DNA of 64,000 nucleotides from an uncultured Chloroflexia bacterium (GTDB lineage Bacteria; Chloroflexota; Limnocylindria; Limnocylindrales; CSP1-4): positions 480,697 through 544,696 of the forward strand of contig CAVZWI010000001.1 of assembly GCA_963778955.1 (NCBI GenBank), written 5' to 3'. The notes beneath the pieces are model-generated. The model was not told the origin of the DNA and searched no databases. It saw nothing but the letters and a program-made list of their open reading frames with translations. The translations under genes were made by a program, and so were the position numbers. How positions within the stretch are numbered: the stretch's first letter is position 1; each line of letters begins with the position of its first letter. Shown one piece after another: positions 1-64,000 of this stretch.

Positions 1-1336
1 TCGCCGCAGGAACGCCAACGCGGCTCCCTGCGCTCCCAGCAACGTCAGTTCGGCATCGCGAAACGCGGGACTGCGGTGCCGCAGCCCGATGGCATCGGCC
101 ACCCACGAGTAGGGTTCCTGTTCCCAGGCGACCGACTCGACGGGAAATGCCCGCCGGCAGGTCGGAATCGATGCTGCCGTCCATGCCGATCTCGTCGCCG
201 TAGTACACGCACGGCGCGCCGGGCAAGGTCATCTGCAACAGCGTGGCCAGCCGCAGTGAATCGATATCACCACCCATGATGGTCAGGGCGCGCGGCGTGT
301 CGTGGCTCCCCAGCAGGTTCAGCTGCACCGCTGTAACCGCCCGATCGTTCATCGACCGAAGCTCCTCGATGCGCGCCCACAAGGCAGCGCCGTCGAAGAC
401 CTGCAACTTGCCCTCGTACTCCGTCGGCACATGGATGCCGACATCGAGATGGTCTTGCGCCGCGAAGCCCATGAGACCCAGCGCCAGCGGATAGTTCATG
501 AAGGCGTCGAACATGTCGCCCTGGAGCCAGTCGGGCTTGTGGTGCCAGATCTCCGCCACCAGGTAGGCCTCGGGGTCGGCGGAACGGACCCTCAGCCGGA
601 ACTCGCGCCAGAAATCGGCCCCCACTTCTTCGGCCACGTCGAGGCGCCAGCCATCGATGCCGAAGCGGATCCAGTGCTCCGAGACATCGAGCATGAGCGC
701 TCGCAGGTGCGGCTCATCAAGGTTCAGCTTGGGTAGCGCCGGCAGGTCCCACCAGGCCTCGTAGCCGAGCACCGCGCGAGAAGCCGCGCCGTAGGCCGCT
801 CCGGCCGCCCGCAGCTCGGCGATCTCCGCCATCTGGCCAGACGTGGGATAGGGACTGATGCCGCGCGATCCGTCACGTACGTCATCGGCCAGGTAGAACC
901 AGTCGCGGTAGGGTGAGCTGACGCCGTTCTCCGCGACATGGTGGAAGGGCCACCAGCCACGGCCGCAGTGGTTGAAAACACCATCGAGCACCACCCGCAT
1001 GTCGCGCGCATGCGCCTCGTCGAGCAGCTCGCGCAGCGCGTCGTTGCCGCCCAGCAACGGGTCGACCGCATAGTAGTCATCGGTGTGATAGCGATGGTTG
1101 GATGCCGACGCGAACACCGGGTTGAGGTAGAGCGCGGTGATGCCGAGTCGCTTCAGGCGGTCGAGGTGCGCCACGACGCCGTACAGGTCACCGCCCTTGA
1201 AGCCGTCCGTCGTGGGTTCGGCGTCCCATGGCTGCAGTTCGCCGGGGGCGACCACTCGGCCGCTGCGGGCAAGGCGGTCGGGAAGGACCTGGTAGAAGAC
1301 GGCGTCTCGCACCCAGGCTGGGGTTTCGATGCTCAT
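1..1336 (-). CDS. GH13 alpha-glycosidase (neopullulanase/cyclomaltodextrinase-like), truncated at window edge, apparent frameshift near 162
   Basis: Manual translation from ATG 1336: MSIETPAWVRDAVFYQVLPDR...FKGGDLYGV...LYLNPVFASASNHRYHTDDYY...VVLDGVFNHCG...IDGWRLDVAEE...LVAEIW...NLLGSHDT...PGAPCVYYGDEIGM; CRRAFP continues in a shifted frame. Confidence 0.92.
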   Translation of the reverse strand, partial: MSIETPAWVRDAVFYQVLPDRLARSGRVVAPGELQPWDAEPTTDGFKGGDLYGVVAHLDRLKRLGITALYLNPVFASASNHRYHTDDYYAVDPLLGGNDALRELLDEAHARDMRVVLDGVFNHCGRGWWPFHHVAENGVSSPYRDWFYLADDVRDGSRGISPYPTSGQMAEIAELRAAGAAYGAASRAVLGYEAWWDLPALPKLNLDEPHLRALMLDVSEHWIRFGIDGWRLDVAEEVGADFWREFRLRVRSADPEAYLVAEIWHHKPDWLQGDMFDAFMNYPLALGLMGFAAQDHLDVGIHVPTEYEGKLQVFDGAALWARIEELRSMNDRAVTAVQLNLLGSHDTPRALTIMGGDIDSLRLATLLQMTLPGAPCVYYGDEIGMDGSIDSDLPAGISRRVGRLGTGTLLVGGRCHRAAAPQSRVSRCRTDVAGSAGSRVGVPAA

Positions 1337-1396
1337 GGGGCGCAGGATATCCGGTGCCGGGCCGCCTGCCATCGTGAGCGTGGGACAATCGTGGCC

Positions 1397-1771
1397 ATGT
1401 GGCAGACAGTTCGCGCGATGCCGCCCGGGGTGCTGGTCTTCCTCGGCTATGCGTTCCTGGTGCTCTCGGTGTTGGGTTTGTCCATGCGCATCGTCATCGA
1501 CCTGGCTGTGGAGGCGCCGATCAGCTTCATCGGCCTCGTCTGGATGCTGCTGCTGGCCTACCTCATCTTCACCATGACGCTGGTGCTCCAGAAGAAGCAG
1601 GCGGCCTACATGCTCTCGATGGGACTGACCTCGCTCCTGCTGCCGCTGGCGGCGATCGCGCTGTTCGCGCCCGGCGGCTTCGTCCTGTCGATCGCTGCGG
1701 TGCTGCTCTTCATCGTGATCGTGTGGTCGCTTCGACGGCCGCGCAGTCGCGAGTGGTTCTGCGAACCGTAG
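1397..1771 (+). CDS. small integral membrane protein (about 4 TM helices), unknown function
   Basis: 3' part of ORF 938..1771 from MWQTVRAMPPG; four hydrophobic segments and a basic tail; divergent from the GH13 gene. Confidence 0.75.
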   Translation: MWQTVRAMPPGVLVFLGYAFLVLSVLGLSMRIVIDLAVEAPISFIGLVWMLLLAYLIFTMTLVLQKKQAAYMLSMGLTSLLLPLAAIALFAPGGFVLSIAAVLLFIVIVWSLRRPRSREWFCEP

Positions 1772-1780
1772 AGGACAAGC

Positions 1781-2752
1781 TCAACCGGTCGGATCGGGCA
1801 CGTGCGCCAGGCGGACCACGGAGTTCCACAACTGGCGGCGATCGGCGGCTGAGAGACGTGTGACCGGGGCTCGGTCGAACGGACGCGGCCGGCGGTCCAG
1901 GTAGAGGTTGCCGTCGCCACGCTGCGGTGTCCGGTCGGTGGCCATCCAGACCGTCGTATCGACCGCTTCCGCCGGCGTGCGCAGGAGCGGCCCCACCAAC
2001 TTGTAGAAGCTCGGCAGCGACTTGGCCAGCCCTGGCGTGTCGGCCCAGCCGGGGTGCATGGCGTTGAACCGCACCGGACCCCGGTAGCGCCGCGCCCATT
2101 CACGCGTCAACGCGGTGGAGGCCCGCTTGGCTCGCGCGTACGCCCGGGTACCGTCGTATTCGCCACGCTCGTACTGGAGGTCGTCGAGCGGCAGCGGCTG
2201 AGCGTACATCCCGCCCGAGACCACGCTGATGACGCGTCCATCGCCGCTCGTTTCGAGCAACGGCAGCAGGCCGGACGTCAGCACGAACGGCCCTACCACC
2301 ATGGTGGCGAACGTCATCTCCAAGCCATCGTCGGTCACCCTGCGCTCCTCGAAGATGGCGCCGGCGTTATCGACCAGGACGTCCAGTCGCGACTCACGCT
2401 CGCGGATCTCAACGATGGCGTCTCGCACCTTCGAGAGCGAGGACATGTCAGCCACCACGATGGGGAAGCGGTCTTCGCCGTGACGCGCGGTGAGCCCATC
2501 GCGAAGGCGTTCGAGCTTGTCGCGGCTGCGGCTGACCAGGACGACGCGCGCGCCCAGGTCGGCGATGGACTGGGCCGTGGCAAGGCCCAGGCCCGATGTC
2601 GGACCGGTGATGAGGACGGTCTTGCCGTCGAGGGCGCCGGGCGCCGGGTCGGACCAGCCGAAGAGGCGGCGGCGGATGTGGTAACCGGGGCGACTGAAGC
2701 TGCCGACGATACTCAGCTCAAGAGCAGCGTCGATGATGATCCGCTGATCCAT
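1781..2752 (-). CDS. short-chain dehydrogenase/reductase (DHRS12/retinol-DH-like)
   Basis: TGPTSGLG nucleotide-binding motif, DVLVDNAG, catalytic YARAK (YxxxK), MHPGWADT. Confidence 0.9.
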   Translation of the reverse strand: MDQRIIIDAALELSIVGSFSRPGYHIRRRLFGWSDPAPGALDGKTVLITGPTSGLGLATAQSIADLGARVVLVSRSRDKLERLRDGLTARHGEDRFPIVVADMSSLSKVRDAIVEIRERESRLDVLVDNAGAIFEERRVTDDGLEMTFATMVVGPFVLTSGLLPLLETSGDGRVISVVSGGMYAQPLPLDDLQYERGEYDGTRAYARAKRASTALTREWARRYRGPVRFNAMHPGWADTPGLAKSLPSFYKLVGPLLRTPAEAVDTTVWMATDRTPQRGDGNLYLDRRPRPFDRAPVTRLSAADRRQLWNSVVRLAHVPDPTG

Positions 2753-2756
2753 GCCG

Positions 2757-3219
2757 CTAGGCCTCCGGCGGGACCGCGATCTGAGACTGTGCGTCGAGTT
2801 CACGCTTCATCCCCGCCACGGCTCCCTTGGCGATGCGGTCGAAGGCCCGACCGAGCAGGGGTTGCAGCACGCCCAGCAGTCCGCGCAGCTTGATCTTCAG
2901 CCTGGTAGTCCACGCGCGTCCCGGCATCCATGTCGGCAAACGTGATGACATCTTCCGACCATACCCCGGAGCCTTCCCCGACGAGGACGAGGCGCGATGG
3001 CGCGTCCAACTCGGTGATGCGGTATTCCATGGGCACGGACCTGGGTCCCATCTTCACCTCCAGAGCGTAGCGCGCGCCCACCTCTGGGCGACCCTCCCCG
3101 ATGCGTTTCGACGAGACCGTATTGGGATCCCACTCGGCCTGCCGGCTCCAGTCGGCGACATAGGCGAAGGCCTGCTCGCGAGAGAGCGAGGTTTCGAGCG
3201 TTTCGATGAGCTTGGTCAT
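2757..3219 (-). CDS. SRPBCC/polyketide-cyclase family protein, frameshift near 2900
   Basis: ORF 2800..3219 (AFAYVADWSRQAEWDP...GTRVDYQAE) continues in ORF 2757..2951 (IKLRGLLGVLQPLLGRAFDRIAKGAVAGMKRELD). Confidence 0.8.
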
Positions 3220-3239
3220 GGTCGATCCTCAGTCGTGGC

Positions 3240-3288
3240 TTGCGTGGTATGTACAAACACTGTACCATCATTGTACAAGCAACAGACA
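3240..3288. promoter_or_regulatory. divergent promoter with four 11-bp-spaced CarH-type operator repeats
   Basis: TGTACA 3250, TGTACC 3261, TGTACA 3272, CAGACA 3283; + strand TTGCGT(3240)-N17-TACCAT(3263); - strand TACAAT at 3275-3270. Confidence 0.7.
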
Positions 3289-3337
3289 CTCGCGATGCGA
3301 ACTGCACGAACGACGCCAACCGGGGGAAGGAAAAGCC

Positions 3338-4663
3338 ATGGACATCGCCATCATCGGAGCCGGGGTCAGTGGCCTCTCGGCCGCCTACGCCCTGCGCGGA
3401 CAACATCGCATCCGCCTCTTCGAGCGCGACGCCGAGCCGGGTGGGCACGTCAAGACCGTGACCGTCCCGACCGAAGATGGGCCTGTGAACGTCGACACCG
3501 GCTTCATCGTCTACAACGAGCCCACCTACCCCCACCTGACCAGGCTGTTCGCAGAGCTGGGAATCGAGACGCAGTCCACGGAGATGTCACTGGGACACTC
3601 CTGTGAGGCCTGCGGCCTGGAGTTCGGCTCACGTGGTGCGGCCAGCATGTTCGCGCAGCCAGGTTCACTGGCGCGGCCGTCGCACTGGCGCATGATCAAC
3701 GATATCCGGCGCTTCTACAGCGTTGCGCGGCGACGACTCGATGACGATACCTGGACCCGCGAGACGCTGGCGGTGTTCCTCGACAAGGGCGACTACGGCA
3801 ACGCTTTCCGCAGCCACTTCCTGGTCCCGGTGGTGTCGGCGGTATGGTCCACGTCAGCCTCGGAGATCATGGACTTCCCCATCGACTACCTGCTGCGCTT
3901 CCTGGACAACCACGGCCTCATCGGCTTCGGTAAGGGCAAGCCCTGGCGGACGGTGGTGGGTGGCTCGATGACGTACGTCGATCGCATCATGGAGCGACTC
4001 CCTGCCAATTCGCTCGTCGCCGGCGATCCCGTCACCGCCATCCATCGCGACGGCGATGGCGTGACCGTCACCACGCTGTCAGGGCGGATCGAGCGCTTCG
4101 ATGCGGTCATCATGGCCACGCATGCCGATGTCGCGCTCAGGCTCCTCAACGACGCTGACGCCGCCGAGCGAGACGCGCTGGGCCTGTTCGAATACACCAC
4201 CAACGAGGTCGTGCTCCATACCGATGCGTCAGTACTGCCCGGGCGCGCCGGCGCGCGGGGTTCATGGAATGTCGCCACCGTCGACTGTCGCCGCCCAGCT
4301 GACCAGCTGGTGATGACATACTGGATGAACCGTCTGCAACGGCTGGACAGCCAGCACGCATACTGCACGTCAGTCAACCCCGGCGTGAGCATCCCCGACG
4401 AGAAGGTCATCGTTTCACGGCCGATGTCGCATCCCAAGTACACCTTCGACACGCTCGACGGCCAGGAGGCGCTCGGGCGGACTGCAGGGCCACCGTCGGA
4501 CTTCTACGCCGGTGCGCATCTGGGCTACGGGTTCCACGAGGACGGCTGCCGCTCTGGCATCAGGCGGCCGAGATGATCGCCATGCTTGAACCGGCAACGC
4601 GCGTCGGCCGTGGCGCGTCCTGCCCTGGTCGAGGAGCCAGTGCTGGCAGGGGCCGCCGCATGA
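3338..4663 (+). CDS. FAD-dependent oxidoreductase, COG2907/UfaD-like; indels near the 3' end, end approximate
   Basis: MDIAIIGAGVSGLSAA Rossmann motif, FERDAEPGGHVKT, VDTGFIVYNEPTYP, YAGAHLGYGFHEDG; followed by DUF1365 and a cfa-like gene. Confidence 0.85.
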
Positions 4664-5402
4664 GGTCGCACCTTCTCGTGGGAAAGGTCCGCCATCGACG
4701 AAGTCAGCCGATGGTGTACGAGCTTGAGCATGATGTCTTCTACCTGGCGTTGGACCTCGCCGAACTCGACGACATGGCGACCCGTCTCCGACTCTTCAGC
4801 CGCAATCGATTCAACGCGCTCACGATGCGCGACCGGGACCACTGGCTCCCGGCGGCAACGGACCTGCGCGCGTCGGTTCTCGGACATCTTCGGGACGAGG
4901 GCTTCGACCCCGAGGGTTGGCGTATCACGTTCATCGCCACGCCGCGGGTACTGGGCTACCAGTTCAACCCCGCCAGCTTCTACCTCTGCCGCGACTGATC
5001 GGGCGCCATGCGCGTCGTCATCGTGGAGGTGCACAACACCCATGGCGAGCGGCGGCTTGTACACGCTGCGACCGCAACGGCAGGGCAAGGGCTGGATCGA
5101 TGAGATGGACAAGGACTTCTACGTCTCGCCCTTCATCGACATGGAGGCGCACTACACCGTTCGCGTGCAGGATGACCCCGGTCGCATCCGCATCGCCATC
5201 ACCGAGACCGAGCGGGGCGAGCCACTCCTGTCGGCGACCCTGGTGGCCGACCGAAGGCGGCTGACCGACCGCTCCCTACTGCGCGACGCTGTTGCATGTT
5301 CCGCTGGCCACCCAGAAGACCATCGTGGCCATCCACCTGCACGCCTGGCGCATGTGGCGCCGCGGAATTCGCCTTCCGACGACACTCCAGGTGACCCAGT
5401 GA
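4660..5402 (+). CDS. DUF1365 family protein (UfaO-like); in-frame TGA at 4996-4998 plus frameshifts
   Basis: GKVRHRR, PRVLGYQFNPASFYLC, IVEVHNTHGER, KDFYVSPF, IHLHAWRMWRRG found across frames; ATGA/GTGA overlaps with neighbours. Confidence 0.85.
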
Positions 5403-6653
5403 CCACTCCCACGCTGGCCGAGCGGCTGGCCGCCCCGTTCGATCCCTCCTGATCCAGGCTGCGGGTCGCATCGCACTCTCGGCGGTCTCACGCATCAAGG
5501 TCGGCCGCCTGACCGTGCAGCTGCCTGACGGCTCGCAGCGTGTCTTCGGTGACCGCGACTCGGATCTTCGCGGCGAGCTTCGTATCCATGACCAGGAAGC
5601 GCTGAAGCGATTGCTGCTCGGCGGTGAGGTCGGCGGTGGCGAGGCCTACATGGATGGCCTTTGGTCCAGCCCTGACCTCGTCGGACTCATCTCGTTGGCC
5701 GTCGCCAACCGCCACGCGCTTTCGCTATCAAAGGGTTGGTGGCGCATCCCGGCCAAGCTCAGCCGCACGGTGGCACACCGGCGCAACCGCAATACCGAAG
5801 TCGGGCTCGCGGCGCAACATCACCGCGCACTACGACCTGGGCAACGACTTCTACCGCCTTTGGCTCGATGAGACGATGACCTACTCCAGCGCGCTCTTCG
5901 AGATCGCCCGGGCAGTCGCTCGCCGATGCCCAGCGCGCCAAGTACCGCAGCATGGCCGAGCGTGCCGGGGTGGTGGCCGGTCAGCACGTGCTGGAGGTCG
6001 GCACCGGTTGGGGCGGCTTTGCGCTCTACGCCGCCGGGGAGCTGGGGGCACGGGTCACCACCGTCACTATCTCACGAGCCCAGCACGACCTCGCCCGTGA
6101 ACGCGTCGCGGAGGCCGGTCTTGATGGCCTCGTCAACGTCGAGCTGCGCGACTACCGCGACATCAGCGGCCAGTACGACGCCATGGTGTCGATCGAGATG
6201 CTCGAAGCCGTCGGCTCCGAGTACTACGGTGCATACTTTGCTGCCGTGTCGAATGCCCTGAAGCCCGGTGGCAAGGCCGCCATCCAGGTGATCACCTTCC
6301 CCAACGACGCCTACGAGGCCCAGCTTCGCGGCGCCAACTGGATCCAGCGCTACATCTTCCCCGGCGGCGTGTTGCCATCCCTGGCGGCCATCGAGTCGTC
6401 GCTAGAGAGCACTGGCCTGCTACTCACGAACGTGCACGACATCCGTGACAGCTACGCACGCACGTTGCGGACCTGGCGCGAGCGCTTCTTCGAGCGCATC
6501 GACGACGTGCGCGCGATGGGCTTCGACGAACGCTTCATCCGCACCTGGGACTACTACCTGTCGATCAGCGAGGCCGGCTTCCTGACCGGCCTTACACAGG
6601 ACCTGCAGATCACTCTCGAGAAGAGCCGCGGGCGGATCAGGGGGCCGGGCTGA
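5399..6653 (+). CDS. cfa: cyclopropane-fatty-acyl-phospholipid synthase family SAM methyltransferase (UfaM/Cfa-like), several frameshifts
   Basis: GGGEAYMDGLW, NITAHYDLGNDFYRLWLDETMTYSSA, VLEVGTGWGG, SIEMLEAVG, WIQRYIFPGG, WDYYLSISEAGF. Confidence 0.88.
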
Positions 6654-6660
6654 GACACCG

Positions 6661-8125
6661 ATGCGCATCCTGATCGTCGGGGCCAGCGGCTACGTCGGTG
6701 GGCGGCTGGTCGCATTGCTCGCCGAACGCGGCCACCGACTGCGACTGGCCAGCCGCGACCCACGCGGGCTCTCCGCGCGCTTTCCCGATGCCGAGGTCGT
6801 CCGAGTCGACCTGCTCGATCCAACGACGCTGCCGCCTGCGCTCAAGGACGTCGACACCGCCTACTACCTGGCGCACTCCATGGCCGGCGGCGAACGGGGA
6901 TTCGAGCTGCGGGACCTTCGTGCCGCCCGCTCCTTCGCCCGAAGCGCTCGCGAGGCAGGTGTCGGGCACATCATCTACCTCGGTGGCCTGGGTGATCCGG
7001 CGAGCGGATTGTCGGCCCACCTTTCGAGCCGCCAGGAGGTCGGGGCCGAACTCGCGTCCCACGGCGTCCCCGTCACCGAGTTCCGGGCCGCCGTGATCAT
7101 CGGCTCCGGCAGTGCCTCGTTCGAACTGCTGCGGAGCCTGGTCGAGCATCTCCCGGTGATGATCACGCCCGCGCTGGGTGCGTACGCTGTGCCAGCCCAT
7201 CGGCATCCGCGATGTGCTCGACTACCTCGTCGCCGCATCCGATCGCCCGGACGACGCGGGCATCGTCGAGATCGGCGGGCCTGACGTGCTCTCCTACGCG
7301 GAGATGATGCGCACCTACGCACGATTGCGTGGCATGCGGCGGCTGATGATCCCGGTCCCGGTGCTGACCCCCAGGCTGAGTTCCTATTGGTGCAGCCTGG
7401 TCACGCCCATCCCCTCCGGTATCGCCCGACCCCTGATCGAGGGCCTGCGCAACGAGGTGGTCGTGCGCGATCCTGGGCCAGGACGCGCTTATGGGATCGA
7501 ACCGACGCCCTTCGAGACTGCGGTGCAACGAGCCATCGAGCGCCGTGATCGCCATGCCGTCGAGACGACCTGGTTCGACTCGCTGGGCTTGCCCGGCCGC
7601 AAGGACCTCTCGCAGGACGAGAGCCGGGAAGGCATGCTGCTGGACCGACAGCGACGCCGTGTGCAGGCTCCGGCACCCGTGACCTTCGCGCAGGTGGAGC
7701 GTCTCGGCGGCACCGCCGGCTGGCCCTTCGGCAACTGGATGTGGCGCGTCCGAGGGATGATGGACCGAGCCGTCGGCGGTCCCGGCATGCGACTCGGGCG
7801 GCGGATCCGAGCCACGTCCGCGTCGGCGATGCGGTCGACTTCTGGCGGGTCGAGGAGATCCGGCCGAACGAGCTACTGCGGCTGCGCGCCGAGATGCGAG
7901 TGCCGGGCCGAGCCTGGTTGCAGTACGAGGTCATCGACGATCGCGCCGGCAGCCGGCTGGTACAAACGGCCTTCTTCGAGCCCAAGGGCCTGAGCGGTCG
8001 ACTCTACTGGTATCTGCTGCTGCCGGCACACCTGTTCATCTTCCGCGGATCGAATCCGGGAACTCGTGCGGCGAGCCGAACAAGCCGCGGCCGGCCCCGA
8101 CGACATCGAGGCCACGAGCGCCTGA
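6661..8125 (+). CDS. atypical SDR/NAD(P)H-binding protein with C-terminal DUF2867 (YbjT-like), frameshifts near 7175, 7805 and 8050
   Basis: ILIVGASGYVGG, YYLAHSM, HLSSRQEV, GSGSASFE, QPIGIRDV, VGDAVDFWRVE, LRAEMRVPGRAWL, FEPKGLSGRLYWY. Confidence 0.85.
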
Positions 8126-8137
8126 CGGTCTCAAGTC

Positions 8138-9548
8138 TCAGTCGCGTCCACTGGCCGACTTGAACGCGGCCAGGGCACGATCGCGGGCGGCGGCGAGGTC
8201 CACGATGGGCGACGGATAGCCCTGTGGGGGCGCGGGTGCCTCCCAAGGTGCGTGCACGTGACGGTCGGCGACGCCTGCCAGCTCCGGGAGCCACTGTCTG
8301 ACCCAGGCACCGTCGCGATCGAAGCGCAGACCCTGGCGCACCGGGTTGAAGATCCGGAACCATGGCTGTGGATCGGCGCCCACACCCGCCGTCCATCGCC
8401 AGCCACCTCGATTGTTGGCCACGTCCCCATCGATGAGGTGACGCATGAAGTGGCGCTCCCCGATGCGGTAGTCCATCAGGAGGTGGCGCGTCAGGAACGA
8501 CGCCGCCACCAGGCGTGCCCGATTGCTCAGCCAGCCGGTGGATGCAAGTTGGCGCATCCCGGCATCGACGACGGGGATGCCCGTCCTGCCCTCGCGCCAG
8601 GCTGTCACCGCCTCGGGGTCTGCGTCCTCGCCGCGGAAGGCGGACAGCAGCGGGTCCCAGAGCGGCCCGTCGCCGGCGCGTCGATGGAAGAGCAGGTGGT
8701 GGTAGAACTCGCGCCAGGCCAATTGACGCACGAAGGGGGTGGCATCGACGCCGGCGTCAAGTGCGGCTGACTCGACCTGGAGTGGTGAGAGCGTGCCCAG
8801 GTGGAGGTCGACGCCCAGCCGTGACGTGCCTTCACCGGTGAGGACATCGCGATCGCTGCCATAGTCGGCCAGTCCGCCGGCCACCCACGATGAGAGTCGG
8901 GCGCGTGCCGCTGCCTCACCGGGCCGCGGCAGAGTCCTTCAGCGGCTGATCGAGTTCAGCCAGTTCGTTGATGGGCGCCCGATCGGCGACCAAAGCGGCG
9001 GGTGTCGGGACTCGGTCGGGTGCTGCCAGCACGAAGCGCCGTGGTGCTGCCTGGGTCGCTCGCCAGAACGGCGTGAAGACCGAGTATGGCGCGCCGGCGC
9101 CGGTCAGCACGCACTCGGGCTCCGCCAGCAGCAGGCCCGGCCGCAGCGCCAGGCGCCGGCCATCAGGCTCCAGCGCCGCTGCCACCGCAGCGTCACGCCG
9201 ATGGCTGAGCGGTGTCACGTCACGCGATGCCAGCACCACCTGTGCGCCCACTTCGGCTGCGACCTGCGGCACCACGTCTTCCGGCCGACCGCGACGTACC
9301 AGCAGACCGCTGCCACGCGCCCGCAATCCAGCGTCCAACTCAGCCAGGGATCCGCGCAGGAACCAGCTGCGAGCGGGCGCGGCGGAACCGAGCAGCCGGT
9401 CGTCGAGGACGAAGAGCGGGACCACACTCCGTGCGCGAGCGACGGCCTCGGACAGCGCGGGATGGTCGTCCAGCCGGAGGTCGCGGCGGAACCAGACGAC
9501 GGCGGTCGTCCAGTCCGGCGCGGCTAGAGGGATGTTGACGGCGCTCAT
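8138..9548 (-). CDS. phrB: deoxyribodipyrimidine photolyase, frameshift near 8920
   Basis: VVWFRRDLRLDDHPAL, PYSVFTPFWR, QLAWREFY, GRTGIPVVDAGMRQL, NRARLVAASFL, DGDVANNRGGWRW, FRIFNPVRQG. Confidence 0.92.
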
Positions 9549-9577
9549 CCAGGAAACTCTCCTCTCGTCGCGTCGAG

Positions 9578-9641
9578 ATTGTACAACGTCTTGACATCCG
9601 CGCTCGTCGAGCCTACCATGACATTGTACAAAGCCTGTACA
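9578..9641. promoter_or_regulatory. divergent promoter with CarH-type 11-bp repeats
   Basis: TGTACA 9580 + TTGACA 9591 and TGTACA 9625 + TGTACA 9636; + strand TTGACA(9591)-N17-TACCAT(9614); - strand TACAAT at 9583-9578. Confidence 0.75.
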
Positions 9642-9657
9642 CACCAAGGACGACCCG

Positions 9658-11073
9658 ATGTCAGAACACATCCTCCGCAGTAGCCATATCGTTCCCGCTG
9701 ACTTGGAGCGCGTGTGGGACTTCTTCTCACGTGCCGAGAACCTCGGCCGCATCACGCCACGCTCGATGGGCTTCGAGATCCACACGCCAGAGCCCTCCGC
9801 TCTCCAGGGTTCGACGATCGACTACACCCTGCGGCCGCTCTTCGGCATCCCCACCAAGTGGCGCACGCTCATCGATGAGGTCGAGGCACCCCGCCGCTTC
9901 AGCGACGTCCAGGAGAAGGGGCCCTACAAGTCTTGGGTCCATGAGCATCGCTTCAGCACCGTCGAAGGCGGCGTGCGCATGGATGATCGAGTCACCTACG
10001 AGATGCCCTTCGGTCCCATCGGCGCGCTCGGGCATCGGCTGCTCGTGCGACGCCAACTGCAGCACGTGTTCGACTTCCGCTCCATCGCCATCGACGCCAT
10101 CTTCGAGCCTGCCGCCTACCGTATCGACGCCGTTCCCGGCACCATCGCCGTCGCCGGCGGTACCGGCTTCGTGGGCGGTGAGATCGCCCGCGAGCTGCGT
10201 CGTCGCGGCCGCCGCGTCGTGGTCTTGTCCTCGCGTGGCGAGCGCGCCCGCGGACAGTTGCCGGACGATATCGAGATCCGTAGCGCCGACGTGCGCGATC
10301 CTCAAAGCATCCGCGCCGCCATGGCGGGTGTCGACGAACTCGTCATCTCACTGGCCTTCCCCGGTCTACCGGTCGAGCAGCCCAGCAAGGGCTTCACGTT
10401 CATGGAGGTGGACGCAGGCGGTGCGGAACACCTCATCGACGCTGGAAAAGCGACCGGCGTGGGTCGTGTCGTCTACATCTCTGGCGCCGGCGCAGGCCAT
10501 GATGCCGAGCGACACTGGTTCCGCGCCAAGGCCGTGGCCGAGGATGCCGTGCGCGGCTCGGGCATGGCCTGGACGATCATCCGCCCCACCTGGGTCTTCG
10601 GCCCTGGTGACGTCTCATTGAACCGCTTCCTGGGCTTCGCCCGTGCGCTGCCCTTCGTGCCGATGACCAACTTCGGTAGCCAGCGCCTGGCACCCGTGTT
10701 CGTGCGCGACGTGGCTGCCCTGGCCGTCGATTCCCTGGTGTCCGATGCCGCCGCGGAGCAGACGTTCGAGATCGGTGGCCCAGAGGCGATGTCCATGCGC
10801 GAGGTGCTGCATCGAGCCATGGGCGTGGCTGGGCTGAGCAGGCCGTTGTTACCGGCACCCGCCGTCGTGGTCAAGGTCGCTGCCTGGCCCATGCGCTTCC
10901 TGCCCGACCCGCCGTTGAGCCCCGGCGCGGTCGACTTCATCAATCAGCCCGCGACAGTGGATGTCGGCCCATTGCTCGAACGCATGCCTCGAACACTCAC
11001 GTCCTTCGAGGAAGGCCTGTCCACCTACCTCGGCCCGGACCGCTCGACGGTCTCTATCGACGACGCCGGGTAG
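9658..11073 (+). CDS. SRPBCC domain fused to an NDUFA9-like NAD(P)-dependent epimerase/SDR
   Basis: N-terminal VWDFFSRAENLGRITP...QEKGPYKSWVHEHRF; C-terminal AVAGGTGFVGG...IRPTWVFGPGD. Confidence 0.85.
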   Translation: MSEHILRSSHIVPADLERVWDFFSRAENLGRITPRSMGFEIHTPEPSALQGSTIDYTLRPLFGIPTKWRTLIDEVEAPRRFSDVQEKGPYKSWVHEHRFSTVEGGVRMDDRVTYEMPFGPIGALGHRLLVRRQLQHVFDFRSIAIDAIFEPAAYRIDAVPGTIAVAGGTGFVGGEIARELRRRGRRVVVLSSRGERARGQLPDDIEIRSADVRDPQSIRAAMAGVDELVISLAFPGLPVEQPSKGFTFMEVDAGGAEHLIDAGKATGVGRVVYISGAGAGHDAERHWFRAKAVAEDAVRGSGMAWTIIRPTWVFGPGDVSLNRFLGFARALPFVPMTNFGSQRLAPVFVRDVAALAVDSLVSDAAAEQTFEIGGPEAMSMREVLHRAMGVAGLSRPLLPAPAVVVKVAAWPMRFLPDPPLSPGAVDFINQPATVDVGPLLERMPRTLTSFEEGLSTYLGPDRSTVSIDDAG

Positions 11074-11120
11074 GAGGACGTCCGGACCGTCCGCTGTTGC
11101 GAAGTGGTCGACGTCACGAC

Positions 11121-13364
11121 ATGATCGACATCCCCCTTTACCACCGCGGCCCGCTCGCTCCGTTCGTCGTCGCCGAGCCCCTCCAGCGCCAGGCCCGACC
11201 ACACCGGCGGGTCCACGTAGCGCTCGACCACATCCGGTTCGCGCCGTCCATCCTGGCGGCGTTGCGTCAGGTGCCCGGCGCCCTTCACTCGATCGATGGT
11301 GTGGTGCGCGACGGCACCGCCGCCGGCTCACTCCTGGCACCGCTGCTGGAAGCCATCGACGACGAGCGCGACACGGTGGCGGCACTGGCTGCCGTCCACA
11401 TGCTCGGGCACGTGCCGGGACCCGGTGCCGACCTCGAGCTGGCGGCACTCGTCCTCGAAGACACGCCGGGCTTCGCGGCCCACGCCGCCTGGGCGACCAC
11501 CGACCGTCCCGTCGCGCCGGAACTGGTCGGCCCACTGGCACAGGCGGTCGCGGGCGGCGGCATGCCCGGTTTCCACGCTCAGGCCACGCTCGCGCGGTGG
11601 GCTTCGAGTGCCCCACACCTGGTGCTGACCACCCTGGAGGCCGGATTGAGCCGGGCCACCGACCCGGACGCGCGCCGCTATCTCGCCGAGTCGATCGGGC
11701 TCGTGCCGGGCCGGCGTGCTGGGCGGGTGCTGGAACGCCTGGCCACCGACCGGCGGGAAGAGTCCAGCGTCCGTGGCGCTGCCATCGTCGCCTTCACCGA
11801 GCGAACCGGCGAACCTGTTCCGGACAGCGTCGAGAGGCTGACCCATTCAGACGACGAGTCGGGGCAGGTCGCCCGCCACATGCGGACGCAGCGATGGCTC
11901 ATGGGACGTGGTCCGCAGCGGCCGGACCGAGCGGAAGCCGGCATCCGCATCGCACAGATCCACCTGGCCGCGCACCTGGACCCATCGTCCTCGCGAGCGG
12001 GGATGGGCGATGCCGGCGGTGTGGCTACGCTGTTGGCGCAGCTGAGCGGCCCCCTGCTGGACCAGGAACACATCGCTGAAGTCGTCTCGGTCGGTCGCGG
12101 CTTGCCCGGCGACGTGGTGCAGTCGAGTCGATCACAGGCCGGCCACCGCCTCGAGGGCGTCCCCCTGGCCGCTGGCGAGGGCGCCACCTTCAGCGGCAAC
12201 TGGCCAGCGCTGGTGGCCGCGACTCGCGGCATCCGTTCTGCGTTCCTTGCCGGCTACCTTCCGGACATCGTGCACCTGCGGATGGCCGACCCCGGCAGCG
12301 TGGCCGGCGCCACGGTGGCACGGCAGTTCGGCATCCCGATCGCGTTCACCCTGGCCCCCGATCCCCACGGCCCCATCGCAACGGCTGAAGCGGGTGGCTC
12401 GCTCGACCGACGTTCGTTCGCGGCGCACGACGCCCGCGGTGCGCTGTGGTATCGCGCCGCCCTCGTCGGGCAGCTGGCACGGCAGGCGCGTGAGCTGGTG
12501 CTGTTCCCACGCCCACATCTGGAAGAGCGACTGCGTGGACTGATCGGCGTCGATCTCACGACTGGCCTTCGCCGCCACACCGTCATCGCGGAGGGCATCG
12601 ACCTCGCGCGATCCGAGCGGGCGGCCCGCGCAGTCCGCGACATCATCGCCATGCCACCGGTCGTGGCTGACCTGCAGCGCGCCATCAGTCGGCTGCCCGT
12701 GGCTCGACACGGCCTGCCGCTCATCGTCAGCGTCGGTCGCCTGCACGAGGCCAAGGGCATGGCTCGCCTGGTGGAGGCGTTCGCCATCGACGAATGGCTC
12801 GGTGAGCGGGCCAACCTCGTCATCATCGGTGGCGACCTCGTCGGGCCGACCGCGTCCGAGGCCGCCGAGTTGTCACGCATCGATGCGCTCTTCCATGCCC
12901 ACCCCGGCCTGAGCGATCGAGTCGTCCTCATGGGACACCGACCCAACGACGAGGTCAGCCTCCTGCTAGCCGTGGCGCAGGCGGGCTGGGGCTCGCTCAT
13001 CGGTGCGCGCGGCGCCTACGCCTGTGGCAGCGCCAAGGAGGAGTTCGGCCTGGCCATCATCGAGGCCATGGCGGCCGGCCTCCCGGTGGTCGCACCCCGG
13101 AACGGTGGTCCCTCTACGTACGTGGTCGATGGCACCACGGGCTGGCTCGTGGACACCACCGATGTCGTTGCCCTCGCAGTCGCGGTCCGTGCGGCACTGG
13201 ATCTCTCGGCTGATCGAGCGACAGCCACGCGTACGCGGGCCGTGGTCGCGGAGCGGTTCACGATCGACCGCATGGCGCGCATGCTAGCCGAGGTCTACCG
13301 TCGCGCGGCCGACGGGCCGAGACGCCTGATCCTCGGCGATGCACGCGTTGGGCACACCGCGTGA
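11121..13364 (+). CDS. GT4 glycosyltransferase (sucrose-phosphate-synthase/MshA-like) with an N-terminal helical HEAT-like region
   Basis: DAGGVATLL, SVGRLHEAKG, KEEFGLAIIEAMAAGLPVVAPRNGGP. Confidence 0.82.
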   Translation: MIDIPLYHRGPLAPFVVAEPLQRQARPHRRVHVALDHIRFAPSILAALRQVPGALHSIDGVVRDGTAAGSLLAPLLEAIDDERDTVAALAAVHMLGHVPGPGADLELAALVLEDTPGFAAHAAWATTDRPVAPELVGPLAQAVAGGGMPGFHAQATLARWASSAPHLVLTTLEAGLSRATDPDARRYLAESIGLVPGRRAGRVLERLATDRREESSVRGAAIVAFTERTGEPVPDSVERLTHSDDESGQVARHMRTQRWLMGRGPQRPDRAEAGIRIAQIHLAAHLDPSSSRAGMGDAGGVATLLAQLSGPLLDQEHIAEVVSVGRGLPGDVVQSSRSQAGHRLEGVPLAAGEGATFSGNWPALVAATRGIRSAFLAGYLPDIVHLRMADPGSVAGATVARQFGIPIAFTLAPDPHGPIATAEAGGSLDRRSFAAHDARGALWYRAALVGQLARQARELVLFPRPHLEERLRGLIGVDLTTGLRRHTVIAEGIDLARSERAARAVRDIIAMPPVVADLQRAISRLPVARHGLPLIVSVGRLHEAKGMARLVEAFAIDEWLGERANLVIIGGDLVGPTASEAAELSRIDALFHAHPGLSDRVVLMGHRPNDEVSLLLAVAQAGWGSLIGARGAYACGSAKEEFGLAIIEAMAAGLPVVAPRNGGPSTYVVDGTTGWLVDTTDVVALAVAVRAALDLSADRATATRTRAVVAERFTIDRMARMLAEVYRRAADGPRRLILGDARVGHTA

Positions 13365-14719
13365 CCCTGCTCATCATCACTCCCGACTACGCCTCGCACG
13401 CGGTCCCGATGCTCACCATCGGTCGCGCCTGGCAGCGCCGGGGCCAGCGGGTAGTCGTCGCCACTGGGCCGATCATGGCACCGCTGGTACGCCATGCCGG
13501 CATGGAGCACACCGAGCTGATCATGTCGCGTGGCTCGAATGCTGGCGTCATCCGAACGGAGCAGGCGCGGGACACCGAAGCTCGCTCACTGGAAGCCTTC
13601 TTCACGGCCACGAGAGCGGGCATGGTCCCGACGCTGCGCTACCAGGCGGAACAACGGTCGACCGATCTGTTGTGGCGTCCCACGCAGGTCGCCCATCGCA
13701 CCCTGCGCATCCTAGACAGTCACGCGCCCGACACCATCCTCGTGGATCACCTCGCGTTCGCCGCCACCATCGGCCTGCGAGCCGCTGGCGCAGCCTACGG
13801 CGATGTGGTGCTGGGGCACCCCACGGCACTCCCGGTGGGCGATGAGCTCTACGGCGTGCCCTCTGCCTGGCCACCGGCGCTCCATCCCGACGTCATCGAG
13901 ATGGAGACGCTCCGACACACCGCTCGCGCCGTGACAGACGCATTCACCGCGGCCTACAACGAGGCCTTTCGGACGGTCGCTTCTGGTGCGCCAACGGTGC
14001 CAGACGCGTTCGGTGCCCACGGCGATGTGGTGCTCTACAACTATCCAGCCGCACTCCACGGACCGATCCGCAGCGCGCTCCTGCCTCGGCACGCCTTCCT
14101 TGGCAGTGCCGTACGCGATGAGGAGATCGACCCAGATACGCAGGAGTGGCTGGCCCGGTCCGACGGGCGCCCCCTGGTGGTGGTTTCGCTGGGAACGTTC
14201 CTCTCGGCACGCATCGACGTGCTGGCGCGCATCGCCGTCGCCCTGCAGCAGCTCGACGTTCGTGTCGCGATCGCCATCGGTGCGAACCAGCCGAGCGATC
14301 TGGGCCCGGTGCCGACCGACTGGCTGGTACGCACGACCCTGCCCCAGGTCGCGCTGCTCGAGCATGCCGACCTGCTGATCACACATGGCGGCAACAACAG
14401 CATCACCGAAGCGCTCCACCATGGCGTGCCCATGTTGGTCCTGCCCTTCTCGACCGACCAGTTCGACGGCGCTGCGGCGATCGAGCGCGGTCTGGTCGGT
14501 GTGGCTCTGGACCCCAACCGCTCCTCACGCCGCCTTATCGCGGGAGCTGCCCGCGGCCTGCTGCGGCGGCCACCGGCCGCTCCCGCGCGGATCGGCGAGC
14601 TCCTGCGGACACGGCCCGGACCGGAACTCGCGTACGACACCATGTCCGGCGTGCCGCGTGTGGCAGCGCCTGGGCAACCGATGGCACCACCGACCACCAC
14701 GGCCTCCCCTGCCGCCTAG
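13361..14719 (+). CDS. GT1 (MGT/UDP-glycosyltransferase) family protein
   Basis: DYASHAVPM catalytic His region, VSLGTF, LPQVALLEHADLLITHGGNNSITEALHHGVPMLVLPFSTDQ (UGT signature); GTGA overlap with the upstream gene. Confidence 0.88.
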   Translation: MTLLIITPDYASHAVPMLTIGRAWQRRGQRVVVATGPIMAPLVRHAGMEHTELIMSRGSNAGVIRTEQARDTEARSLEAFFTATRAGMVPTLRYQAEQRSTDLLWRPTQVAHRTLRILDSHAPDTILVDHLAFAATIGLRAAGAAYGDVVLGHPTALPVGDELYGVPSAWPPALHPDVIEMETLRHTARAVTDAFTAAYNEAFRTVASGAPTVPDAFGAHGDVVLYNYPAALHGPIRSALLPRHAFLGSAVRDEEIDPDTQEWLARSDGRPLVVVSLGTFLSARIDVLARIAVALQQLDVRVAIAIGANQPSDLGPVPTDWLVRTTLPQVALLEHADLLITHGGNNSITEALHHGVPMLVLPFSTDQFDGAAAIERGLVGVALDPNRSSRRLIAGAARGLLRRPPAAPARIGELLRTRPGPELAYDTMSGVPRVAAPGQPMAPPTTTASPAA

Positions 14720-14749
14720 TCCGCATACCCAGCACTACGTCTCCAGAAT

Positions 14750-14785
14750 CACTCGAGCCGGCCCCGCAAGGGGCCGGCTCGAGTG
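14750..14785. terminator. 16-bp perfect stem with GCAA loop between convergent genes
   Basis: CACTCGAGCCGGCCCC-GCAA-GGGGCCGGCTCGAGTG. Confidence 0.8.
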
Positions 14786-14805
14786 GCAGAGGGGTGGGAG
14801 TCCGA

Positions 14806-15324
14806 TTACGGGAGCAGGACGTCGTTCACCACGTGGATGAAGCCATTGCTGGCACGAACGTTCGGCAGGATGATGCGAGCGCCATCGATCTCGACGCGCC
14901 ACCACTTGCCGGTGATCTCAGCCCGCTGGCCGTTGAGCATGGTCACCGAACTGCCGATCGCCTTGCGGGCGTCGCGGTAGGAGACCCTGCCGTCGATGAC
15001 GTGGTAGGTGAGGATGCTCAGGAGCGAACCCTGGTCTCCCTCGAAGGTCGAGCAGACGTTGCGCTTGTTGAGCCCGAGCTGGCGGAAGGCGCGGTCGGTC
15101 GGGGCGAACAGCGTGGTGTCCGGCTGTGACAGCGCGTCGACGACCGCGCTGTCGAAGTAGTCGCAGGTCGCCGCAGCCAGGAGCGTGTCGAAAGCGCCGG
15201 TGTACTTGTTGACCTGCACGGCACGCTCGACGATGTTCTTGCTAGGGCTGGCGCTGGTGACGGGGGCGAAAGCGGTGAGAGCAAGTGACGCCAGCAGTAC
15301 GCTGGCGATAAGCTTCTTGAACAC
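14806..15324 (-). CDS. secreted fasciclin (FAS1) domain protein
   Basis: Signal peptide; TLFAPTDRAF, ILTYHVI, NGFIHVVNDVLLP. Confidence 0.92.
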   Translation of the reverse strand: MFKKLIASVLLASLALTAFAPVTSASPSKNIVERAVQVNKYTGAFDTLLAAATCDYFDSAVVDALSQPDTTLFAPTDRAFRQLGLNKRNVCSTFEGDQGSLLSILTYHVIDGRVSYRDARKAIGSSVTMLNGQRAEITGKWWRVEIDGARIILPNVRASNGFIHVVNDVLLP

Positions 15325-15412
15325 TGGTGTTACCTCCTCATCGATGTTTGGCGGAGACGCGAATGGGGCCTGGCCGGGGGAAGCCAGACCCCATCCGCGC
15401 GGTCGGAGACTG

Positions 15413-16708
15413 CTAGTTGGCGGATGCCTCTTCGACGAGGATCACGTTGAAGGAGTCAGGGAACTGGCCGATAGCGATGGCGCTGTAGGCCTTCCCGTCC
15501 TCGAGCGTGAGCGGCGGGATGTCGAAGGCAGCGGCCTTCTTGCCAGCGGCGCGGATCTCGAGATCGACCTCACCAGCAGGCACGTTCTTGTAGCCCTTGG
15601 CATCGCCGAATTCGAGGTTCTTGAAGATGGCGCCCTTCTTGCCGGTGCCGTCGGGCGCGACGTCGACCTTGGGTGCGTTGGCGCTCAGGTGGACGACGCG
15701 GATCTTGGCACCCTCGGGCGACGGCTGGACCGCAGGGTCCTTGACGACGACGGCAGTGATGTCGGCGAGATCATTGGTCGCAGCGACCGTGGTCCGCGTG
15801 CCGCCATCGAAGGTCAGCTCAGCATCGATGACCACTGGCCCATCCGCCAGCGAAGCGCCGGTCGGGACGACCTGGATCTGGTAGGTGCCGGCCGGCACGT
15901 ACAGGTAGTCAGAGAGCGTGCCGAAGGGCACGTCGGTCAGGATGGCGCCACCGTTGGCATAGACATCCACATTCGGAGCGTCCGCGCTGAAGTGGCCGAC
16001 TCGCACACCTGCGAGTGCGGCGTCGACGGCCGGGACGACCGTGAACGTGCCATCGCCCAGGCCACCGACCGCGAAGACGGAGTAGCTCACACCGTCAGCG
16101 AGGGTGATCTCAGGGATGTCGAAGGCCACGTCGGTGGAGCCCGCGGGGCGGATCTCGAGGTCGTAGGCGCCGCCGGGAAGGGCCAGGTAGCCGGTGTTGT
16201 TGGGGTACTCGAGCTTCTCGATGAGCGCATCGGCGCCGTCAGGAGCGATGTCCACGGCGGGGGCGTCAGCGCTTAGGTGCACCACACGGACCTGGGCGGT
16301 ATCGGAGCTGGGTGCGGGGTCGTCCGCGATGACCTGCGGGACGATGCCGGAGGCCAGGCTGCCGGTAGCGGCAACGGTGGTCATGGTGCCGGCATCAAAG
16401 GTGAGCGTGGCGTCGATGACGACGGGGCCCTCTTCCAGAGTGGCGCCGTTGGGGACGACCTGGATCTGGTAGTCACCGCCGGGGACTTGAAGGTAGTCGG
16501 TGATCTGGCTGAACGCCAGGCCCTCGCCGATGAGCCCACCGTTGGCGTAGATGTCGACGGCGGGGGCGTCGCCGGCTCCGTGCAGCACACGGACCATCGC
16601 GTTCTCGTCTTGGGCGGCCGTGGCAAACGGGATGGCGGTGACGGCGGCCAAAGCGGCGACGGTACCGAGCATCCCGGCCTTGCGGCGAAGGGATAGCTGC
16701 TTGAGCAT
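15413..16708 (-). CDS. secreted DUF4397 protein with repeated beta-sandwich units
   Basis: Signal peptide; four VRVxHxSxDAPxVD-type units. Confidence 0.88.
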   Translation of the reverse strand: MLKQLSLRRKAGMLGTVAALAAVTAIPFATAAQDENAMVRVLHGAGDAPAVDIYANGGLIGEGLAFSQITDYLQVPGGDYQIQVVPNGATLEEGPVVIDATLTFDAGTMTTVAATGSLASGIVPQVIADDPAPSSDTAQVRVVHLSADAPAVDIAPDGADALIEKLEYPNNTGYLALPGGAYDLEIRPAGSTDVAFDIPEITLADGVSYSVFAVGGLGDGTFTVVPAVDAALAGVRVGHFSADAPNVDVYANGGAILTDVPFGTLSDYLYVPAGTYQIQVVPTGASLADGPVVIDAELTFDGGTRTTVAATNDLADITAVVVKDPAVQPSPEGAKIRVVHLSANAPKVDVAPDGTGKKGAIFKNLEFGDAKGYKNVPAGEVDLEIRAAGKKAAAFDIPPLTLEDGKAYSAIAIGQFPDSFNVILVEEASAN

Positions 16709-16758
16709 GAGGGTTTGTTCCTTTCGAACGGGTAGGTTCTCAGCGAATTCGGAGACTG

Positions 16759-16793
16759 GGCTGGTGATGTGGATCGAACCGCATCACCAGCCC
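16759..16793. terminator. intergenic stem-loop between the two DUF4397 genes
   Basis: GGGCTGGTGATG...CATCACCAGCCC inverted repeat. Confidence 0.55.
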
Positions 16794-16814
16794 GGTGGTG
16801 TCGTGGAGCCGCGG

Positions 16815-17561
16815 CTACGCGGCGGGGGACTCAGCGGCCATGTCGTCAGCCGCGGGGGACTCAGCGGCCATGTCGTCAGCCATCAGGCTGGCGTCGACGG
16901 CCGGGAGGACCGTGAAGCTACCGTCGGCCAGGGAGCCGATGGCGAAGACGGTGAAGCTGTTGCCGCCGTCCAGCATCAGGGGGTCGATATCGAAAGCCAC
17001 ATCGGTCGTGCCGGTGGGGCGGATCTCAAGGTCGTACTCACCTGCGGGGAGGTCAAGGTAGCCAGCTGCATCGGGGTAGGCCAGGTTCTCGACCACCACG
17101 TCGCCGCCGTCAAGGGCGACGTCAACGGCCGGGGCATCGGCGCTGAAGTGGACCACGCGAACCTGGGCGATGCCTTCCTGCGGCATGGGATCGTCGGCCA
17201 GAACCTGCGCCTCGATGTTGGCAAGGTTGTTGGTCGCAGCGACGGTCGTCATGGTGCCAGCCGCGAAGTCGAGGTCAACGGGACCGATGACTGCGCCATC
17301 GGCCGGATCGGCACCAGCTGCCACCACTTCGATGGTGTAGGTGCCACCGGGAACCTCGAGGTAGTCGGAGAGAACGCCGAAGGGCACATCGGTGAGGATG
17401 GCGCCACCGTTGGCGTAGACATCCACTGCGGGGGCATCTGGGCTGAAGTGCCCGACGCGGACCTTGGCGTTCTCATCCTGCGCGAACGCGCCGAGGGGGA
17501 GCGCCATGACCGCGGCGAGGGCGGCAGTGGCGGCGATGACCTGCATCTTGTTCTTTCGCAT
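16815..17561 (-). CDS. secreted DUF4397 protein, paralogue of the downstream gene
   Basis: MRKNKMQVIAATAALAA signal peptide preceded by GAAAGGA; VRVGHFSPDAPAVDV and VRVVHFSADAPAVDV; tail DDMAAESPAA twice (30-bp tandem repeat). Confidence 0.88.
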   Translation of the reverse strand: MRKNKMQVIAATAALAAVMALPLGAFAQDENAKVRVGHFSPDAPAVDVYANGGAILTDVPFGVLSDYLEVPGGTYTIEVVAAGADPADGAVIGPVDLDFAAGTMTTVAATNNLANIEAQVLADDPMPQEGIAQVRVVHFSADAPAVDVALDGGDVVVENLAYPDAAGYLDLPAGEYDLEIRPTGTTDVAFDIDPLMLDGGNSFTVFAIGSLADGSFTVLPAVDASLMADDMAAESPAADDMAAESPAA

Positions 17562-17723
17562 ATCTGTGTTCGTCCTTTCGAGAGTGTGTTCGGCTTTGAG
17601 GGGGCGAGCTTTCATCTCGCGGTCTGCGCTGGGATGGAGCGATCTACGCCCTGGCATGTGGGCCCGTCAGGGGCGCCACCGTCGCGTCATCTCGTTGACC
17701 TCCTTCATCTGCTTCCGTCTACG

Positions 17724-17830
17724 TGTATAGGGTTTGTCTAACTGACAGGATGGATACTAGCCCGCCGTCTATGGCTTGTCAAGGGTTTGTGTCACAAAAT
17801 CGAGATGCTATAGTGGACAAAGCATGTACA
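17724..17830. promoter_or_regulatory. divergent promoter/operator between the DUF4397 operon and the CarH-like gene
   Basis: - strand TTGACA(17782-17777)-N17-TAGTAT(17759-17754) with 11-bp-spaced TTGACA/TAGACG and TAGACA/TATACA; + strand extended -10 TGcTATAGT (17806-17814) and TGGACA 17814 + TGTACA 17825 over the start codon. Confidence 0.72.
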
Positions 17831-18741
17831 GCATCAAACAAGCCTCGATCCGCTCCGGCGTGAGCGTGCCTCTCATCCGTGCCTGGGAGCGCCGCTACGG
17901 CGTCGTCAGTCCCCAGCGCACCGCTTCGGGTTACCGGCTCTATGACGACGACGCCATCGGCATGCTCATGCGTGTGCGCGAACTCACCGAAAGCGGCTGG
18001 ACGGCCAGCGAGGCGAGTCGCGCCCTCCTGGCCGGCGAAGTCCCCATCGAGCCGCCGGCCCCCCGACCTGCGTTGCCCGCCAGTGACGAGACCACCCGTT
18101 CGCACAAGACGGCGTTGATCGATCGGTTCGTCGACGCCGCCATGGCGATGGATATCGCGACAATCGGCGCAGCCCTGGACGAGATGTTCGCCCAGGGCTC
18201 ATTCGAATCCATCGTGGACGACCTGCTCATGCCGGCCCTGGTCGAGATCGGCCGAGCCTGGCGAGATGGACGGCTCGACGTCGCCGCCGAGCACACCGCG
18301 AGTGCCGCCGTCTATCGGCGCTTGTCAGCGCTGTACGAGGCCGCGGCCACGGTGGCAGACCCACTCCTGGTCGTCGGGCTCCCGCCCGGATCGCGCCATG
18401 AGTTGGGCTCACTCGCGTTCGCGGTGGCCATGCGTCGACTCGGTATCGGGGTGCTGTACCTGGGGGCAGACGTCCCAGTCACGAGCTGGGTCCATGTCAT
18501 CAAGCAGAACCGTGCTCGCATGGCCGTCGTAGCGGTGGTCCAGGAGGTGGACCGCATCGCCGCCCTCCAGGTGGCCGAGGCATTGCGCGACGCCGGCTTC
18601 CGGTCGACCCTCGCCGTCGGCGGTGGTAGCGCGCGTTGGGATGGTGCCGAGCAAGCCGGTATGGTGGTCCTGCCGGATCGCATCAACGAGGCAGCCGCCA
18701 TGGCCGCCCGGCTGGTCAGGGACGCCAAGCCCAGCAAGTAG
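17824..18741 (+). CDS. MerR-family B12-binding photoreceptor/repressor (CarH/LitR-like)
   Basis: MYSIKQAS...IRAWERRYGVVSPQRTASGYRLY HTH; WRDGRLDVAAEH (Wx9EH); PGSRHELG and YLGADVP of the cobalamin-binding domain. Confidence 0.9.
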   Translation: MYSIKQASIRSGVSVPLIRAWERRYGVVSPQRTASGYRLYDDDAIGMLMRVRELTESGWTASEASRALLAGEVPIEPPAPRPALPASDETTRSHKTALIDRFVDAAMAMDIATIGAALDEMFAQGSFESIVDDLLMPALVEIGRAWRDGRLDVAAEHTASAAVYRRLSALYEAAATVADPLLVVGLPPGSRHELGSLAFAVAMRRLGIGVLYLGADVPVTSWVHVIKQNRARMAVVAVVQEVDRIAALQVAEALRDAGFRSTLAVGGGSARWDGAEQAGMVVLPDRINEAAAMAARLVRDAKPSK

Positions 18742-18802
18742 ACCGGACCGCCCACGCAACGAGGGGGTGACACATGGGTTCCAGACCTCGGCGAGTCGAT
18801 CG

Positions 18803-19570
18803 ATGAGCCTGAGGCTTACCGTCCTCGGTGCCTCGGCTGCCTGGACCGATCGGCCCTGTCGTCCGTCGTCGTGCTACCTCGTCGAGGCCGGAACTGAGGC
18901 CATCCTGCTCGATCTGGGGCAAGGTGCCTTGGGGTCCGTGTTCCCGCATCTTGATCCCTCCAGTCTGGAGGCGGTCGTGATCAGCCACATGCATGGCGAT
19001 CACCACGTGGACCTCATCCCACTGCGCAACCTGCTCAGCTTCGGCTACGACGAGCCACGAAGCATCGGCTTGCATGCTCCGGCAGGACTGCGCGGTCGTT
19101 ACGATGTCTTCACCGGTGAGGATGGGTTCCTCGATAGCCTCGTCGGCCCCGACCTGGCCGATGGCACGCGCCAGATCGGGCGTTTCGAGGTCGAGGCACG
19201 CCGCGTGACCCACTCGGAACAGAGCCATGCCTTCCGGGTCACCGACGCAGCGGCTCCCGATGCTCCCGGCCTCGTCTACAGTGGCGACTGCGGCCGCGCC
19301 GATGATCTGCTGCCGTTGATCCACGAGGGTGACACCGTGCTCTGTGAAGCGTTCTGGTCGACCCTCGAACCAGAACCTGGCGCCAACCACCTTGCGGCCG
19401 CGGATGCGGCCGATATCGCCAGACGCGGAGGAGCTGCTCACTTGATCCTGACCCACATCCTCGAGGCTCACGATCCCCGGGCTGCGCTGCACGCCGCCGA
19501 GGGCATCTTCCCGGGTTTGGTCCGGCTGGCGGAGCCGGAGTTGGTCATCGAGATCGGGGCTGACCGATGA
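18803..19570 (+). CDS. metallo-beta-lactamase fold hydrolase (RNase Z/AtsA-like)
   Basis: LTVLGAS, SSCYLV, LDLGQG, SHMHGDH, YSGDCG, LTHI. Confidence 0.85.
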   Translation: MSLRLTVLGASAAWTDRPCRPSSCYLVEAGTEAILLDLGQGALGSVFPHLDPSSLEAVVISHMHGDHHVDLIPLRNLLSFGYDEPRSIGLHAPAGLRGRYDVFTGEDGFLDSLVGPDLADGTRQIGRFEVEARRVTHSEQSHAFRVTDAAAPDAPGLVYSGDCGRADDLLPLIHEGDTVLCEAFWSTLEPEPGANHLAAADAADIARRGGAAHLILTHILEAHDPRAALHAAEGIFPGLVRLAEPELVIEIGADR

Positions 19571-21255
19571 GCGCGACGAGGCCCACCGTGGTCTCGGTCC
19601 GTACACGCATCCGTGGCATGGTGGCTGACGCTTGGGCTCAGGCGACCGAGTCAGGGGCATTGCCAGACATCGATGCCGAGCTTCGACCCCATATCGAGAT
19701 CGAGAGACCATCCGACCCGGACCATGGCGACATGGCCGCGAACCTGGCCATGCGGCTGGCTCGACCGATGCGACGTTCACCGTTGCAGATCGCCGAGGTG
19801 CTGGCTGAGAACCTGCGCGCCGTGGCCGTCGGTACTGCGATGACGGAGGTGCAGGTGGCGCCGCCGGGCTTCATCAACCTGCGGCTCTCCCCAGCGTGGC
19901 TGGAGGGCGTGCTGGATGAGGCCCGCGAGGCCGGCGATGCCTTCGGCCGAGTCACGCAGGAGCGGCCGCTGCATCTTGACATCGAGTTCGTCTCGGCCAA
20001 CCCGACCGGCCCGCTCCACGTGGGCAACGCTCGCGGCGCCTTCGTCGGCGACCTCTTGACTCGCGTGCTCGAGGGCGGCGGCCACACCGTCACGCGTGAG
20101 TACTACTTCAACGATTCGGGTGCCCAGATCCGCAATCTCGGTGCCTCGGTGGTCGCACGCCGAACGGCCCAGGAGGTACCCGCGGACGGCTACCGTGGCG
20201 GCTACGTCGAGGACCTCGCCGCCGAGTTGCCAGATGACGTTTGGGCTGCGGCCACCGTGGACGGGGCGGACCGCGACGGGATCGTCGCCGGGTGGGCTCA
20301 GGAGCGCGTCCGCGCCGGGATCGAGGAGAGCCTGGCGCGCCTGGGTGTCCACTTCGACGTGTGGAAGAGCGAGGCCAGCCTGCATCGCGATGGCTGGGTC
20401 ACACGTGCCGTGGGACGGCTGGCGGCGGGTGGACACATCTTCGAGCAGGATGGCGCGACCTGGTTCCGCTCCACCACCTTCGGTGACGACAAGGACCGGG
20501 TGGTGTTCCGCTCCAATGGCGACCCGACCTACTTCGCCTCCGACATCGGCTATGTCAGCGAGAAGTTCAGTCGCGGCTTCGACAAGCTCATCTACATCTG
20601 GGGAGCCGATCACCACGGAACCGTCGCCCGCGTCCGCAATGCGGCTGAGGCGATGGGTTTCGACAAGGATGCCGTGGAGATGCTGCTCGTGGCCTGGGTC
20701 CGCTTCGTGCGCGACGGCGTCGAGGTCCCCATGAGTAAGCGCTCAGGCGAGTTCCTGACGCTCGATGAGTTGCTCGAGGAGATCGGCGTGGATGCGGCCC
20801 GCTGGTCGTTCGCCTCGCGTGCAGCGAGTTCACCCATCGATGTCGATATCGAACTGGTGCGCAGGCAGTCGTCGGAGAACCCGGTCTACTACGTGCAGTA
20901 CGCACATGCCCGGATCTGCTCGATCCTGGCCAAGGCAGCCGCTGCGGGCCTGTCACCCGCGCCGAGCTTCAGCGGAGTGCTCCAGGGTGATGAAGTGGCC
21001 AGCGGCTTGGCCCGCGAGGTGCTGCGCCTCCCCGAGGTGGTCGAGGATGGCGCCCGGGCCGAGGAGACGCACGGCATCACTGCCTACGCCATGGAATTGG
21101 CGACGACGTTCCACGCCTTCTATCGCGATCGCCGTGTGGTCGATCTTGACGATCCCGCGACCTCAGCCGGCCGACTGGCCCTCATGGGCGTGACGCGCAG
21201 TGCTATCCGCAACGCCTTGGCCTTGCTAGGCATCTCGGCTCCCGAATCCATGTAG
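19567..21255 (+). CDS. argS: arginine--tRNA ligase
   Basis: EFVSANPTGPLHVGNAR, EYYFND, WGADHHG, MSKRSG, NPVYYVQYAHARICS, LGISAPESM. Confidence 0.97.
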   Translation: MSATRPTVVSVRTRIRGMVADAWAQATESGALPDIDAELRPHIEIERPSDPDHGDMAANLAMRLARPMRRSPLQIAEVLAENLRAVAVGTAMTEVQVAPPGFINLRLSPAWLEGVLDEAREAGDAFGRVTQERPLHLDIEFVSANPTGPLHVGNARGAFVGDLLTRVLEGGGHTVTREYYFNDSGAQIRNLGASVVARRTAQEVPADGYRGGYVEDLAAELPDDVWAAATVDGADRDGIVAGWAQERVRAGIEESLARLGVHFDVWKSEASLHRDGWVTRAVGRLAAGGHIFEQDGATWFRSTTFGDDKDRVVFRSNGDPTYFASDIGYVSEKFSRGFDKLIYIWGADHHGTVARVRNAAEAMGFDKDAVEMLLVAWVRFVRDGVEVPMSKRSGEFLTLDELLEEIGVDAARWSFASRAASSPIDVDIELVRRQSSENPVYYVQYAHARICSILAKAAAAGLSPAPSFSGVLQGDEVASGLAREVLRLPEVVEDGARAEETHGITAYAMELATTFHAFYRDRRVVDLDDPATSAGRLALMGVTRSAIRNALALLGISAPESM

Positions 21256-21293
21256 TCGACACGACTGCGGGAGGCGGAGCGACCTCGAACGGC

Positions 21294-21320
21294 GAAGGCC
21301 GGGCTCAAGGCCCGGCCTTC
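21294..21320. terminator. stem-loop between convergent argS and the PASTA gene
   Basis: GAAGGCCGGGC-TCAAG-GCCCGGCCTTC. Confidence 0.75.
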
Positions 21321-21346
21321 ACGGCATCAGCTTGACCTGGGTCCAG

Positions 21347-24300
21347 CTATGGCGTCGAGATAGCGTCTCCGAGGCCAAGAGCCCCGGCCACCGAGCCAAG
21401 GGTGGCATCGTCGCTGGTCAACAGGACCAGCACCGGATTCGAGGCCCCGGAGGAGACGTCTGCTTCGAGGACAGCGTGCGCACCCGGCAGGTCCGCGACC
21501 GCGGCATCAGCCGCGCTCACGAACTCACCGACATCGCCGGTCTTGTCCCACGTGGTCTGCCAGACGATGGCCCAGGAACCATCGGGCCCATCCAGGCTGA
21601 CGAGGCGATCTCCGCCCCAACCCGCAGCGGCCTTGTCGTCGCCGAGCCAAACCGCGGTCCGGAGCTCGCCCATGGTCTGCTGCCACTGTTCGCTCCAGCC
21701 CTGGCCCAGCGTGTTGGCGAACCCATCCATGGCCAAGGTCGTGGGCGCGTCATCGGGATATCGCTTGGGATGCAGGATCTGCTCGGTCGTCGCGGGCAGC
21801 TGACCCCAAGCGCCGTTCACGGCGTCCCAGCCTCCCTTGTTGCGAAGGAAGTCGACGAAGGACTGGCCCTCGACGAAGGGGAATGTGTACTCACGCTGCA
21901 GCAACTGCGGCATGGACTTCAGGATGCCATCGTTGCCGGGGACGACGACGCCATCCACCTTGGCCTGATTGCCTGAGTTCACGTTCTGAGCGGACCACTC
22001 GAGCATCGTGGCTGTGCCATCACCTTGATCGAGCGCGCTAGCGGCGAGCACGGCATCGCCGTTCGTGGGGTCATCGACCACACCTGCGTCAGCGCCAAAC
22101 GCTTGGTGTACGGCGGCCTGACCGAACTCGCGAGCGGCCTCGGCGCGTTGCGGCAGGTTGAGCTTGTCGATGCTCTCGAGGACGGACTGGCGATCACTAG
22201 ACGGGAGGTAGGTGATGGGCAGATCCTGCCCATAGAGCTTGTCGAGGAGGGAGGCGAGGTCATCGTCGTTGCCGAGCAGCCCCATGCGCTTGAGGGCGTC
22301 TTCCTCCTGCGTCAGCGTGGATGATGGGTAGAGGTTGTCGGCGCCCTGCCTGAGTAAGTCCGCTTGCTCGGCAGAGTTGGCGCCGTCGTATGGGGTATTG
22401 CCCAGATCCAACTCGCGGATCGCGGGCACCGTGAAAGCGACCGCATCCAACTGGCCGGATACCTGCCCGTTATCCAGGGTACCGCCCTGGCCATGAGGCT
22501 CGATCACCGGGCCTAGCGACACGACATAGTCGACGGCGCTGCCCTTGTCCAGCTCTGTCCCCGCCGGTGGGTCCTGGCTGATCACGACCCCGGCTGCAGC
22601 CGCATCGTTGGCCTCAGAGCGTTCACCGGGCTTCAGGCCCTCGGCCGCGATCGCGTCAAGTGCCGCGGCCTCGTCGGAGCCGACGACGTCGGGCACGGTG
22701 ACCTGCTTGGGACCCTTGCTGACGATGAGCGTGACCTCGGAGCCGACCTCGACGGTCTCGCCCGCGGCGGGTTCGGTCTTGACCGCGTCACCCGCGGGGA
22801 CCTTGCCGTTGGTGCGTTCGTCGAGGGTGACGCTGAGGCCCTGGTCGGTGAGTGCGGTCTGGGCGTCGGCGGCCGGCTGGCCGGCCACGTCGGGGATGGT
22901 GACCGCGGGTGGGCCGGAGCTGACGGTGAGGGCCACGGTGCTGTTCTGGTCGACCGTGCTGTCGGCGCCCGGATCCTGGGAGAGGACGGTGCCGGCGGGG
23001 GCCTCGGCCTCGGCCTGGCTGACCTCGCCCGGCTTGAGCCCGGCGTCCTTGATGGCGGTCTTGGCCGCGGCCTCGTCGGAGCCGACGACGTCGGGCACGG
23101 TGACCTGCTTGGGACCCTTGCTGACGATGAGCGTGACCTCGGAGCCGACCTCGACGGTCTCGCCCGCGGCGGGTTCGGTCTTGACCGCGTCACCCGCGGG
23201 GACCTTGCCGTTGGTGCGTTCGTCGAGGGTGACGCTGAGGCCCTGGTCGGTGAGTGCGGTCTGGGCGTCGGCGGCCGGCTGGCCGGCCACGTCGGGGATG
23301 GTGACCGCGGGTGGGCCGGAGCTGACGGTGAGGGCCACGGTGCTGTTCTGGTCGACCGTGCTGTCGGCGCCCGGATCCTGGGAGAGGACGGTGCCGGCGG
23401 GGGCCTCGGCCTCGGCCTGGCTGACCTCGCCCGGCTTGAGCCCGGCGTCCTTGATGGCGGTCTTGGCCGCGGCCTCGTCGGAGCCGACGACGTCGGGCAC
23501 GGTGACCTGCTTGGGACCCTTGCTGACGATGAGCGTGACCTCGGAGCCGACCTCGACGGTCTCGCCCGCGGCGGGTTCGGTCTTGACCGCGTCACCCGCG
23601 GGGACCTTGCCGTTGGTGCGTTCGTCGAGGGTGACGCTGAGGCCCTGGTCGGTGAGTGCGGTCTGGGCGTCGGCGGCCGGCTGGCCGGCCACGTCGGGGA
23701 TGGTGACCGCGGGTGGGCCGGAGCTGACGGTGAGGGCCACGGTGCTGTTCTGGTCGACCGTGCTGTCGGCGCCCGGATCCTGGGAGAGGACGGTGCCGGC
23801 GGGGGCCTCGGCCTCGGCCTGGCTGACCTCGCCCGGCTTGAGCCCGGCGTCCTTGATGGCGGTCTTGGCCGCGGCCTCGTCGGAGCCGACGACGTCGGGC
23901 ACGGTGACCTGCTTGGGACCCTTGCTGACGATGAGCGTGACCTCGGAGCCGACCTCGACGGTCTCGCCCGCGGCGGGTTCGGTCTTGACCGCGTCACCCG
24001 CGGGGACCTTGCCGTTGGTGCGTTCGTCGAGGGTGACGCTGAGGCCCTGGTCGGTGAGTGCGGTCTGGGCGTCGGCGGCCGGCTGGCCGGCCACGTCGGG
24101 GATGGTGACCGCGGGTGGGCCGGAGCTGACGGTGAGGGCCACGGTGCTGTTCTGGTCGACCGTGCTGTCGGCGCCCGGATCCTGGGAGAGGACGGTGCCG
24201 GCGGGGGCCTCGGCCTCGGCCTGGCTGACCTCGCCCGGCTTGAGCCCGGCGTCCTTGATGGCGGTCTTGGCCGCGGCCTCGTCGGAGCCGACGACGTCGG

Positions 24301-27300
24301 GCACGGTGACCTGCTTGGGACCCTTGCTGACGATGAGCGTGACCTCGGAGCCGACCTCGACGGTCTCGCCCGCGGCGGGTTCGGTCTTGACCGCGTCACC
24401 CGCGGGGACCTTGCCGTTGGTGCGTTCGTCGAGGGTGACGCTGAGGCCCTGGTCGGTGAGTGCGGTCTGGGCGTCGGCGGCCGGCTGGCCGGCCACGTCG
24501 GGGATGGTGACCGCGGGTGGGCCGGAGCTGACGGTGAGGGCCACGGTGCTGTTCTGGTCGACCGTGCTGTCGGCGCCCGGATCCTGGGAGAGGACGGTGC
24601 CGGCGGGGGCCTCGGCCTCGGCCTGGCTGACCTCGCCCGGCTTGAGCCCGGCGTCCTTGATGGCGGTCTTGGCCGCGGCCTCGTCGGAGCCGACGACGTC
24701 GGGCACGGTGACCTGCTTGGGACCCTTGCTGACGATGAGCGTGACCTCGGAGCCGACCTCGACGGTCTCGCCCGCGGCGGGTTCGGTCTTGACCGCGTCA
24801 CCCGCGGGGACCTTGCCGTTGGTGCGTTCGTCGAGGGTGACGCTGAGGCCCTGGTCGGTGAGTGCGGTCTGGGCGTCGGCGGCCGGCTGGCCGGCCACGT
24901 CGGGGATGGTGCGCTGGTTCGATCCTGTCGACAGGATGAGCGTCACCGGTGACTCGAGAGGTACCTCTGAACCTGCCGCTGGTTCGGTCTTGATGGCGTT
25001 GCCAGCAGCGATCTTCTCGTTTGACTGCTCAACGGTGTCACCCACGGTCAGACCTGCGGTCTCGATAGCCGTCACGGCGTCGTTTTGCGGCAAGTCACGG
25101 ACATCAGGGACATCGGCGTTTGGCGTGACGCCGAGGCTCGTGACATAGGCGACCGCGGAGCCCAGGGGCACCTCGGTGCCGGCGGCCGGATCGGAGCCGA
25201 TGACGTCGCCCGCGGCGATGCTGTCGTGGTATTCGCTGGTGACGTCACCGGCCACGAGGCCGACGTCGGTGAGCTTCTGCTCGGCATCGGTGGCGGGGCC
25301 CGAGAGGTCGGGCACGGCCACGGTGGGCACGGGCACGGCCACCTGCAGGGTGACGGTGGCGCCGACCGCGAGCTGGCTGTCCGCGGCGGGGTCCTGGCCG
25401 ACGATGGTGTCGGGCGCGGCGGCGTCGGTCTCGACGTCCTGCGTCTCGAGCAGCAGGCCGGCCGTATCGGCGGCGTCCTGCGCCGCGGCCAGGGTCAGGC
25501 CGCTGAAGTCGGGCACGGCCACGGTCTCGACGCCGAGGCTCGTGACATAGGCGACCGCGGAGCCCAGGGGCACCTCGGTGCCGGCGGCCGGATCGGAGCC
25601 GATGACGTCGCCCGCGGCGATGCTGTCGTGGTATTCGCTGGTGACGTCACCGGCCACGAGGCCGACGTCGGTGAGCTTCTGCTCGGCATCGGTGGCGGGG
25701 CCCGAGAGGTCGGGCACGGCCACGGTGGGCACGGGCACGGCCACCTGCAGGGTGACGGTGGCGCCGACCGCGAGCTGGCTGTCCGCGGCGGGGTCCTGGC
25801 CGACGATGGTGTCGGGCGCGGCGGCGTCGGTCTCGACGTCCTGCGTCTCGAGCAGCAGGCCGGCCGTATCGGCGGCGTCCTGCGCCGCGGCCAGGGTCAG
25901 GCCGCTGAAGTCGGGCACGGCCACGGTCTCGACGCCGAGGCTCGTGACATAGGCGACCGCGGAGCCCAGGGGCACCTCGGTGCCGGCGGCCGGATCGGAG
26001 CCGATGACGTCGCCCGCGGCGATGCTGTCGTGGTATTCGCTGGTGACGTCACCGGCCACGAGGCCGACGTCGGTGAGCTTCTGCTCGGCATCGGTGGCGG
26101 GGCCCGAGAGGTCGGGCACGGCCACGGTGGGCACGGGCACGGCCACCTGCAGGGTGACGGTGGCGCCGACCGCGAGCTGGCTGTCCGCGGCGGGGTCCTG
26201 GCCGACGATGGTGTCGGGCGCGGCGGCGTCGGTCTCGACGTCCTGCGTCTCGAGCAGCAGGCCGGCCGTATCGGCGGCGTCCTGCGCCGCGGCCAGGGTC
26301 AGGCCGCTGAAGTCGGGCACGGCCACGGTCTCGACGCCGAGGCTCGTGACATAGGCGACCGCGGAGCCCAGGGGCACCTCGGTGCCGGCGGCCGGATCGG
26401 AGCCGATGACGTCGCCCGCGGCGATGCTGTCGTGGTATTCGCTGGTGACGTCACCGGCCACGAGGCCGACGTCGGTGAGCTTCTGCTCGGCATCGGTGGC
26501 GGGGCCCGAGAGGTCGGGCACGGCCACGGTGGGCACGGGCACGGCCACCTGCAGGGTGACGGTGGCGCCGACCGCGAGCTGGCTGTCCGCGGCGGGGTCC
26601 TGGCCGACGATGGTGTCGGGCGCGGCGGCGTCGGTCTCGACGTCCTGCGTCTCGAGCAGCAGGCCGGCCGTATCGGCGGCGTCCTGCGCCGCGGCCAGGG
26701 TCAGGCCGCTGAAGTCGGGCACGGCCACGGTCTCGACGCCGAGGCTCGTGACATAGGCGACCGCGGAGCCCAGGGGCACCTCGGTGCCGGCGGCCGGATC
26801 GGAGCCGATGACGTCGCCCGCGGCGATGCTGTCGTGGTATTCGCTGGTGACGTCACCGGCCACGAGGCCGACGTCGGTGAGCTTCTGCTCGGCATCGGTG
26901 GCGGGGCCCGAGAGGTCGGGCACGGCCACGGTGGGCACGGGCACGGCCACCTGCAGGGTGACGGTGGCGCCGACCGCGAGCTGGCTGTCCGCGGCGGGGT
27001 CCTGGCCGACGATGGTGTCGGGCGCGGCGGCGTCGGTCTCGACGTCCTGCGTCTCGAGCAGCAGGCCGGCCGTATCGGCGGCGTCCTGCGCCGCGGCCAG
27101 GGTCAGGCCGCTGAAGTCGGGCACGGCCACGGTCTCGACGCCGAGGCTCGTGACATAGGCGACCGCGGAGCCCAGGGGCACCTCGGTGCCGGCGGCCGGA
27201 TCGGAGCCGATGACGTCGCCCGCGGCGATGCTGTCGTGGTATTCGCTGGTGACGTCACCGGCCACGAGGCCGACGTCGGTGAGCTTCTGCTCGGCATCGG

Positions 27301-30300
27301 TGGCGGGGCCCGAGAGGTCGGGCACGGCCACGGTGGGCACGGGCACGGCCACCTGCAGGGTGACGGTGGCGCCGACCGCGAGCTGGCTGTCCGCGGCGGG
27401 GTCCTGGCCGACGATGGTGTCGGGCGCGGCGGCGTCGGTCTCGACGTCCTGCGTCTCGAGCAGCAGGCCGGCCGTATCGGCGGCGTCCTGCGCCGCGGCC
27501 AGGGTCAGGCCGCTGAAGTCGGGCACGGCCACGGTCTCGACGCCGAGGCTCGTGACATAGGCGACCGCGGAGCCCAGGGGCACCTCGGTGCCGGCGGCCG
27601 GATCGGAGCCGATGACGTCGCCCGCGGCGATGCTGTCGTGGTATTCGCTGGTGACGTCACCGGCCACGAGGCCGACGTCGGTGAGCTTCTGCTCGGCATC
27701 GGTGGCGGGGCCCGAGAGGTCGGGCACGGCCACGGTGGGCACGGGCACGGCCACCTGCAGGGTGACGGTGGCGCCGACCGCGAGCTGGCTGTCCGCGGCG
27801 GGGTCCTGGCCGACGATGGTGTCGGGCGCGGCGGCGTCGGTCTCGACGTCCTGCGTCTCGAGCAGCAGGCCGGCCGTATCGGCGGCGTCCTGCGCCGCGG
27901 CCAGGGTCAGGCCGCTGAAGTCGGGCACGGCCACGGTCTCGACGCCGAGGCTCGTGACATAGGCGACCGCGGAGCCCAGGGGCACCTCGGTGCCGGCGGC
28001 CGGATCGGAGCCGATGACGTCGCCCGCGGCGATGCTGTCGTGGTATTCGCTGGTGACGTCACCGGCCACGAGGCCGACGTCGGTGAGCTTCTGCTCGGCA
28101 TCGGTGGCGGGGCCCGAGAGGTCGGGCACGGCCACGGTGGGCACGGGCACGGCCACCTGCAGGGTGACGGTGGCGCCGACCGCGAGCTGGCTGTCCGCGG
28201 CGGGGTCCTGGCCGACGATGGTGTCGGGCGCGGCGGCGTCGGTCTCGACGTCCTGCGTCTCGAGCAGCAGGCCGGCCGTATCGGCGGCGTCCTGCGCCGC
28301 GGCCAGGGTCAGGCCGCTGAAGTCGGGCACGGCCACGGTCTCGACGCCGAGGCTCGTGACATAGGCGACCGCGGAGCCCAGGGGCACCTCGGTGCCGGCG
28401 GCCGGATCGGAGCCGATGACGTCGCCCGCGGCGATGCTGTCGTGGTATTCGCTGGTGACGTCACCGGCCACGAGGCCGACGTCGGTGAGCTTCTGCTCGG
28501 CATCGGTGGCGGGGCCCGAGAGGTCGGGCACGGCCACGGTGGGCACGGGCACGGCCACCTGCAGGGTGACGGTGGCGCCGACCGCGAGCTGGCTGTCCGC
28601 GGCGGGGTCCTGGCCGACGATGGTGTCGGGCGCGGCGGCGTCGGTCTCGACGTCCTGCGTCTCGAGCAGCAGGCCGGCCGTATCGGCGGCGTCCTGCGCC
28701 GCGGCCAGGGTCAGGCCGCTGAAGTCGGGCACGGCCACGGTCTCGACGCCGAGGCTCGTGACATAGGCGACCGCGGAGCCCAGGGGCACCTCGGTGCCGG
28801 CGGCCGGATCGGAGCCGATGACGTCGCCCGCGGCGATGCTGTCGTGGTATTCGCTGGTGACGTCACCGGCCACGAGGCCGACGTCGGTGAGCTTCTGCTC
28901 GGCATCGGTGGCGGGGCCCGAGAGGTCGGGCACGGCCACGGTGGGCACGGGCACGGCCACCTGCAGGGTGACGGTGGCGCCGACCGCGAGCTGGCTGTCC
29001 GCGGCGGGGTCCTGGCCGACGATGGTGTCGGGCGCGGCGGCGTCGGTCTCGACGTCCTGCGTCTCGAGCAGCAGGCCGGCCGTATCGGCGGCGTCCTGCG
29101 CCGCGGCCAGGGTCAGGCCGCTGAAGTCGGGCACGGCCACGGTCTCGACGCCGAGGCTCGTGACATAGGCGACCGCGGAGCCCAGGGGCACCTCGGTGCC
29201 GGCGGCCGGATCGGAGCCGATGACGTCGCCCGCGGCGATGCTGTCGTGGTATTCGCTGGTGACGTCACCGGCCACGAGGCCGACGTCGGTGAGCTTCTGC
29301 TCGGCATCGGTGGCGGGGCCCGAGAGGTCGGGCACGGCCACGGTGGGCACGGGCACGGCCACCTGCAGGGTGACGGTGGCGCCGACCGCGAGCTGGCTGT
29401 CCGCGGCGGGGTCCTGGCCGACGATGGTGTCGGGCGCGGCGGCGTCGGTCTCGACGTCCTGCGTCTCGAGCAGCAGGCCGGCCGTATCGGCGGCGTCCTG
29501 CGCCGCGGCCAGGGTCAGGCCGCTGAAGTCGGGCACGGCCACGGTCTCGACGCCGAGGCTCGTGACATAGGCGACCGCGGAGCCCAGGGGCACCTCGGTG
29601 CCGGCGGCCGGATCGGAGCCGATGACGTCGCCCGCGGCGATGCTGTCGTGGTATTCGCTGGTGACGTCACCGGCCACGAGGCCGACGTCGGTGAGCTTCT
29701 GCTCGGCATCGGTGGCGGGGCCCGAGAGGTCGGGCACGGCCACGGTGGGCACGGGCACGGCCACCTGCAGGGTGACGGTGGCGCCGACCGCGAGCTGGCT
29801 GTCCGCGGCGGGGTCCTGGCCGACGATGGTGTCGGGCGCGGCGGCGTCGGTCTCGACGTCCTGCGTCTCGAGCAGCAGGCCGGCCGTATCGGCGGCGTCC
29901 TGCGCCGCGGCCAGGGTCAGGCCGCTGAAGTCGGGCACGGCCACGGTCTCGACGCCGAGGCTCGTGACATAGGCGACCGCGGAGCCCAGGGGCACCTCGG
30001 TGCCGGCGGCCGGATCGGAGCCGATGACGTCGCCCGCGGCGATGCTGTCGTGGTATTCGCTGGTGACGTCACCGGCCACGAGGCCGACGTCGGTGAGCTT
30101 CTGCTCGGCATCGGTGGCGGGGCCCGAGAGGTCGGGCACGGCCACGGTGGGCACGGGCACGGCCACCTGCAGGGTGACGGTGGCGCCGACCGCGAGCTGG
30201 CTGTCCGCGGCGGGGTCCTGGCCGACGATGGTGTCGGGCGCGGCGGCGTCGGTCTCGACGTCCTGCGTCTCGAGCAGCAGGCCGGCCGTATCGGCGGCGT

Positions 30301-31956
30301 CCTGCGCCGCGGCCAGGGTCAGGCCGCTGAAGTCGGGCACGGCCACGGTCTCGACGCCGAGGCTCGTGACATAGGCGACCGCGGAGCCCAGGGGCACCTC
30401 GGTGCCGGCGGCCGGATCGGAGCTGAGGACATGGCCTGCGACGATGCTGTCATCGCTGGCTTCGGTGACATCACCCGGCACGAGGCCAGCGTCAGCGAGA
30501 GCACGCAGGGCGTCGGCCTCGGGCAGATCGACGAGATCGGGCACGGCCACCGGCTCGGGACCGAGCGAGAGGACATAGTCCACCGCGGAACCGGGATCGA
30601 CCTCGGCATCGGCCGCGGGATCGGAGCTGAGGACATGGCCTGCGACGATGCTGTCATCGCTGGCTTCGGTGACATCACCCGGCACGAGGCCAGCGTCAGC
30701 GAGAGCACGCAGGGCGTCGGCCTCGGGCAGATCGACGAGATCGGGCACGGCCACCGGCTCGGGACCGAGCGAGAGGACATAGTCCACCGCGGAACCGGGA
30801 TCGACCTCGGCATCGGCCGCGGGATCGGAGCTGAGGACATGGCCTGCGACGATGCTGTCATCGCTGGCTTCGGTGACATCACCCGGCACGAGGCCAGCGT
30901 CAGCGAGAGCACGCAGGGCGTCGGCCTCGGGCAGATCGACGAGATCGGGCACGGCCACCGGCTCGGGACCACGGCTCACGATGAGCGCGATCCTGCTGCC
31001 AGGCGCCAGCTCGGCATCCGCCTCTGGGTCGGTGCTCATGACGACACCGGCCATGACCGTGTCACTGGGCTCTTCGGTCGATCGATACCACCCTGAAGCC
31101 AGCGTCCCTGATGGCCTGGACGGCGGCGTCCTGCGAGAGTCCCACCAGGTCGGGCACTGGGTCAGTCGGAACAGCGGCCGCTACGGAGAGCTCGATCGTG
31201 GAACCAACGTCCACCGACTCGCCTGGTGGAGGATCCTGACCGATAACGGTGTCAGGCTCGACTTCGTCGGTCTCTACCTGAGTGACACGGATGACGAGTC
31301 CGGAGTCAGCGGCCGTCGTCTCCGCGTCCGCCAGCGTCCGGCCCTGGAAGTTGGGCGTGTCGACCGTAGCGATCGCAGATGGTTCGGCGCTGGGTACCTC
31401 GGTCATGACCGGTGATGGCGACGGGCTCGCATTCACATCGGTCGGTGAATCGAACGGTCGGAACAGGATGAGCACGATGGCCAATGCCACGATGAAGGCG
31501 CCCACGAGGATGCCGCCGACCAGCAGGACAGGCGTGCCCTCCTCGGGTGGCTCACCGCCATCAGCGGAAGGCGGGATGGGGGACTCGAGGGTCATCTCGG
31601 GCTTGGCGGCCAGTGCGGCCAGTGCGGCCTCAGTGGCCTCCGGGTCAGGCGCGACGGGCGTGGTCGTCCAGGCAGCTCCAGCAGCAGCGGCGTCAGCGGC
31701 CTCGGCTTCTGTCTCAGCCACGGTCCCCGCGACCGCCTCTTCCTCGGCCGCAGGCGCCTCCGCGTCCACCTCTGCATCCGCGCTCGCGTCGGGCCCAGCT
31801 TCCTCGCTGGGCTCAGCAGCCACGGCCTCGGCGCTCGACGAGGCCGCGGCTTCTGACTGCTCCGCGGCCGACTCGGCATCTTCAGGTTGGGGTGACGTCG
31901 AGGAGGCGTCTGTGGACGGTGTGGGGTCGCCGAGGATCCGGCTTCTGGTCAGTCAT
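21347..31956 (-). CDS. giant (~3,500 aa) single-TM protein with ~44 PASTA domains and a C-terminal degenerate metallopeptidase-like domain; frameshifts near 31935 and 31075
   Basis: ORFs 21347..31054 and 31062..31823 join (…AGFRVVSID|EEPSDTVMAGVVMSTDP…); start MTDQKPD at 31956; TM VLLVGGILVGAFIVALAIVLILF; repeated VPDxxGxxxxxAxxxLxxxGL...QDPxAG...VxLxVSxG. Confidence 0.88.
22662..24911. repeat. coding tandem array A: ~5.6 copies of a 402-bp unit (2 PASTA domains)
   Basis: Unit recurs at 22662, 23064, 23466, 23868, 24270 and 24672; no differences seen by eye. Confidence 0.95.
25127..30423. repeat. coding tandem array B: ~13.2 copies of a different 402-bp unit (2 PASTA domains)
   Basis: Identical 124-aa shadow ORFs every 402 bp from 25176 to 30000 (13 copies). 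Confidence 0.96.
30414..30970. repeat. coding tandem array C: ~2.7 copies of a 204-bp unit (1 PASTA domain)
   Basis: GGATCGGAGCTGAGGACATGG at 30414, 30618 and 30822. Confidence 0.93.
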
Positions 31957-32096
31957 GGCAGGCGGACCTTACGGGAGTGGGCCTCGTCATGCGAGTACCC
32001 CGACCGGTCCTTCTGGGCTGATACCGACGCAAGTGTCCGTTTCTTCATCGTCCGCCGCTCCTCGCTTCACTCGCCGGCGGCTCGAGATGTCAGTCG

Positions 32097-33437
32097 TCAG
32101 ATGCCGAGCGCCACCTCAACGGCACCCAATGTCTCCTCACTGTCGGCCGCCAGTACGAGTACTGGAGAGGATAGACCTCCCGCGATATCGGCATCCGTGA
32201 CGGAGTGCGCACCGGGCAAGTCCTTCATGGCATCCCGCGCGGCTTGATGGAACTCCTTCTGGTCGGCTCCGGTGTCCCAGTCGGTCTGCCAGACCACGGC
32301 CCAGGCACCATCCGGACCATCCAGGCTTAGTAATCGATCGCCGCCCCAACCAGCCGCCGCGGAGGCATTCGGCAGTTGTCCGGGCAGGCCCGGGAACAAC
32401 GACTGGCGCTTCTTGCCGTCTGCCACCCACACGCCGATCTGCATCTCGCCCAGGGTCTGCTGATAGCTGGTCGACCAGTCGGCACCGAGGGTCGCGCCGA
32501 CGTCCGGCAGGACGATCTCGACAGGTACCTCATCGGGATACAACTCGGGGTGCAGGATCTGCTCGGTCGAGACCGGCTGTGCATCCCACGCCTGATCGAC
32601 CGCTGCCCAGTCGCCTCGACCACGCACTGCCATCACATACGCGTAACCGTCGAGGTAGGGGAACTCAAGCTGTCGCTGCAGGATCATCGGCATGCGTTCC
32701 AGCGCCTTCTGGTCCTGCTTCGTAATCAATTCTGCCGAGACGCGCAGCAGGTCGGTCAGCTTGAGCTCACGAGTCGCCCAGTCATACATCACCGCGGTGG
32801 CATCGCCCTCGATGAGGGCCTGTTGGGCGAGGATGGCGTCCGACTGATCGAGGTCATCGATGCGGCGACCCTCCAAGTCCCACTGGGCATCCTGAAGTGC
32901 ATGATCATATTCATGTGCGACGACGATGGACTCCAGCGCCCCGATCTTGTCGATGGGACCGATGAGCGAGAACGTCTTGGTCAGCGGGTCGTAGTAGGCC
33001 AGCACCTGGCTGTCGTAGATCGAGAGGATGAGCGCTTCAAGGTCGTCATCCGGCCCCAGGAGACCAAGGCGCGTGAAGGCCGCGTCCTCAGCCTGGACGT
33101 AGGCATCGCTGTACTCAGCGCGGAACAGGGCGCGCAACTCATCGAGGAAGGCCTGGCTGTCGATGACGCGATAGGCGACGCCCTCGGCCGGCGGCAGCCC
33201 ACGCACGGGATGGACGCTACCGATGATCTGACCGACCCTCTTCGCCATCTTGGCGTCGAAGCCTTCCGGCAGAGGCGTCGCCACGGCCGCGAGGCTGGCC
33301 TGGGGCGAGGGCGAAGTGTCCTGGGCGCTGGCGAGCCCGACTCCGACCGATGCCAGCAGCACGACTGACAAGAGTGCCGCCGGAAGGAAGAGGCGATGGC
33401 CAGAGCATAGGTGCAGAGCGTGATCGAGTGGTGCCAT
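32097..33437 (-). CDS. secreted putative zinc metallopeptidase (HExxH...E), paralogous to the C-terminus of the giant PASTA protein
   Basis: Signal-like LLSVVLLASVGVGLASA; LAYYDP, AHEYDHALQD, ALIEGDAT, FPYLDG, PVSTEQILHP, AAGWGGDR, WQTDWD. Confidence 0.82.
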   Translation of the reverse strand: MAPLDHALHLCSGHRLFLPAALLSVVLLASVGVGLASAQDTSPSPQASLAAVATPLPEGFDAKMAKRVGQIIGSVHPVRGLPPAEGVAYRVIDSQAFLDELRALFRAEYSDAYVQAEDAAFTRLGLLGPDDDLEALILSIYDSQVLAYYDPLTKTFSLIGPIDKIGALESIVVAHEYDHALQDAQWDLEGRRIDDLDQSDAILAQQALIEGDATAVMYDWATRELKLTDLLRVSAELITKQDQKALERMPMILQRQLEFPYLDGYAYVMAVRGRGDWAAVDQAWDAQPVSTEQILHPELYPDEVPVEIVLPDVGATLGADWSTSYQQTLGEMQIGVWVADGKKRQSLFPGLPGQLPNASAAAGWGGDRLLSLDGPDGAWAVVWQTDWDTGADQKEFHQAARDAMKDLPGAHSVTDADIAGGLSSPVLVLAADSEETLGAVEVALGI

Positions 33438-33570
33438 GGGTCTGCATTCTGCCAGCCGGACGCGACTACCACCAGCGGAGGCCATCTCCGAGTCCCCGGA
33501 ATACCGATGAGATGTGCGTTTCTTCATCATTCGAGGTCTGGTGCCTTCACGCTCGACAGCTAGAGTTCTC

Positions 33571-33663
33571 GGCACGGAACCGTGAAGCCAACCTTCTCAG
33601 TTCCCTCTCCCTCCCTCTGGAACGAGGGGCGCTGATTGGGCAGGCGCCCCTCGTTCCTTCTTT
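33571..33663 (+). ncRNA. candidate small RNA or attenuator with a C/U-rich linker and an intrinsic terminator
   Basis: TAGAGT -10-like at 33561; 5' hairpin GGCACGG-AA-CCGTGaaGCC; linker TTCCCTCTCCCTCCCTCT; 14-bp stem 33619-33657 followed by TTCTTT. Confidence 0.45.
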
Positions 33664-33726
33664 GAATCTCTCGTTCCTTCGGTCTTGTCGCTGTGACGAG
33701 CGGGCGCCTGTGGCACCATCGCGTCC

Positions 33727-34413
33727 ATGGAAATCACCTGGTATGGCGGCTCATGCGTTCGTCTCAAGGGACGTGAGGGGGTCGTCGCCGCAGACCCGTT
33801 CCGGTCGATCGCTGGGCCTACCGGACGTGGTCTCACCGCGGATATCGTCTCGTACGGCCACCCCGATGAGTCGGTGGCAGAGGGTCGTGGCAGCAAGGCC
33901 AAGACCGGCGTCACTTCGCGACTACTGGGCGTGCCGTTGCCGACCAGTCTGGAGAACGCATTCGTACTCGATTCACCGGGCGAGTACGAAGTCCACGATG
34001 TCATGACGACCGGCGTGCGCACGTTCCGTGACGATGAACAGGGCGCGGCGCAGGGGTCGAGCACCGCATACGTCTATGAGCTCGACGGCGTCTACGCCGC
34101 CCACCTCGGCGCCATCGGGCATCGCCTCGATCAGGACACCATCCGTGAGCTTGGCCACGTGGATGTGCTCTGCCTGGGCATCGGGCCACAGCTCAGCGCC
34201 GCGACCGCAGCTGAGATCGTCGGCCAGCTCGATGCCCACATGGTGGTACCGATGCCACTCAGCGATGCCGCGGTCGGACCGGGGGCTGACCTTGAGAAGT
34301 TCCTCAAGGAGATGAGCGTGCCCGATCTGCAGTCGGTCAGCAGCCTGAAGGTAACCATCTCGACGATCCCCAACGAAACGACTGTCGTCCTGCTGGAGCA
34401 GCGCGGCCGCTGA
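33727..34413 (+). CDS. MBL-fold protein (Lactamase_B_3-like), metal motifs partly degenerate
   Basis: MEITWYGGSCVRLKG, DPF, ADIV, DSPGEYEV, AHLGAIG, VVPM. Confidence 0.82.
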   Translation: MEITWYGGSCVRLKGREGVVAADPFRSIAGPTGRGLTADIVSYGHPDESVAEGRGSKAKTGVTSRLLGVPLPTSLENAFVLDSPGEYEVHDVMTTGVRTFRDDEQGAAQGSSTAYVYELDGVYAAHLGAIGHRLDQDTIRELGHVDVLCLGIGPQLSAATAAEIVGQLDAHMVVPMPLSDAAVGPGADLEKFLKEMSVPDLQSVSSLKVTISTIPNETTVVLLEQRGR

Positions 34414-34434
34414 CGGCGCCCTTGCCGGGCTCCC

Positions 34435-35449
34435 CTATCCTTCGGGGCTAACGTCCTGGCCTGTGCCGGCGATCCTGGAGCGCGCACGAGCCTGTTCCAG
34501 GCGGACCTCCAGGATCATGTCGGGATCGAAGCGGCGGATGCGCAGCCAAGCGGCTGCCTCGGTGACACGGCGCTCGGCCGGATGGAAGGTGCTCGAGCCG
34601 ATGTGGTCGGCCACCTCGACCAGGGCAGCCGCGGGGAGCAAGCCGACGAGCTCGGAATCGAGCACGCTCACGTGTTCCTCGGCAGCGAGTCGCTGGGCTT
34701 CTTCCCAAACACGCCACAGTGGCGTGCGCTGATGATCGAGGATGTTCATCGACAGCTGCGTGCAGCCCTGGGAGATCGAGGCCGATCCCCAGCGCTTGGA
34801 CGGCGGCAAGGCCGCCGTCGCGTTCACGGATGCGAGCCGCCATTCGGCGAGCGACGGCGACATCGGTCGTGGATAACTGGAGGTTGAAGGCGATGAGGAA
34901 CGGCCGCACGCCGACGGCGGTCGCACCTGCGGTCGGGTGTGGAGATGAAGGCCCGAAGTCAGGTTTGCCCTCAGGGCGGGCCATGGCCGCGGCCAGGCCT
35001 TCGAACCCAGGCCGACGGATCGCTGTCAGAACCCGCCGTTCCGGCCACTGGGCGGCCGCGGCGTAGAGGTACACGGGCAACTCGAACCGCTCGGCGAGAC
35101 GCTCCGCGAACTCACGCGCGCCGTCCACACATTGGGCCACGGTGGTGTCACCAAGGGGCACGAAGGGAATGACATCCACAGCCCCGATGCGGGGGTGCAG
35201 GCCGCGATGTTGGCGCATGTCGATGCGTTGGATGGCAGTCTCGACCGCGGATCCCATGGTGACCATGACGCGTCCCGGAAACCCTGCCAGCGTGAACACG
35301 CTGCGATCGTGGTCAGGGTCACTGGTCCGATCGAGCAGCCAGCTGCCGGCCTGCCGCTCGATGGCGGCGCCGATGGCATCGAGCGTCTGCAGGTTCGTGC
35401 CCTCGCTGAAGTTGGGTACGCACTCCACGAGACTTTCGAAGCGGTCCAT
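34435..35449 (-). CDS. ftcD: glutamate formimidoyltransferase, frameshift near 34780
   Basis: LVECVPNFSEG, DPDHDRSVFT, HPRIGAVDVIPFVPL, LPVYLY, HPTAGATAVG, LIAFN; QLSMNILD...SELVGLLP in the second frame. Confidence 0.92.
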
Positions 35450-35476
35450 CCAAAGGATGGTAGGCGAGCGGCGCGA

Positions 35477-36233
35477 CTAGTCGAGTTCGCGACGCAACAC
35501 CGGAAAGCGCTCATCGTGGATAGCCGACTCGAACCCGCAAGCTTCCCAGAATGCCGGCGTTGCGGTGGATGCCTCATCGACCCCAAGGGTCAAGTCGGGG
35601 TAGGCCTCGACAGCCGCGAAGCCGCGCGCGGCCAGATCTTCGACGACCGCCTCCACGAGCGTGCGACCGAACCCTTCGCCACGCGCCACGGACGTCGTCG
35701 CGATACAGGTGATGACCGCCGGTAAGGGCGAGCTGGGCAATCGCGGGTACAACTCCCGGATGTGCTGCGCACGCGGATAGGCCGAGAGCGGGCCGAACTG
35801 CGCGAAGGCCACCGGCGCACCTCCACAAATCAGGATCTTGGCGTAGGACCCGAAGACCGCCCGGCCGCGAGCGAGCAGACGCAGCTTGCTCGGGGCAGCG
35901 GCCATCGGAGCCTCGGAATCGACCTCCCGAACCGGCGCGAACGGGTTAAAGTCGGGCACCTCGGAACTCCCGGGGGTCGCGAATGGGTTGAAGTCGTCGT
36001 CCGTGCGAAGCGGAGCTGCGAACGGATTATCGGAATGCAGCCGAGGTGTCTGTCTGGGCGTTGCCGCGGCTGGCTTCCACCAGGACGCCCGGGCAGCCTT
36101 GGATCCGTGGATTCTCGTCTTCCCAGTAGTCACAGCTGCGATGATCGAATCGCGGATCAGCGCACGGCGGGAGCAGGGCGAACATGGAGTCGTCGGCGAC
36201 GTCGCGGATCTCGATGTCGGCGGGTCTGGTCAC
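35477..36233 (-). CDS. GNAT-family acetyltransferase with an NPF-repeat insertion, frameshift near 36110
   Basis: CDYWE; AFAQFGP; ITCI...ARGEGFGRTLVEAV (motif A); AVEAYP; FWEACGF. Confidence 0.78.
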
Positions 36234-36252
36234 ACCAGACAGTGTAGGCGGC

Positions 36253-36967
36253 TTAGACCCCGAAACGGAGGCTGTCAGCGATCTCGTCGAACATGGCTTC
36301 GACATCTTCACTGACGTCCGCGCCCGCGATGAAGTTCACCAGGTAGGCCTGACGGCCAAACCGGAAGAGATACGAACGCACGCTCAACTCACCGAGGTCA
36401 GGGTCATCGATGGTGTAGTCGTAGCGGACCGCCTTGGCTGCATTCAGGACGACGTCATGAGCGGAGATGGGCTGGCTCGTGAGACCCGGAAGGCCGATGA
36501 TCTGCTCGCGGACGTGCGACTTGACCTCCCTGGCCCGCATGCCCAGGGTGGGCTGGGCAAGCACGACCAGCATCGGTGACGATTTCACTCTCGCTGATCC
36601 CGCTGACGGCGATCGCGCTGAGGCGCACATCGCTGGCGTCGATCACCGCGCCGATCCGGGTCGCCAATCCCGGCATGCTCAGCCCGATGGCCGAGAGCAA
36701 CTCGGCAGATCGGTCCGCATCGATGGCCACGGCGATCCAGCCCGGTGGTAGGTCCAGGGCATAGCCATCAGGATGTGGCCACCACGTCGGTACCTCACTG
36801 CCGGCGGCAAGAGGTACGTCAGTCCCGACCGCCGGCGAGGACAGAGGAGCCTGGTCGGGGCCGAGCATGGCTTGGATCACGGCGTTCGTCGGCGCACTGC
36901 AGCCTCCGGCGATGAGGCCGACGAGTGCGAGGACGAGGAAGCCGACTGGGGTGTTCCGGCGCGTCAT
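36253..36967 (-). CDS. putative lipoprotein, frameshift near 36580
   Basis: MTRRNTPVGFLVLALVGLIAGGC lipobox; GYALDLPPGW; C-terminal FDEIADSLRF (PsbP/DcrB-like pattern). Confidence 0.65.
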
Positions 36968-37096
36968 CTGGGCCACAGGATGCCCCAGAACTCGTGAATC
37001 TGCAGGCGATCGATAGGCCCAGCCAAGAGGTGACCGATGCCTCATCCGACCTGGCTATCGGTGACTGCTATAGTCGACTGACATCACGCAGATAGA

Positions 37097-37257
<161 letters not shown>

Positions 37258-37373
37258 ACCGCCGACCTCGTGTCGGCCGCGGTCGCACTTGGGGTGCGGA
37301 CGACCCGTATACCGGGCACACGTGCTCCCCTCCTCTTCGCATTCCTCGATGGTGTGGCTGGAGGTCACACCGG

Positions 37374-38147
37374 TTGGATGCCATCGAGCTCCGGGGAGTC
37401 TCGCGAAGCTTTGACATCAAGGGCGCACGCCTGATCGCCCTCGAAGGCATCGACCTGCGCGTGGCGGAGCATGAGATCGTCGCCGTCGTCGGGCCCAACG
37501 GCTGCGGCAAGTCCACGCTGCTGCGTGTCATCAGCGGATTGTTGCCACCTGACCGTGGGACGGTGCTGGCTTTCGACTCGACGGTGGCAGGCATCGACCC
37601 TCGTGTCGGACTGGTGTTCCAGGAGCCTCGCCTGCTGCCCTGGCGCGACGTGCTGGGCAACGTCGCCTTTCCGCTCGAGCTGGCGGGCGTCAAACGCGAC
37701 GACCGTGAGCAGCGAGCACGATCGGCGTTGCGGTTGACCGGGCTGGAGACGTTCACCGAGGCTTACCCCGACCAGCTCTCGGGCGGCATGGCACAACGCG
37801 CAGCACTGGCCCGTGCTCTGGCGCCGGAGCCGGACGTGCTCCTGCTCGATGAGCCTTTCAGCGCGCTCGACGCCATGACGCGCGAGCGACTCGACAGCGA
37901 GCTGCTTTCGTTGTGGGGCAAGACGGGAACGACCATCGTGCTGGTGACGCACAGCATCTCCGAAGCGGTGTTCGTCTCTGATCGCGTGCTGGTGATGTCA
38001 CCGCGACCGGGTCGTATCGTGGCCGAGGTGCCCGTCCTGGCACCGCGCCCGCGCAACCTCGCGGACGGCGGAGCCTCGATGTTCAGTTCCGCGGCAGATG
38101 AGGTCCGACGGATCCTGTCGGGGACCGAGTCGGAGGTGGCGGCGTGA
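37374..38147 (+). CDS. ABC transporter ATP-binding subunit (NitT/TauT type), probably riboflavin uptake
   Basis: GPNGCGKST, LSGGMAQR, LLLDEPF, VTH; downstream of the FMN riboswitch. Confidence 0.92.
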   Translation: MDAIELRGVSRSFDIKGARLIALEGIDLRVAEHEIVAVVGPNGCGKSTLLRVISGLLPPDRGTVLAFDSTVAGIDPRVGLVFQEPRLLPWRDVLGNVAFPLELAGVKRDDREQRARSALRLTGLETFTEAYPDQLSGGMAQRAALARALAPEPDVLLLDEPFSALDAMTRERLDSELLSLWGKTGTTIVLVTHSISEAVFVSDRVLVMSPRPGRIVAEVPVLAPRPRNLADGGASMFSSAADEVRRILSGTESEVAA

Positions 38148-38926
38148 CGGCCGAAGCGCCGCCACTGTGGCGACGTGCCTTGCATGACCTCCTTCCGGTA
38201 TTGGCGGCGGCGATCATCTTCGTCCTGGCCTGGGCTGCCGTCGTGATCATCGGCGACTATCCCACCTACATCCTTCCTGGCCCGCTGGTCGTGGCCGAAC
38301 GCTTCGCCAACGGTTGGCTGGAGGGCACCATCCTGTCCCACTTCCTGACCACGCTGGCCGAGGTCCTGTTGGGCCTCCTTGTCGGTGGCAGCACCGGCAT
38401 CCTGACCGGCATCCTGCTGGCACGATCGCGATTGGCGGCACGCATGCTTTCGCCCTACATCGTGGCGGCACAGGCCACACCGATCCTGGCCTTGGCTCCA
38501 CTCATCGCCCTGTGGTTCGGCACGGGTCTGGGGAGCCGCGTGCTCATTTGCGCGCTCATCTGCTTCTTCCCCATCGCCGTGGGTACGATGGTCGGCATCC
38601 GCTCGGTGGACCCTCGACTGGTCGAGCTCGGCCGGAGTCTGCGCGCTACGCGATCGCAGAGGCTGGTCCACATCGAAGTGCCCTCAGCCCTGCCTCAGAT
38701 CATGGGGAGCATGCGCATCGGCGTCACGCTCGCTGTGGTCGGTGCCATCGTGGCCGAATGGGCGGGTGGCGACCGTGGCCTGGGCGTGCTCATCAACCTC
38801 GCTCGCGGCAGCATGTTCGACATCCCGTTGATGTTCGCCACGCTGTTCACCATCGCCCTCATGGGCGTTGCCCTGTACCTGATCGTCGTCGCCATCGAGC
38901 GACGCCTGGTCAGGACTCACACCTGA
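38144..38926 (+). CDS. ribX: ABC permease, RibX-like
   Basis: QATPILALAPL, PSALPQI, GAIVAEW; operon context. Confidence 0.75.
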   Translation: MTAEAPPLWRRALHDLLPVLAAAIIFVLAWAAVVIIGDYPTYILPGPLVVAERFANGWLEGTILSHFLTTLAEVLLGLLVGGSTGILTGILLARSRLAARMLSPYIVAAQATPILALAPLIALWFGTGLGSRVLICALICFFPIAVGTMVGIRSVDPRLVELGRSLRATRSQRLVHIEVPSALPQIMGSMRIGVTLAVVGAIVAEWAGGDRGLGVLINLARGSMFDIPLMFATLFTIALMGVALYLIVVAIERRLVRTHT

Positions 38927-38952
38927 GATCGCGAAAGGAACACACGGTCACC

Positions 38953-39984
38953 ATGTCACACCTCCTCCGACCCAGCCGCATACTCGGCGGGGCGGCCATC
39001 ACCCTCACGACACTCGTGACGCTCGGCGTGTCAGGCATCTCGGCGCAGTCGGCGACGCCCATCGACGGAACGGCCACGCCCCTGACCGTTGGCCTGGGAT
39101 ACATCCCGAGCGTCCAGTTCGCACAGTTCTATCTCGCTGAGGAGGCCGGCTACTACGATGACGCCGGGCTGGACGTGACGTTCCAGAACAAGATCGACCC
39201 GGAGCTCATCACCCTGCTCGCCCAGGGATCGATCGATATCGGCATGGCCGATGGCACCAGCCTCATTCCGGCCGTCAGCCAGGGCATCCCGGTGGTCTAC
39301 GGCGCCACCATCTACGCCAGAGACCCCAATGTCGTCTTCTCGCTGGCCGACAGCGGGATCGAGACCGTGGCGGATCTGGAGGGCAGGTCGATCGGCGTCC
39401 CCGGACGCTACGGGTCGTCGTGGGTGGCCCTGCAGGCACTCCTTCAGACCGCCGGCCTTGGTCCAGACGACGTCGACATCGTGATCTATCCCGACTTCGG
39501 TCAGAGCGTGGCGGTAGCCCAGGGACAGGTCGACGCCGCCACCGGTTTCGTCACCAACGAACCGGTCCAGCTGCGACTTCAAGGACTCAAGGTCAACGAG
39601 CTTCGCGTGGACGACTTCGCGCGCCTCCCGGGACCGGGCCTGGTGACGGGCCGTGAGACGCTGGCAGCGAAGAGCGATGCCCTCCGAGCGTTCACGGCCG
39701 CGACCGTGCGAGCGATGGAAGCCATCGCCGCGAATCCGCAGTCGGGGCTCGACGCGACCTTTGCGCGTGTGCCGGAGCTAGCCAGTGAGCCTGAGACGCA
39801 GCTCGCCATCCTCGAAGCGACGATCGGCGTATGGGGCAGCGACTACACCGCCGAGCACGGCTTCGGCAGCGTCGACCGCGCGGCTTGGCAGTCGGGTATC
39901 GATATCATGACCTCACTGCCCGATTCGGTCGTGGCCGGGACCGTGACGGTCGACGACCTCGTCACCGACGCGCTGCAGCCTTGA
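38953..39984 (+). CDS. ribY: ABC substrate-binding protein, RibY-like (NMT1/THI5 family)
   Basis: LGYIPSVQFAQFYLA...GLDVTF, PGRYGSSW, FVTNEPVQL; signal peptide. Confidence 0.78.
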   Translation: MSHLLRPSRILGGAAITLTTLVTLGVSGISAQSATPIDGTATPLTVGLGYIPSVQFAQFYLAEEAGYYDDAGLDVTFQNKIDPELITLLAQGSIDIGMADGTSLIPAVSQGIPVVYGATIYARDPNVVFSLADSGIETVADLEGRSIGVPGRYGSSWVALQALLQTAGLGPDDVDIVIYPDFGQSVAVAQGQVDAATGFVTNEPVQLRLQGLKVNELRVDDFARLPGPGLVTGRETLAAKSDALRAFTAATVRAMEAIAANPQSGLDATFARVPELASEPETQLAILEATIGVWGSDYTAEHGFGSVDRAAWQSGIDIMTSLPDSVVAGTVTVDDLVTDALQP

Positions 39985-40004
39985 CGATGGCCGATACTGG
40001 GGGC

Positions 40005-40193
40005 ATGTCTGATGTCGACGCGGCGCATACGCCTGCCACGGATGAGCAAGCCGATCATGTGTCCGGACACGGCCATGCGCCCGCCGGAGAGCCGCTCGGT
40101 CCGGTAGACCTGCGGGCGTGGGCATACGCGATCGCGGGTGGCGCTGTCGGTCTGGTGGTCGCGGTCGCCCTGTTCGTCGCTCGCGGCAGTTGA
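40005..40193 (+). CDS. small membrane protein
   Basis: MSDVDAAH...GHGH...EPLGPVDLRAWAYAIAGGAVGLVVAVALFVARGS. Confidence 0.55.
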   Translation: MSDVDAAHTPATDEQADHVSGHGHAPAGEPLGPVDLRAWAYAIAGGAVGLVVAVALFVARGS

Positions 40194-40234
40194 ATTGCGC
40201 CGGCGACCGGGTGAGCCGCAAACGACTCGCCGGG

Positions 40235-40897
40235 CTACGCGCTCTCAGGCGGACGCAGGCTGCCTTTGGCGACCCGCTCACGCGCGCGATCGGTGGTGCT
40301 CTGGATCTGCTGTAGGCGCTGACTGAGTTCAGCGCTCATGGCGCCGGCGAAGCCTTCATCTCCGACCGAGCCGAGGTTCGCGGCCACATTGGCCCCGGCA
40401 GAGCGAGCGGCGCTCTCCAGCAGCAGGGCAGCCACCTCGAGATCGCTGGCGACGTTGAGATTGGTGCGACCGGCTAGCCGTTCGACCAGGCTGATCTGGG
40501 CATGACAGGCCTTGACGATGGCGAGTGGCACGTCCGTTGCCTGACGAGCAGCGGCGCGAGTGGCTTCGGCGCGGACGGCGTCCTCGGCCTCGGTCTCATG
40601 TGGCATCCGCCTCGCCGAACGAAAGGTGTCGTAGGCCTCGGCGTCCTCATCCGCCAAGGCGAGGAAGTGTGCCCGTGCGGCGTCCGCGGCATCGAGGGCC
40701 TCGCGATGCAGTGCCGAATACTCGGCATATCTGGGACGATCGAGTGACAGACGTACGACCATGGCGGTGAGGCTGGCGGCAAGCGCCCCCGCCACAGCGG
40801 CCGCTGCGCCACCGCCCGGGGTCGGCTGCTCGGACGCCAGGGCCCCGGTGAACTCAGCGAGCGAAGCAGAGGCGGTCATGTGTGTCGCGTCACTCAT
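40235..40897 (-). CDS. formiminotetrahydrofolate cyclodeaminase/methenyl-THF cyclohydrolase (FTCD_C)
   Basis: LASEQPTPGGGAAAA, LADEDAEAY, VPL, NLNVASDL, NVAANL. Confidence 0.88.
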   Translation of the reverse strand: MSDATHMTASASLAEFTGALASEQPTPGGGAAAAVAGALAASLTAMVVRLSLDRPRYAEYSALHREALDAADAARAHFLALADEDAEAYDTFRSARRMPHETEAEDAVRAEATRAAARQATDVPLAIVKACHAQISLVERLAGRTNLNVASDLEVAALLLESAARSAGANVAANLGSVGDEGFAGAMSAELSQRLQQIQSTTDRARERVAKGSLRPPESA

Positions 40898-40960
40898 CGG
40901 TGGCATTCTCGCACGATACGCGGGTGCCCTTGACTGGGACAGCCGGTTCCCGGGTACGCT

Positions 40961-41236
40961 TCAGGCGGCCTCCGCGAGGTGACTTGCCACCGGGACGGCC
41001 AACTCTTCGACCGTCCAGCGCCGTTTCCGCAGCAGATGGACGAGTCGATAGCGGCGACCCGATGCCTCGATGACGAAGACCCGCCGTGGCCCGGACCCCA
41101 GCGGATAGGCAGCGATCTCGTCGCGGATCGATTCGAGGCGGGTCACCGGGATGCGCTCACCAGCGGTGCGGACCTCACGTGGGCGTCCGGCCTGATCCAG
41201 GGCGACCGTGGTGTTGGTGGCGTTGAAGTGGAACAT
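40961..41236 (-). CDS. small SOS-regulated protein, DUF6504-like
   Basis: 91 aa, GRP...V...E...RRVF...YRL...W pattern; AGAGGAG RBS; two LexA boxes upstream. Confidence 0.65.
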   Translation of the reverse strand: MFHFNATNTTVALDQAGRPREVRTAGERIPVTRLESIRDEIAAYPLGSGPRRVFVIEASGRRYRLVHLLRKRRWTVEELAVPVASHLAEAA

Positions 41237-41291
41237 GGCGTTGGCTCCTCTGTGGGAACGACACGGCCGAGGGCAAATCCGGACCGAACGT

Positions 41292-41348
41292 CGAACATCT
41301 GTTCTGTTGCGGCCACGAGATGCTATCGAACACCTGTTCTAGTGTCAA
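41292..41348 (-). promoter_or_regulatory. sigma70 promoter with two LexA (SOS) boxes
   Basis: CGAACATCTGTTCT 41292-41305 and CGAACACCTGTTCT 41327-41340; - strand TTGACA(41348-41343)-N17-TAGCAT(41325-41320). Confidence 0.88.
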
Positions 41349-41421
41349 GCCCCTAGCACCGGCCGGAAACGACCATCGACCCCGGTCGTGCCAACTCCCA
41401 TGTCACAGCCGGTCGACGAGC

Positions 41422-42669
41422 TCAGGTCGCGGTTGGTGGCTCGGTCGGGCCTCGCCCGATGTTGCCCCCCTCCGGCGCAGTCATGGGGTCGCGCTCGAAG
41501 GGCTCTGCCACATCGCTGCCGAGCAGTCGTGCGCGTCGGATGGCCCTGGAGCCGAAGCGGCGGCGGATCTCGTCAGCCGCTTCGGTGGCTCGGCGGCGGC
41601 GTTCGTCGGTCGCATCGAAGAGCCCCATCTGCTCACCGTCATCGAGGTGCGATGCACCGACACCCAGAAGGCGGATCCGGGTTCCGCGGAGGTGCGGACG
41701 TGCCAACTCCACGGCCGACCTGAACACGATCTCGGTCTGGTCGGTCGGTCCCTGCAGAGTGCGCTGGCGGGTGATGGTGGTGAACGATGAATCGCGCACC
41801 TTGACGACGATGGTGCGGGCCTTCACACCACCGGAACGCAGGCGGCTGGCTACTCCCTCCGAGAGTGCCAGCAGCGTGCCCTCGAGCACCTCGGGGTCTG
41901 AGGTATCGACAGCGAAGGTGTGTTCCTGGCTGACCGAACGCGCCGGCTCGGCGGCCGACACTGGCGATGTGTCGATGCCACGCGCGCGCTGTGCCAGCAC
42001 GGGCCCCTGTCGTCCGAAGCGGCGAGTCAGCTGGTCATCGGGCAAAGCCGCCAGGTCGCCGATGGTCCGCACCCCGAGTTCCGACAGGACGGCCGCCGTC
42101 TTGGCTCCTACGCCCCACAGCCGCGAGATCGACAGCGGCGCGAGGAATGCCGCCTCGGTCCCCGGCGTGACCACCACCATGCCATCGGGCTTCTCGAGGT
42201 CGGAGGCGATCTTGGCCACAAGCTTGGTCGATGCCACGCCGACCGAGACCGTCAGGTCCAACTCCTGCCGCACCGTCGCCCGTATGGTCCTCGCCACCTG
42301 GGCCGGTGAGCCGTGGAGAGCCTCCGAGCCGGCCACATCAAGAAAGGCCTCATCGATGGAGATCTGCTCCACGGCGGGCGTGTAACGGCGCAGGATCGCC
42401 ATGACCTGACGACTGACGGCGCTGTACTTGCGGCCGTCGACCGGCACGAAGACTGTGTCGGCACACAGTCTGGCCGCAGTACGAAGTGGCATGGCTGAGC
42501 GGATGCCGTAGCGACGCGCCTCGTACGAGGCCGCCGAAACCACACCCCGGTCGTCGCGTCCGCCGGCGCCGACCACCACGGGCCGGCCACGCAGCTCAGG
42601 ATGATCCCGCTGCTCCACCGCAGCGAAGAAGGCGTCGAGATCGACGTGCAGGATGGTGGCGCGAATCAC
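41422..42669 (-). CDS. dinB: DNA polymerase IV
   Basis: ILHVDLDAFFAAVEQRD, SAASYEAR, SIDEAFLD, AKIASDLEKPDG, LWGVG. Confidence 0.96.
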   Translation of the reverse strand: MIRATILHVDLDAFFAAVEQRDHPELRGRPVVVGAGGRDDRGVVSAASYEARRYGIRSAMPLRTAARLCADTVFVPVDGRKYSAVSRQVMAILRRYTPAVEQISIDEAFLDVAGSEALHGSPAQVARTIRATVRQELDLTVSVGVASTKLVAKIASDLEKPDGMVVVTPGTEAAFLAPLSISRLWGVGAKTAAVLSELGVRTIGDLAALPDDQLTRRFGRQGPVLAQRARGIDTSPVSAAEPARSVSQEHTFAVDTSDPEVLEGTLLALSEGVASRLRSGGVKARTIVVKVRDSSFTTITRQRTLQGPTDQTEIVFRSAVELARPHLRGTRIRLLGVGASHLDDGEQMGLFDATDERRRRATEAADEIRRRFGSRAIRRARLLGSDVAEPFERDPMTAPEGGNIGRGPTEPPTAT

Positions 42670-42705
42670 CGCACCATGATGTCTTGGGGGGCAAGCCCCA
42701 AGCCG

Positions 42706-43152
42706 TCAGCCCTTGGGCTCGACGGCGACGGTGACCTCTGGGGTCATCCCGGCGAAGACGCGGATAGCGACCTTGTAGGTCCCCAACTGCCGCAGTGGCT
42801 CGTCAAGATCGACCCGATGACGATCGATGTCGATGCCACGTCGAGCCAGCGCGTCGGAGATGTCCTTGGCGGTGATGGAGCCATACAGCTTGCCGCCCTC
42901 GCCGACCTTGACGCCCATCGTCAGCGTAGTGCTGCTGATGCGCTGTGCGGCGATCTCAGCTTCGGCGCGCTCCTTCCTGCGCTGCTCTTCGCGGCTGGCG
43001 ATGTCGTGCTGCCAGGCGCGATAGGTGCCACCTGACGCCGGGACGGCCAGGCTGCGCGGGATGAGGTAGTTGCGGGCGTACCCGTTAGTGACGTCCTTGA
43101 GCTCGCCGCTCTTGCCGAGCGGGTCCACATCCGCTGTGAGGATGACCTTCAC
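42706..43152 (-). CDS. rplI: 50S ribosomal protein L9
   Basis: MKVILTADVDPLGKSGELKDVTNGYARNYLIP, GKLYGSIT. Confidence 0.97.
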   Translation of the reverse strand: MKVILTADVDPLGKSGELKDVTNGYARNYLIPRSLAVPASGGTYRAWQHDIASREEQRRKERAEAEIAAQRISSTTLTMGVKVGEGGKLYGSITAKDISDALARRGIDIDRHRVDLDEPLRQLGTYKVAIRVFAGMTPEVTVAVEPKG

Positions 43153-43646
43153 GCTGAGATTGCCTCCTTGTCCATTTCTTGCTTCTCGATGTAACCACGG
43201 TCTTGCAGTTCCGCCTTGACGACCTCAGCACTGGCTTCCAGGAGCGCCGGGAGTCGTCGGGCCATGGCGCGGATGGGCAGCGGGAGGAACCGTCGTGCGG
43301 CTTCCATGTCGCGCTCCAGTTCGCGACCGTCGATGCCAAGGGTATACATCTTCTCGACCATGAGCTCTCTGGGAATCCCTTCCAGGAACAGGTCAACGGC
43401 GATGACGGTAACCATCACGTCATCGACCCTGCCGATGAATGGGACGAGATCGGGGATGATGTCGATGGGCGAGAGGACGTACGCCGCTGCCAGGCCAAGG
43501 ATGGCCTTCCTGGACCATGAAACCCGTCCATCGACGACCAGCTCCGCGATGAGCCGACCGTAAGTCGGTGCACGCGAAGCGATCGGGATGAACGGCCAGA
43601 AGCTGAGCGCGGTCAGCCCCAGCCTGAAGGTGCTTCTCAGGGCCAT
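43149..43646 (-). CDS. DUF1232 (YkvA) family membrane protein
   Basis: AYVLSPIDIIPDLVPFIGRVDD. Confidence 0.88.
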   Translation of the reverse strand: MALRSTFRLGLTALSFWPFIPIASRAPTYGRLIAELVVDGRVSWSRKAILGLAAAYVLSPIDIIPDLVPFIGRVDDVMVTVIAVDLFLEGIPRELMVEKMYTLGIDGRELERDMEAARRFLPLPIRAMARRLPALLEASAEVVKAELQDRGYIEKQEMDKEAISA

Positions 43647-43728
43647 CGGGAGCGCGAGTCTAGCAGCAGACGGGCATCCGGCTCACGTGCCATCCGTACC
43701 ATGTCATGGCCCAGCGCTGGGAGCATCC

Positions 43729-43757
43729 TTGACAATCGAACAGGTGTTCGGTACTGT
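43729..43757 (+). promoter_or_regulatory. lexA promoter with SOS box in the spacer
   Basis: TTGACA(43729)-N17-TACTGT(43752); CGAACAGGTGTTCG 43737-43750. Confidence 0.9.
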
Positions 43758-43774
43758 TCGCGGCAGGAGGTCCT

Positions 43775-44425
43775 GTGACCAAGCACGACGCGCTTCGCAA
43801 GCAACGGATCATCGACTACATCGCCACCACCGTCCGCGAGAGCGGATACCCGCCGTCCGTGCGCGAGATCGCCGCCGCCGTAGGCCTCGCATCGACCTCA
43901 GCCGTGCACCATCACCTCTCGGCGCTCGAGCGGGACGGCAAGCTCAAGCGGGACCCGACCCAGTCACGTGCGCTGCGTCTGACGAGAGCCGCAACGGTGA
44001 CGAATGGTTCGCGGGCCGGCGGCTCGTCCGGGGATGACGATGGCCGGGCCCGGGTGCTGCCCGTCATCGGCGAGATCGCCGCCGGTGGGCCGATCGAGGC
44101 CTACCAGGATGCGAGCGAGACCGTCAGCATCCCGGATCTCATCAACACGTCCGCGAACACGTATGTCCTGCGCGTTCGCGGTGACTCCATGGTCGACGCC
44201 CACATCATGGATGGCGACCTCGTGGTGATTCGGGAACAGCAGACCGCCCTTGATGGTGACATCGTCGTGGCGCAGGTCGACGAGAACGCGGTCACGCTGA
44301 AGCGCTTCTTCAAGGAGCGTGACCGGGTGCGGCTGCAGCCGGCGAACGATGCCTATGAGCCACAGTTCTATGACGATGTGAGGATCCAGGGCAAGCTCGT
44401 TGGAGTGATCCGCCGGGTCGATTAG
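43775..44425 (+). CDS. lexA: SOS repressor LexA
   Basis: GYPPSVREI...GLASTSAVHHHL, IAAG cleavage site, GDSM, TLKRF. Confidence 0.96.
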   Translation: MTKHDALRKQRIIDYIATTVRESGYPPSVREIAAAVGLASTSAVHHHLSALERDGKLKRDPTQSRALRLTRAATVTNGSRAGGSSGDDDGRARVLPVIGEIAAGGPIEAYQDASETVSIPDLINTSANTYVLRVRGDSMVDAHIMDGDLVVIREQQTALDGDIVVAQVDENAVTLKRFFKERDRVRLQPANDAYEPQFYDDVRIQGKLVGVIRRVD

Positions 44426-44449
44426 CACGCCCGTGGGCTCCTGATGCAC

Positions 44450-44469
44450 TTGTCCACGGGTTATCCACA
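44450..44469 (+). promoter_or_regulatory. tandem DnaA boxes upstream of dnaB
   Basis: TTGTCCACG 44450-44458 and consensus TTATCCACA 44461-44469. Confidence 0.75.
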
Positions 44470-44594
44470 GGTTTGGTGGAGAGTCGGCGGCCCGTTCGTG
44501 GAGATGCGCCTTGCGTGACACCTGCCGAACCGGCCAACATCGAATGGCGCCCCACCGCTCTTACTGACCCTATCGCCAGCCTCGGAGTCTTCGC

Positions 44595-45959
44595 GTGTCG
44601 ATCGATCGCTTGCCGCCGCAGTCAACAGAAGCCGAACAGTCGGTCCTGGGCGCGTTGCTCATCGACAAGGACGCCGTCATCGAAGTCGCAGAGTTGCTCC
44701 GAGCGGAGGACTTCTACCGACAGCACCACGGCACCATCTACGCCGCGGTGCTCGACCTGTACGAGCGAAGAGAGCCGGTCGATATCGTGACGGTCAGCGA
44801 AGTGCTGGAGCGACAGGGCCGCCTTGATGAGATCGGTGGCTCAGCCTATCTGACCAGCCTCATCAACCTGACGCCAACGGCCGTGAATGCGGTCCACTAC
44901 GCGCGCATCGTCGAGCGCAAGAGCGTGCTCCGCAACCTGATCAGCGCGGCTGGCAAGATCGCTGGCCTGGGCTATCAGGAGGACGGCGACATCGGCGAGG
45001 TCATCGACCGTGCCGAGTCAGAACTCTTCGCGGTCAGTGAGAAGCGGGTCGAATCAGGCTTCGCACCGCTGAAGTCCCTCTTGCACAGCGCCTACGACCG
45101 CCTCGACTACCTGCACCAGCACAAGGGTGAGATCAGTGGCATCCGCACCGGTTTCGCCGACCTTGACACGCTGACGACCGGCCTGCAGAAGTCCGATCTG
45201 GTGCTGGTCGCCGCCAGACCGTCCATCGGCAAGACCAGCCTGGCCCTGAATTTCGCCGAACATGCCGCGGTGAACGAGGGCAAAGTGGTGGGCATCTTCA
45301 GCCTTGAGATGAGCAAGGAGCAGTTGGTGCTGCGCCTGCTCTCGTCGGTCGCCAACATCGATTCACAACGCCTGAGGACCGGCTTCCTCGAGGAGATGGA
45401 CTTCACACGGCTGGCGCCGGCCATGAACAAACTGGCGGAGGCGCCCATCTTCATCGATGACACTCCCAACATCAGCGCCATGGAACTGCGGACCAAAGCA
45501 CGCAGGCTGCAAGCAGAATCCGGGCTGGACCTGATCCTCGTGGACTACCTGCAGTTGATGCAGTCGAGCGTCAGCTCTCGGGATGCCAACCGCGTCCAGG
45601 AAGTCAGCGAGATCTCACGCAGCCTCAAAGCGCTGGCGCGCGAACTGCAGGTGCCCCTGGTCGCCCTCTCGCAATTGTCACGACAGACGGAGAACCGCGG
45701 CGAAAAGGGAGAGCCCCGCCTTTCGGACCTACGGGAATCTGGCGCACTCGAACAGGACGCGGATATGGTGATGTTCCTCTGGCGTGAAAAGGAACGCAGC
45801 ACGGACGACCATGAACAGGACGGCGAGATCATCAACCTCAGGCTCGCCAAGCATCGAAACGGTCCTACCGGCGAGACCAAGTTGTGGTTCAAGAAGCGGC
45901 AGACCCGGTTCGTGTCCTACGCTGAGGAGGATCGCTACGCTGAGAGTGCGTACGGTTAG
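44595..45959 (+). CDS. dnaB: replicative DNA helicase
   Basis: PPQSTEAEQSVLG, AARPSIGKT, FSLEMS, VDYLQLM, LSQLSR, SDLRESGALEQDAD, AKHRNGP; no intein. Confidence 0.97.
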   Translation: MSIDRLPPQSTEAEQSVLGALLIDKDAVIEVAELLRAEDFYRQHHGTIYAAVLDLYERREPVDIVTVSEVLERQGRLDEIGGSAYLTSLINLTPTAVNAVHYARIVERKSVLRNLISAAGKIAGLGYQEDGDIGEVIDRAESELFAVSEKRVESGFAPLKSLLHSAYDRLDYLHQHKGEISGIRTGFADLDTLTTGLQKSDLVLVAARPSIGKTSLALNFAEHAAVNEGKVVGIFSLEMSKEQLVLRLLSSVANIDSQRLRTGFLEEMDFTRLAPAMNKLAEAPIFIDDTPNISAMELRTKARRLQAESGLDLILVDYLQLMQSSVSSRDANRVQEVSEISRSLKALARELQVPLVALSQLSRQTENRGEKGEPRLSDLRESGALEQDADMVMFLWREKERSTDDHEQDGEIINLRLAKHRNGPTGETKLWFKKRQTRFVSYAEEDRYAESAYG

Positions 45960-46005
45960 GCCTCTACACTCTTGACGGTCAGACGAGGCGACGAAGAGGA
46001 GACCG

Positions 46006-46212
46006 ATGGGCGTCATCATCATCCGCGAGATGGTCGGCAGCAGCCCCGAGTCATGGAGCGCGGCCGCCGCCGACGCTGTGTCGAGAGCATCGCACACGGT
46101 GCGAAACATCCGCCGTGTGGAGGTCGTCAGGCATACCGCTCGAGTCGATGACGGACGGATCGCTGATTTCGAGGTCGAGTTGAAGATCTTCTTCGAGTAC
46201 GAGGGCACTTGA
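46006..46212 (+). CDS. dodecin family protein
   Basis: EMVGSSPESWSAAAADAVSRASHTVRNI...EV...FEVELKIFF; AGGAG RBS. Confidence 0.85.
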   Translation: MGVIIIREMVGSSPESWSAAAADAVSRASHTVRNIRRVEVVRHTARVDDGRIADFEVELKIFFEYEGT

Positions 46213-46218
46213 CCGGAC

Positions 46219-46227
46219 TTATCCACA
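46219..46227 (+). promoter_or_regulatory. single consensus DnaA box
   Basis: TTATCCACA just after the dodecin stop. Confidence 0.5.
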
Positions 46228-46270
46228 CCACGTTAAGCGTGAAGTGAGAGCGCCTCCTGATGATGCGTCG

Positions 46271-49200
46271 ATGGCCGCAACACAGGTGACCTTCGAGCAC
46301 AACGATCGCAGCTCCGCAACCGGAGGAAACGCCCGCGCGCATCCATCTGGGCTTGCGATCATCGCCAGCAAGATCAGCCCAGCGGTCCCAGTACGCTCGG
46401 TGCTCAGTCGCCCAAGGCTCGTCGACTGGTTCGGCCGCCACGCCGCGGCGCGATTGATCCTCATCACGGCGGAGGCGGGCTACGGCAAGTCCACGCTGCT
46501 CAATGACTTCGCACTCCAGACACTCGACCGCTGCGCGTGGTATCGGATGGAGACGTCGGATGGCGATTGGATCACCTTCCTGAGTCACATGGTGGCCGCC
46601 CTCCGTGAGGTCACTCCGGGCTTCGGGTCAGCCACCGAAGCGCTGCTTCGAAACGTGGCTGCGATGGGACCCTCGAGGGAGGTCGTGCTGGCCCAGTTCC
46701 TGGCGGACCTCGGCTCGGTCGAGGCGGGGCGCATCGCCGTGATCCTGGACGACTACCAATACGTCGAAGGATCTGGTGACGTACGCATGATCCTGAGCCG
46801 CATGTTGGAGCGGGCACCCGATCAGATGTACTTCATCCTTGGAGGCCGAGGCAAACCCAACCTCACACTCGGTCGCCTGATCGCCCAGGGCCGTGTCGCC
46901 GAACTGAATACCGACGACATGCGCTTCAGCCGCCCGGAGATCGAGGAACTGTTCGCGGTGACCTATGGGCAGCCGTTGGACGATGCCACCTGCAGTGTGG
47001 TGGCAGAGAGGACCGAGGGTTGGGCTGCGAGCCTGCAGTTGGTCGCAGCAGCGATCGCCCAGACCCAGCCAAGCGAGGTGGCGAGCTTCATCCGGGCGCT
47101 GAGCGGCGCGAGTGCGCCCATCTATGACTTCCTCGCCGAGGAGGTCCTGACCCGCCTGTCACCAGAAACACAGCGCGTCCTGATGCACGCGTCCATGATC
47201 GATCGAGTCCAGCCAGACTTGGTCCGGGCGGCGTTGTCGGAATCGAATGACGGGCCAGAGGCGGAGACCGTCGATGCCGCGCTCGATGACGCCGAGGCCC
47301 TCGGACTGCTTGGGAACAGGAGCAACTCAGCGACCAGCGGCCGACGCATCCATCCACTCTTCCGAGACTTCCTCCAAGCCCAACTCGCCGGGTCAGTCTC
47401 TGGATCGGCGAATCCTGGCCATGCATGGCGCCATCGCAGCGGCAGCTGAATCCTCGGACTGGCAGGTCTCGGCGAAGCACTTTGCCCTGGCAGGGATGCC
47501 GGAGGATGGCTACCGAGTCCTGAGTTCGGCCGCCAGTGAGGCGTTGGGTACGGGGGCCTGGGGGGCGGCGGTCGAGGTGGTGGAACTGATGCCGGGCACG
47601 CCACCTCCGGTTGCGGTCAAAGTGATCCAAGCCAGGGCGCTGGTGAGCGATGGACGTGCGGACGACGCATTCGAGCTCCTTTCGAACGTCGACCGACGGA
47701 CCCTGTCGCCAGAGGAACGCGGGCTGGTCGGCCTCACGTGTGCCGCCATCCACCATATGAACGGAGACGGCGCCAGAGTCTCTGAGGAAGTCGAAGCGAT
47801 CGCGGCCGACGATCACGTGCCCTCGCCACTCCACGAGGTTGCCGTCTCCTGGCGTCAGATCCTGGATGCAAGCGCAGGCGGGTGCATCACCGACGCTGTC
47901 CATATGCTCCGCCGGCTTGCCGTCGACCAACGCCGGGCTGGCCTCCACTACTTCGCGGGCGTAACTCTGCACAACCTTGCCTATGCCGAATTCGCCATTG
48001 GCGAGATATCGACAAGCTCAGGCCCTAGCCCGCGACTCACTGGCCACATCTTGAACGGACCGACGATGGCACGGGCATTGCGGCATCAACGCGAACGATT
48101 GCTGCTGTCGCGGCCGCAGAGATGGGGGACCTTGAAGAGGGGTTGCGAGCATCGTCCGCTATCGCCAGTGAACCAGGAGCCACGGCAGACGCGATTGCAG
48201 ATGCAGCCTATCTCCACGCCGTGTGTGGCCGAAACAGCCAAGCCCACTCGCTGCTGGCCCGGTTCGAACGACGAGACGCTCCGTGGTCTCGCGAGCTTGG
48301 GTCGCGCGCCCAGGGGCAGTACGCGACGATTGCGCTGCAATTGTGCGAGGGCCACTTGTCGGCGGCTGAAGCGACCCTAGTCGACCTTCAGCGACTTCAA
48401 TCAGCTGGCATCGATGCACTGTCTCGGATCGCGCTGGTTAACGCGACTGTGGCGGTGGTGCGCAGGGCACCCAACGCCGAAGATCTACGTTCGTCTCGCC
48501 CTAGACGCAGCCTCGGTTCAGAATGCTTGGAGATGGGAAGCACGCGCACGGATTCTGGAAGCAGTCGTCAATCGTGATCCCGACGGCCTAGCGCACTTGA
48601 TTGCAGCCGCAGAAGAGGAGTCGGCGTTGGCCGTCCTCGAGTTGGCGGACGCCATCGCAACCACAATTGGCTCCCTCGTCCCAATCCCCGATGCCCTTGA
48701 ACGCTCGATTCTGCGCGAGCCGGCCCGATGGATTGCCGCGCTGCGGCGTCAAGTCCAAGACGAGCGCAGTGAGGATGCGAGTGCCGCAGCATCGCTGGTA
48801 GCGCGGTTCGGATCGGCTACCGATGCCGCAATTCTCCGGGAGTTCGACCGCGCCTGCGAAGGCAAGAGCAAACGCCGAGGCTTGGCGTCACAACTCATAC
48901 GTCGTGTCAGCCCAACGGTCCGCGTTCATGACCTCGGACTCACGAGCTATGAGGTAGGTAGTCGCCTCGTGACCATCACGGAGACACGGCGCAAGTCGGC
49001 AGCCCTGCTTCTCTACTTGGTTACCCGGCCAGGCCTAGCCGCGGCAAGAGAGCAGGTGATGGAGGCTCTATGGCCAGATCAGAACCCGAAGTCAGCCTCG
49101 AACAGCCTCCACCAGACGATCTTCTTCCTCCGCAGGGACATCGAGCCGTGGTACGAAGATGGCTCGACGGCGGACTACGTGCGCGTTGAGTCAGAGTTGG

Positions 49201-49655
49201 TCTTCCTGGATCAGGAACTATTCCAAATCGATAGTGTGGCCTTTGCGCGACAGGCGGCTGACATCCTCGCTTCCGGAGCAACCCTCAAACGCGGCCCCGA
49301 ACTCTTGCGGCTGTACAAGGGTGGATTTGCCCCGGAGTTCGAGTACGAGGAATGGACTGAGGACTGGAGAGTCCAACTCCATGGAGCGTACTTGCATCTC
49401 GCGCACGCGACGTCCCGGGCACTAATCGTTGAGGGACGGTATCCGGAGGTCGTCGACGTGCTTACGCCAGTTGTGACTCTGGATCCGACCGCGCTGGATC
49501 TGCGTTCAACGCTCGTCTCGTGTTTGGCAGCCATCGGCGCTGCTGACGCCGCTCAGGCTCACTACCGCAGCATGGCCGCAGCTCATGAGCGTGACCTTGG
49601 CGTTCCTGCGCGACCATACGAGGAGTTGACCAGGAGACCACCCGGCCATGAATGA
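46271..49655 (+). CDS. large MalT-like STAND ATPase/TPR regulator with C-terminal winged-helix + BTAD; several frameshifts (about 47400, 48010-48070, 48485)
   Basis: LSRPRL, AEAGYGKST, ILDDYQ, TEGWAASL, IYDFLAEEV, HPLFRDFL; C-terminal LLLYL...REQVMEALWPD, LRRDIEP, LYKGGF...EEW. Confidence 0.82.
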
Positions 49656-49904
49656 GTAACCCTACGTACTAGTACTTATAGGGCCCAGACAACCCCGTGC
49701 CTAGTGTGCGTCGTGATCAGTCAACTGGCTGATTGCGACCAAGGAGCGTGCACCTTGCACCACTTCGGGGGGCTCGAGAGAGGGGACCTTCGAAGTTGGG
49801 GGACCGTGGCGCTCCCCAATCGATCCCGCTGTGGCTAAAGCCTTGCGGGGCAAGAAGGGGTATGAAATGAATCCAGTCAATCACGTCAAGCCCTGGTAGT
49901 TCAG

Positions 49905-49997
49905 ATGCCTCGCACTATGCTGTCGAGGCTCACGCTGCTATCGACCCTCATCGCGACCCTAATCATCGCGGGCAGCGCGGGCATAAGACCAATCTGA
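49905..49997 (+). CDS. unannotated 30-aa hydrophobic peptide, putative signalling-peptide precursor
   Basis: MPRTMLSRLTLLSTLIATLIIAGSAGIRPI*: basic N-region, hydrophobic core, AGSAG, short tail; directly upstream of the HD-GYP and DUF5317 genes; alternative start at 49917. Confidence 0.65.
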   Translation: MPRTMLSRLTLLSTLIATLIIAGSAGIRPI

Positions 49998-50096
49998 AGG
50001 GCCTAGCGCGCTCCCAGTACGAATGTTGGATGGGGAGTACACCGTATCAGTCGTGATACTGGCATTCTCCCTGTTGGCATTCAGGAGTAGCGCGTC

Positions 50097-51508
50097 TTGT
50101 CATCGAGCCTTCGGATTGTTCTGGTAGCCGTCCCAGCGGCGGCTATCGCGCTGCTCGCGGTGACTTGGCATCTGTTCCCCCCCGATGTTGGCCCTTGCTC
50201 CCACTTGATATTCGGGATTGGTCAACTTGGAGTTACGCGACCCTCCTGTTCTGGATCGGGGTGGCACTCGTAGCGTCGGCGTCACCGGTACATGTCCCAC
50301 GAGGAAACGTCGTGAGTGTCGCGGCGGCCCCGATTATCGCGGCGGGCATTCTCGGAGGGCCCCTAGCTGCCGCTCTGGTAGCTATCGTTGGAACGCTTGA
50401 GTGGCGCGAGTTCCGTGGACACGTCCCTTGGTATGGCGTCGTCTACAACCACTCATTCCCAGTCTTCGCCGCCGTGGCATCAGGTGCGGTCTATCTCCTC
50501 GTGGCAGACCAATTTCCGGTAGGACGGCATCTGACGGGTGTCTATCCGAGTCTGATTGGAGGCGTAGCGTCGGGCGTCGTCTATGTGCTTGTCGGGACTG
50601 CAATGTCCTCCCTGGCTGTCGCCCTGCGGGAAGACCGTCGGCTACTGGTGGTGGTCAGGTCAGATTTCCGCACATTCGGGTTGACGCTGATCGGACTGAC
50701 GCCGATGGCGTGGCTGATGGCGCTGGCATTCGGAGTCGTAGGCCCATTCGTGGCGCTCGTGTTCGCGGTGCCGCTGTACACGACTCGAGCGGCGTTCAAG
50801 GTGGTGGTGGACATTCGAGAGATGTTCACCCAGACCGTACGAGCACTCGCGTCCGCCATCGATGCTCGAGATCCCAGCACGAAGAAGCACTCCGAGCACG
50901 TGTCCGGTATCGCAGTCGAGATCGGCCAGGCCATGAACTTGAGTGAGACCGAGTTGGAGCAGCTCGAATGGGCCGGTCTCCTGCACGACATCGGCAAGAT
51001 CGGCATCCGGGACGCCGTGCTGCTGAAACCAGAGAAGTTGACACGCGAGGAACGGATGCTGATGAACGAGCATCCAGCCAAGGGCGAGGAGATCCTCAAG
51101 GACGTCGACCGACTGGCCGCTGAGCGCCCACTCATCCGGCACCACCACGAGTGGTACAACGGCTCCGGGTATCCTGACCGTCTGATCGGTGAGGAGATCC
51201 CGCTGCTGGCGCGCGTTCTACATGTCGCCGACGCGTTCGAGGCCATGACTGCCTCACGCCCCTATCGCCCTATCCCCTTGAGCACGGCCGAGGCGATCGC
51301 GGAGCTGGACCGCTACGCGGGCATCCAGTTCGATCCCAACGTGGTCAAGGCATTCGCGCGGACCAGGACGGCGATGCAGACGATGCCAGACCAGGACGAA
51401 CCAGGTGAGCTGGAACAGCCGCTCGCGCCGGTGCCGACGCTGGGCCAGGTCGCGGCATCGCGAGCCAAGGGCGCGCTGCCGACGAGTTCTGCTTCGGCCG
51501 AAACCTAG
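50097..51508 (+). CDS. multi-TM sensor HD-GYP c-di-GMP phosphodiesterase; probable TTG start at 50097 with a frameshift near 50190
   Basis: AGGAG at 50083 then MSSSLRIVLVAVPAAAIALLAVTW; about 7-8 TMs; AIDARD..TKKHSEHV, LLHDIGKIG, HHHEWYNGSGYP, ADAFEAMT..RPYR. Confidence 0.9.
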
Positions 51509-51597
51509 ACGGAGCCCTCCCAACCTATGAGGGGTCGGACCGCGCAAACCCGAGCGCGCGCGACGGCGCGCGCTCGACCACACCCGAACCACCACTG

Positions 51598-53588
51598 ATG
51601 CTGCTGGTCGCAGTCATCCTGGGCGTCCTTGCCGGTCTGGTAGCGGGTGGGCGGCTGAGCAACCTCATGTCGGCCCGCCTTCGCTTTGGCGCCCTCATCA
51701 TCGCGGGCCTGTTGCTGCGCGTCGTGACGCAGCGGCTCATCGACGATGGCGTCGACGTCGTGGAGCAGCTGCGCCTGCCGCTGTTCGCACTGTCGTTCGG
51801 CCTGGTGGTCGTCGCTTTGTGGCTCAACCGTTCGCAGCCAGGACTCCTGCTGGCGATGGTCGGAGTTTCTGCCAACGGACTCGCCGTGGTTCTCAACGGC
51901 GGCTACATGCCGGTGTATCTGCCAGCCGTGGAGTTGGTCGGGCTCAGCGTCGATGACCTCTCGACCGCCTTCAACACACCGCTTCCGACCGACCTCGGCT
52001 GGGATTTCCTGCTGGCCGGAGGTCCGCTCGGCGATGTGCTGCCCATCGGCATCCCGCTCCTGACCAATGTCATCAGCCTCGGTGATGTGCTGCTCGCGGC
52101 GGGCATCGCCTGGTTCCTGTTCTCGGCTGTCGCGCGCGGTTCGTCCGATCCCGACAGCGGCGTGGTCTCGATGTGGAGCGCCAAGGCACGGACAGAGTCA
52201 AGCGGAGATCCAACGCCGACTCGTGCTGGCCTGGACCGACCGGTCGTCATCGGCTCGGGTATGGGTCCGGGGCTCAGTTCGACACGGCCCGGAGCCACGT
52301 TCGGGACGCCACCGGCAGGGTCGGCCACTGCTGTCCCGGGCGTCGGACAACGGATCCGCGAGCACCCCTATGCGCGGTTGGCACGCGACCCACGCTTCTC
52401 CGCCTTCTGGCTGGCAGGGACGATCAGTCTGTTCGGGGACCGGTTGCACCAGATCGCATTGGGCGTGATGGTCCTGGCCGTTACCGGCTCGGCGATGCAA
52501 ACCGGGCTGGTTTTCCTGGCCGCGACCTTGCCCAATCTGGTACTCGGGCCGATCGCCGGCACCTTCGTCGATCGCTGGGACCAGAAGCGTGTGATGGTCG
52601 CCACCGACCTGTTGCGCGCCGCACTGGTGGTGACGCTGCCGTTCCTGGCTGAGGTGCACATCTGGCTCATCTACCCAGCCGTCTTTCTCATCACCACCAT
52701 CAGCCTGTTCTTCCGTCCAGCCAAGGCCGCCATCGTCCCGCGTATCGTGCCGCGCGAGGACCTGACTCCCGCCAACGGCGCGATGTGGACCGGGGAGACG
52801 GTCGCCGACATCGCTGGCTACCCCCTGGCCGGGGTGTTCGTGGCCATGGTGGGCGCCAACCTGGCGCTGGCGTTCTGGATCGACGCGGCCACCTACATCG
52901 TCAGCGCGGTGCTGCTTGCCGGACTCGTGATCCCCCTGTGGCACGGGGGGCGGCGACCCGTGTCAGTGGAGCGATGGCGGCCTTCGTCGCGGAGTTGCGC
53001 GAGGGATGGCACTTTCTACGAGGCGACACGGCCCTCTTCCAGAACACGATGGTGAGCGTGATGGCGCAGCTTTCGGTCGGTGCCACGCTGGCATTGATGG
53101 TCGTGTATGCCCAACGGTCGCTCGATGGCGACGTGGTCCCCTATCCCGAGAACTACGCCCTCCTGGAGGCGGCGATCGGTGTCGGGAACCTCGTCGGTGG
53201 GTTCATCGTCGGTGCTATCGGAGCGCGACTTCGCAAGGGTTGGCTGGTCATCACCGGGTTTGCCGTGATGGGCCTCGCGACCATCGTGCTGGGTCTGACC
53301 TCCAATGAGTTGCTCGCGGTCACCGCGGCTGTGGTGATCGGCATCTTCAACCTCGTCTATGTCATCCCGAGTCAGACGCTGTTCGCCGAACGCACACCGG
53401 CGGGCATGATGGGGCGAGTCGTGGCCATCCGCTCCAGCATCGTGATGGGTGCGCTGTCCGGGGCGATGGCCGTAAGCGCCGGACTAGCGGATCGTGTGGA
53501 TGCTGGCTTGATCATCGCCGCCACCGGTGTCCTCACGGTGATCTCTGCTGTCGTCGCGGCCTGGCTGCCGGCCGTGCGCGACGCTTAG
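51598..53588 (+). CDS. DUF5317 domain fused to an MFS transporter, frameshift near 52935
   Basis: N-terminal GGRLSNL...ANGLAVVLNGGYMPV...LGDVLP...ISLGDVLL; in-frame linker; MFS FSAFWLAGTISLFGD, GTFVDRWDQKRVMVATDLLRA, GMMGRV. Confidence 0.85.
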
Positions 53589-53693
53589 ACAGGTGGACTG
53601 GGCCTTCGAATGAGGCCGACGCGTCGCGCAGGCAAGAGCGGCCTGAGCCCGCGATAATCGTCACAACGCAAGGACGAGGGAGAGCTCTGCCGC

Positions 53694-54284
53694 ATGACCG
53701 ACCAGCACGAACCGAAAGACGCCATCACCGACGATCCACCAGTCACGGAGACCGAGGGGGTCGAGGCAACTACGCCTGAGGCGGCCACGCCAGCATCATC
53801 GGCGAGTCCGTCCAGGACGGCGGCGGAAGGCTCGACGAACCCCGCCGTGAAGAGTTCGTCGAAGCCGGCGGGCAAGGGACCCGAGAGCCCCGACGAACTG
53901 CCCTACTTCGACGATCCGGTGAGCAAGTGGTGGATCGTCCTCATCGCGGCGGTGTTCGCGCTCATCTTTGCCTGGGCGATCCTCCTCGGCTCGGGCGGCC
54001 TGCTCGGTGGCCTGCTCGACTCAAGCGACTCCAGTGTCGCGACCTCGTCGCCGGAGGCCACGCCCAGCGCTTCCATGGAGCCGGGGCTGACTGCCGCACC
54101 AAGCGTGTCGCCCGTAGCCACCGCCGCACCGCCTGCCACGGTGGCGCCCAGTCCCGAGGCCACCGCAAAGCCGACCACCAAGCCTGAGCCCACCAGCATG
54201 CCGACGCTCGAACTGACGGCCCAGCCAGACGCGTCCGTGGCGCCGGGAGTCAGCCAGGAACCCGCCACCAGCCCAGGTAGCTGA
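53694..54284 (+). CDS. single-TM protein with a Pro/Thr/Ala-rich tail
   Basis: LPYFDDPVSKWWIVLIAAVFALIFAWAILLG followed by a PTA-rich linker. Confidence 0.7.
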   Translation: MTDQHEPKDAITDDPPVTETEGVEATTPEAATPASSASPSRTAAEGSTNPAVKSSSKPAGKGPESPDELPYFDDPVSKWWIVLIAAVFALIFAWAILLGSGGLLGGLLDSSDSSVATSSPEATPSASMEPGLTAAPSVSPVATAAPPATVAPSPEATAKPTTKPEPTSMPTLELTAQPDASVAPGVSQEPATSPGS

Positions 54285-54293
54285 CGCCATGGG

Positions 54294-54990
54294 GTGAACG
54301 GGAAGCCTGTCGGGCCGCCTTCGTCCGACCCCTTCGCGGCCGAGCGCATGGCCATGGTCCGCGACCAACTGGAGGCACGTGGCATCCACGACCCCGCGGC
54401 ACTCAGCGCCATGGCGATCGTGCCCCGGGAGGCCTTCGTTCCGGAGGAGCAGATCGGCGACGCGTACGCAGACGGCGCCATGCCCATCGGACATGGACAG
54501 ACCATCTCGCAGCCATACATCGTGGGCCGCATGACAGCCCTCCTCGAGCTAACCGCCCAGGGCTGGCCCTGGAACGACGCGCCTCCGTCCATCCTTGATG
54601 TCGGGACCGGCTCGGGCTACCAGGCGGCGGTGCTGGCGCAGACGGGCGCCCGGGTCGATCTCGATCGAGCGTGACCCGGATCTGGCCGCGGCCGCACGTG
54701 AACGCCTGGCGCGCCTCGGCTACGAGGTCGCGGTGATCGTCGGTGATGGAGGTGCCGGCTATCCTCTGGCCGCACCCTACGCCGGCATCGTCGTGGCCGC
54801 GGCCAGCCCAGGGGTGCCCGGGCCACTGATCGACCAACTGGCTGACGGAGCCCGCTTGGTGGTGCCGGTCGGATCGCGCCGGTCACAGCGCCTCACGGTG
54901 GTGCATCGAACTGGCCGGCGTACGGACACGACGGTCGCTGACGGCTGCGTCTTCGTACCACTGCTGGGCACCTACGGCCAGCCTGACTGA
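54294..54990 (+). CDS. pcm: protein-L-isoaspartate O-methyltransferase, frameshift near 54655
   Basis: [44 protein letters not shown]; SIERD...GDG..G...APY...LVVPVG...FVPL. Confidence 0.93.
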
Positions 54991-55024
54991 TCGGCCCGCC
55001 GGGCCGGTGCTATCCTCGCCCGCG

Positions 55025-56099
55025 ATGACACACGTCTTCGTTGCCCCCCACCCAGACGATGTCGCGCTCTCGTGTGGCGGCCTCGTGGCCAGCCTTCGAG
55101 AACTCGGCCAGTCCGTCACCATCCTGACCGTCTATTCCGGCGGGCCCAGAGCCGGGTCCCACGACGAGGACAGGCAGCGCCAAGCGCTTGGCTTCGGCAC
55201 CAAGGCCCTGGCGCCGAACACGCAAGCGTTCAACCGCGGGAACATCGCTGCCGAGTACCCGGTCGCCACGACGACCGGCTCGGGCGCCCCCTGGCAGGCT
55301 GATCCAGGACGCATCGAGGCGACCCAGGATCGCGCCAACACACAGGCTCGCCAGTTCTGGCAGCGGGCCGCCTGGTCTCGCAGTGCCAACGTCACCAACG
55401 ACGCGCATGAGGAGCGACGACTGGCCGACGACGTGGCCAGCTATGGCACTCTGCGGTCATATGACCTGGCCAGCGCCGACGCGACGACCCTGCGCAAAGC
55501 GGAAGATGAGCGTTGGGCCTACTTCGTCGAAGCGGCCATCGTCGATCTCGACCTGCCGGACGCCACCCATCGTGGCTACGACGGCGATGACGCGCTCCTG
55601 GGGCCCCCATCTCTCGATGACGAACCGCCGACCGACATCCTGCGCCGCGAGATCGCTGCGACTGGAACCACAGCAGGTCTATTTCCCGTTGGGCGTCGGT
55701 GGCCACGTCGATCACCGGCTGTGCCGCGATGCCGGCCTGGAGATGCTGGCGGACGCTCCCGCCTGGGTGATGCCGGCGCCCGACATGGCCGGGCGGCTCT
55801 CGTTCTACGAGGACTTCCCGTACGCCTGGTGGGGCGGCTTCTCCGGACTTGCCGATCTGGCCGGCCAGGACATCGATATGCCCCCGGGCATGGGGCTCGA
55901 GGCGCGCTACGCCGACATCAGCGACCAACTGGAGCGCAAGAACGCCGGCCTGAAGATGTATGCCGGACAGGTCCAGAGGCTGTTCGACGGCGAGCAGGGC
56001 ATGTTCGACGCCGTGGCCGGCTACGCCGCGCGTGTCGCCGATGCCGGTGGCGTGCGGACCGGGGCGGCTGAACGCTATTGGGGCGTCGTCCGAGGGTAG
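55025..56099 (+). CDS. PIG-L/LmbE family deacetylase, frameshift near 55660
   Basis: APHPDDVALSCGG, RKAED, LPDATHRGY, PLGVGGHVDH, FYEDFPY, ERYW. Confidence 0.87.
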
Positions 56100-56131
56100 C
56101 CAGTGCCAAGGCCCCGGAGCGGGGCGACTGA

Positions 56132-56965
56132 TCAGACGCTGTCGTCCGGCCTTCTGGCGGTACGAGACGATGCCACGCTGCGGTGGATGATGGGGATACG
56201 GAAGAGGTCCCACAGCACGCTCAGCGCCAGGCGTGGTCGCACCCGCATGCGCGAGCCATGGATGTCATACCACATGACCGGCACGATGGCGAGGCGGTAG
56301 CCGAGGCGGCGGGCCAGGAATATGACTTCCGCATCAAAGACGATGCCGTCCGTCCTGAGGCGACCGAAGATGTCATGACCGGCGGCTTGCCTGAAGCCCT
56401 TGAAGCCACACTGGGTGTCAGGCACGTCGCCCGTGACCCACAGCCCTGCCAGCCACCGGTAAAGCCGGCCCAGGGAGCGCCGATACGCGGGCTGGCTGGC
56501 CCGTCGATCGGAGCCGTCGGGCTGGATGCGGCTACCAAGCGCGACGTCGGCGGTCCGCAGCGCCTGCACCAACAGGGGGATCTGGTCGGGAGGAGTGGCC
56601 ATGTCGGCATCGGCGAAGATGACCAGGTCACCTTGCGCGGCCAGGATGCCGGCCGTGACCGCGGCACCCTTGCCGGCGTGTCGGCGTCGGAGGACCCGCA
56701 GCCGCGCCGACGAGCCATCGGGTCCGGACCGAGCCTCTGGGCGATCCTCCACGATGTCGGCCGTCTCGTCCTCCGAGCCATCGTCGACGACGAGCACCTC
56801 CCACGTGCCGACCTCATCGGACGAACGGCCGCCGCTACGGGGTCGACCACCCCGATGGAGCCAGCCGAATAGCTCGTCGAGTGCCGGCTCGATACGCTCA
56901 GCCTCGTTGAACGCCGGCAGCACGATGGTCAGGTGGGCATGTCCCGGGTCGCCAGATGTCACCAT
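56132..56965 (-). CDS. GT2 polyprenyl-phosphate glycosyltransferase (ALG5/DPM-like)
   Basis: IVLPAFNE, VVDDGS, GKGAAV, FADAD, DTQCGFKGF, FDAEV. Confidence 0.9.
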   Translation of the reverse strand: MVTSGDPGHAHLTIVLPAFNEAERIEPALDELFGWLHRGGRPRSGGRSSDEVGTWEVLVVDDGSEDETADIVEDRPEARSGPDGSSARLRVLRRRHAGKGAAVTAGILAAQGDLVIFADADMATPPDQIPLLVQALRTADVALGSRIQPDGSDRRASQPAYRRSLGRLYRWLAGLWVTGDVPDTQCGFKGFRQAAGHDIFGRLRTDGIVFDAEVIFLARRLGYRLAIVPVMWYDIHGSRMRVRPRLALSVLWDLFRIPIIHRSVASSRTARRPDDSV

Positions 56966-57118
56966 GAGAGGCTAGCGGGCACGTGCGTCTCGGCAGATGG
57001 CTCCTTGGTCCCATCGTGAATGCACCGCAGGGCACCTGTCTCCAACAGCATGACCCCCGGGGCCTGGCCCTTTCGTACTACCGGGGAGTGACGCGGTCCG
57101 TGGCAGTGTGTCACCGAC

Positions 57119-58756
57119 ATGGCGGTCCCCATCCTGCTCTTCGCGGTCGCTCTTGGTGCGCGCATGCTTACCGCGGCGCTCTTCGCCGAACCTGCCTATC
57201 CCGACGCCTACTACTACGCCAACCTGGCACGGGAACTCGCGGCTGGCGGCGGCTTTTCGGTCGACTACATCTGGAACTTCATCGAGGTCGGCGGCGTACT
57301 CCCGGATGTGGGCGTCTTGCCGATTCCTTCGAACGCCCACTGGATGCCACTGGCCGCGCTGGTGCAAGTGCCGTTCATCTGGCTGCTGGGACCGACCAGT
57401 GTGGCCTCCGGCCTGCCGTTCTGGCTTGCCGCAGCCGCCGTGGCGCCGTTGACGTGGTTCATCGGGCGCGATGCCGGCATGCCCTCGTGGCAATCAGCCG
57501 CGGCTGGGCTGCTGGTGGCGATGCCGGCCGGCGTGTCGCCGTTTCTGGGACAGCCTGACAATTTCGCCATCTTCATGTTCCTGGGCGCGTTGGCACTGTG
57601 GTTGTGCGGACGCGGGCTGCGCGGCGACCGTCGCTCCTACGCGCTGGGCGGGGTCGTGGTCGGTCTGGCGTTCCTCTCCCGCAATGATGGTGTGCTGCTG
57701 GGCGTGCCCTTCGCGCTGGCCTTCCTGTACGACATGATGCGGCGACCCCGGGGCTCTCGGATCGGCTGGTGGCCCGCCCTGCTCTGCGCTGGTGGCTTCC
57801 TCCTCGTCACCGCCCCCTGGCTCCTGCGGCAGTTGGAGGTGTTCGGCTCCATCTCACCTTCCTCAGCCGGTGGACGCGTCCTCTTCATCGGCACGTATCG
57901 CGAGCTCTACAGCGTCACCACCGAGACCACGCTGGCCTCATTCCTCGCCCAGGGCGCCGGAGCGCTCCTCCAGAGCCGCTTGACCGGGTTGTGGGATGCC
58001 GCGCTGATCTTCGTCGCGATGCCGCTGCTGCTGATACTGCTGCCGTTCCTGCTCATCGGCTCTTGGGTCGGTCGCCACCGGCGGGCGTTCACGCCGTGGT
58101 TCGTCTACACCCTGGTCCTGTTCCTGTTCACCGCCGTCGTGTCGGCGGTCCACGTGCCGTATGGCACCTTCATCCATTCCGCGGTGGCGCTGCTGCCACA
58201 CGCTTACCTGCTGGTGATGCTGGGTGTCGCCACGACCGTCGGCTGGATCGCTTCGCATCGCCCATCATGGGACGCGCCGCGCGCCAGCCGAAACTTCAGT
58301 CTCATGCTGGTCGGCGTGATGGGTGTGGCGTCGGTCTTCGCGACCATGTCGACGGTCGGTGCCTGGAAGCGCGAGCGCGATGGTCGGACCGCAGTCCTCG
58401 CGATGCTCTCGGCAAAGGCTGAGCCCGGCGATGTCGTCATGAGTCCCGACGCCGGCGCATACCAGTACTACGGCGACTGGGCCGGCGTGGTGACGCCGGA
58501 TGATCCACTCGCTACCGTGGAGCAGGCATTAGCCCGGTACGACGTACGCTGGCTGGCACTCGAGGGCGCCCACATCACGAGCGGACTGGAGCCGCTGCTA
58601 CGGGGTGAGGTCCAGCCCGACTGGCTGTCGGCGCCGCTGGTCGTCGTGCCGCCGCTTCCGCCCGAAGGCGACGAGACCACACCAGCCGACCCCTTGCCCA
58701 GAGCCGCGCTCTATGCGGTGTGCCTCTCGGGGACCGACACACGGTGCGACGGATGA
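57119..58756 (+). CDS. GT-C (ArnT/PMT-like) polytopic glycosyltransferase
   Basis: PAYPDAYYYANLARELAAGGG, WMPL, GLAFLSRNDG, PWLLRQ; about 11-13 TMs. Confidence 0.78.
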   Translation: MAVPILLFAVALGARMLTAALFAEPAYPDAYYYANLARELAAGGGFSVDYIWNFIEVGGVLPDVGVLPIPSNAHWMPLAALVQVPFIWLLGPTSVASGLPFWLAAAAVAPLTWFIGRDAGMPSWQSAAAGLLVAMPAGVSPFLGQPDNFAIFMFLGALALWLCGRGLRGDRRSYALGGVVVGLAFLSRNDGVLLGVPFALAFLYDMMRRPRGSRIGWWPALLCAGGFLLVTAPWLLRQLEVFGSISPSSAGGRVLFIGTYRELYSVTTETTLASFLAQGAGALLQSRLTGLWDAALIFVAMPLLLILLPFLLIGSWVGRHRRAFTPWFVYTLVLFLFTAVVSAVHVPYGTFIHSAVALLPHAYLLVMLGVATTVGWIASHRPSWDAPRASRNFSLMLVGVMGVASVFATMSTVGAWKRERDGRTAVLAMLSAKAEPGDVVMSPDAGAYQYYGDWAGVVTPDDPLATVEQALARYDVRWLALEGAHITSGLEPLLRGEVQPDWLSAPLVVVPPLPPEGDETTPADPLPRAALYAVCLSGTDTRCDG

Positions 58757-60408
58757 GCATCATCATCCCGGTCGCCCTCTATCTGGTGGCCTTGGCCATC
58801 CGCCTCATCGCGGCCGGCGAGATCCCGTTCCCGGCCACCGAGCCCAGTGCCTACTACGTGGATGTGGCCCAGAACCTCGTGGCCGGCCACGGCCTGGTCA
58901 GTGATGGCGTGTGGAGCTATGCCACCGCTCCCCTTCAGGTGCCAAAGCCCGCCTTCGAGCTCTGGTTGCCCATGAGTACGTTCGTGTCCGCGGCCGCGGT
59001 GTCCGTGCTGGGATCGACCTTCTGGGCCGCGCAAGTCGGTGGTGCGGTCCTGGGCGCCGCCGTGGCGCCCCTGGCCTGGGCGGTCGGAAGCGAGGCGGCG
59101 GGGGCACAAGGACTCGACGCTCGCCGAGGACGAGCCGTGGCGATCACCTCCGGCCTGCTGGCCGCGGTCCTGGCGCCACTGGTGCTGGGATCGGTGGTAC
59201 CCGACTCGTACACGCCGTTCACCGTCTTCGTGCTGCTGAGCGCGCTGCTGGTGCCGCGTGTGGTGGGCCCCGGCGAAGGCCGAAGCGGGGCCGCCGGCCA
59301 ACCAGGGATCGTGGCGGGTCTCGCCCTCGGGATCACCTTGGGCCTCGCCTATCTTTCGCGCCAGGAGACCATCTGGCTGGGCCTTACGGTGCTCCTGATG
59401 ATGGGCTGGAGGTCACGTCGGTGGACGCCGGGTACCCGATGGCGGCAGGCCTTCGGACGCCTATGGCCGATCATCGTGGGTGGCTTCATCACCGTGCTGC
59501 CGTGGTTGCTGCGCAACACGATCGAGTTCGGCAGCCCCTTTCCTGGCCAGGCCATCGAGAACATGTTCCTCGTGGACAACGAGGACATCTTTGCCTTCCG
59601 CGATCGTCCGGAGGCGGCAACGTACCTGGCACAAGGCCTCGGCACCGTTCTCTGGAACCCTCTGTCAGCGGCATGGGACGGTCTTCTCAACGTCATCGTC
59701 CTGCCAGCCTTCCCGGTGGGCCTGGCCGGTGTCATCGCGCTGCTCGGCATGTGGCGCGCGGCGGCGCTACGCCGACCCACCGCCTTGGCCGCACTTCTGC
59801 TGAGCGGTGCCTTCACCTTCGTCAGCACGATGGTGCTGTTCCCGGTGGCCACGTTGTGGGGCACGTTCATGCACGCGTCAGGGCCACTGCTGGTGGCGCT
59901 GGGCGTCATGGCCGCACTGGGTGGCGACGCCTTGCTGGCCAGGATCTCGGCGGCGCGAGCCTGGGAGAAACCCAATGTCATCGTGGCGCCCATCGCCCTG
60001 GTCGTCACGGCCGGACTGATCACGGTCTTGAGCGTCTCGCTCTACGGAGCACAGTCGCGCCAGACCCAGGACCGATACGCGGACCTGGCGACATCGCTGC
60101 AGGCAAGCGCAGAGGCCACCGGACAGGACGTGCCCGACACCATCATCACCGACCACCCCATGTGGCTGGCCGGTGCCCTGGGGCGGTACGCGATCGCGCT
60201 ACCTGACGAGGGACTCACTTCGGTCGTCGAGTTGAGCCAGGTCTTCGCAGCCCCCTGGGTCGTCGTCGTCGACGAACGCGGACGCTTTCCTCAGGCGCTG
60301 CTCGATGCCTCGGCCCGCGGCTGTCTCACCGCCGACCCTGAGCCGCTGGCGGCAGGGAGCGGCGAGGCCTGGCTCTTCAGGCTGGGTCGGGAGTGTGCCG
60401 CATCGTGA
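58753..60408 (+). CDS. second GT-C polytopic glycosyltransferase (paralogue)
   Basis: AYYVDVAQNLVAGHG, WLPM, GLAYLSRQE, PWLLRN; ATGA overlap with the previous gene. Confidence 0.78.
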   Translation: MSIIIPVALYLVALAIRLIAAGEIPFPATEPSAYYVDVAQNLVAGHGLVSDGVWSYATAPLQVPKPAFELWLPMSTFVSAAAVSVLGSTFWAAQVGGAVLGAAVAPLAWAVGSEAAGAQGLDARRGRAVAITSGLLAAVLAPLVLGSVVPDSYTPFTVFVLLSALLVPRVVGPGEGRSGAAGQPGIVAGLALGITLGLAYLSRQETIWLGLTVLLMMGWRSRRWTPGTRWRQAFGRLWPIIVGGFITVLPWLLRNTIEFGSPFPGQAIENMFLVDNEDIFAFRDRPEAATYLAQGLGTVLWNPLSAAWDGLLNVIVLPAFPVGLAGVIALLGMWRAAALRRPTALAALLLSGAFTFVSTMVLFPVATLWGTFMHASGPLLVALGVMAALGGDALLARISAARAWEKPNVIVAPIALVVTAGLITVLSVSLYGAQSRQTQDRYADLATSLQASAEATGQDVPDTIITDHPMWLAGALGRYAIALPDEGLTSVVELSQVFAAPWVVVVDERGRFPQALLDASARGCLTADPEPLAAGSGEAWLFRLGRECAAS

Positions 60409-60613
60409 AAGTCGACGCCGGGAGGGCCCGCGGCAACGCCTATACTCCGAGCCACATGGATGCCGGGACCCCGCACCTGCGGAAGCAACGAAGCAGGACA
60501 GAGCAGGCATGCGTGCGGGTGCGCCCCGAGTGCGCGCCGGCGGACATCGTCAGCCAGGTGGCTGCGGGCACGACGCACTGGTTCGTGCCTCACCCCAGGG
60601 AGAGGAGTATGGA

Positions 60614-61361
60614 ATGAGCCCGGGCGAGTACGCAGGACCGGAGCGGCGCCGAGGTGGCCCCGACCGGCGAGACCCCAACGCACGGATCGAAGATCCTGCT
60701 CGTCGATGACCATGCCCTCTTCCGTGTGGGCATGCGGCAGACGCTCGAAGCCGAGGCCGACTTCGATGTCGTGGCCGAGGCTGAGGATTCGCGCAGCGCC
60801 ATCGATGCCGCCGCAGCCCACACGCCTGACATCGTGTTGCTGGACCTTTCGCTTCCCGCTCCAGGCGGCATCGAAACGACCCAGCGCGTGAAGCGGGAGG
60901 TACCAAGTTCCGGCATCGTCGCGCTGGCGGCATCCGAGGACGAGGACCAGCTCTTCGAGGCGATCAAGGCCGGAGCCGCGGCCTTCCTGCTCAAGGACAT
61001 CAGCCCCGCGGACCTGGTGACGATCATCCGCAGAGTCAACCAGGGCGAGTACCTCATCAACGACAAGGTCTTCGCACGTCCGTCGGTCGCGAACCGCGTG
61101 CTCAAGGAGTTCCGCGAGCTGGCGGTCTATGGCCAGGAGGCGGCCCCAATCTTCGCGCCGCTGTCGCCGCGTGAGGTCGAGATCCTGGACAACATCGCCA
61201 AGGGCATGACGAACAAGCAGGTCGCCTATGCCCTCTCCATCAGCGAGCAGACGGTCAAGAACCACATGAGCTCGATCCTGCGCAAGCTGTCGGTGAACGA
61301 CCGCACACAGGCCGTGGTGTACGCCATGAAGCAAGGCTGGATCAGGATCCCTGAGGATTGA
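60614..61361 (+). CDS. NarL/DegU-type response regulator (start at 60614 with a frameshift near 60690, or GTG at 60654)
   Basis: ILLVDDH, PDIVLLDLSLP, FLLKD, LSPREVEIL...GMTNKQVA..LSISEQTVKNHMSSILRKL. Confidence 0.93.
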
Positions 61362-62656
61362 GCATCCCGGAGCAGCCGCGCGCTTCCGGTGATTCGCCGC
61401 GCGCTGGCGAACGACTCGCTTCGTCCGGCCCGGCTCCTGAGGGCAGCCTGCACACGCCGGAGGACAGGGCCCAAGCCGGGCCCAAGCCAAGCTTGGGACG
61501 ACCCAGCATCGCCAGGCTGCGTGGGGAGATCGAGGAAGACATCCGGCGGATCGAGGGCGAGAACAACGAGATCGACATGCTCATGGAGCAGGTCCTCATC
61601 GAGATCGAGCGGCACGAAGGCCGGAGATCCAAGATGGAGACCCGCCTGGCCACACTCGAGACGAGCGGTTCGCCCGATCCCGATGAGTTGGCCGAGGTGC
61701 GCGATGGCCTGTTGGCGCTGACGCGCCGAGAGTTGCTGTTCGATTCGCAGCGCCAGGTGCTTGAGGGCAAGCAACGCGTGCTGGCACGCTTCCTGCAGCG
61801 GTTGGTGGAGATCGACAACAGCCTGGCCGACCTGGGTGGCGCGCCGACGCGGCCAGCCCCGGTGGCGTCACCGGGCCTGCGCGCGCTGGCTGTGGCCGGT
61901 GGCAGCGGTGCCAGGGCAGCGGACCAACCGGCCATGGCGATACGTAGCCAGGAAGACCTGCGTCGCGATATCGTGCGCCAGTTGCACGACGGCCCGGCGC
62001 AATCGATCGCCAACATCGGGCTACAGGCAGAGATCGTCGAACGCCTCATGCAGAAGGGCGACTCGCGGGTCAGTGACGAGATCCGGGCGCTCTCCCGCCT
62101 GGTCCAACAGGCGCTCGACAACACCAAGGAGTTCATCTTCGAGATCCGGCCCATGGTCCTGGACGACCTTGGCCTGGGGCCGACCATCCGCCGCGCCACC
62201 AGCGATCGCGCCCGGCGCTCCGGCATCAACATCGACTTCGATTCACAGGGCATCGAAGAGCGTCTCGACCCGGACACCGAGAGTGTCGTCTATCGCAGCG
62301 TGGACGAGGCCATCATGGGCTTCCTGACCTTGCGCCCGCCCTCGGTGCTGGTGCGACTCGACTGGGGCGAGCATGAGTTGGTGGCCACGGTCGAGGGCAC
62401 CTGGCCACGAATCAACCCCGAGGGGCAGAGCGAATCCAGCGATGCTGCCACCGGGCGCTCGGTCGACACGCCACCAGCGTTGCTGGCGATGATCCAGGAG
62501 AAGTGGAGCGCCGACCAGGCGGCCGACCGGGCCATGCGCAGCCTGCCGCCCGAACGCGTGTCCGAGATCGGGACTCGGGCCCGCGCCATGGGTATGATCA
62601 TGACGATGCGGGATGAGGGTCAGGTGATGGAGTTGGTCGCACCCATCAAGCGATAG
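61358..62656 (+). CDS. DegS-like soluble HisKA_3 protein with a degenerate ATPase domain
   Basis: Coiled-coil N-terminus; RQLHDGPAQ, IRPMVLDDLGL; N, G1 and G2 boxes absent. Confidence 0.82.
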   Translation: MSIPEQPRASGDSPRAGERLASSGPAPEGSLHTPEDRAQAGPKPSLGRPSIARLRGEIEEDIRRIEGENNEIDMLMEQVLIEIERHEGRRSKMETRLATLETSGSPDPDELAEVRDGLLALTRRELLFDSQRQVLEGKQRVLARFLQRLVEIDNSLADLGGAPTRPAPVASPGLRALAVAGGSGARAADQPAMAIRSQEDLRRDIVRQLHDGPAQSIANIGLQAEIVERLMQKGDSRVSDEIRALSRLVQQALDNTKEFIFEIRPMVLDDLGLGPTIRRATSDRARRSGINIDFDSQGIEERLDPDTESVVYRSVDEAIMGFLTLRPPSVLVRLDWGEHELVATVEGTWPRINPEGQSESSDAATGRSVDTPPALLAMIQEKWSADQAADRAMRSLPPERVSEIGTRARAMGMIMTMRDEGQVMELVAPIKR

Positions 62657-62674
62657 GCCGCGCAGGTTCGGTCG

Positions 62675-63586
62675 TCAGGCCGGGTCCGCGAAATGCGGCC
62701 AAAGCGACGGGTCGAAGTCCGGCATGAGTGCGCGCAGGCGCTCGACCTGGGGCCGGTAATAGCGCTTCAGCATCTCGACATGCTCGACGGGCACCGGCAC
62801 CTTCTCCAGCTTGGCCTGGTTACGGGGCCGCGCCAGCACCTTGGGCGGCAGCTGGTGCGGTGGCAAGCCCAGGAAGTCGAATGTCCGCGCCAGCATCGCG
62901 GAGGCGTCCGCCGCGCAGGCCTCGTACTGCATCAACAGGAGCCGCTCAGCTGGATATGACTGCAGCAGCCACTCGATCTGCGTGGCGTACATCCCTCGTT
63001 CGATGGCGTCGGTCACCACGCGAACGCGATCTCCGAACACCCGCAGCGCACCGGTATCGTCGCGCTCATCCACGAGACCACCGCGATCCTGGTGGCTGAG
63101 ACCGCTGATATAGCGCTCGACGGGGTCGCGAAGCAGGATGATGCCGCGCGCATCCGGAGCGGCGGCCTTGATCATCGGCGGCGCCCAGGGGCAACTCAGA
63201 TACTCGGGTGTCTTCTCTCCGACGAGCTTGCCCTCCGGCCGTGGAAAGAAGCGGTGGTAGGTCTGGATGTGCTCATCGGTGAGTGGCTCGGACCAGAGGC
63301 GGTCGAAGAAGTGAAGCTCAGGCCGCTGGTTCTCAGGCTGCATCACGCCGGGGTGCTGTTCGAGCAGGCGGAACCACCAGGTCGTGCCGGACTTCTGTGC
63401 GCCGAAGATGACGAAGTCGGGCGGCCCGATACGCCAACCCTCCGGGCAGTCGGGATACTCGGGCAGGGTCTCGAAGACCTTGCGCCGTTCGCGGATGCTG
63501 GCTGGGTCCATCGGCTTGGGCGTGCGTGCCGGCTGCTGATCGAGTCCCAATCGCCTGCGCAACTTGCGCAGTCGGATCTGGCGCAT
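62675..63586 (-). CDS. PAPS-dependent sulfotransferase
   Basis: PDFVIFGAQKSGTT (5'-PSB), ELHFF, GEKTPEY, LRDPVERYIS (3'-PB). Confidence 0.9.
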   Translation of the reverse strand: MRQIRLRKLRRRLGLDQQPARTPKPMDPASIRERRKVFETLPEYPDCPEGWRIGPPDFVIFGAQKSGTTWWFRLLEQHPGVMQPENQRPELHFFDRLWSEPLTDEHIQTYHRFFPRPEGKLVGEKTPEYLSCPWAPPMIKAAAPDARGIILLRDPVERYISGLSHQDRGGLVDERDDTGALRVFGDRVRVVTDAIERGMYATQIEWLLQSYPAERLLLMQYEACAADASAMLARTFDFLGLPPHQLPPKVLARPRNQAKLEKVPVPVEHVEMLKRYYRPQVERLRALMPDFDPSLWPHFADPA

Positions 63587-63941
63587 GGGGGAACCTCGGG
63601 CTGGATGCTGGGATGTGGCCGCCATCATAGCTGTCGGTGCTCGCGCCATCCGCCACGACAAACCGTCACGATGTGGCCGGACGACGGCAACAGCGCCGAC
63701 ACACGCCTCCTATACCCTATAGCCCGATAGTCATATCGCCTGAGCCGGGGACGGTGCCTAGGATTCCGGTGACACTTGTCACACCAGTTGGAGTCCTGCT
63801 CTTGTTGTCAACCCCCGGCGAGCACGTGCCCGCACCAGACCGGACGAAACCGCACCGTCCCACTGGTCGAATCGGCGCTCCCGGTCTACCCTTGAGCACC
63901 CGGCACGGCCGCCTGCCTTCAACGGCCATGAGGAACCGAGC

Positions 63942-64000
63942 GTGAGCGAAAAGATCCGCGTCGTCATCGTCGATGACATCGCCGAGACCAGAGAGCACCT
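63942..64000 (+). CDS. N-terminus of a receiver-domain protein (possibly CpaE/MinD-type), truncated at window edge
   Basis: GAGGA RBS then GTG: MSEKIRVVIVDDIAETREH. Confidence 0.7.
   Translation, partial: MSEKIRVVIVDDIAETREH

Follow-up and report, generated by a model that had tools for sequence, protein, structure and literature searches.

A kinase-less protein with 44 PASTA domains and a gluzincin-like head encoded by an uncultured Chloroflexota bacterium

PASTA domains are known as binders of muropeptides and lipid II and, to our knowledge, nearly all work on them concerns pathogens, in which one to four units serve as sensors on kinases and penicillin-binding proteins (PBPs). The window, which is the whole 64,000-nucleotide stretch of DNA analysed here, contains on its minus strand (21347–31956) a gene for a protein of approximately 3,530 residues built largely of such units, and the question is what an array of this size could be for. 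No Pkinase or transpeptidase match was found at the locus, in agreement with an earlier note on this DNA, which had described a protein of about 44 PASTA units without a kinase or PBP domain. The genome has a single Pkinase match, which lies outside the locus (C1:457373–458128), and its canonical PASTA kinase, encoded elsewhere, is a 608 aa protein comprising a Pkinase domain and three PASTA units. The host belongs to a soil and sediment genus of Chloroflexota. With modest confidence, we lean towards a single-pass envelope protein in which a PASTA rod serves as the spacer and a dead gluzincin as the binding head, i.e., a periscope-like surface stalk.

The PASTA array and its membrane anchor

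A genome-wide scan with the Pfam model PF03793 (gathering score 23.2 bits) returned 45 matches over the cut-off at the locus, corresponding to 44 domains, one of which is split at a frame break; 42 PASTA stretches are found in the main ORF and two in the upstream fragment. The order of units given in the earlier note, namely 2 unique + 3 (204-bp array) + 26 (13 × 402 bp) + 1 unique + 12, proved exact when compared with TRF output and a unit map. Unit 1 (31161–31358, minus strand, as for all features of this gene) is unique and is matched by PF03793 at residues 198–258 of the fragment (own HMM, E 3e-18). Unit 2 (30953–31157), likewise unique, is cut by the second frame break at ~31079–31087, where two partial PF03793 matches meet (C1:511670–511777 and 511773–511853). 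Units 3–5 (30341–30952) constitute the 204-bp array (TRF period 204, 2.8 copies; unit map BBB) and are followed by units 6–31 (25115–30340), a 402-bp double unit repeated 13 times (TRF period 402, 13.2 copies; map (CD)x13). The unique unit 32 (unit E of the map; 24908–25114) leads into units 33–44 (22496–24907), where a second 402-bp double unit is present 5.6 times and the last unit has diverged (TRF period 402, 5.6 copies, 100% matches; map (FG)x5 F H). No DNA difference separates the 13 full copies of the first 402-bp unit, and the five full copies of the second are likewise DNA-identical; these repeat numbers are taken from assemblies only, and consensus polishing could contribute in part to the identity among copies. 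Pfam matches on P0001 to DUF1024, PDH_N, TrmI-like and similar families were rejected as noise summed over the repeats, since none of the stretches passes alone. Long plus-strand ORFs over the repeats (e.g., 25085–31096 and 22545–25148) were also rejected, being shadow frames of the GC-rich repeat.

The stalk (2853 aa) contains 10.5% D, 5.4% E, 2.0% K and 0.5% R and has a net charge of −383, as the earlier description of it as very acidic had implied. An AlphaFold model of four units (pLDDT 95.3) consists of units with alpha and beta-strand elements, and three consecutive units superpose on the linear PrkC ectodomain of S. aureus, 3py9 (rmsd 2.6 Å, 207 columns, E 2.2e-15); the modelling of several repeats, which had been suggested as a check, thus yields a linear arrangement. 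The folded PBP2x pair, by contrast, did not superpose (rmsd about 16 Å). The whole array would form a strongly polyanionic, roughly linear rod. The solved PrkC and PknB ectodomains rise by 3.5–4 nm per PASTA unit, and at this rise a rod of 44 units would be ~150 nm long.

Within this Chloroflexota genus, syntenic orthologs have 33–48 counted units: 35, 48, 39 and 38 in the four that are single open frames, and 33–34 and about 37 in those whose frames are broken. The spacing between the upstream paralog described below and the head corresponds to 26.8–47.8 units in 23 genomes (median 34.9). This variation in unit number (27–48) is seen between species, and the unit that has been amplified also differs from species to species; a protein of 99% identity (P0154) is a fragment without either end and gives no strain-level copy number. 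The identity of the repeats at DNA level inside the gene, together with the differences between species in their number and in the amplified unit, gives the array the signature of a spacer or periscope stalk. It would fix the distance of the head from the cell, and recombination between DNA-identical repeats would renew the stalk and tune its length.

In translation, the array is preceded by an acidic low-complexity N-terminal tail (31530–31953), presumed to be cytoplasmic, with the first frame break inside it (near 31934), and by a single TM segment of 23 hydrophobic residues (31461–31529; best Kyte-Doolittle window mean 3.1), which is kept in orthologs. An acidic N-terminus and one TM had been reported in the earlier note. 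The topology is probably N-in, with the tail in the cytoplasm, then the TM helix, and then the 44 PASTA domains head to tail. The tail contains a single conserved motif of ~30 residues (W-T-T-T-P ..., W codon 31668–31670), which is Thr-rich, occurs once in the whole genome and recurs with little or no change in L001, L002, L008 and L010, the rest of the tail being variable.

Such a motif would also suit a protein associated with the cell wall, in which 44 units in or along the sacculus bind muropeptides or lipid II with high avidity. The head, and perhaps the neighbouring predicted peptidase, would then be held at sites of wall synthesis, or the state of the wall would be sensed, and the single PASTA kinase of the genome would dock at W-T-T-T-P or phosphorylate it. 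The conservation of this unique motif across species in an otherwise variable tail is consistent with this, as is the presence in the genome of four PBP matches (PF00905; none at the locus) and five Mur-ligase matches beside the one PASTA kinase. PASTA domains of kinases do bind peptidoglycan fragments, according to the available parts of two papers (PMC6213207, PMC7654742). Against it stand the low Arg content and the high negative charge of the stalk, and the amplification of different units in different species at similar total length, which suggests selection on length and not on a particular binding unit. Moreover, three of the four PASTA units of StkP, the proximal ones, are reported in the available part of PMC7654742 to act as a ruler and not as binders, and 44 units in line would far exceed the thickness of any wall. 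We regard a wall-bound function as unlikely, though it is the best placed of the alternatives.

The C-terminal head and the upstream paralog

The terminal domain, put at ~390 aa in the earlier note, measures 382 aa (21350–22495; stop codon 21347–21349) and is a homolog of the DUF8230/Hvo_1808 family. In its AlphaFold model (pLDDT 96.1), the N-lobe is gluzincin-like and the C-lobe alpha/beta. With VIA-align, residues 1–249 matched 3cmn (Z 12.2), F3 aminopeptidase (9.1), LTA4 hydrolase (8.9), M32 (8.5) and thermolysin (7.3), i.e., the head has the gluzincin (thermolysin/M1-like) catalytic-domain fold, and residues 250–378 gave the middling fold matches (Z 6–8) of 1vr8 (Z 8.0) and the PknH ectodomain (Z 6.8). 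Foldseek found no match to the head in the PDB at E ≤ 0.001 (best E 1.3e-2) and none in the viral library, and the head profile retrieved no significant sequence match from the PDB (best IrrE, E 0.11). The head scores 86 bits against NCBIfam NF038145, under the cut-off of 200, as a homolog of the Hvo_1808 family and not an equivalog. The local Pfam copy gave no hit to any family, PF26686 included, for the head or the upstream paralog; PF26686.1 is among the precomputed Pfam labels of orthologs P0152, P0153, P0155, P0156 and P0158, beside PF03793, and ESM Atlas look-alikes of the head (score 0.96) carry PF26686. Most database relatives of the head begin inside a PASTA unit.

The catalytic signature HExxH..E is present in 123 of 152 aligned family rows. 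In the giant's head it is replaced by RExxQ..Q, with loss of both zinc-ligand His residues, so that HExxH and the downstream Glu by which gluzincins are recognised are absent; all ten orthologous loci have RExx[Q/R]. The head is nevertheless under purifying selection, as judged from dN/dS values of 0.14–0.30 against seven orthologs. Together, these sequence features suggest that the head is related to a putative metallopeptidase but is itself non-catalytic, which fits a binding role. A metal-independent or differently liganded activity is possible because the catalytic Glu of HExxH is retained (RExxQ). The two-lobed head would sit at the far end of the rod, would derive from the secreted gluzincin-type (HExxH..E) DUF8230/Hvo_1808 family, and would act as a ligand-binding module for capture or adhesion. 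The idea of a PASTA periscope spacer with a binding head goes back to the earlier note, and the linear, PrkC-like four-unit model, the DNA-identical and variable repeats and the non-catalytic, selected head all argue for it; surface exposure, a length of more than 100 nm, and a binding function with its ligand are what we infer.

Upstream of the giant is a stand-alone DUF8230/Hvo_1808-family protein of 492 aa (32097–33575, minus strand) with an N-terminal hydrophobic leader, in which HExxH and the downstream Glu are both kept. It is homologous to the head over the head's whole length (BLASTP, 38% identity, E 1e-84), scores 144.6 bits against NF038145, below the cut-off of 200, and is separated from the giant's ATG by 140 bp. 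The conserved gene order is MBL, paralog, giant, ArgRS, MerR/B12 and two DUF4397 genes. No promoter or terminator was found in a scan of the region downstream of the giant. The dead head could conceivably pair with this paralog, which would place a peptidase at the stalk tip for peptide foraging at a distance. The leader and the intact HExxH..E of the paralog would suit such a scaffold, and across 23 genomes of the genus the two genes are direct neighbours in the same orientation, the paralog occupying this position also in six of the ten fetched loci (L001, L004, L006, L007, L008 and L010, those reaching far enough upstream). The predicted complex of head and paralog scored 0.00 in two runs in which the controls were not folded, and has no bearing on binding. 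The paralog, however, does not need the giant, since, among 201 genomes sampled from the class (Limnocylindria, going by the names of related records), 116 have the stand-alone paralog and none of these but the window's own has the giant. We consider display of the paralog by the stalk improbable.

Reading frames and conservation of the gene

The earlier note had treated 21347–31956 as one gene, which in the window is not a single open frame. Its parts lie in three different frames, i.e., the ATG at 31956, the acidic/TM frame at 31062–31952 and the main frame at 21347–31180, the last containing the main ORF (21347–31054, 3235 aa). The two breaks, near 31934 and near 31079–31087, are both +1 and both within the first 900 bases of the gene, and joining each frame to the next takes one base fewer. 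At the first break, one base is missing in independent metagenome contigs of runs X2 and X4 (two studies), which brings the ATG at 31956 into frame. The second is bridged in a contig of a third run (X3; depth 3) that has a net change of −1 and reads through. The contigs end near 31023–31096, at the onset of the repeats, so that absent cover over the repeats is uninformative. The probable true start codon (31954–31956), which in the window is not in frame with the segment that follows, rests on the sequence, the contigs and the orthologs, whose frames are continuous from the equivalent ATG; L001, L008 and L010 have the same first residues there (M-T-D-Q/E-K-P-D). The nearby FTCD housekeeping gene (34435–35449) is likewise split over two frames, and split matches are seen in many long-read MAGs of the same genus. 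Since the breaks are absent from independent contigs and the FTCD gene is frameshifted too, both are most likely consensus indels of the long-read assembly. At the second break, the strain may truly carry a frameshift, since only a single contig, of depth 3, contradicts the break. The breaks, the identity of the head, the HExxH paralog next door, the conservation in the genus and the giants of other phyla had gone unmentioned in the earlier note.

That the arrays were inflated by mis-assembly, or that the gene is a decaying pseudogene, as the two early frame breaks, the perfectly identical repeats that polishing or assembly can yield and a genome completeness of 84% might suggest, is very improbable given that the head is under purifying selection and occurs in open frames of 1938–3812 aa in 11 of the 27 genus genomes that have it, that each of four fetched orthologs reads through 35–48 units in one open frame, that both breaks are absent from independent contigs and that the ORF has a GC3 of 0.91. 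On comparative sequence grounds, the gene is real and conserved in the genus. Long-read MAGs reveal such genes, which short-read assemblies truncate.

Comparison with known systems

A literature search on giant or kinase-less multi-PASTA proteins, PASTA in Chloroflexota, PASTA as an adhesin or stalk domain, and DUF8230 found nothing relevant. PASTA units have been described in threes or fours on kinases (PMC6213207, available part). Like the PASTA kinases PknB, PrkC, Stk1 and StkP, the giant has a presumably cytoplasmic N-terminus, one TM helix and PASTA units in line. It scores 58.4 bits against NF033483 (PknB/Stk1; threshold 450) over model positions 285–462 only, which correspond to the TM-PASTA part. 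Unlike these kinases, it lacks a kinase domain, has 44 units with repeats identical in DNA, is extremely acidic and bears a large head at the distal end. It also differs from class B PBPs of the PBP2x type in the absence of PF00905 and in the packing of the modelled units. A conserved family of 27–48 units without an attached enzyme would show the PASTA fold to be a mechanical spacer too, and the ruler idea for StkP would gain support at an extreme scale.

Kinase-less giants with at least 40 PASTA units also exist, by sequence, in Planctomycetota MAGs: P0163 (3633 aa, Planctomycetota) and P0164 (3655 aa, Sedimentisphaerales) each have 40 units by our own HMM. They resemble the Chloroflexota giant in the lack of a kinase and in similar acidity, both sequences being N-truncated. 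They differ in having C-terminal parts that bear no relationship to the head (BLASTP E 0.031 at best) and have a dockerin-like end, and they belong to different phyla and are not its orthologs. We put forward, more tentatively than the stalk reading itself, that PASTA arrays form an unrecognised class of long-range surface stalks. The present one would be a polyanionic rod of ~150 nm, length-selected at 27–48 units with turnover of units by independent amplification, bearing a dead gluzincin as capture head and linked to the cell by the Thr-rich cytoplasmic motif. The same principle would have arisen separately in Planctomycetota with other heads, and PASTA would be a general rod-building block and not only a peptidoglycan sensor.

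The giant's head is homologous to the DUF8230 (PF26686)/Hvo_1808 family over its whole length and has the gluzincin-like fold in common with it. Most members stand alone at about 450 aa, unlike the head, which is fused to a PASTA stalk, and the majority keep the two His of HExxH that the giant's clade has lost. We know of no tested function or role for any of the thousands of members, and in the available parts of the literature found, Hvo_1808 appears only as a lipoprotein model substrate. A binding head would provide the first functional handle on the family.

The closest parallels to the giant as a stalk are the periscope proteins and fibrillar adhesins, in which long, near-identical tandem repeats encode globular domains arranged in a rod, the functional domain is distal to the anchor and the repeat number varies (PMC8201768, PMC9210967, available parts). 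PASTA as a stalk domain is not mentioned in the main texts of these two papers or in one supplement of PMC8201768. As in Sgo_0707 and SasG, the long identical DNA repeats of the giant (402 bp, x13 and x5, 0 differences) encode globular domains, and as in periscope proteins, the repeat number varies among relatives (here between species, not strains) and the head is at the anchor-distal end. Unlike periscope proteins with a C-terminal sortase signal, the giant is anchored by an N-terminal TM helix; further differences are the dead metallopeptidase homolog as its head and the uncultured Chloroflexota genus as its host. If the proposed stalk is real, both the stalk and the head, a dead DUF8230 gluzincin, would be types new to the periscope proteins and fibrillar adhesins.

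Architecture and reading frames of the giant gene

The giant multi-PASTA protein is encoded on the minus strand at 21347–31956. Its main ORF (21347–31054, 3235 aa, with a stop-to-stop extent reaching 31180) contains 42 PASTA stretches as predicted by Pfam (E = 0, 1562 bits), and an upstream 296-aa stop-to-stop fragment (31062–31952, minus strand) contains two more. In a whole-genome profile scan, 45 of the 52 PF03793 (PASTA) matches above the cut-off lie in this locus; they represent 44 domains, because one domain appears as two partial matches. Tandem Repeats Finder delimited three arrays, of 402 bp × 13.2 (25127–30451), 402 bp × 5.6 (22662–24911) and 204 bp × 2.8 (30406–30970). The first 402-bp unit has 13 full copies and the second has five; within each set, the copies show 0 differences at the DNA level. 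The two halves of each 402-bp unit share just ~53–54% identity with one another. With letters denoting PASTA unit types, the order along the stalk is I, J/A, BBB, (CD)x13, E, (FG)x5, F, H.

This map matches the 2 + 3 + 26 + 1 + 12 PASTA units counted in the earlier note, and the profile scan confirms that the repeats score as PASTA. The very acidic stalk and the one transmembrane segment described there were also recovered: the stalk comprises 10.5% D, 5.4% E, 2.0% K and 0.5% R (net charge −383), and a single hydrophobic segment of 23 residues lies at 31461–31529. Membership tests identify the giant as a PASTA-domain protein, and by homology it is a relative of DUF8230/Hvo_1808. Plus-strand ORFs at 22545–31096 (867 and 2003 aa, plus thirteen of 124 aa), whose length is due to the GC-rich repeats, have no family support and were rejected as shadow frames.

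The gene had been drawn as one open frame. Its content stands, but the single frame does not: the ATG at 31956, the acidic/transmembrane portion and the main ORF occupy three different frames in the window, and each switch requires one base less. Metagenome contigs (Logan) from four runs, which sampled soil and sediment in two studies, were aligned to 30975–32400. In contigs from runs X2 and X4, one base is missing at 31934, so that the ATG and the tail fall in the same frame. A contig from run X3 (31032–31716, depth 3) has two bases out and one in at 31079–31087 (net −1) and is open straight through PASTA unit 2; among the contigs of the four runs, it is the only one that covers this second site. 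Orthologs start from the corresponding ATG with identical first residues and run unbroken through PASTA unit 2. A formiminotransferase gene (34435–35449, minus strand) is likewise divided over two frames, with FTCD_N (profile positions 1–176) matched in the minus-strand frame of 34448–35449 and the FTCD subdomain (profile positions 50–106) in that of 34435–34926. As in the giant gene, an assembly indel probably explains this split. The genome (3.25 Mb) has 84% completeness despite comprising four contigs, and in several long-read MAGs of the genus the C-terminal head of the giant is divided into two matches. Based on the contigs without breaks, the continuous orthologs, the split housekeeping gene and the split heads, both breaks are therefore taken as consensus indels; a genuine strain frameshift is possible, above all at the second site.

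A four-unit model (CDCD), based on 124 aligned four-unit segments of the window and its orthologs, had a pLDDT of 95.3 and a pTM of 0.64. In Foldseek, it superposed on the Staphylococcus aureus PrkC ectodomain 3py9 (E 2.2e-15, rmsd 2.6 Å over 207 columns, corresponding to three consecutive units), with an rmsd of 4.4 Å to 3m9g and about 16 Å to PBP2x entries. PASTA domains of PrkC and PknB pack linearly and the PBP2x pair is folded, according to PMC7654742. The good fit to 3py9 and the poor fit to PBP2x thus point to kinase-type linear packing in the model, as expected of the linear rod that the earlier note had envisaged. The stalk would be ~150 nm long only if the rise per PASTA unit were 3.5–4 nm.

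The head domain and its stand-alone relatives

The terminal domain, previously put at ~390 aa, comprises the last 382 residues. This head scores 86 bits against NF038145 (Hvo_1808 family surface protein), under the cut-off of 200. A paralog encoded 140 bp upstream of the giant (32097–33575, minus strand) scores 144.6 bits on the same model and shares 38% identity with the head across the whole domain (E 1e-84). In precomputed annotation, the orthologs carry PF03793 and PF26686 (DUF8230), and in the ESM Atlas the head groups with PF26686 clusters (score 0.96). Among 1.84 billion representatives, 5958 head relatives were found at E ≤ 1e-3; a stricter limit of E ≤ 1e-10 leaves 2986. Head relatives occur in MAGs labelled uncultured Chloroflexia bacterium and Candidatus Limnocylindrales.

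In an alignment of the best 150 head relatives, the paralog and the giant, 123 of the 152 rows contain HExxH plus a Glu ~31 residues downstream. The giant departs from this gluzincin active site, with RExxQ..Q at the HExxH..E positions. Its nearest head relatives (P0002, P0004 and P0010) have RExxR..Q, and RExx[Q/R] is found in all ten orthologous loci, with E, Q or A at the third position. The AlphaFold model of the head (106-row alignment) had a pLDDT of 96.1 and a pTM of 0.93. Foldseek alone gave weak matches (best E 1.3e-2). VIA-align against 48,161 chains matched residues 1–249 to 3cmn, a putative hydrolase of Chloroflexus (Z 12.2), DUF885 (Z 9.8), M1 aminopeptidases (Z 8.5–9.1), M32 (Z 8.5) and thermolysin (Z 7.3). 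Matches of the C-lobe (residues 250–378) were middling, namely 1vr8 (Z 8.0), the PknH ectodomain (Z 6.8) and TiME (Z 6.3). Head dN/dS against seven orthologs is 0.14–0.30 (NG86). Together with the altered motif and the fold, this thus marks the head as related to a putative gluzincin but without its zinc site, conserved and under selection. Because RExxQ retains the catalytic Glu, other chemistry of the head is conceivable on sequence alone.

PASTA units (1–11) occur on 11 of the best 150 head relatives, most of which begin inside a unit and so are truncated. Four of these 11 (P0005, P0006, P0007 and P0017) combine 1–4 PASTA units with an intact HExxH..E. Besides the clade with the dead head, there are therefore PASTA-stalked forms that may still be active peptidases. 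In the class sample, 116 of 201 genomes contained a match, including the unpublished genomes G159, G087, G123 and G096, on which no conclusion depends. Matches outside the window's own genome share 29–38% identity, lie mostly in frames of ~420–560 aa and are the stand-alone form. In the phylum sample (121 genomes at E ≤ 1e-12, one row being from unpublished genome G283), PASTA matches number 13 in the window's genome against 0–3, in frames of 147–875 aa, in the others; the corresponding numbers of first-look candidates are 68 and 3–24.

Orthologs and genomic setting

Of 11 loci retrieved from genomes that represent species, ten are orthologs from Chloroflexota, and their heads are 56–87% identical. 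Their shared gene order (MBL-fold gene, paralog, giant, convergent ArgRS, MerR/B12 regulator and two DUF4397 genes) is kept in every fetched ortholog locus that extends far enough. Counted with an HMM made from the window's own PASTA units, loci L001, L008 and L010 encode 35, 39 and 38 units, respectively, each in one ORF. L002 encodes 48 in a frame of 3812 aa and is counted as complete because its TM segment falls inside the locus. Frame breaks occur in L004 (33–34 units) and, in large number, in L006 and L007 (about 37), and contig ends cut L005 (at least 30), L003 (two) and L009 (none). The head was matched at E ≤ 1e-20 in 45 of 49 genomes of the genus, 27 of them (the window's own included) at ≥53% identity; in 11 of these 27 it lies inside open frames of 1938–3812 aa. 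Paralog-to-head spacing in 23 genomes (6169–10405 bp) corresponds to 26.8–47.8 units (median 34.9), and this estimate is within one unit of the direct counts for G000 (the window's genome), G240, G244, G225 and G234. Some unit types are common to several species, and the amplified unit differs among species: the window and L001 have a double unit in common, L008 has a triple unit, and L010 repeats one unit 22 times.

Genes for probably secreted proteins are clustered at 14806–17657 (minus strand), encoding a 172-aa fasciclin-domain protein and two DUF4397 proteins of 431 and 280 aa; they are also kept beside the giant's locus in the orthologous loci. A sugar-modification cluster at 9658–14719 (plus strand), which may be linked to the envelope, encodes an NAD-dependent epimerase/dehydratase, a 755-aa group 1 glycosyltransferase and a UDP-glycosyltransferase.

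The absence of kinase and PBP domains from the giant was upheld: membership tests place it outside PASTA kinases and PBPs, and the genome's only Pkinase match is in a separate 608-aa ORF (G000:C1:456335–458161, or L012:1336–3162; minus strand) ~22 kb ahead of the window. This Hanks-type kinase has three PASTA units in the canonical PknB/PrkC architecture. Three PASTA-only ORFs without kinase or PBP domain are located at L013:1401–2207 (minus strand, 268 aa, two units), L013:2645–3031 (plus strand, 128 aa, one unit) and L014:1619–2770 (minus strand, 383 aa, one unit). On whether the genome encodes peptidoglycan synthesis, a point raised in the earlier note, four transpeptidase and five Mur-ligase matches were found, two of the latter adjoining a PBP on contig 2. 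The genome therefore encodes peptidoglycan synthesis and a canonical PASTA kinase, to which the giant comes in addition. Inside the otherwise variable acidic tail of the giant, a motif of ~30 residues (W-T-T-T-P-V-A-P-D-P ...; 31590–31676, minus strand) has its single occurrence in the genome and is kept in L001, L002, L008 and L010. This Thr-rich motif may serve in docking or as a phosphorylation target, and the 608-aa kinase is its candidate partner.

Interpretation and comparison with known systems

With moderate confidence, we favour the giant as a periscope-like surface protein with an N-terminal anchor, in which the PASTA array would be a polyanionic spacer setting distance and the dead gluzincin head would act as the binding module. 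An unlikely alternative is that the giant is attached to the wall, where it would bind or sense peptidoglycan multivalently and signal via the conserved cytoplasmic W-T-T-T-P motif. Less probable still is a scaffold displaying the active paralog. With a selected head and orthologs in single ORFs, an artefact or pseudogene is very improbable.

A word-indexed database search with the whole giant as query, covering proteins of 1779–5662 aa, returned 69 proteins, 11 of which had at least 30 units by the window-unit HMM. Five of these 11 are orthologs labelled PF03793 and PF26686. P0163 (Planctomycetota, 3633 aa) and P0164 (Sedimentisphaerales, 3655 aa), both annotated as PASTA domain-containing proteins, have 40 PASTA units apiece, are acidic, begin within a unit and have a dockerin-like C-terminal end unrelated to the head. 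Together with P0168 and P0172, they are acidic giants of 30–40 units (HMM) from Planctomycetota-type MAGs with repeated G-G-W motifs, three of the four having the dockerin-like ending; in them, PASTA apparently serves as a stalk in parallel. Other proteins from the search combine 5–24 units with FGE-sulfatase, RHS/YD, PKD, beta-helix or EF-hand parts.

The literature search found no paper on giants of this type and nothing relevant on tandem, kinase-less or PASTA-only proteins, on PASTA unit numbers, on PASTA in Chloroflexota, in fibrillar adhesins or as a stalk domain, or on DUF8230. PASTA has 0 mentions in the main text of the fibrillar-adhesin paper (PMC9210967) and 0 in the main text and one supplement of the Periscope paper (PMC8201768), whose other supplements may list Pfam families. 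The giant shares the repeat property of Periscope proteins, as its 402-bp copies have 0 differences.

Follow-up and report, generated by a model that had tools for sequence, protein, structure and literature searches.

Partnerships between pseudo-enzymes and their catalytic relatives are well documented, chiefly from eukaryotes, and to our knowledge clear cases among bacterial extracellular proteins are few. The degenerate LytM factors EnvC and NlpD are further examples of active/inactive metallopeptidase pairs, and PASTA domains are cell-wall-sensing modules of kinases and PBPs. The bacterium belongs to the uncultured Chloroflexota of soil and sediment, of whose cell-surface biology little is known. 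Hvo_1808, after which the protein family is also named, is a Sec lipoprotein of an archaeon and has no known function (PMC2945643). Searches of published papers for PF26686 and DUF8230, the names of the domain family concerned, returned no mention and no reported activity for any family member, and a literature search on PASTA domains and metallopeptidases in Chloroflexi gave nothing relevant among the papers listed; no paper on the pair was found.

On the minus strand of the window (the whole stretch of DNA that was analysed, 64,000 nt in length) a gene for a free HExxH protein lies beside a giant gene whose product ends in a second copy of the same domain. This predicted enzyme/pseudo-enzyme pairing was confirmed as real by comparison of the encoded proteins, and its features are as follows.

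33513..33528, minus strand: 16-mer core of the conserved element ahead of the free gene, within a ~40-nt block some 75-90 nt 5' of the start codon
32097..33437, minus strand: free gene, encoding a 446-residue DUF8230/Hvo_1808-like protein (translation, coordinates)
32034..32049, minus strand: core of the upstream element of the giant gene (leader alignment, genome scan)
21347..31956, minus strand: giant gene, about 3,535 residues once two extra bases are ignored
31461..31529, minus strand: single predicted transmembrane helix (read from sequence)
22508..31361, minus strand: stalk of about 45 PASTA domains (Pfam PASTA, Tandem Repeats Finder)
30406-30970, minus strand: tandem array, 204 nt x 2.8 (Tandem Repeats Finder, 99%)
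25127-30451, minus strand: tandem array, 402 nt x 13.2 (Tandem Repeats Finder, 99%)
22662-24911, minus strand: tandem array, 402 nt x 5.6 (Tandem Repeats Finder, 100%)
21350..22507, minus strand: tip domain, DUF8230 paralogue that lacks the zinc ligands (translation, BLASTP, alignment, AF2)

The free protein runs from an N-terminal signal or anchor segment through a zincin-fold domain to a C-terminal alpha/beta subdomain. It reads HEYDH...IEGDAT, in agreement with the HExxH...E norm of the family; translation and a coordinate check place HEYDH at 32901-32915 (minus strand) and the third-ligand Glu (LIEGD), 30 residues past the second His, at 32808-32810. At the level of sequence, the His/His/Glu ligand residues are 100% conserved across the HExxH-bearing members of alignment A2 (66/66). 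With this intact HExxH...E site and its predicted fold, the free copy is most likely a zinc peptidase, and its signal-peptide-like N-terminus suggests an exported or soluble protein. The GTG found in frame further upstream, at 33575, is an improbable start for the gene because the upstream reading is out of frame in G010 and G001. MKKRT was also rejected as the true start, the reading there being out of frame or cut by an early stop in G010, G001 and others.

The tip domain makes up the C-terminal ~385 residues of the giant protein and is, by our reading of its motifs, a predicted pseudo-enzyme paralogue of the adjacent HExxH protein. The initial annotation had proposed this relationship and suggested a pairwise alignment of the two; every string that it quoted is present in the translations, and BLASTP returned one strong alignment (giant residues 2889-3228 against 135-492 of the neighbour, 141/358 identical, 39%, E 6e-77), a likeness far beyond chance. 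The two are the only copies of the domain in the whole genome. Where the family has HExxH the tip reads REFGQ (22118-22132; translation and coordinate check), and at the ligand-Glu site it has Gln (22025-22027, LDQGD), so that REFGQ...DQGDGT stands in place of the HExxH...E signature; the family Tyr is replaced by Phe (21875-21877, FPF for FPY), a change found in 9/11 tips.

These substitutions are not peculiar to one strain. Across 11 aligned orthologous tips the first His is always Arg, the second is Gln in 4 and Arg in 7, and the ligand Glu has become Gln in 8 and Ala in 1. Motif windows in four further genomes (G004, G006, G011, G022) read like the dead tip, and HExxH is absent from 15/15 database orthologues (P0124-P0138), all with Arg at the first His. 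Among G000, G010 and G001, dN/dS is 0.146-0.171 for the tip and 0.153-0.163 for the free gene, and purifying selection on the tip is as strong as on the active gene. The earlier reading had turned on the loss of HExxH being conserved in orthologues under purifying selection, and both are observed. Its further statement that both His and the third-ligand Glu are lost is correct for this tip, and for the His residues in all orthologues examined; the Glu is kept in 2/11 tips.

The evidence that both domains belong to PF26686 (DUF8230, Pfam 38.1) is indirect but strong: the family is assigned to 120/120 of the close homologues listed (up to 89% identical) and to 19/20 in a second listing, with Atlas feature matches of 0.96. 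A Pfam scan of the two domains themselves, with a Pfam set that seemingly omits PF26686, returned no family. Both also match the NCBIfam model NF038145 ('Hvo_1808 family surface protein'), the free protein with 144.6 bits (E 5e-42) and the tip, which lacks the HExxH...E signature of that family, with 86.3 bits (E 3e-24). Since neither score reaches the cutoff of 200, neither domain is an equivalog of Hvo_1808. The PF26686/Hvo_1808-like family holds 11,739 representatives at 50% identity (E up to 1e-3), and HExxH...[ED]G[DE] is present in 135 of the best 150. AF2 models both copies confidently (free copy, pLDDT 90; tip, pLDDT 95 and pTM 0.92), each as a predicted zincin-fold domain followed by an alpha/beta subdomain.

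At the other end of the giant protein, an acidic N-terminal region of roughly 140 residues with a conserved AAWTTTPVAPDPEATEAALAALA stretch precedes the transmembrane helix. G010, G001, G024 and G009 have the same N-terminus and helix, and more diverged versions are present in two other tethered proteins, that of G019, whose head is intact, and that of G007, whose head is dead. Pfam places 42 PASTA stretches in the 3235-residue ORF, where the remaining matches are weak and sub-threshold, and 2 in the upstream ORF, which matches PASTA only; one more spans a frame break. Intact orthologous frames encode 2945 (G010), 3061 (G009), 3226 (G024) and 3812 residues (G001), from one assembly per species. 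The giant protein would thus be a single-pass membrane protein with a long PASTA stalk of variable length and a distal head. If the PASTA domains are extended the stalk would, by our rough estimate, measure 100-200 nm.

Relatives in the same genus bear on how the pair arose. Five genomes (G017-G020 and G023) hold one family member each, PASTA-linked, with no second copy, and these tethered heads read HEYDH...EGDAT; the protein of G019 has an N-terminal anchor of the same kind as the giant protein. Since anchored PASTA proteins with intact HEYDH occur in the genus without a second member, the tethered form was probably once active, and it follows that tethering would predate the loss of the metal site. 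The proposal that duplication gave a soluble protease and a tethered decoy is thus not supported as worded in the initial annotation. Of the related idea that the tip is a copy of the gene next door, the paralogy is supported and the origin by that particular duplication is not. In a quick tree (73 rows, LG+G4, every third free HExxH representative kept) all PASTA-linked heads formed one clade (SH-aLRT 80). This grouping was dropped, because a careful tree of 50 rows has a single unresolved node from which the clades of dead heads, of neighbours and of active tethered heads all arise, and a single clade is not claimed from the domain tree. Forcing the dead and neighbour clades together was not rejected (AU p 0.21), so an old tandem duplication behind tip and neighbour is possible.

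The two genes form a conserved unit in this Limnocylindria-type Chloroflexota genus: in 13 genomes the free gene immediately precedes the giant gene, both in the same orientation. They also have an upstream element in common. With up to 1 mismatch allowed, its 16-mer core has only two sites in the 3.25-Mb genome (control matches, 0), and it recurs upstream of the free gene in 12/12 other paired loci at up to 2 substitutions. When the giant-gene leaders of 13 genomes are aligned, hardly any of the first 35 columns varies, and the ATG of the element opens an upstream ORF of 31 codons whose TGA overlaps the giant ATG. From this common element we infer that the free and giant genes are probably co-regulated. 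A conserved RNA structure beyond sequence conservation found no support in the giant-gene leaders: RNAalifold on the 13 leaders gave one 9-bp long-range stem with 0 compensatory changes. Rfam has no match within 31800-33900, even with E values up to 1 admitted. A scan of 21000-33900 for sigma-70 promoters and intrinsic terminators returned 0 and 0 sites and is uninformative. Among the neighbouring genes (ArgRS, MBL-fold proteins, formiminotransferase and others) no functional link to the pair was found.

We consider it reasonably probable that the locus encodes a co-regulated two-gene unit, in which an exported active zincin-fold protein accompanies a stalk-borne dead head that serves as a non-catalytic binding module and descends from a tethered active enzyme. 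The ancestor would have been an active enzyme on a PASTA stalk, and catalysis on the tether would have become dispensable only in genomes that also hold an untethered active copy. Consistent with this, 17/17 genomes of the genus with a dead tether also hold an HExxH copy, although these are related genomes and may record a single loss event (dead clade support 97/96). The dead head, predicted to lack canonical zinc binding, would then be a binding module held far from the cell; candidate ligands are the free enzyme, a peptide resembling a substrate, or some component of the envelope. A fuller version, which we put forward only tentatively, has the tethered ancestor split into a free catalytic copy and a length-tunable dead head for capture or docking, with both genes switched by the dedicated cis element; at a distance from the cell, the head might capture the same ligand or keep the free enzyme in place.

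The adjacency of the genes, the element unique to them in the genome and the HExxH copy that accompanies every dead tether would also suit a dead head that is a docking or activating subunit, with the free zincin binding its stalk-tip paralogue and acting at a set distance. By analogy this recalls the prokaryotic M16B two-gene operons, which PMC11266112 gives as a case of pseudopeptidases partnering active relatives. In G007 and G012, however, the HExxH partner of the dead tether is a different, unlinked paralogue type, and we regard a docking role as doubtful. A complex prediction for the tip (residues 20-397) with the free enzyme (50-446) scored 0.00 in two runs without controls and has no bearing on binding. 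It is unlikely that the giant protein is instead a substrate of the free enzyme, which, as the initial annotation had suggested, would trim or release its stalk or head: co-occurrence and probable co-regulation would fit, but active-tether relatives manage without a free copy, which shows that the stalk does not in general require a separate processing enzyme.

A point against our preferred reading, that of a free enzyme and a dead binding head, is the state of the giant gene in this genome. In the assembly it is split into three frames, a 7-codon start from the ATG at 31956, ORF 31062-31823 and ORF 21347-31054 (3235 residues, only part of the gene), and DNA alignment with G010 and G001 attributes the breaks to 1-nt insertions near 31933/31934 and 31079. 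Two real frameshifts would make the gene a recent pseudogene and the pair no longer working here. Against this, the extra base is missing from all metagenome contigs covering 31934 (3/3, 2 studies) and from the one covering 31079 (1/1), these being 95-100% alike contigs from public runs at low depth; the source sample itself may have yielded one of them. The remaining 9.7 kb has no stops and no further frame breaks, and free or tip copies are frame-split likewise in assemblies G011, G014, G021 and G022, which suggests assembly indels. A pseudogene is an improbable explanation.

The pattern of constraint within the tip also fits a fold kept without its metal site. The tip retains 46/57 family-conserved columns (at least 85% conserved in 66 HExxH-bearing sequences), and most of the 11 changed columns belong to FPY or to the helices that carry HExxHALQD and EGDA. 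In the dead clade the most constrained segments are GWGGD, QQTxGE, FPF and TEQILHP, while the former HExxH helix has an entropy of 0.93 against a domain mean of 0.91, with 1/19 positions invariant; being only averagely conserved, it does not specifically support a retained substrate groove there. Continued catalysis through other ligands, such as the Glu of the old HExxH (retained in 10/11 tips), the His and Glu of TEQILHP or the Asp of GDGT (the dead clade shows no variation in TEQILHP or GD), is very unlikely given Arg for the first His, Gln or Arg for the second, Phe for the family Tyr and the relaxed active-site helix, and given that HExxH-bearing members conserve TEQILHP and GWGGD just as well, so that these do not mark a replacement site specific to the dead clade.

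The genus offers a natural series, from a tethered active protein alone, through a tethered dead protein with an adjacent free active one, to a tethered dead protein with an unlinked active one, and this comparison allows a direct test of the sequence of steps by which a pseudo-enzyme is born. The system also gives a first functional handle on a family of more than 11,000 sequence clusters, and presents PASTA used some 45 times in a row as an apparent stalk of variable length. Should the division of labour between free enzyme and dead head hold true, this would be a new kind of bacterial extracellular enzyme/pseudo-enzyme system, and PASTA domains would for the first time be seen in a structural (non-sensor) role.

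Among known structures, PDB 3cmn, a 'putative hydrolase with a novel fold' from Chloroflexus aurantiacus, is predicted to share the fold of the N-terminal subdomain of both copies. It is the best Foldseek match of the tip, and VIA-align of the predicted models gives Z 12.3 for the tip (rmsd 5.4, 222 aligned) and Z 14.4 for the free copy (rmsd 4.8, 219 aligned). By sequence, the family profile matches 3cmn marginally (E 0.012) in an alignment that pairs the EG of the ligand helix, and the free protein finds only chance-level matches among PDB chains (E at least 0.47). Predicted models compared with gluzincins in the same way score Z 8-9 (free copy) and 8.5-8.9 (tip) against M1 catalytic domains, 7-8.6 against collagenases and 7.0 against thermolysin, where values of 8-9 lie in the range in which the tool warns of a merely common arrangement. 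Unlike the window proteins, the gluzincins (M1 aminopeptidases, M9 collagenases, thermolysin) and 3cmn lack the extra C-terminal alpha/beta subdomain; that of the tip matches the PknH sensor with Z 6.8 (VIA-align).

The PASTA Ser/Thr kinases and PBPs (PknB/Stk1 type) resemble the giant protein in being single-pass membrane proteins with extracellular PASTA domains, and the kinase model NF033483 matches the giant upstream ORF over its PASTA part (58.3 bits, cutoff 450). They carry a kinase or transpeptidase domain, whereas Pfam and NCBIfam find neither in the giant protein, and PASTA kinases have few PASTA domains compared with the ~45 found here.

Periscope and fibrillar stalk proteins (SasG, Rib, Sgo_0707; PMC8201768) are alike in their tandem folded domains of near-identical DNA, in large length differences (here 2945-3812 residues, between species) and in a distinct domain distal to the anchor; PASTA occurs 0 times in the main text of PMC8201768 and PMC9210967. 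Periscope proteins have a C-terminal wall anchor, whereas the anchor of the giant protein is an N-terminal membrane helix, so that its head is C-terminal. That head is a predicted pseudo-peptidase and not a known adhesin domain.

A genetic parallel is that of the M16B alpha/beta two-gene operons, in which, according to PMC11266112 (which contains 0 occurrences of EnvC), a catalytic metallopeptidase gene likewise adjoins a conserved paralogue without the zinc motif. The present pair belongs to another fold family, and its dead partner would be carried at the end of a giant stalk.

The free gene and the giant gene (21347-31956) follow one another in series on the minus strand and form a conserved pair, in which a zincin-type site is intact in one member and dismantled in the other, with purifying selection acting on both. 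On this comparative evidence, the locus is a real, conserved enzyme/pseudo-enzyme pair. BLASTP of the giant protein against its neighbour gives 141/358 identities (39%, E 6e-77) in an alignment spanning the giant protein's C-terminal ~340 residues, with HEYDH and IEGDAT of the neighbour corresponding to REFGQ and DQGDGT in the C-terminal head, or tip, of the giant protein. The alignment and the motif readings thus confirm the proposal of the initial annotation that the tip is an HExxH-less paralogue of the neighbour. The genome from which the window comes contains no third copy of the domain. The N-terminus of the free protein is signal-peptide-like, with a hydrophobic stretch running to LASA followed by QD.

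Genes and open reading frames of the pair
32097-33437, minus strand: free gene, encoding a 446-aa protein with the motifs HEYDH and IEGDAT
21347-31054, minus strand: main giant ORF as it was initially annotated, 3235 aa
31062-31823, minus strand: ORF directly upstream of the main giant ORF, in another frame, encoding an N-terminal acidic region followed by a single transmembrane helix and a pair of PASTA domains

The predicted membrane anchor and the head lie at opposite ends of the giant protein. Between them, Pfam detects 42 PASTA stretches in the main ORF, 2 in the upstream ORF and one across the break between the two frames, making about 45 PASTA domains. In three tandem arrays the DNA of the units is 99-100% identical (402 nt x 13.2, 402 nt x 5.6 and 204 nt x 2.8), and this stalk of near-identical repeats differs in length among relatives. 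Pfam and NCBIfam scans found no kinase or transpeptidase domain in the giant protein. Long open frames lie opposite the PASTA arrays (25085-31096, plus strand), one of them of 2003 aa, along with about twelve 124-aa ORFs (25176-30374, plus strand) recurring with the 402-nt period; these plus-strand frames are taken as by-products of the G+C-rich repeat and not as genes.

Both copies of the domain match NCBIfam NF038145 ('Hvo_1808 family surface protein') below its cutoff (144.6 bits for the free copy and 86.3 for the tip, vs 200), and a local Pfam scan of both domains gave no match. The precomputed Pfam entry PF26686, named DUF8230 in the protein Atlas, is assigned to 120/120 of the homologues listed. 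Neither PF26686 nor DUF8230 is named in the literature searched, and Hvo_1808 is known, in the available text of PMC2945643, only as a Sec-dependent Haloferax lipoprotein. A profile search of 1.84 billion representatives returned 11,739 clusters at E up to 1e-3; among the best 150 of these, 135 carry HExxH followed by [ED]G[DE], and the other 15 comprise 2 fragments and 13 with substitutions at the site. Six family members without a PASTA link (P0143, P0180, P0201, P0261, P0287 and P0290) also lack the full HExxH, some of them with weak TPR matches, so loss of the site has recurred within the family.

AF2 models the tip with a pLDDT of 95 (pTM 0.92) and the free copy with a pLDDT of 90, and structure comparison of these models places a zincin fold in the N-terminal two-thirds of both. 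Structurally, PDB 3cmn comes closest, an entry from Chloroflexus titled 'putative hydrolase with a novel fold' whose fold is like these N-terminal two-thirds (Z 14.4, rmsd 4.8 over 219 aligned residues for the free copy; Z 12.3, rmsd 5.4 over 222 for the tip). The family profile also reaches 3cmn by sequence (E 0.012), in an alignment that pairs up the Glu-Gly of the ligand helix. More distant matches are M1 aminopeptidase catalytic domains (Z 8-9), collagenases (Z about 7-8.6) and thermolysin (Z 7.0). Because of this combination of motif and fold, and not of experiment, we regard the free copy as a putative zinc peptidase. An alpha/beta subdomain makes up the final ~130 residues (21350-21750 in the tip; 32100-32520 in the free copy) and weakly resembles TiME, RseB/MucB and the extracellular sensor domain of PknH (Z 6-7), perhaps just through a common arrangement.

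The altered site of the tip is itself conserved. A-A-R-E/A/D-x-x-Q/R ... G-D-G-T is the reading in 15 (P0124-P0138) of the 20 longer, fused proteins taken from databases; these 15 share 51-71% identity with the tip. The family is present in 23/24 other same-genus genomes, and 28 regions were examined; an alignment of 78 domains was built, with its 66 HExxH-bearing rows as reference and 11 orthologous tips scored against them.

Residues at site positions in the 11 orthologous tips
First His position: Arg in 11/11
Catalytic Glu position: Glu in 10, Ala in 1
Second His position: Gln in 4, Arg in 7
Ligand Glu position: Gln in 8, Glu in 2 (genomes G010 and G001), Ala in 1
Ala after GD: Gly in 11/11
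Tyr of FPY: Phe in 9, Tyr in 2

HExxH is absent from these orthologous tips, and the earlier claim of a lost site stands. The tips retain 46 of the 57 columns that are at least 85% conserved in the HExxH rows, and the 11 altered columns fall mainly in the HExxHALQD helix, the EGDA helix and FPY. For the tip, Nei-Gojobori dN/dS among the three closest genomes lies at 0.146-0.171, and for the free gene at 0.153-0.163. Given the conserved loss of HExxH and this purifying selection, the tip domain is, by its residues, a maintained pseudo-enzyme.

PASTA-linked heads that still read HEYDH...EGDAT occur among database proteins (P0139-P0142, P0144 and P0145) and in genomes G017, G018, G019, G020 and G023, each of which has a single family member by profile search (completeness 74-92%). 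The tethered protein of G019 matches the layout of the giant protein, beginning M-T-D, with an extended N-terminal region and one membrane helix that ends in L-L-R-P before the PASTA domains. Since such anchored, PASTA-linked relatives with an intact head exist, tethering came before inactivation, and the tethered form once had a head that was active as judged by its motif. Across the 25 genus genomes surveyed, that of the window included, 15 combine an Arg-type dead tip with a free HExxH copy, the two genes adjoining in 13/15 and lying on separate short contigs in G004 and G006, and 5/25 have an active tether only. G007 (locus L040) and G012 (L043) carry two other dead tethered kinds with different replacement residues, which are also represented by proteins P0183, P0189 and P0223; neither genome has an adjoining free copy, each pairing the dead head instead with an HExxH copy of an unlinked paralogue type, found as a third copy in G008, G002 and G004 too. 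G015 and G016 carry HExxH copies that this count leaves unassigned, and G003 (74% completeness) has no family match. An HExxH copy is kept in 17/17 genomes with a dead tether, which, as these genomes are related, are not 17 independent events.

In a careful tree of 50 rows (LG+G4), a single clade (97/96) takes in the 17 dead PASTA heads, the G007 and G012 types among them, and the neighbour-type free copies form a separate clade (100/100). Both clades leave the same node as the active tethered clades, and the tree does not split the order there. A tree constrained to group the neighbours with the dead heads loses 5.6 log-likelihood units (AU p 0.21), which, with the single common node, allows an old tandem duplication of leader and head. 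The stems that lead to the tip and to its neighbour are both long (0.6-0.7 changes per site). The initial description of the tip as a copy of the gene next door could hold only in this older sense, a recent copying being excluded by the long stems and the 39% identity.

The leaders of both genes align over a block that holds a shared 16-mer.

Elements upstream of the two genes
33513-33528, minus strand: 16-mer upstream of the free gene (search at <=1 mismatch)
32034-32049, minus strand: 16-mer upstream of the giant gene (search at <=1 mismatch)
31954-32047, minus strand: upstream ORF of the giant gene, 31 codons (MKKRT...VRLP), its TGA overlapping the main ATG

The two 16-mer sites are the only 2 matches in the 3.25-Mb genome at <=1 mismatch (reversed control, 0). 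At <=2 substitutions the 16-mer precedes both genes in 12/12 other paired loci and the tethered gene in G019 and G023. In the giant-gene leader, the first 35 alignment columns are nearly all invariant across 13 genomes (coding dS 0.4 to 1.8). An ATG within the block (GTG in 4/28 copies) starts an upstream ORF. In front of the giant gene, its start and end are conserved and its middle varies (13 genomes), and a role as a coupling or leader ORF is possible. The ORF preceding the free gene differs in both length and frame from genome to genome, so the element is conserved at the nucleotide level. The element matches no Rfam family and shows no covariation supporting an RNA structure. We read the block, from its pattern of conservation, as a shared putative regulatory site; it is possibly also a relic of a duplication that took in the leader.

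In the mechanism we propose, the two genes would be expressed together, the head would be non-catalytic and bind something at a distance from the cell, and the free copy would provide the catalysis. It is unlikely that the free enzyme docks on the head: the retention of an HExxH copy with every dead tether speaks for such docking, and the unlinked partners of G007 and G012 speak against it. We give a low probability to the suggestion in the initial annotation that the free enzyme processes the stalk.

A different reading takes the giant gene as a real pseudogene in this strain. DNA alignment with the closest relatives, G010 and G001, reveals two single-base insertions, which cut the gene into three frames.

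Insertions in the giant gene
near 31933/31934, minus strand: insertion 1, seven codons past the real start codon (ATG 31956)
31079, minus strand: insertion 2, relative to both G010 and G001

The ORF at 31062-31823 stops mid-PASTA domain, and the same PASTA domain resumes in the frame of 21347-31054. Orthologous frames are uninterrupted in G001 (3812 aa), G024 (3226), G009 (3061) and G010 (2945), with the same N-terminus. We also compared contigs of four public metagenome runs (two studies) over 30960-32160, at low depth, the best-matching run possibly being the source sample: the extra base at 31934 is missing from 3/3 covering contigs and that at 31079 from the 1/1 covering contig. Because of these contigs, low in depth as they are, and the uninterrupted orthologues, the breaks are probably assembly or base-calling errors, or else a strain variant, and there is only a slim chance that the gene is a true pseudogene. 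The intact product would be ~3,535 aa. Both insertions lie within or beside a GATC, and a tie to methylation is speculation. Free or tip copies are likewise frame-split in the assemblies of four relatives (L031 in G014, L032 in G021, L033 in G011 and L034 in G022), a pattern that points to indels being common errors in these long-read-like assemblies and not to decay of the genes.

With its site residues replaced as listed for the orthologous tips, the tip is very improbable as an enzyme acting through other ligands. The former HExxH helix of the dead clade has an entropy of 0.93 (domain mean 0.91) with 1/19 positions invariant, and this merely average conservation counts against a 'substrate groove' retained at the old site. 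The tightest-constrained dead-clade segments, GWGGD, QQTxGE, FPF and TEQILHP, are also family-wide motifs; GWGGD, the most conserved of them, sits in the C-terminal alpha/beta subdomain.

We found no published description of this enzyme/pseudo-enzyme pair in the literature searched. The nearest concept for the stalk is that of periscope or fibrillar stalk proteins, as presented in the main text of PMC8201768 and PMC9210967, where PASTA is not mentioned. For the dead head, it is that of metallopeptidase pseudo-enzymes partnering active relatives, from the portion of PMC11266112 available. The pair would thus join two known kinds, a pseudo-peptidase partner and a surface stalk of variable length.

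Follow-up and report, generated by a model that had tools for sequence, protein, structure and literature searches.

In the window analysed here, a 64,000-nt stretch of DNA from an uncultured Chloroflexota bacterium, we found a co-oriented cassette in which a regulator gene, a leader, a 30-aa ORF (ORF B), a membrane HD-GYP phosphodiesterase and a DUF5317-MFS fusion follow one another on the + strand (Table 1), an order kept in relatives of the class Limnocylindria (Chloroflexota). We observed gene conservation, linkage, fusions, a riboswitch and residue invariance, and we rate as about even the chance that the cassette is a conserved operon encoding a membrane-embedded c-di-GMP signalling module around a dedicated micro-peptide. 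All five elements lie where the first-pass annotation had placed them, and its cassette is real. The ~250-bp leader that it described as non-coding is present (49656-49904) but holds a conserved 10-aa ORF (ORF A) and a structured RNA. ORF A, the riboswitch of sister clades, the frameshifts and the pairing of DUF5317 and peptide with a diguanylate cyclase are absent from that annotation.

Table 1. Features of the cassette (positions in the window)
Feature	Position	Strand	Evidence
MalT-type STAND ATPase with C-terminal OmpR-type wHTH and BTAD (SARP-like) regulator; three frames in the window	46244..49655	+	Pfam, NCBIfam, intact orthologues
Invariant 21-nt element with palindrome GTACTAGTAC and TATAGG -10-like hexamer	49663..49683	+	invariant in 14/14 window-clade leaders
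Structured leader RNA	49732..49869	+	pairing, both-side changes, model R2
Micro-ORF A, 10 aa, MNPVNHVKPW, stop TAG, own SD	49867..49899	+	conserved pattern across loci
ORF B, 30 aa	49905..49997	+	conservation across loci, coding signal, cross-phylum family HMM
Membrane HD-GYP c-di-GMP phosphodiesterase (MASE9-like multi-TM domain and HD_5)	50097..51508	+	HD_5 profile, translation, relatives
DUF5317 domain, 5 predicted helices	51598..52152	+	Pfam, 76.6 bits
Linker of ~70 aa and MFS_3/DHA3-type transporter, fused to DUF5317	52153..53588	+	profiles, relatives

ORF B and its cross-phylum family

ORF B, whose sequence is exactly the one quoted in the first-pass annotation, consists of a basic n-region, a variable hydrophobic core, a small-residue motif (A-G-S-A) and the tail G-I-R-P-I. 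A B-type motif was found in 70 of the 75 loci having at least 150 nt upstream, with no match elsewhere in the same loci on either strand (1,498,270 nt), and it occurs once in the 3.25-Mb window genome. The pN/pS of B was 0.60 in frame versus 1.15 and 1.41 in the shifted frames, indicating that it is read as coding. On these comparative data B is a real, conserved gene, as had been proposed. Positions of low entropy were R7, A21-G22-G23-A24 and the last five residues; the hydrophobic core was the least conserved part (2-3 bits, no helical periodicity). Conservation of A-G-G-A and of the last five residues is consistent with a precursor that resembles a signal peptide and yields a short C-terminal peptide, for example GIRPI. 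B is built like a Sec-type signal peptide, its small-residue c-region ending in a near-invariant Ala that is directly followed by a tail of 4-9 residues.

Among 80 DUF5317 loci of other phyla, 55 have homologous ORFs of 24-60 aa, co-oriented with DUF5317. A family HMM matched 68 of the 5844 small ORFs in 80 DUF5317 loci, 68/68 on the DUF5317 strand, the sources being Bipolaricaulota, Thermotogae, Bacillota, Thermoleophilia/Actinomycetes, Armatimonadota, Spirochaetaceae and Chloroflexota-labelled MAGs. An HMM built from non-Limnocylindria peptides only matched the B ORF in 39 Limnocylindria loci (39 of 8402 small ORFs matched, each on the operon strand). The check suggested earlier, a search around DUF5317 genes for ORFs of 20-45 aa that combine a hydrophobic core with a small-residue motif and a short tail, was positive across phyla. 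B-like ORFs may precede HD-GYP, stand immediately before DUF5317 or come after DUF5317, at some loci in 2-4 tandem copies. The sole column conserved at 90% or more family-wide is an Ala. Tails of the type G-A-G-(I/F/L)-(K/R)-W are common to several phyla, at odds with the short variable tail expected earlier and unlike private quorum signals. Many members carry K-W at both helix ends (start M-K-W, end K-W-x), and in some tails Pro directly follows the Ala; signal peptidase I is not known to accept Pro after the cleavage-site Ala. The window genome encodes a second module, consisting of a 27-aa peptide, DUF5317 and a GAF-GAF-GGDEF protein, so that DUF5317 and peptide are also paired with a diguanylate cyclase and not with HD-GYP alone. 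We consider it probable that B and DUF5317 are a cognate pair. ORF B matched no family in Pfam and NCBIfam, its database homologues are unnamed or 'hypothetical protein', and we found no describing paper or source name for the peptide family.

Operon integrity, leader and ORF A

The regulator matches AAA_22 and AAA_16 at its N-terminus, where it also matches the MalT equivalog (E 5.9e-51, model positions 2-333), and Trans_reg_C, BTAD and TPR_19 at its C-terminus. It is located upstream of HD-GYP in 69/80 loci; the remaining 11 have less than 900 nt of upstream flank. DUF5317 and MFS occur together in 72/80 Limnocylindria-type loci, and at four loci (L020, L022, L044, L050) that have the regulator, both micro-ORFs and HD-GYP, DUF5317-MFS was not found within 5 kb downstream.

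In the window, single-base frameshifts affect three of the large genes. The regulator (start given as 46244 or 46271) is split over three reading frames (46244-47449, 47247-48380 and 48414-49655) by insertions near 47407, 48005, 48046 and 48487, with L001 and L004 as reference, and is a single ORF of 1132-1147 aa in relatives. A base missing near 50187 puts the HD-GYP N-terminus in another frame, and a base missing near 52934 shifts the C-terminal half of the MFS. Since three genes are frame-broken, the window copy could be inactive. These six indels, all private to the window over 7.3 kb when compared with two relatives ~87-92% identical, would be real if the cassette were a decaying pseudogene cluster, and the genome is 84% complete. 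Relatives assembled as long-read MAGs, however, have private frameshifts of their own at other positions (L004, L006, L008, L014, L017), the two small ORFs are undamaged, domain-level similarity is kept throughout, and the adjoining dnaB is intact. We regard decay as improbable and the frameshifts as probably assembly errors.

The leader contains an invariant 21-nt element with a palindrome and a -10-like hexamer, a probable promoter/operator; the sister clade has a related CTAGTAC-N5-GTACTAG positioned after a TTGACC-N17-TATAGT promoter. In the structured RNA, a P1 helix pairs GGAGCG (49743-49748) with CGCUCC (49810-49815) around an inner hairpin (~49764-49796), and its 3' strand continues into CUCCCC, an anti-SD that is complementary to the ORF A SD (GAAGGGG, 49854-49860). 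In the helix test 94% of cells were paired versus 40-63% in slid controls, with both-side changes at 5 pairs, and of 19 same-genus genomes searched with model R2, 7 contained the RNA, each as a single copy. This RNA occupies the place held in sister loci by a c-di-GMP-II riboswitch (50 of the 80 loci by model R1; RF01786 at 61-71 bits in 5/6 loci searched), which was not found in the window and its clade. As in known riboswitch-controlled operons, the sister loci carry a full-length aptamer above gathering score and then a terminator-like hairpin ahead of an operon for a c-di-GMP phosphodiesterase; unlike them, the window and its clade have another structured leader at the same place. At L113, RF03169 lies upstream of two B copies.

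ORF A is conserved as M-x-P-(N/E/D)-x-x-x-K-x-W-stop, or as a 6-aa form ending I-K-x-W. The strict pattern was found in 57/75 loci with 0 background matches in 1.41 Mb, and variants or frameshifted remnants were present in 16 of the 17 misses examined. Upstream of B, ORF A was not found outside the class Limnocylindria. Its last five residues mirror those of B, without a helix, and pN/pS gave no codon-level selection signature. A and B might both be mere translated leader ORFs, serving attenuation or translational coupling for the HD-GYP operon, with functionless peptides. They lie between the riboswitch or structured leader and HD-GYP; the conserved anti-SD masks the SD of A; B begins 5 nt past the stop of A without an SD of its own in the window; TAG stops are over-used (A 49/57, B 48/70 versus 748/2519 long ORFs of the genome); and A lacks a pN/pS signal. 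For B, this is countered by protein conservation across phyla, including loci without any riboswitch, and by the differing operon positions of B-like ORFs. We consider such a role very improbable for the two together and plausible for A alone.

The HD-GYP enzyme and DUF5317

The HD-GYP protein matches HD_5 at 136.9 bits, and both the HD and GYP motifs are seen in the translation; translation probably begins at the TTG at 50097, preceded by AGGAG. Orthologues match MASE9 at borderline scores (24.2 and 27.1 bits; cut-off 24.3), the profile aligning over positions 31-189 of 203. In the part of bioRxiv 10.1101/2021.11.05.467447 drawn on here, MASE9 is defined and proposed to bind a ligand within the membrane, and the portion of PMC6205966 used describes S. 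venezuelae HdgA as a 6TM-HD-GYP membrane protein. The enzyme resembles these phosphodiesterases (T. maritima TM1467 type and HdgA) in having an N-terminal multi-TM domain followed by the catalytic domain. It differs in belonging to a conserved four-to-five-gene module whose micro-peptide, DUF5317 and MFS are unmentioned in those parts of the two sources, and in being fused to MFS_3 in one Chloroflexota family.

Profile searches showed DUF5317 running in frame into MFS_3/MFS_1, and the fusion reported by the first-pass annotation forms one stop-free frame in 69 of 72 loci. At three other loci (L116, L117, L120) an HD-GYP-MFS_3 fusion is followed by a stand-alone DUF5317; because the fusions are permuted, HD-GYP, DUF5317 and MFS_3 are tied together. 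A matching ORF of ~845 aa at L121 is a candidate for the same HD-GYP-MFS_3 fusion. Around stand-alone DUF5317 genes in another 30 Chloroflexota loci we found HD_5 in 13, BTAD in 13 and MFS_3 in 5.

Invariant in DUF5317 are N77, N93, N100-G-G-x-M-P, D146 and S160-x-G-D163, and in the wide set all 80 domains share 12 invariant positions, D146 and D163 among them; N100, G101, G102, M104 and P105 belong to the search pattern and are selected, not independent. The AF2 model is a confident five-helix fold (pLDDT 93.4). Like LspA (Peptidase_A8) and the GxGD-type intramembrane aspartyl peptidases, DUF5317 is small and polytopic with two invariant Asp, the second in an x-G-D motif at the start of the last helix. 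At 4% probability, hhalign aligns D146 and D163 with the pair of Asp that is invariant in LspA (VVDF and NxAD), which we take to be the LspA catalytic dyad, and the B junction L-A-(A/G)-G-A resembles the lipobox consensus without its Cys. Unlike LspA, DUF5317 has five helices, not four, and it has no significant sequence, profile or fold match to either peptidase type. Foldseek returned no match for the model (best E 2.3); the structure search placed LspA within noise (Z 4.8 and 4.6, top of the list 5.6), its chains being the rows highest in sequence identity (16-17%); and Peptidase_A8 gave not even a weak match in any of the 55 members. The window genome also encodes a canonical LspA of its own.

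Proposed fate and action of the peptide

For the topology, contact, cleavage and signalling of B we infer the following scheme. Downstream of a MalT/SARP-type activator gene, the transcript would open with the regulatory leader and continue through the two micro-ORFs into the MASE9-type HD-GYP phosphodiesterase and the DUF5317-MFS fusion. B would be inserted in the membrane with its N-terminus inside and C-terminus outside, its conserved junction and tail meeting the invariant Asn/Asp site of DUF5317 on the external side of the membrane, and either DUF5317 or signal peptidase would process it behind the invariant Ala. How active the partner c-di-GMP enzyme is would depend on the processed peptide or on the state of the pair that DUF5317 and peptide form; the MFS would move the peptide; and ORF A would either repeat the tail motif in leaderless form or serve for coupling or as a leader ORF. 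Processing of B is possible, at somewhat less than even chances, and an action of its signal between cells improbable. Against the scheme we count the K-W ends of many family members, as in stable single-pass anchors, the tail motif common to several phyla, unlike private signals, the Pro directly after Ala in some tails, the four loci without DUF5317-MFS nearby, the failure of structure and profile searches to relate DUF5317 significantly to any peptidase, and ORF A without codon-level selection.

Small membrane proteins such as MgrB (with PhoQ), KdpF and AcrZ tune sensor kinases or transporters. B would be, like them, a single-pass protein in the 25-50-aa range, co-transcribed or co-regulated with a membrane signalling protein or transporter; unlike them, it is conserved in the predicted extracytoplasmic junction and tail rather than over the length of the helix, and the output would be c-di-GMP turnover. 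By analogy B could remain uncleaved, as a stable single-pass subunit or allosteric modulator of the DUF5317(-MFS)/HD-GYP membrane complex, which we regard as rather unlikely. Lys and Trp at both membrane interfaces, the very short tail conserved across phyla, the tight co-orientation with DUF5317 and the intramembrane ligand binding proposed for MASE9 (the same part of bioRxiv 10.1101/2021.11.05.467447) agree with this reading, whereas the poorly conserved core, the identical tandem copies (up to 4), which are seen more often among consumed precursors, and an ORF A that repeats the tail motif only speak against it.

The full quorum model of the first-pass annotation has DUF5317 cleaving B, the MFS exporting the product, the HD-GYP TM domain sensing it outside and the STAND/TPR regulator acting as second receptor, so that density is converted into c-di-GMP. 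It draws on the same comparative evidence as a processed precursor, on the linked or fused DHA3/EntS-type MFS and on the regulator gene conserved beside the operon. However, an N-in/C-out B would leave the tail outside already, making an exporter unneeded; tails of close species are undiversified (L001-L003 differ from the window by 0-2 residues); the same motif recurs in several phyla; and the HD-GYP protein has no visible extracellular domain. We consider the full model improbable.

Bacillus Phr peptides derive from exported pentapeptide precursors, and SHP/Rgg and PrgQ are other Gram-positive peptide pheromone systems. B shares with them a small ORF with a signal-peptide-like N-terminus and ~5 conserved C-terminal residues, a place beside its signalling partner and tandem precursor copies. 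It differs in lacking a pro-region, in having neither an RRNPP receptor nor an Opp importer in its neighbourhood, in its partners (DUF5317 and c-di-GMP enzymes), in a tail conserved across phyla rather than strain-specific, and in its hosts, Chloroflexota and other deep-branching phyla. Of the earlier proposal, the link of a peptide precursor with DUF5317 and c-di-GMP is borne out by the comparative evidence, and the tail does not vary in the manner of private quorum signals. Together, the B family, DUF5317 and the enzymes that make or break c-di-GMP point to an undescribed peptide-linked signalling module.

Layout of the cassette and its relatives

The first-pass annotation had read this region as a co-oriented cassette of a regulator, a leader, a small ORF, an HD-GYP protein and a DUF5317-MFS protein. 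Translation combined with Pfam and NCBIfam scans bore this out, all parts lying on the + strand within 46244-53588. By its domain content the regulator is of the STAND (MalT-like) NTPase plus SARP type: AAA_22 scored 31.8 bits (cut-off 27), Trans_reg_C 29.5 (26.2) and BTAD 35.7 (22.1), and the MalT equivalog matched at E 5.9e-51, under that model's full-length cut-off. Both the 'HD' and the 'GYP' motifs are readable in the translated HD-GYP protein. The DUF5317 frame runs on into MFS_3/MFS_1; the N-terminal half of this transporter scored 60.7 bits for MFS_3 (PF05977) and 54.1 bits for MFS_1, its C-terminal half scored 56.6 bits for MFS_1, and a match to TIGR00900 at E 3.4e-40 places it in the DHA3/MFS_3 type. 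The intact orthologue of the fusion at the related locus L003 (662 aa) reached 90.4 bits for MFS_3.

Features of the cassette and its surroundings (window positions)
Feature	Position	Strand	Remarks
FMN riboswitch (RF00050)	37099-37253	+	full length; 75.2 bits vs gathering 66.2
LexA-like ORF	43775-44425	+	just 5' of the cassette; translation judged by eye
DnaB-like ORF	44595-45959	+	454 aa, intact; just 5' of the cassette; translation judged by eye
Regulator	from 46244	+	AAA_22/AAA_16 N-terminal; Trans_reg_C, BTAD and TPR_19 C-terminal (Pfam/NCBIfam)
Spacer, regulator to ORF B	249 nt	+	
Invariant 21-nt element of the window clade	49663-49683	+	
Structured leader of the window clade	49732-49869	+	covarying P1 helix
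Micro-ORF A	49867-49899	+	MNPVNHVKPW, TAG stop; GAAGGGG upstream at 6-nt spacing
ORF B	49905-49997	+	30 aa
HD-GYP protein	50165-51508 (translated)	+	HD_5 (PF13487) after a multi-helix N-terminus; 136.9 bits vs 27.2
DUF5317 (PF17248)		+	76.6 bits vs gathering 25; profile positions 3-150 of 151
Pro/Ala/Ser/Thr-rich ORF	53694-54284	+	196 aa; immediately 3' of the MFS

Three genes of the window cassette are frame-broken: the regulator occupies three reading frames, and the HD-GYP N-terminus and the MFS occupy two each. When the cassette was aligned with its two closest relatives, L001 (87% identical over the alignment) and L004, it showed six single-base indels of its own, near 47407, 48005, 48046, 48487, 50187 and 52934. 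In relatives the genes are intact: the regulator has 1132-1147 aa, the HD-GYP protein, which starts at a TTG, 451-467 aa, and the DUF5317-MFS protein ~662 aa. Other relatives from long-read MAGs carry private frameshifts elsewhere in the genes. Since the relatives' genes are intact and other MAGs are broken at different positions, we read the frame breaks of the window cassette as probable assembly errors. The intact DnaB-like ORF indicates that frame breakage does not affect every gene of the window. The 196-aa ORF behind the MFS has one hydrophobic segment, matches no Pfam family and is 37-68% conserved among close relatives; it may be an operon member.

Searching with the HD-GYP protein retrieved 80 related loci (L001-L080) from MAGs labelled Chloroflexia, Chloroflexota and Candidatus Limnocylindria/Limnocylindrales, CSP1-4 included. 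On the upstream side, 69 of the 80 carry the C-terminal part of the regulator, and the remaining 11 have less than 900 nt of flank there; on the downstream side, 72 carry DUF5317 plus MFS, with one stop-free common frame in 69 of these. Four loci (L020, L022, L044 and L050) hold the regulator, the small ORFs and the HD-GYP gene with sufficient flank and no DUF5317-MFS within 5 kb. Across 301 sampled Chloroflexota genomes PF17248 was present in 92 (a tally including the unpublished genome G227), and fusion-length DUF5317 frames were restricted to the two families of the Limnocylindria class (15/15 each).

ORF B, micro-ORF A and the peptide family

That the small ORF is real and widely conserved was confirmed by its tail pattern, which matches a 28-32-aa ORF 5' of the HD-GYP gene in 70 of the 75 loci whose upstream sequence spans 150 nt or more; three of the five loci missing it (L004, L014 and L040) carry frameshifted remnants. 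The same pattern gave no match in the other 1,498,270 nt of these loci on both strands, and its single match across the whole window genome is ORF B itself. Differences in B fall mainly at the third codon position (0.64, against 0.52 at the first and 0.35 at the second), and pN/pS is 0.60 in frame as against 1.15 and 1.41 in the shifted frames. Among 50 distinct 29-aa versions, entropy is low at R7, A21, G22, G23, A24 and the tail S-L-(R/K)-(G/P)-F, and reaches 2-3 bits in the hydrophobic core (variable positions 8-20); the n-region carries R4 and R7, G22 is present in 49 of the 50 versions and A24 in all of them. Signal peptidase I requires small residues at -3 and -1. Judged by these residues, B has the layout of a Sec-type signal peptide with a predicted cleavage site and a pentapeptide directly after it; the window version has A-G-S-A at the junction and G-I-R-P-I as its tail. 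B matches no Pfam or NCBIfam model.

Micro-ORF A ends five nucleotides upstream of B. Its pattern, M-x-P-(N/E/D)-x-x-x-K-x-W-stop, was found in 57 of 75 loci and not once in 1.41 Mb of control sequence, and variants were seen in 16 of the 17 pattern misses inspected: a 6-codon form, M-(S/T/V/A)-I-K-x-W, shared by six loci; remnants broken by frameshifts; and a single triple repeat. This last is at L059 (~4560-4660), where A consists of three tandem copies of a 9-residue unit that ends in K-G-W. K8 is invariant and W10 is kept in 40 of 45 distinct versions; pN/pS gave no signal of codon-level selection for A. The last five residues of A match the B-tail pattern (small, branched hydrophobic, basic, P/G/A, aromatic), and in the window the two tails have this protein-level pattern in common and are written in different codons. 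A may encode the tail peptide a second time in leaderless form, or it may serve as a leader or coupling ORF. TAG stops predominate, closing 49 of 57 A and 48 of 70 B ORFs in L001-L080, compared with 748 of 2519 genome ORFs of at least 300 aa.

We then turn to a wide set of 80 DUF5317 loci, obtained by scanning species genomes with an alignment of stand-alone DUF5317. Their labels include Bipolaricaulota/Acetothermia, Thermotogae, Bacillota, Thermoleophilia/Gaiellales/Actinomycetes, Spirochaetaceae, Armatimonadota, Fraserbacteria and Chloroflexota. The first-pass annotation had expected similar small ORFs beside DUF5317, and a scan of these neighbourhoods found matches to the family HMM in 55 of the 80 loci, in several phyla; the 68 matches among 5844 small ORFs were all on the DUF5317 strand, and the loci with no match are mostly short of the flank where the peptide would sit. 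As a control for circularity, HMMs trained on one side (Limnocylindria or non-Limnocylindria) were run against the other. The HMM free of Limnocylindria sequences recovered B in 39 Limnocylindria loci (39 of 8402 small ORFs, each of the 39 lying on the operon strand), and the converse HMM matched 10 of 9529 small ORFs, one in each of 10 loci and all with the B-type build. The commonest form outside Limnocylindria starts M-K-W and ends (A/S)-G-A-x-x-K-W-x, at times in 2-4 tandem copies; two Bipolaricaulota-labelled MAGs have 3-4 tandem B-type ORFs 5' of HD-GYP-DUF5317 (L189 ~1060-1600 and L229 ~1388-1850). A search for A beside B outside Limnocylindria returned heterogeneous loose matches in 7 of 55 loci, which we take as chance. 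All 47 database homologues of the peptide (E <= 0.01) are unnamed or 'hypothetical protein' and carry no Pfam domains, and full-text literature searches found no paper that describes the peptide family or its link to DUF5317. A type I toxin was considered for B and set aside because of the fixed synteny with signalling genes across phyla.

The neighbourhoods of DUF5317 vary in their c-di-GMP enzyme. In other Chloroflexota classes DUF5317 is stand-alone, with a B-like ORF of 24-48 aa just 5' of it or of an adjacent HD-GYP gene; neighbours in 30 such loci were HD_5 (13), BTAD (13), MFS_3 (5) and GGDEF(-EAL/-HD_5) (2). In another Chloroflexota family the membrane HD-GYP is fused to MFS_3, giving proteins of 844-847 aa in L116 (8169-10709, -), L117 (4357-6900, +) and L120 (8083-10617, -), and L121 (8116-10653, -) has a ~845-aa counterpart recognised from ORF size and position only. 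These fusion loci have a B-type ORF upstream and a stand-alone DUF5317 plus an AI-2E-family transporter downstream, and a LuxR-type two-component pair precedes them in place of the STAND/SARP regulator. The window's own genome holds a second module on another contig (C3, 315529-318402), composed of a 27-aa B-like ORF, a stand-alone DUF5317 (94.2 bits) and a GAF-GAF-GGDEF protein (161.2 bits), the cyclase being split by a frameshift. From neighbourhoods, fusions and this second module, peptide plus DUF5317 emerges as the constant pair, and the c-di-GMP enzyme beside it can be either a phosphodiesterase or a cyclase.

Leader RNA and riboswitches

In the larger sister group of loci the spacer begins with a TTGACC-N17-TATAGT promoter and a CTAGTAC-N5-GTACTAG palindrome; next come a c-di-GMP-II aptamer of full length, a hairpin with a T-run behind it, and lastly the SD of A. 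RF01786 scored 61-71 bits (gathering 53.5) in five of the six sister loci searched, and a covariance model built from those five aptamers (R1) matched 50 of the 80 loci. R1 found no aptamer in the window, its 19 closest relatives, or L025, L026, L032 and L056. A c-di-GMP-II aptamer was rejected for the window leader, where RF01786 gave no match at E <= 5 and the best unfiltered R1 hit was 2 bits.

The window clade has a different structured leader. Its closing helix P1 pairs GGAGCG (49743-49748) with CGCUCC (49810-49815), and the 3' strand of P1 runs on into an anti-SD for A, giving an anti-SD:SD alternative. Across the structure 94% of cells are paired, compared with 40-63% in slid controls, and five pairs are changed on both sides, a count that 3 of 500 shuffles attained; L005, L015 and L046 hold compensatory versions of P1. 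Of 19 genomes of the genus scanned with a model of this leader, 7 contain it, each once. The leader is a candidate new cis-regulatory RNA standing in place of the sister loci's c-di-GMP-II riboswitch, a case in which one operon has exchanged a riboswitch for a different structured leader.

Among 38 loci in other classes and phyla, a known riboswitch lies 5' of B in one, L113 of another Chloroflexota class, which carries a c-di-GMP-II-GAG aptamer (40.9 bits vs 40) upstream of two B copies. The CTAGTAC/GTACTAG motif forms a palindrome at the probable promoter in the window (49663-49683); sister loci have it as an inverted repeat behind the -10 and once more, as (C)TAGTAC, 0-30 nt past the B stop (L030, L007, L013 and others); it could be an operator or an alternative RNA pairing. 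Elsewhere in the window genome five full-length c-di-GMP-II-like matches fall below threshold (32.7-45.4 bits vs 53.5), at C2:523172-523255, C1:1481939-1482025, C2:532274-532360, C1:86125-86213 and C1:1479946-1480032.

DUF5317, the HD-GYP membrane domain and a proposed pathway

The AF2 model of DUF5317 is confident (pLDDT 93.4) and consists of five long helices, the last of which follows a 60-residue stretch containing short strands. N77, G89, N93, N100, G101, G102, M104, P105, D146, S160, G162 and D163 are invariant in all 80 wide-set domains, the invariance of N-G-G-x-M-P being partly selected because it belonged to the wide-set search pattern, and the other positions lying outside that pattern. 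The N-terminus of an MFS transporter is cytoplasmic; as DUF5317 is fused upstream of one, its C-terminus would be inside, and by this topology the D146/D163 segment should face outward, on the same side as the tail of B.

Kinship of DUF5317 with peptidases was not established by sequence, profile or fold searches. Foldseek against the PDB gave nothing at E <= 0.001, and in a wide structure search (VIA) the best Z, 5.6, fell on designed helical bundles. Peptidase_A8 (PF01252) matched none of 55 DUF5317 members at E <= 10, a Pfam scan of the same members at that threshold showed no second family recurring, an HMM of alignment A2 had no match among PDB sequences at E <= 10, and the ESM Atlas, PF17248 excluded, offered no usable named look-alike. 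The only hint comes from the signal peptidase LspA: D146 and D163 fall on the two invariant Asp of its alignment (hhalign 4% probability, E 0.01, 42 columns), and in the structure search no rows have a higher sequence identity than two LspA chains (16-17%), whose Z scores of 4.8 and 4.6 are within noise and not above unrelated rows. A canonical LspA is encoded elsewhere in the window genome (a tally including the unpublished genome G038). Full-text literature searches returned no paper on DUF5317 or PF17248.

To our knowledge, ligands of MASE-type domains are not known, and the inputs of membrane-bound c-di-GMP enzymes are largely unknown. The frame-broken N-terminus of the window HD-GYP protein gave no MASE9 (PF20972) match at E <= 0.01. 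Orthologues in L003, L007 and L025 gave weak to borderline scores of 13.9, 17.0 and 24.2 bits (gathering 24.3) with most of the profile covered, and the DUF5317 neighbour at the Chloroflexota locus L094 scored 27.1. The preprint that defines MASE9 takes TM1467 as the basis of the definition and proposes ligand binding inside the membrane (bioRxiv 10.1101/2021.11.05.467447).

The cassette could work in an RRNPP- or Agr-like manner, with the difference that the cognate receptor next to the precursor in those quorum-sensing systems was not found here: Pfam scans of the large ORFs of 46244-54284 revealed AAA/BTAD/Trans_reg_C/TPR_19, HD_5, DUF5317 and MFS only, and AgrB, AgrC and the RRNPP families were absent. 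The best available reading keeps the core of the first-pass annotation: B would be a peptide precursor acting with DUF5317 and a c-di-GMP phosphodiesterase. The single steps of that proposal, namely cleavage by DUF5317, export by the MFS, sensing by the HD-GYP protein and quorum sensing, are hypothetical. A serious rival is that B stays uncleaved and acts as a subunit. Three complex-prediction runs without controls on the MASE9 domain, DUF5317 and B of L003 scored 0.05, 0.40 and 0.14 against a mark of 0.32 and count neither for nor against either reading. As a speculative and rather improbable extension, we put forward DUF5317 as a new family of intramembrane aspartyl peptidases working at the outer face (or as a peptide receptor) with its own micro-protein substrate of 25-60 aa, whose processing frees a 4-9-residue signal that switches the associated HD-GYP/GGDEF enzymes.

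Gene callers overlook the peptide or call it hypothetical, and the conserved ORF of 6-10 codons beside it is one addition of this work; the natural fusions offer a guide to which membrane parts act together. The peptide accompanies DUF5317 beside phosphodiesterases and cyclases alike, in distant phyla, and a micro-peptide genetically locked to DUF5317 is a testable candidate input for c-di-GMP enzymes. If it is processed to a signal, there would be a direct connection between peptide signalling and the turnover of a second messenger. Should the peptidase proposal hold, a hitherto unannotated peptide-to-c-di-GMP pathway would exist in many bacterial phyla, and its Limnocylindria version would have been extended by fusion to an MFS, by a second peptide gene that is leaderless and by feedback through a riboswitch.

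Follow-up and report, generated by a model that had tools for sequence, protein, structure and literature searches.

DUF5317 is a conserved five-helix membrane family predicted to pair with mini-proteins and c-di-GMP enzymes in Chloroflexota

Solved structures of signal peptidase II (LspA; Peptidase A8) have four transmembrane (TM) helices, with the catalytic Asp residues at the outer ends of the last two. MgrB-PhoQ, AcrZ-AcrB, KdpF, and CydX exemplify single-helix proteins of ~30 residues whose genes neighbor that of a polytopic partner and which bind and modulate sensors or pumps, while AgrB/AgrD, SHP-Eep-PptAB-Rgg, and the peptidase-containing ABC exporters bring together a tiny hydrophobic precursor, a membrane processing protein, an exporter, and a TPR-type regulator. 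MASE-type domains such as MASE9 of HD-GYP proteins are described as sensors of c-di-GMP enzymes in a preprint (bioRxiv 10.1101/2021.11.05.467447) whose main text makes no mention of DUF5317. The DUF5317 family (PF17248, IPR035168) has no function on record, and the literature searched yielded no mention of it.

The DUF5317 protein analyzed here is encoded in a 64,000-nucleotide stretch of an uncultured Chloroflexia genome (the window; Table 1). Its N-terminal domain is a clear member of PF17248 (residues 27 to 174, E = 2.6e-21, 76.6 bits against a cut-off of 25), as an initial annotation made from the sequence had proposed, and it carries all of the residues that are invariant in the family, differing from other members by its fusion to an MFS_3 domain. 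The fusion is the last gene of a conserved cassette, namely, a BTAD regulator, a 10-codon ORF, a 30-aa mini-protein gene, an HD-GYP gene, and DUF5317-MFS. The regulator fragment in Table 1 and an AAA_22 fragment at 46244-47446 are probably one large gene broken by indels; of the 15 class or family loci, 11 have BTAD upstream, in frames of >800 aa. An AAGGGG Shine-Dalgarno-like site is found 6 nt upstream of the 10-codon ORF, which is conserved in 10/12 genus loci with TAG, TAA, and TGA stops all occurring; class-level loci have ORFs of 8 to 10 codons ending in K-G-W at the same position. The HD-GYP ORF is listed as starting at 50165, and its true start is probably the TTG at 50097, which follows a Shine-Dalgarno-like CAGGAGT; the frame would then change close to the C7 run at 50177-50183. 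Orthologues carry an N-terminal extension, and their N-terminal membrane domain is MASE9-like (27.1 bits in L013, above the cut-off, and weaker in three others). Positions 49500 to 51700 gave no Rfam match at E ≤ 1, and since the RNAalifold covariation term on the conserved leader was -0.01, we claim no riboswitch.

Table 1. Features of the DUF5317 cassette, in window coordinates
Feature	Position	Strand	Details
BTAD / Trans_reg_C / TPR (SARP-type) regulator, C-terminal part	48414..49655	+	Pfam
Tiny ORF, 10 codons, MNPVNHVKPW	49867..49899	+	Stops 5 nt before the mini-protein ORF
Mini-protein gene, 30 aa, MPRTMLSRLTLLSTLIATLIIAGSAGIRPI	49905..49997	+	The "adjacent peptide" of the initial annotation
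HD-GYP c-di-GMP phosphodiesterase gene	50097..51508	+	HD_5 (PF13487), E 7.3e-40, 136.9 bits
DUF5317-MFS_3 fusion gene, two frames in the assembly	51598..53588	+	51598..53055 and 52785..53588
DUF5317 domain, residues 1-181	51598..52140	+	PF17248
D146 codon, GAT	52033-52035	+	L-G-D motif, start of loop strand
D163 codon, GAT	52084-52086	+	S-x-G-D motif, N-terminal end of TM5
MFS_3 / DHA3-type part (12-TM exporter family including EntS and Mef)	52384..53588	+	PF05977 and PF07690, both halves

The frame of the fusion gene changes between 52935 and 52992, based on tblastn of the intact orthologue L029 and on the sequence itself, beside runs of C5 (52932-52936) and G6 (52945-52950). In contigs of three public runs, the frame is restored by a single additional base that follows 52931 or 52934; the closest relative (P0354, 663 aa) reads through the break; and all 120 of the longer relatives listed combine PF17248 with MFS domains, mostly in 655 to 681 aa. 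We therefore favor a fusion of ~663 aa that is split by a one-base homopolymer indel, whether an assembly indel or a strain variant. Reading the 485-aa ORF as a truncated pseudogene was dropped in light of the extra base in the three runs and the intact relatives. The MFS_3 part scores 60.7 bits against PF05977 in its N-terminal half and 30.5 bits in its C-terminal half, the latter in the shifted frame, and matches TIGR00900 under that model's cut-off (E = 3e-40 and 2e-23).

The strings quoted in the initial annotation (GVSANGLAVVLNGGYMPV, LGDVLP, and VISLGDVLL) are present in the translation of the 51598..53055 ORF (+ strand), and the two Asp residues that it singled out, D146 and D163, lie 17 residues apart, as it had stated, and are conserved. 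Among 186 family members whose pairwise identity is mostly below 50%, D146 is conserved in 184 and D163 in 178 (six others have gaps), while G89, N93, N100, and P105 are present in all 186; in a second alignment, of C-terminal halves, both Asp residues are invariant (102/102). The window protein carries G89, N93, N100, GG-x-MP, D146, S160, and G162-D163, each of which is invariant or at least 96% conserved among the 186 members. Judged from these alignments, the conservation of these residues is far above the chance expectation. The Asp-Asp spacing is 18 in 167 of 178 proteins across the family, and a spacing of 17 is restricted to the clade of the window protein. The AF2 model of the domain (pLDDT 94.3, pTM 0.86) has five TM helices (residues 2-15, 31-49, 59-76, 83-99, and 161-180), with a 60-residue outer loop (100-160) that contains short strands. 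K+R counts assign loops 1 and 3 and the C-terminal tail to the inside and loops 2 and 4 to the outside, which would place D146 and D163 at the outer membrane face. The family is large (7,615 clusters at 50% identity with E ≤ 0.001), and its cultured carriers include Thermotoga maritima, Thermus thermophilus, and Natranaerobius thermophilus. Searched against PDB sequences at E ≤ 10, the family profile matched carbamate kinase alone (E = 0.23), and an ESM Atlas search gave nothing usable outside PF17248. Residues 1 to 181 are DUF5317, a distinct 5-TM family that is separate from Peptidase A8.

The LspA-type kinship that had been proposed for the domain is not supported. A Pfam search found no match between PF01252 and the window protein at E ≤ 0.1; the genome's own LspA, encoded by a canonical lspA between ileS and rluD, matches PF01252 at E = 2e-34. 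In hhalign comparisons of DUF5317 with LspA, the probability was 2.6% (69 versus 22 sequences) and 1.3% (186 versus 55 sequences); homologue searches with the genome's LspA returned close relatives only (at least 67% identity), and phylum-wide loci were used for the diverse profile instead. LspA was also absent among the matches listed by Foldseek and VIA-align for the whole-domain model (25 and 50) and for its C-terminal half (~45 and 50), with models of pLDDT 94 and 90, so that, as far as these tools tell, the claim would fail on fold as well. DUF5317 has five TM helices in its model versus four in LspA, and its first Asp lies on a loop strand. In each family the second Asp stands at the N-terminal end of the final TM helix, with x-x-I/L-x-x-G after it, and the partner or substrate has a signal-peptide-like helix that closes with small residues. 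TM4 of DUF5317 reads G-x3-N-x6-N-G-G-x-M-P (N93 and N100 being the two Asn) and has no D-R, rather than the G-N-x-x-D-R of LspA; N138, D141, R142, D150, N165, and D168 are invariant in 22 LspA sequences. In the second-Asp motif of DUF5317, S-x-G-D, an Asn lies six residues before the Asp, versus three in the LspA motif N-x-A-D. Taken together, the Pfam, profile, fold-search, motif, and helix-count results argue against DUF5317 as a member of the LspA family.

The peptide that had been described as adjacent proved to be a real conserved gene tied to DUF5317, although it is found 1.6 kb upstream of the domain, on the far side of the HD-GYP gene, and not directly beside it. Its product has a basic N terminus, ~20 hydrophobic residues, and a short C-terminal tail, and no family in Pfam or NCBIfam matches it. 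The ORF is conserved in 8/12 genus loci and 10/15 class or family loci, and differences by codon position rank 3 > 1 > 2. In relatives, Gly or Ala takes the place of the Ser in the signal-like LIIAG-S. Since 60 of the 61 paired mini-proteins lack any Cys, the residue that a lipobox requires, they could not be lipidated, and a role as a lipoprotein signal was ruled out.

When the genome was scanned with a mini-protein HMM from which its own sequences were excluded, the two ORFs adjacent to DUF5317 genes ranked first (the window ORF) and second of 22,581 small ORFs, with E values of 2e-9 and 8e-6 (next, 0.9). An HMM built from window-type sequences only had nine further matches at E ≤ 1, none of the nine farther than 900 nt from a DUF5317 gene and all on its strand, against a background of 916 of 5,471 small ORFs in such positions; none of the 1,608 small ORFs at LspA control loci matched it. 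An iterated HMM, which like alignment A8 was partly trained on loci of genomes later scanned, had matches in 40/80 and 11/30 loci, none of them far from DUF5317. Across the phylum, among genomes that are partly related and hence not independent, the mini-protein HMM matched 28 of the 64 genomes with DUF5317 and none of the 137 without it; by our reading of two tables, a same-strand DUF5317 match lies no more than 2.6 kb away from 33 of the 37 matched places. No mini-protein match was obtained at roughly half of the DUF5317 loci.

The tail of the mini-protein contains an Ala that is invariant in 61 peptides and flanked by small residues, together with R, K, or H in 56 and Trp in 45. An almost identical tail, AGGASF.W, occurs in a Chloroflexota class and on a Bacillota plasmid, which is more in keeping with a fixed partner than with a pheromone that evolves fast. 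The mini-protein gene on the Natranaerobius plasmid has no RefSeq annotation. The 18 N-terminal extensions and 149 C-terminal tails examined in representatives included no mini-protein fused to DUF5317. A complex prediction for the DUF5317 domain and the mini-protein, run without controls, gave 0.10 and 0.31 against a mark of 0.32 and favors neither side. From their sequences and gene positions, the mini-proteins are an undescribed family (27 to 36 aa) with a predicted hydrophobic helix and an A-[GP]-x-[RK]-W tail, encoded beside DUF5317. They resemble MgrB, AcrZ, KdpF, and CydX as ~30-residue single helices encoded beside a polytopic partner; to our knowledge, those proteins neither carry the A-[GP]-x-[RK]-W tail nor are connected with c-di-GMP.

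The neighborhoods of DUF5317 genes are also rich in c-di-GMP enzymes. An HD-GYP gene adjoins the fusion in all 15 class or family loci and is found in 15/31 phylum-wide loci (±1.5 kb). Paralogue-type loci contain GGDEF, EAL, or HD-GYP genes in 47 of 80 cases, never more than 2.6 kb away and with the strand shared in 45; the corresponding count at LspA control loci is 0/56. In Natranaerobius, an HD-GYP gene is followed by DUF5317. One of the 14 long representatives scanned, P0210, is DUF5317-GAF-GGDEF in one chain, while in the other 13 DUF5317 stands alone or is fused to MFS. The P0210 chain joins the GAF protein midway and could be an assembly artifact. On the evidence of this census, which covered Chloroflexota and one Bacillota plasmid, DUF5317 genes are paired with mini-protein genes and with GGDEF, EAL, or HD-GYP genes across that range.

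We tentatively propose, with a probability of about 0.45, that DUF5317 serves c-di-GMP enzymes as an input module in the membrane and engages the tail of the mini-protein. The mini-protein would insert with its N terminus inside and its C terminus outside, an orientation that would leave a tail of 4 to 6 residues at the outer leaflet. There, an acidic pocket formed by N93 and N100 (on one face of TM4), D146, S160, and D163 may hold the basic and Trp residues of the tail, and the state of the module could be passed to the partner c-di-GMP enzyme via the conserved cytoplasmic loops GGR..R-x-R-W and N-x-R-x-P-G. DUF5317 would thus act like a stand-alone MASE-type input domain; in the lineage of the window, where the module is joined to an MFS exporter, transport may be gated or reported. 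Cleavage of the tail in addition to its binding is possible. Both the DUF5317-GAF-GGDEF chain and the steady association with c-di-GMP enzymes would point to a signaling input module rather than a maturation protease. DUF5317 and MASE domains are both polytopic membrane modules with few conserved polar residues that are coupled to GGDEF, EAL, and HD-GYP outputs. Unlike those domains, DUF5317 is mostly encoded by a gene of its own, carries its conserved site in an outer loop of 60 residues, and is accompanied by a dedicated mini-protein; moreover, the HD-GYP protein of the window has a MASE9-like domain of its own, judging from orthologues. Some features weigh against the input module. A membrane surface with two invariant Asp, three Asn, and a Ser suggests an enzyme or ion site more readily than a receptor, and the exporter fusion, SARP-type regulators, and NHLP-clan neighbors fit a peptide-product system as well.

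Such a system could be built around a putative membrane aspartyl hydrolase that converged on LspA from an unrelated fold and cuts the mini-protein at the outer-leaflet boundary around its invariant Ala; the peptide of 4 to 6 residues ending in [RK]-W would be released, with MFS_3 aiding its release or re-uptake, and the TPR/BTAD regulator and c-di-GMP enzymes would respond. We consider this scheme somewhat unlikely. It would account for the near-invariant Asp pair at the predicted outer face, whose usual spacing of 18 is that of D150 and D168 in the genome's LspA. The mini-protein is likewise built as a signal peptide with a very short tail, small residues surrounding its invariant Ala. Pro directly follows that Ala in 18/61 mini-proteins; since Pro at this position keeps type I signal peptidase from cutting, processing would call for a dedicated enzyme. 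Two tandem mini-protein genes occur in some loci, and a separate ORF of 8 to 10 codons repeats the ending of the tail, as if the tail were independent. The neighborhood combines parts comparable to those of AgrB/AgrD and SHP-Eep-PptAB-Rgg, including SARP/TPR regulators, the fused exporter, and, directly after DUF5317 in other Chloroflexota lineages, a ~90-aa protein of the NHLP-clan/Frankia_peptide type (NF038399, PF14407; 54.4 bits against a cut-off of 40 in L015 and weak scores in seven further neighbors). PF14407 has been grouped with RiPP-precursor leader folds in a published classification (PMC12353581). The mini-protein of the window is unrelated to that clan, and neither the family model nor alignment A3 found a PF14407 or NHLP-like protein at E ≤ 10 in the window's genome, which is 84% complete. 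Against a peptidase, the matches listed in searches of the PDB, Foldseek, VIA-align, and Pfam included no hydrolase fold or family, and none of the searches gave a link to AgrB, Eep, or C39 domains by sequence or by fold. Unlike pheromones, the tail has been conserved between phyla, and in contrast to those peptide-signal systems the output would be c-di-GMP turnover. Many loci consist of the peptide, DUF5317, and a cytosolic GAF-GGDEF protein alone, without exporter or receptor, and direct fusion to GAF-GGDEF is a sensor-type architecture. In an extended version of this scheme, DUF5317 would be the catalytic core of a widespread, undescribed peptide system, an LspA-convergent membrane aspartyl peptidase clipping the [RK]-W tail of 4 to 6 residues from its dedicated 30-residue precursor at the outer leaflet, and c-di-GMP levels would depend either on the freed tail or on the helix left behind, as sensed within the membrane by MASE9 or by the partner enzyme; this seems to us unlikely.

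True but very distant homology to LspA, at least of the C-terminal half (a TM helix, the first-Asp loop, and the second Asp at the last TM helix), repurposed for substrates that have no lipidated Cys, is highly improbable in our estimation. PF01252 matches 8 of 69 DUF5317 relatives, with a best E of 0.013 that is far under the 25-bit cut-off, and is besides DUF5317 the sole family among 24,736 Pfam models to match more than two of the 69. Because full-sequence scores of a custom LspA HMM mix several helices, domain matches were counted by position: 57 of 71 weak matches (at least 2 bits) pair the LspA N-x-A-D helix with the DUF5317 S-x-G-D helix, versus none among 4 matches to reversed decoys. 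The first hhalign alignment, at its 2.6% probability, aligned both Asp pairs in register, and the usual spacing is shared, as noted above. The likeness to LspA that remains would be that of the last Asp-helix motif, which is weak and local, if consistent. A further, improbable reading is an ion or small-molecule pathway, in which N77 (inside), G89, N93, and N100 (one TM4 face), and D146 and D163 (outside) would line a route for cations or protons or serve the fused MFS as an accessory gate, with the mini-protein as a stabilizing subunit comparable to the tiny subunits of other transport complexes and the c-di-GMP enzymes co-regulated. The polar residues do lie on both membrane sides and along one helix face (i, i+4, i+11), DUF5317/MFS fusions occur in both domain orders, and MFS_3 adjoins DUF5317 in L023, L024, and L027. 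However, most members have no neighboring transporter (MFS_3 in 5/31 phylum-wide and 1/80 paralogue-type loci), the listed fold-search matches included no channel or transporter fold, and the tight coupling to GGDEF, EAL, and HD-GYP would be left unexplained.

These analyses tie DUF5317 to three handles, namely, its partnership with c-di-GMP enzymes, a mini-protein with a simple, mutable tail, and an invariant Asp pair predicted to lie at the outer face. If DUF5317 is a sensor, it would add a two-part, small-protein-dependent input device to c-di-GMP signaling. If it is a peptidase, it would represent a new class of intramembrane-edge protease and open a new route from secreted mini-peptides to c-di-GMP. 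Under either reading, the mini-protein genes escape standard annotation, as on the Natranaerobius plasmid in RefSeq.

The initial annotation had drawn attention to two aspartates in the DUF5317 domain, D146 and D163, and both proved to be real and conserved. Residues 27 to 174 of the window protein match Pfam DUF5317 (PF17248; E = 2.6e-21), a family that comprises 7615 clusters at 50% identity (E ≤ 0.001). In an alignment of 186 members, which includes representatives of such clusters, D146 is retained in 184 and D163 in 178, with gaps accounting for 6 of the remainder; both are invariant across 102 DUF5317 C-terminal halves. Their spacing is 18 in 167 of the 178 members and 17 in the window's clade. 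Among 69 relatives, G89, N93, N100, M104, and P105 are invariant, and conservation reaches 90% or more at G17, G18, N77, G82, G101, G102, D146, P151, S160, G162, D163, and G169. An AF2 model of residues 1 to 191 (pLDDT 94.3, pTM 0.86) has five transmembrane (TM) helices and a 60-residue TM4-TM5 loop with four short strands. K+R counts over the 186 members assign loops 1 and 3 and the C-terminal tail to the inside and loops 2 and 4 to the outside, a predicted topology that agrees with a cytoplasmic linker leading to the MFS domain and would put the conserved Asn/Asp site at the outer face.

The proposal that DUF5317 is an LspA-type (signal peptidase II) protease did not hold. The window protein had no PF01252 match at E ≤ 0.1, and the DUF5317 family profile retrieved no LspA from all PDB chains at E ≤ 10. 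When DUF5317 was compared by hhalign with 22 LspA sequences from the same order, the probability was 2.6%, in an alignment that pairs D146 and D163 with the conserved LspA aspartates (in the LspA of the window's genome, D150 and D168). When the alignments were deepened (186 DUF5317 versus 55 LspA sequences), the probability dropped to 1.3%, over just 25 columns that set an S-x-G-D helix against an N-x-A-D helix. LspA was also absent among the matches listed in fold searches with the DUF5317 model, although such an absence is no proof of different folds. We rejected membership of Peptidase A8. A residual signal came from two further searches. In a scan of 69 members against the whole of Pfam (E ≤ 10), 8 matched Peptidase_A8 (best E = 0.013), the sole family besides DUF5317 matched by more than 2; with a custom LspA HMM, 57 of 71 weak forward domain matches paired the last LspA motif with the start of DUF5317 TM5, a pairing found in none of the 4 matches to reversed decoys. 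These results indicate a genuine, though weak and local, LspA likeness in the last Asp-helix motif.

A canonical lspA, flanked by ileS and rluD, is present in the window's genome, and LspA was found in 45 of 46 sampled phylum genomes (44 of 45 when the unpublished G038 is set aside). DUF5317, present in 64 of 201 phylum genomes, thus adds to LspA rather than replacing it. Weak Peptidase_A8 matches, confined to model positions 60 to 137, were also seen in frames of 125 to 191 aa from three genomes without DUF5317 (G028:C65:79144-79350, G016:C163:2019-2225, and G040:C2:1157410-1157613); these frames may belong to a divergent LspA-like family.

The 485-aa DUF5317 ORF resumes in another frame at 52785..53588. 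An intact orthologue of 675 aa (L029) aligns in frame 1 as far as 52935 and, from 52992 onward, in the other frame; the break sits at a C5 run adjoining a G6 run. In contigs from three public runs of two studies (X1, X3, and X4), a single additional base following 52931 or 52934 restores the frame; the closest relative (P0354; 663 aa, 90% identical) is uninterrupted across the break; and 120 of 120 longer relatives among the matches listed join DUF5317 to MFS_3 or MFS_1, mostly in 655 to 681 aa. Taken together, these comparisons show that the true product is a DUF5317-MFS_3 fusion, the split reflecting either an indel in the assembly or strain variation. Similar frame breaks occur in other window genes, and several one-base homopolymer indels in the assembly probably split genes. 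At one of 15 loci from the same family or class (L181, on contig 3 of G106) the fusion runs the other way round, from MFS to DUF5317, an arrangement difficult to reconcile with the inferred topology unless the 62-residue gap between the two holds an additional helix.

Features of the locus and probable indel sites (window coordinates)
Feature	Position	Strand	Remarks
AAA-BTAD-TPR regulator	46244-49655		Probable indel region; probably one large gene read as two pieces
Ten-codon ORF (M-N-P-V-N-H-V-K-P-W)	49867-49899		Ends 5 nt before the mini-protein ORF
Mini-protein ORF (30 codons)	49905..49997	+
Conserved non-coding stretch	50000-50095		Mini-protein ORF to HD-GYP start
HD-GYP phosphodiesterase	50165..51508		Start probably 50097; upstream of DUF5317-MFS; HD_5, E 7e-40
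HD-GYP N-terminus	50177-50183		Probable indel site
DUF5317-bearing ORF	51598..53055	+	Opens with the residues quoted in the initial annotation
D146 codon	52033-52035	+	From sequence
D163 codon	52084-52086	+	From sequence
MFS part of fusion (C5 run)	52932-52936		Probable indel site
Pro/Ala/Ser/Thr-rich protein (196 aa)	53694-54284		Directly 3' of the fusion gene; one hydrophobic helix; no Pfam family
PCMT gene	54294-54990		Probable indel site; read as two overlapping ORFs

DUF5317 is linked to cyclic di-GMP enzymes well beyond the window. HD-GYP lies immediately 5' of DUF5317-MFS in 15/15 loci of the same family or class, and a BTAD regulator lies farther upstream in 11 of them, a contig end cutting two of the other four. 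In one orthologue the N-terminal membrane region of HD-GYP passes the MASE9 cut-off, and in three it comes near. Using HMMs built from Pfam-assigned neighbours, we found HD-GYP at 15, BTAD at 13, an NHLP-clan small protein at 9, and MFS_3 at 5 of 31 phylum DUF5317 loci (±1.5 kb). GGDEF, EAL, or HD-GYP was found in 47 of 80 paralogue-type loci (±6 kb), always within 2.6 kb and on the same strand in 45; none of these enzyme genes was found in 56 LspA control loci. The second DUF5317 of the window's genome (L001, contig 3 of G000, 1423-2004) stands alone (194 aa); immediately downstream is a gene for a GAF protein, itself broken in two by a change of frame. One metagenomic representative, P0210, carries DUF5317-GAF-GGDEF as one chain, in which the join falls partway through a neighbour protein that typically has two GAF domains; either a natural fusion or an artefact of assembly could account for it. 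In several loci from other Chloroflexota lineages (L015, L006, L010-L012, L020, L022, and L008), an NHLP-clan protein (~90 aa, NF038399/PF14407-like) directly follows DUF5317, and these loci carry the mini-protein as well. PF14407 occurs in two papers of the literature searched: one groups it with RiPP-leader folds (PMC12353581), and the other counts it among peptide families predicted in 2009 (PMC8939145).

The adjacent peptide of the initial annotation is indeed a gene. The BTAD-to-HD-GYP stretch, conserved throughout the genus, contains two tiny ORFs, of which the longer is intact (30 to 33 codons) in 8/12 genus loci; length and residue classes hold up even in the copy that has diverged most (69% identity at the DNA level). 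A homologue ending ..A-G-G-A-S-F-K-G-W is present in 10/15 class or family loci. In all four peptide types examined, codon differences are most frequent at position 3 and least frequent at position 2. An HMM built solely from the window type matched 9 additional small ORFs (E ≤ 1), every one on the same strand as a DUF5317 gene and within 900 nt of it, a zone that holds 916 of 5471 small ORFs; it matched none of 1608 small ORFs in LspA control loci. The iterated HMM matched 40/80 and 11/30 loci, none of the matches far from DUF5317. Of 22,581 small ORFs scored with an HMM that left out own-genome sequences, the top two (E = 2e-9 and 8e-6; next best, 0.9) were those beside the genome's two DUF5317 genes; the ORF at the second gene (L001:1189-1269) has 27 codons, ends A-A-P-F-R-W, and lies 151 nt upstream of DUF5317. 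Across 201 phylum genomes, 28 of 64 with DUF5317 and none of 137 without it were matched, in a scan whose training set came partly from the same genomes and in which related genomes are not independent. Comparison of two result tables placed 33 of 37 matches on the same strand within 2.6 kb of DUF5317; of the others, one was 3.6 kb off, one 2.2 kb away on the opposite strand, and two on other contigs.

The association extends to a plasmid from Bacillota. On a Natranaerobius thermophilus plasmid (L199, NZ_CP144220.1), an unannotated 31-codon ORF (L199:2338-2433), whose tail (..A-G-G-A-S-F-T-W..) resembles the Chloroflexota class type, lies just before HD-GYP, which here too is followed by DUF5317. 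That record divides DUF5317 between two CDS and lists residues 1 to 65 of the HD-GYP membrane part as a hypothetical protein of their own. Recurring orders are peptide, DUF5317, GAF-GGDEF; GGDEF-EAL, DUF5317, peptide; and BTAD, peptide, DUF5317, NHLP-clan protein, HD-GYP. Across 61 peptides the motif is L-[AV]-[LG]-[GAE]-A-[GP]-x-[RK]-W followed by 0 to 2 residues, with Ala in 61, R/K/H in 56, and W in 45; 4 to 6 residues follow the invariant Ala in 56, and Cys occurs in 1. Pfam and NCBIfam models matched none of 12 examples at E ≤ 1.

The ten-codon ORF is retained in 10/12 genus loci, in which all three stop codons are used, and class-level loci have an 8- to 10-codon ORF ending K-G-W at the equivalent place. 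Its ending resembles that of the mini-protein next to it. It might serve as a coupling device or a leader peptide, or be a free tail copy. The stretch between the mini-protein ORF and HD-GYP (GGATGGGGAGT ... CAGGAGT) is strongly conserved; Rfam returned nothing at E ≤ 1, and RNAalifold gave no covariation support.

Mini-proteins have a basic N-terminus (2.3 K/R within the first 12 residues), which would hold that end inside, so that the tail would emerge on the side of the invariant DUF5317 residues N93, N100, D146, S160, and D163. The two proteins may then form a unit in which an acidic pocket holds the basic-Trp end of the tail. Given that the universal partner of this unit is a c-di-GMP enzyme, which is frequently coupled to it in translation and in one case fused with it, we tentatively favor (probability roughly 45%) a membrane input module that acts on c-di-GMP turnover, joined in the window's lineage to an MFS exporter.

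The main alternative casts the pocket as a catalytic Asp dyad clipping the mini-protein tail, an LspA-like logic reached by convergence. The enzyme-like invariance of the site, a partner built like a signal peptide, Pro after the invariant Ala in 18/61 mini-proteins, the fusion to an exporter, and the SARP and NHLP neighbours would all suit such an activity. Against it stand conservation of the tail between phyla, the many minimal loci (peptide, DUF5317, and cytosolic GAF-GGDEF), and the sensor-type architecture of the GAF-GGDEF fusion; we consider clipping rather unlikely. Two further rivals were kept, both of them improbable: an ion or transport role for DUF5317, and true but distant LspA homology of its C-terminal half.

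The literature searched contained no mention of DUF5317, PF17248, or IPR035168, and the main text of the preprint that defines MASE9 (bioRxiv 10.1101/2021.11.05.467447) does not mention DUF5317. The locus is an MFS-fusion variant of a widespread, uncharacterised three-part set of mini-protein, DUF5317, and c-di-GMP enzyme, which appears to be undescribed in that literature and is open to direct testing.
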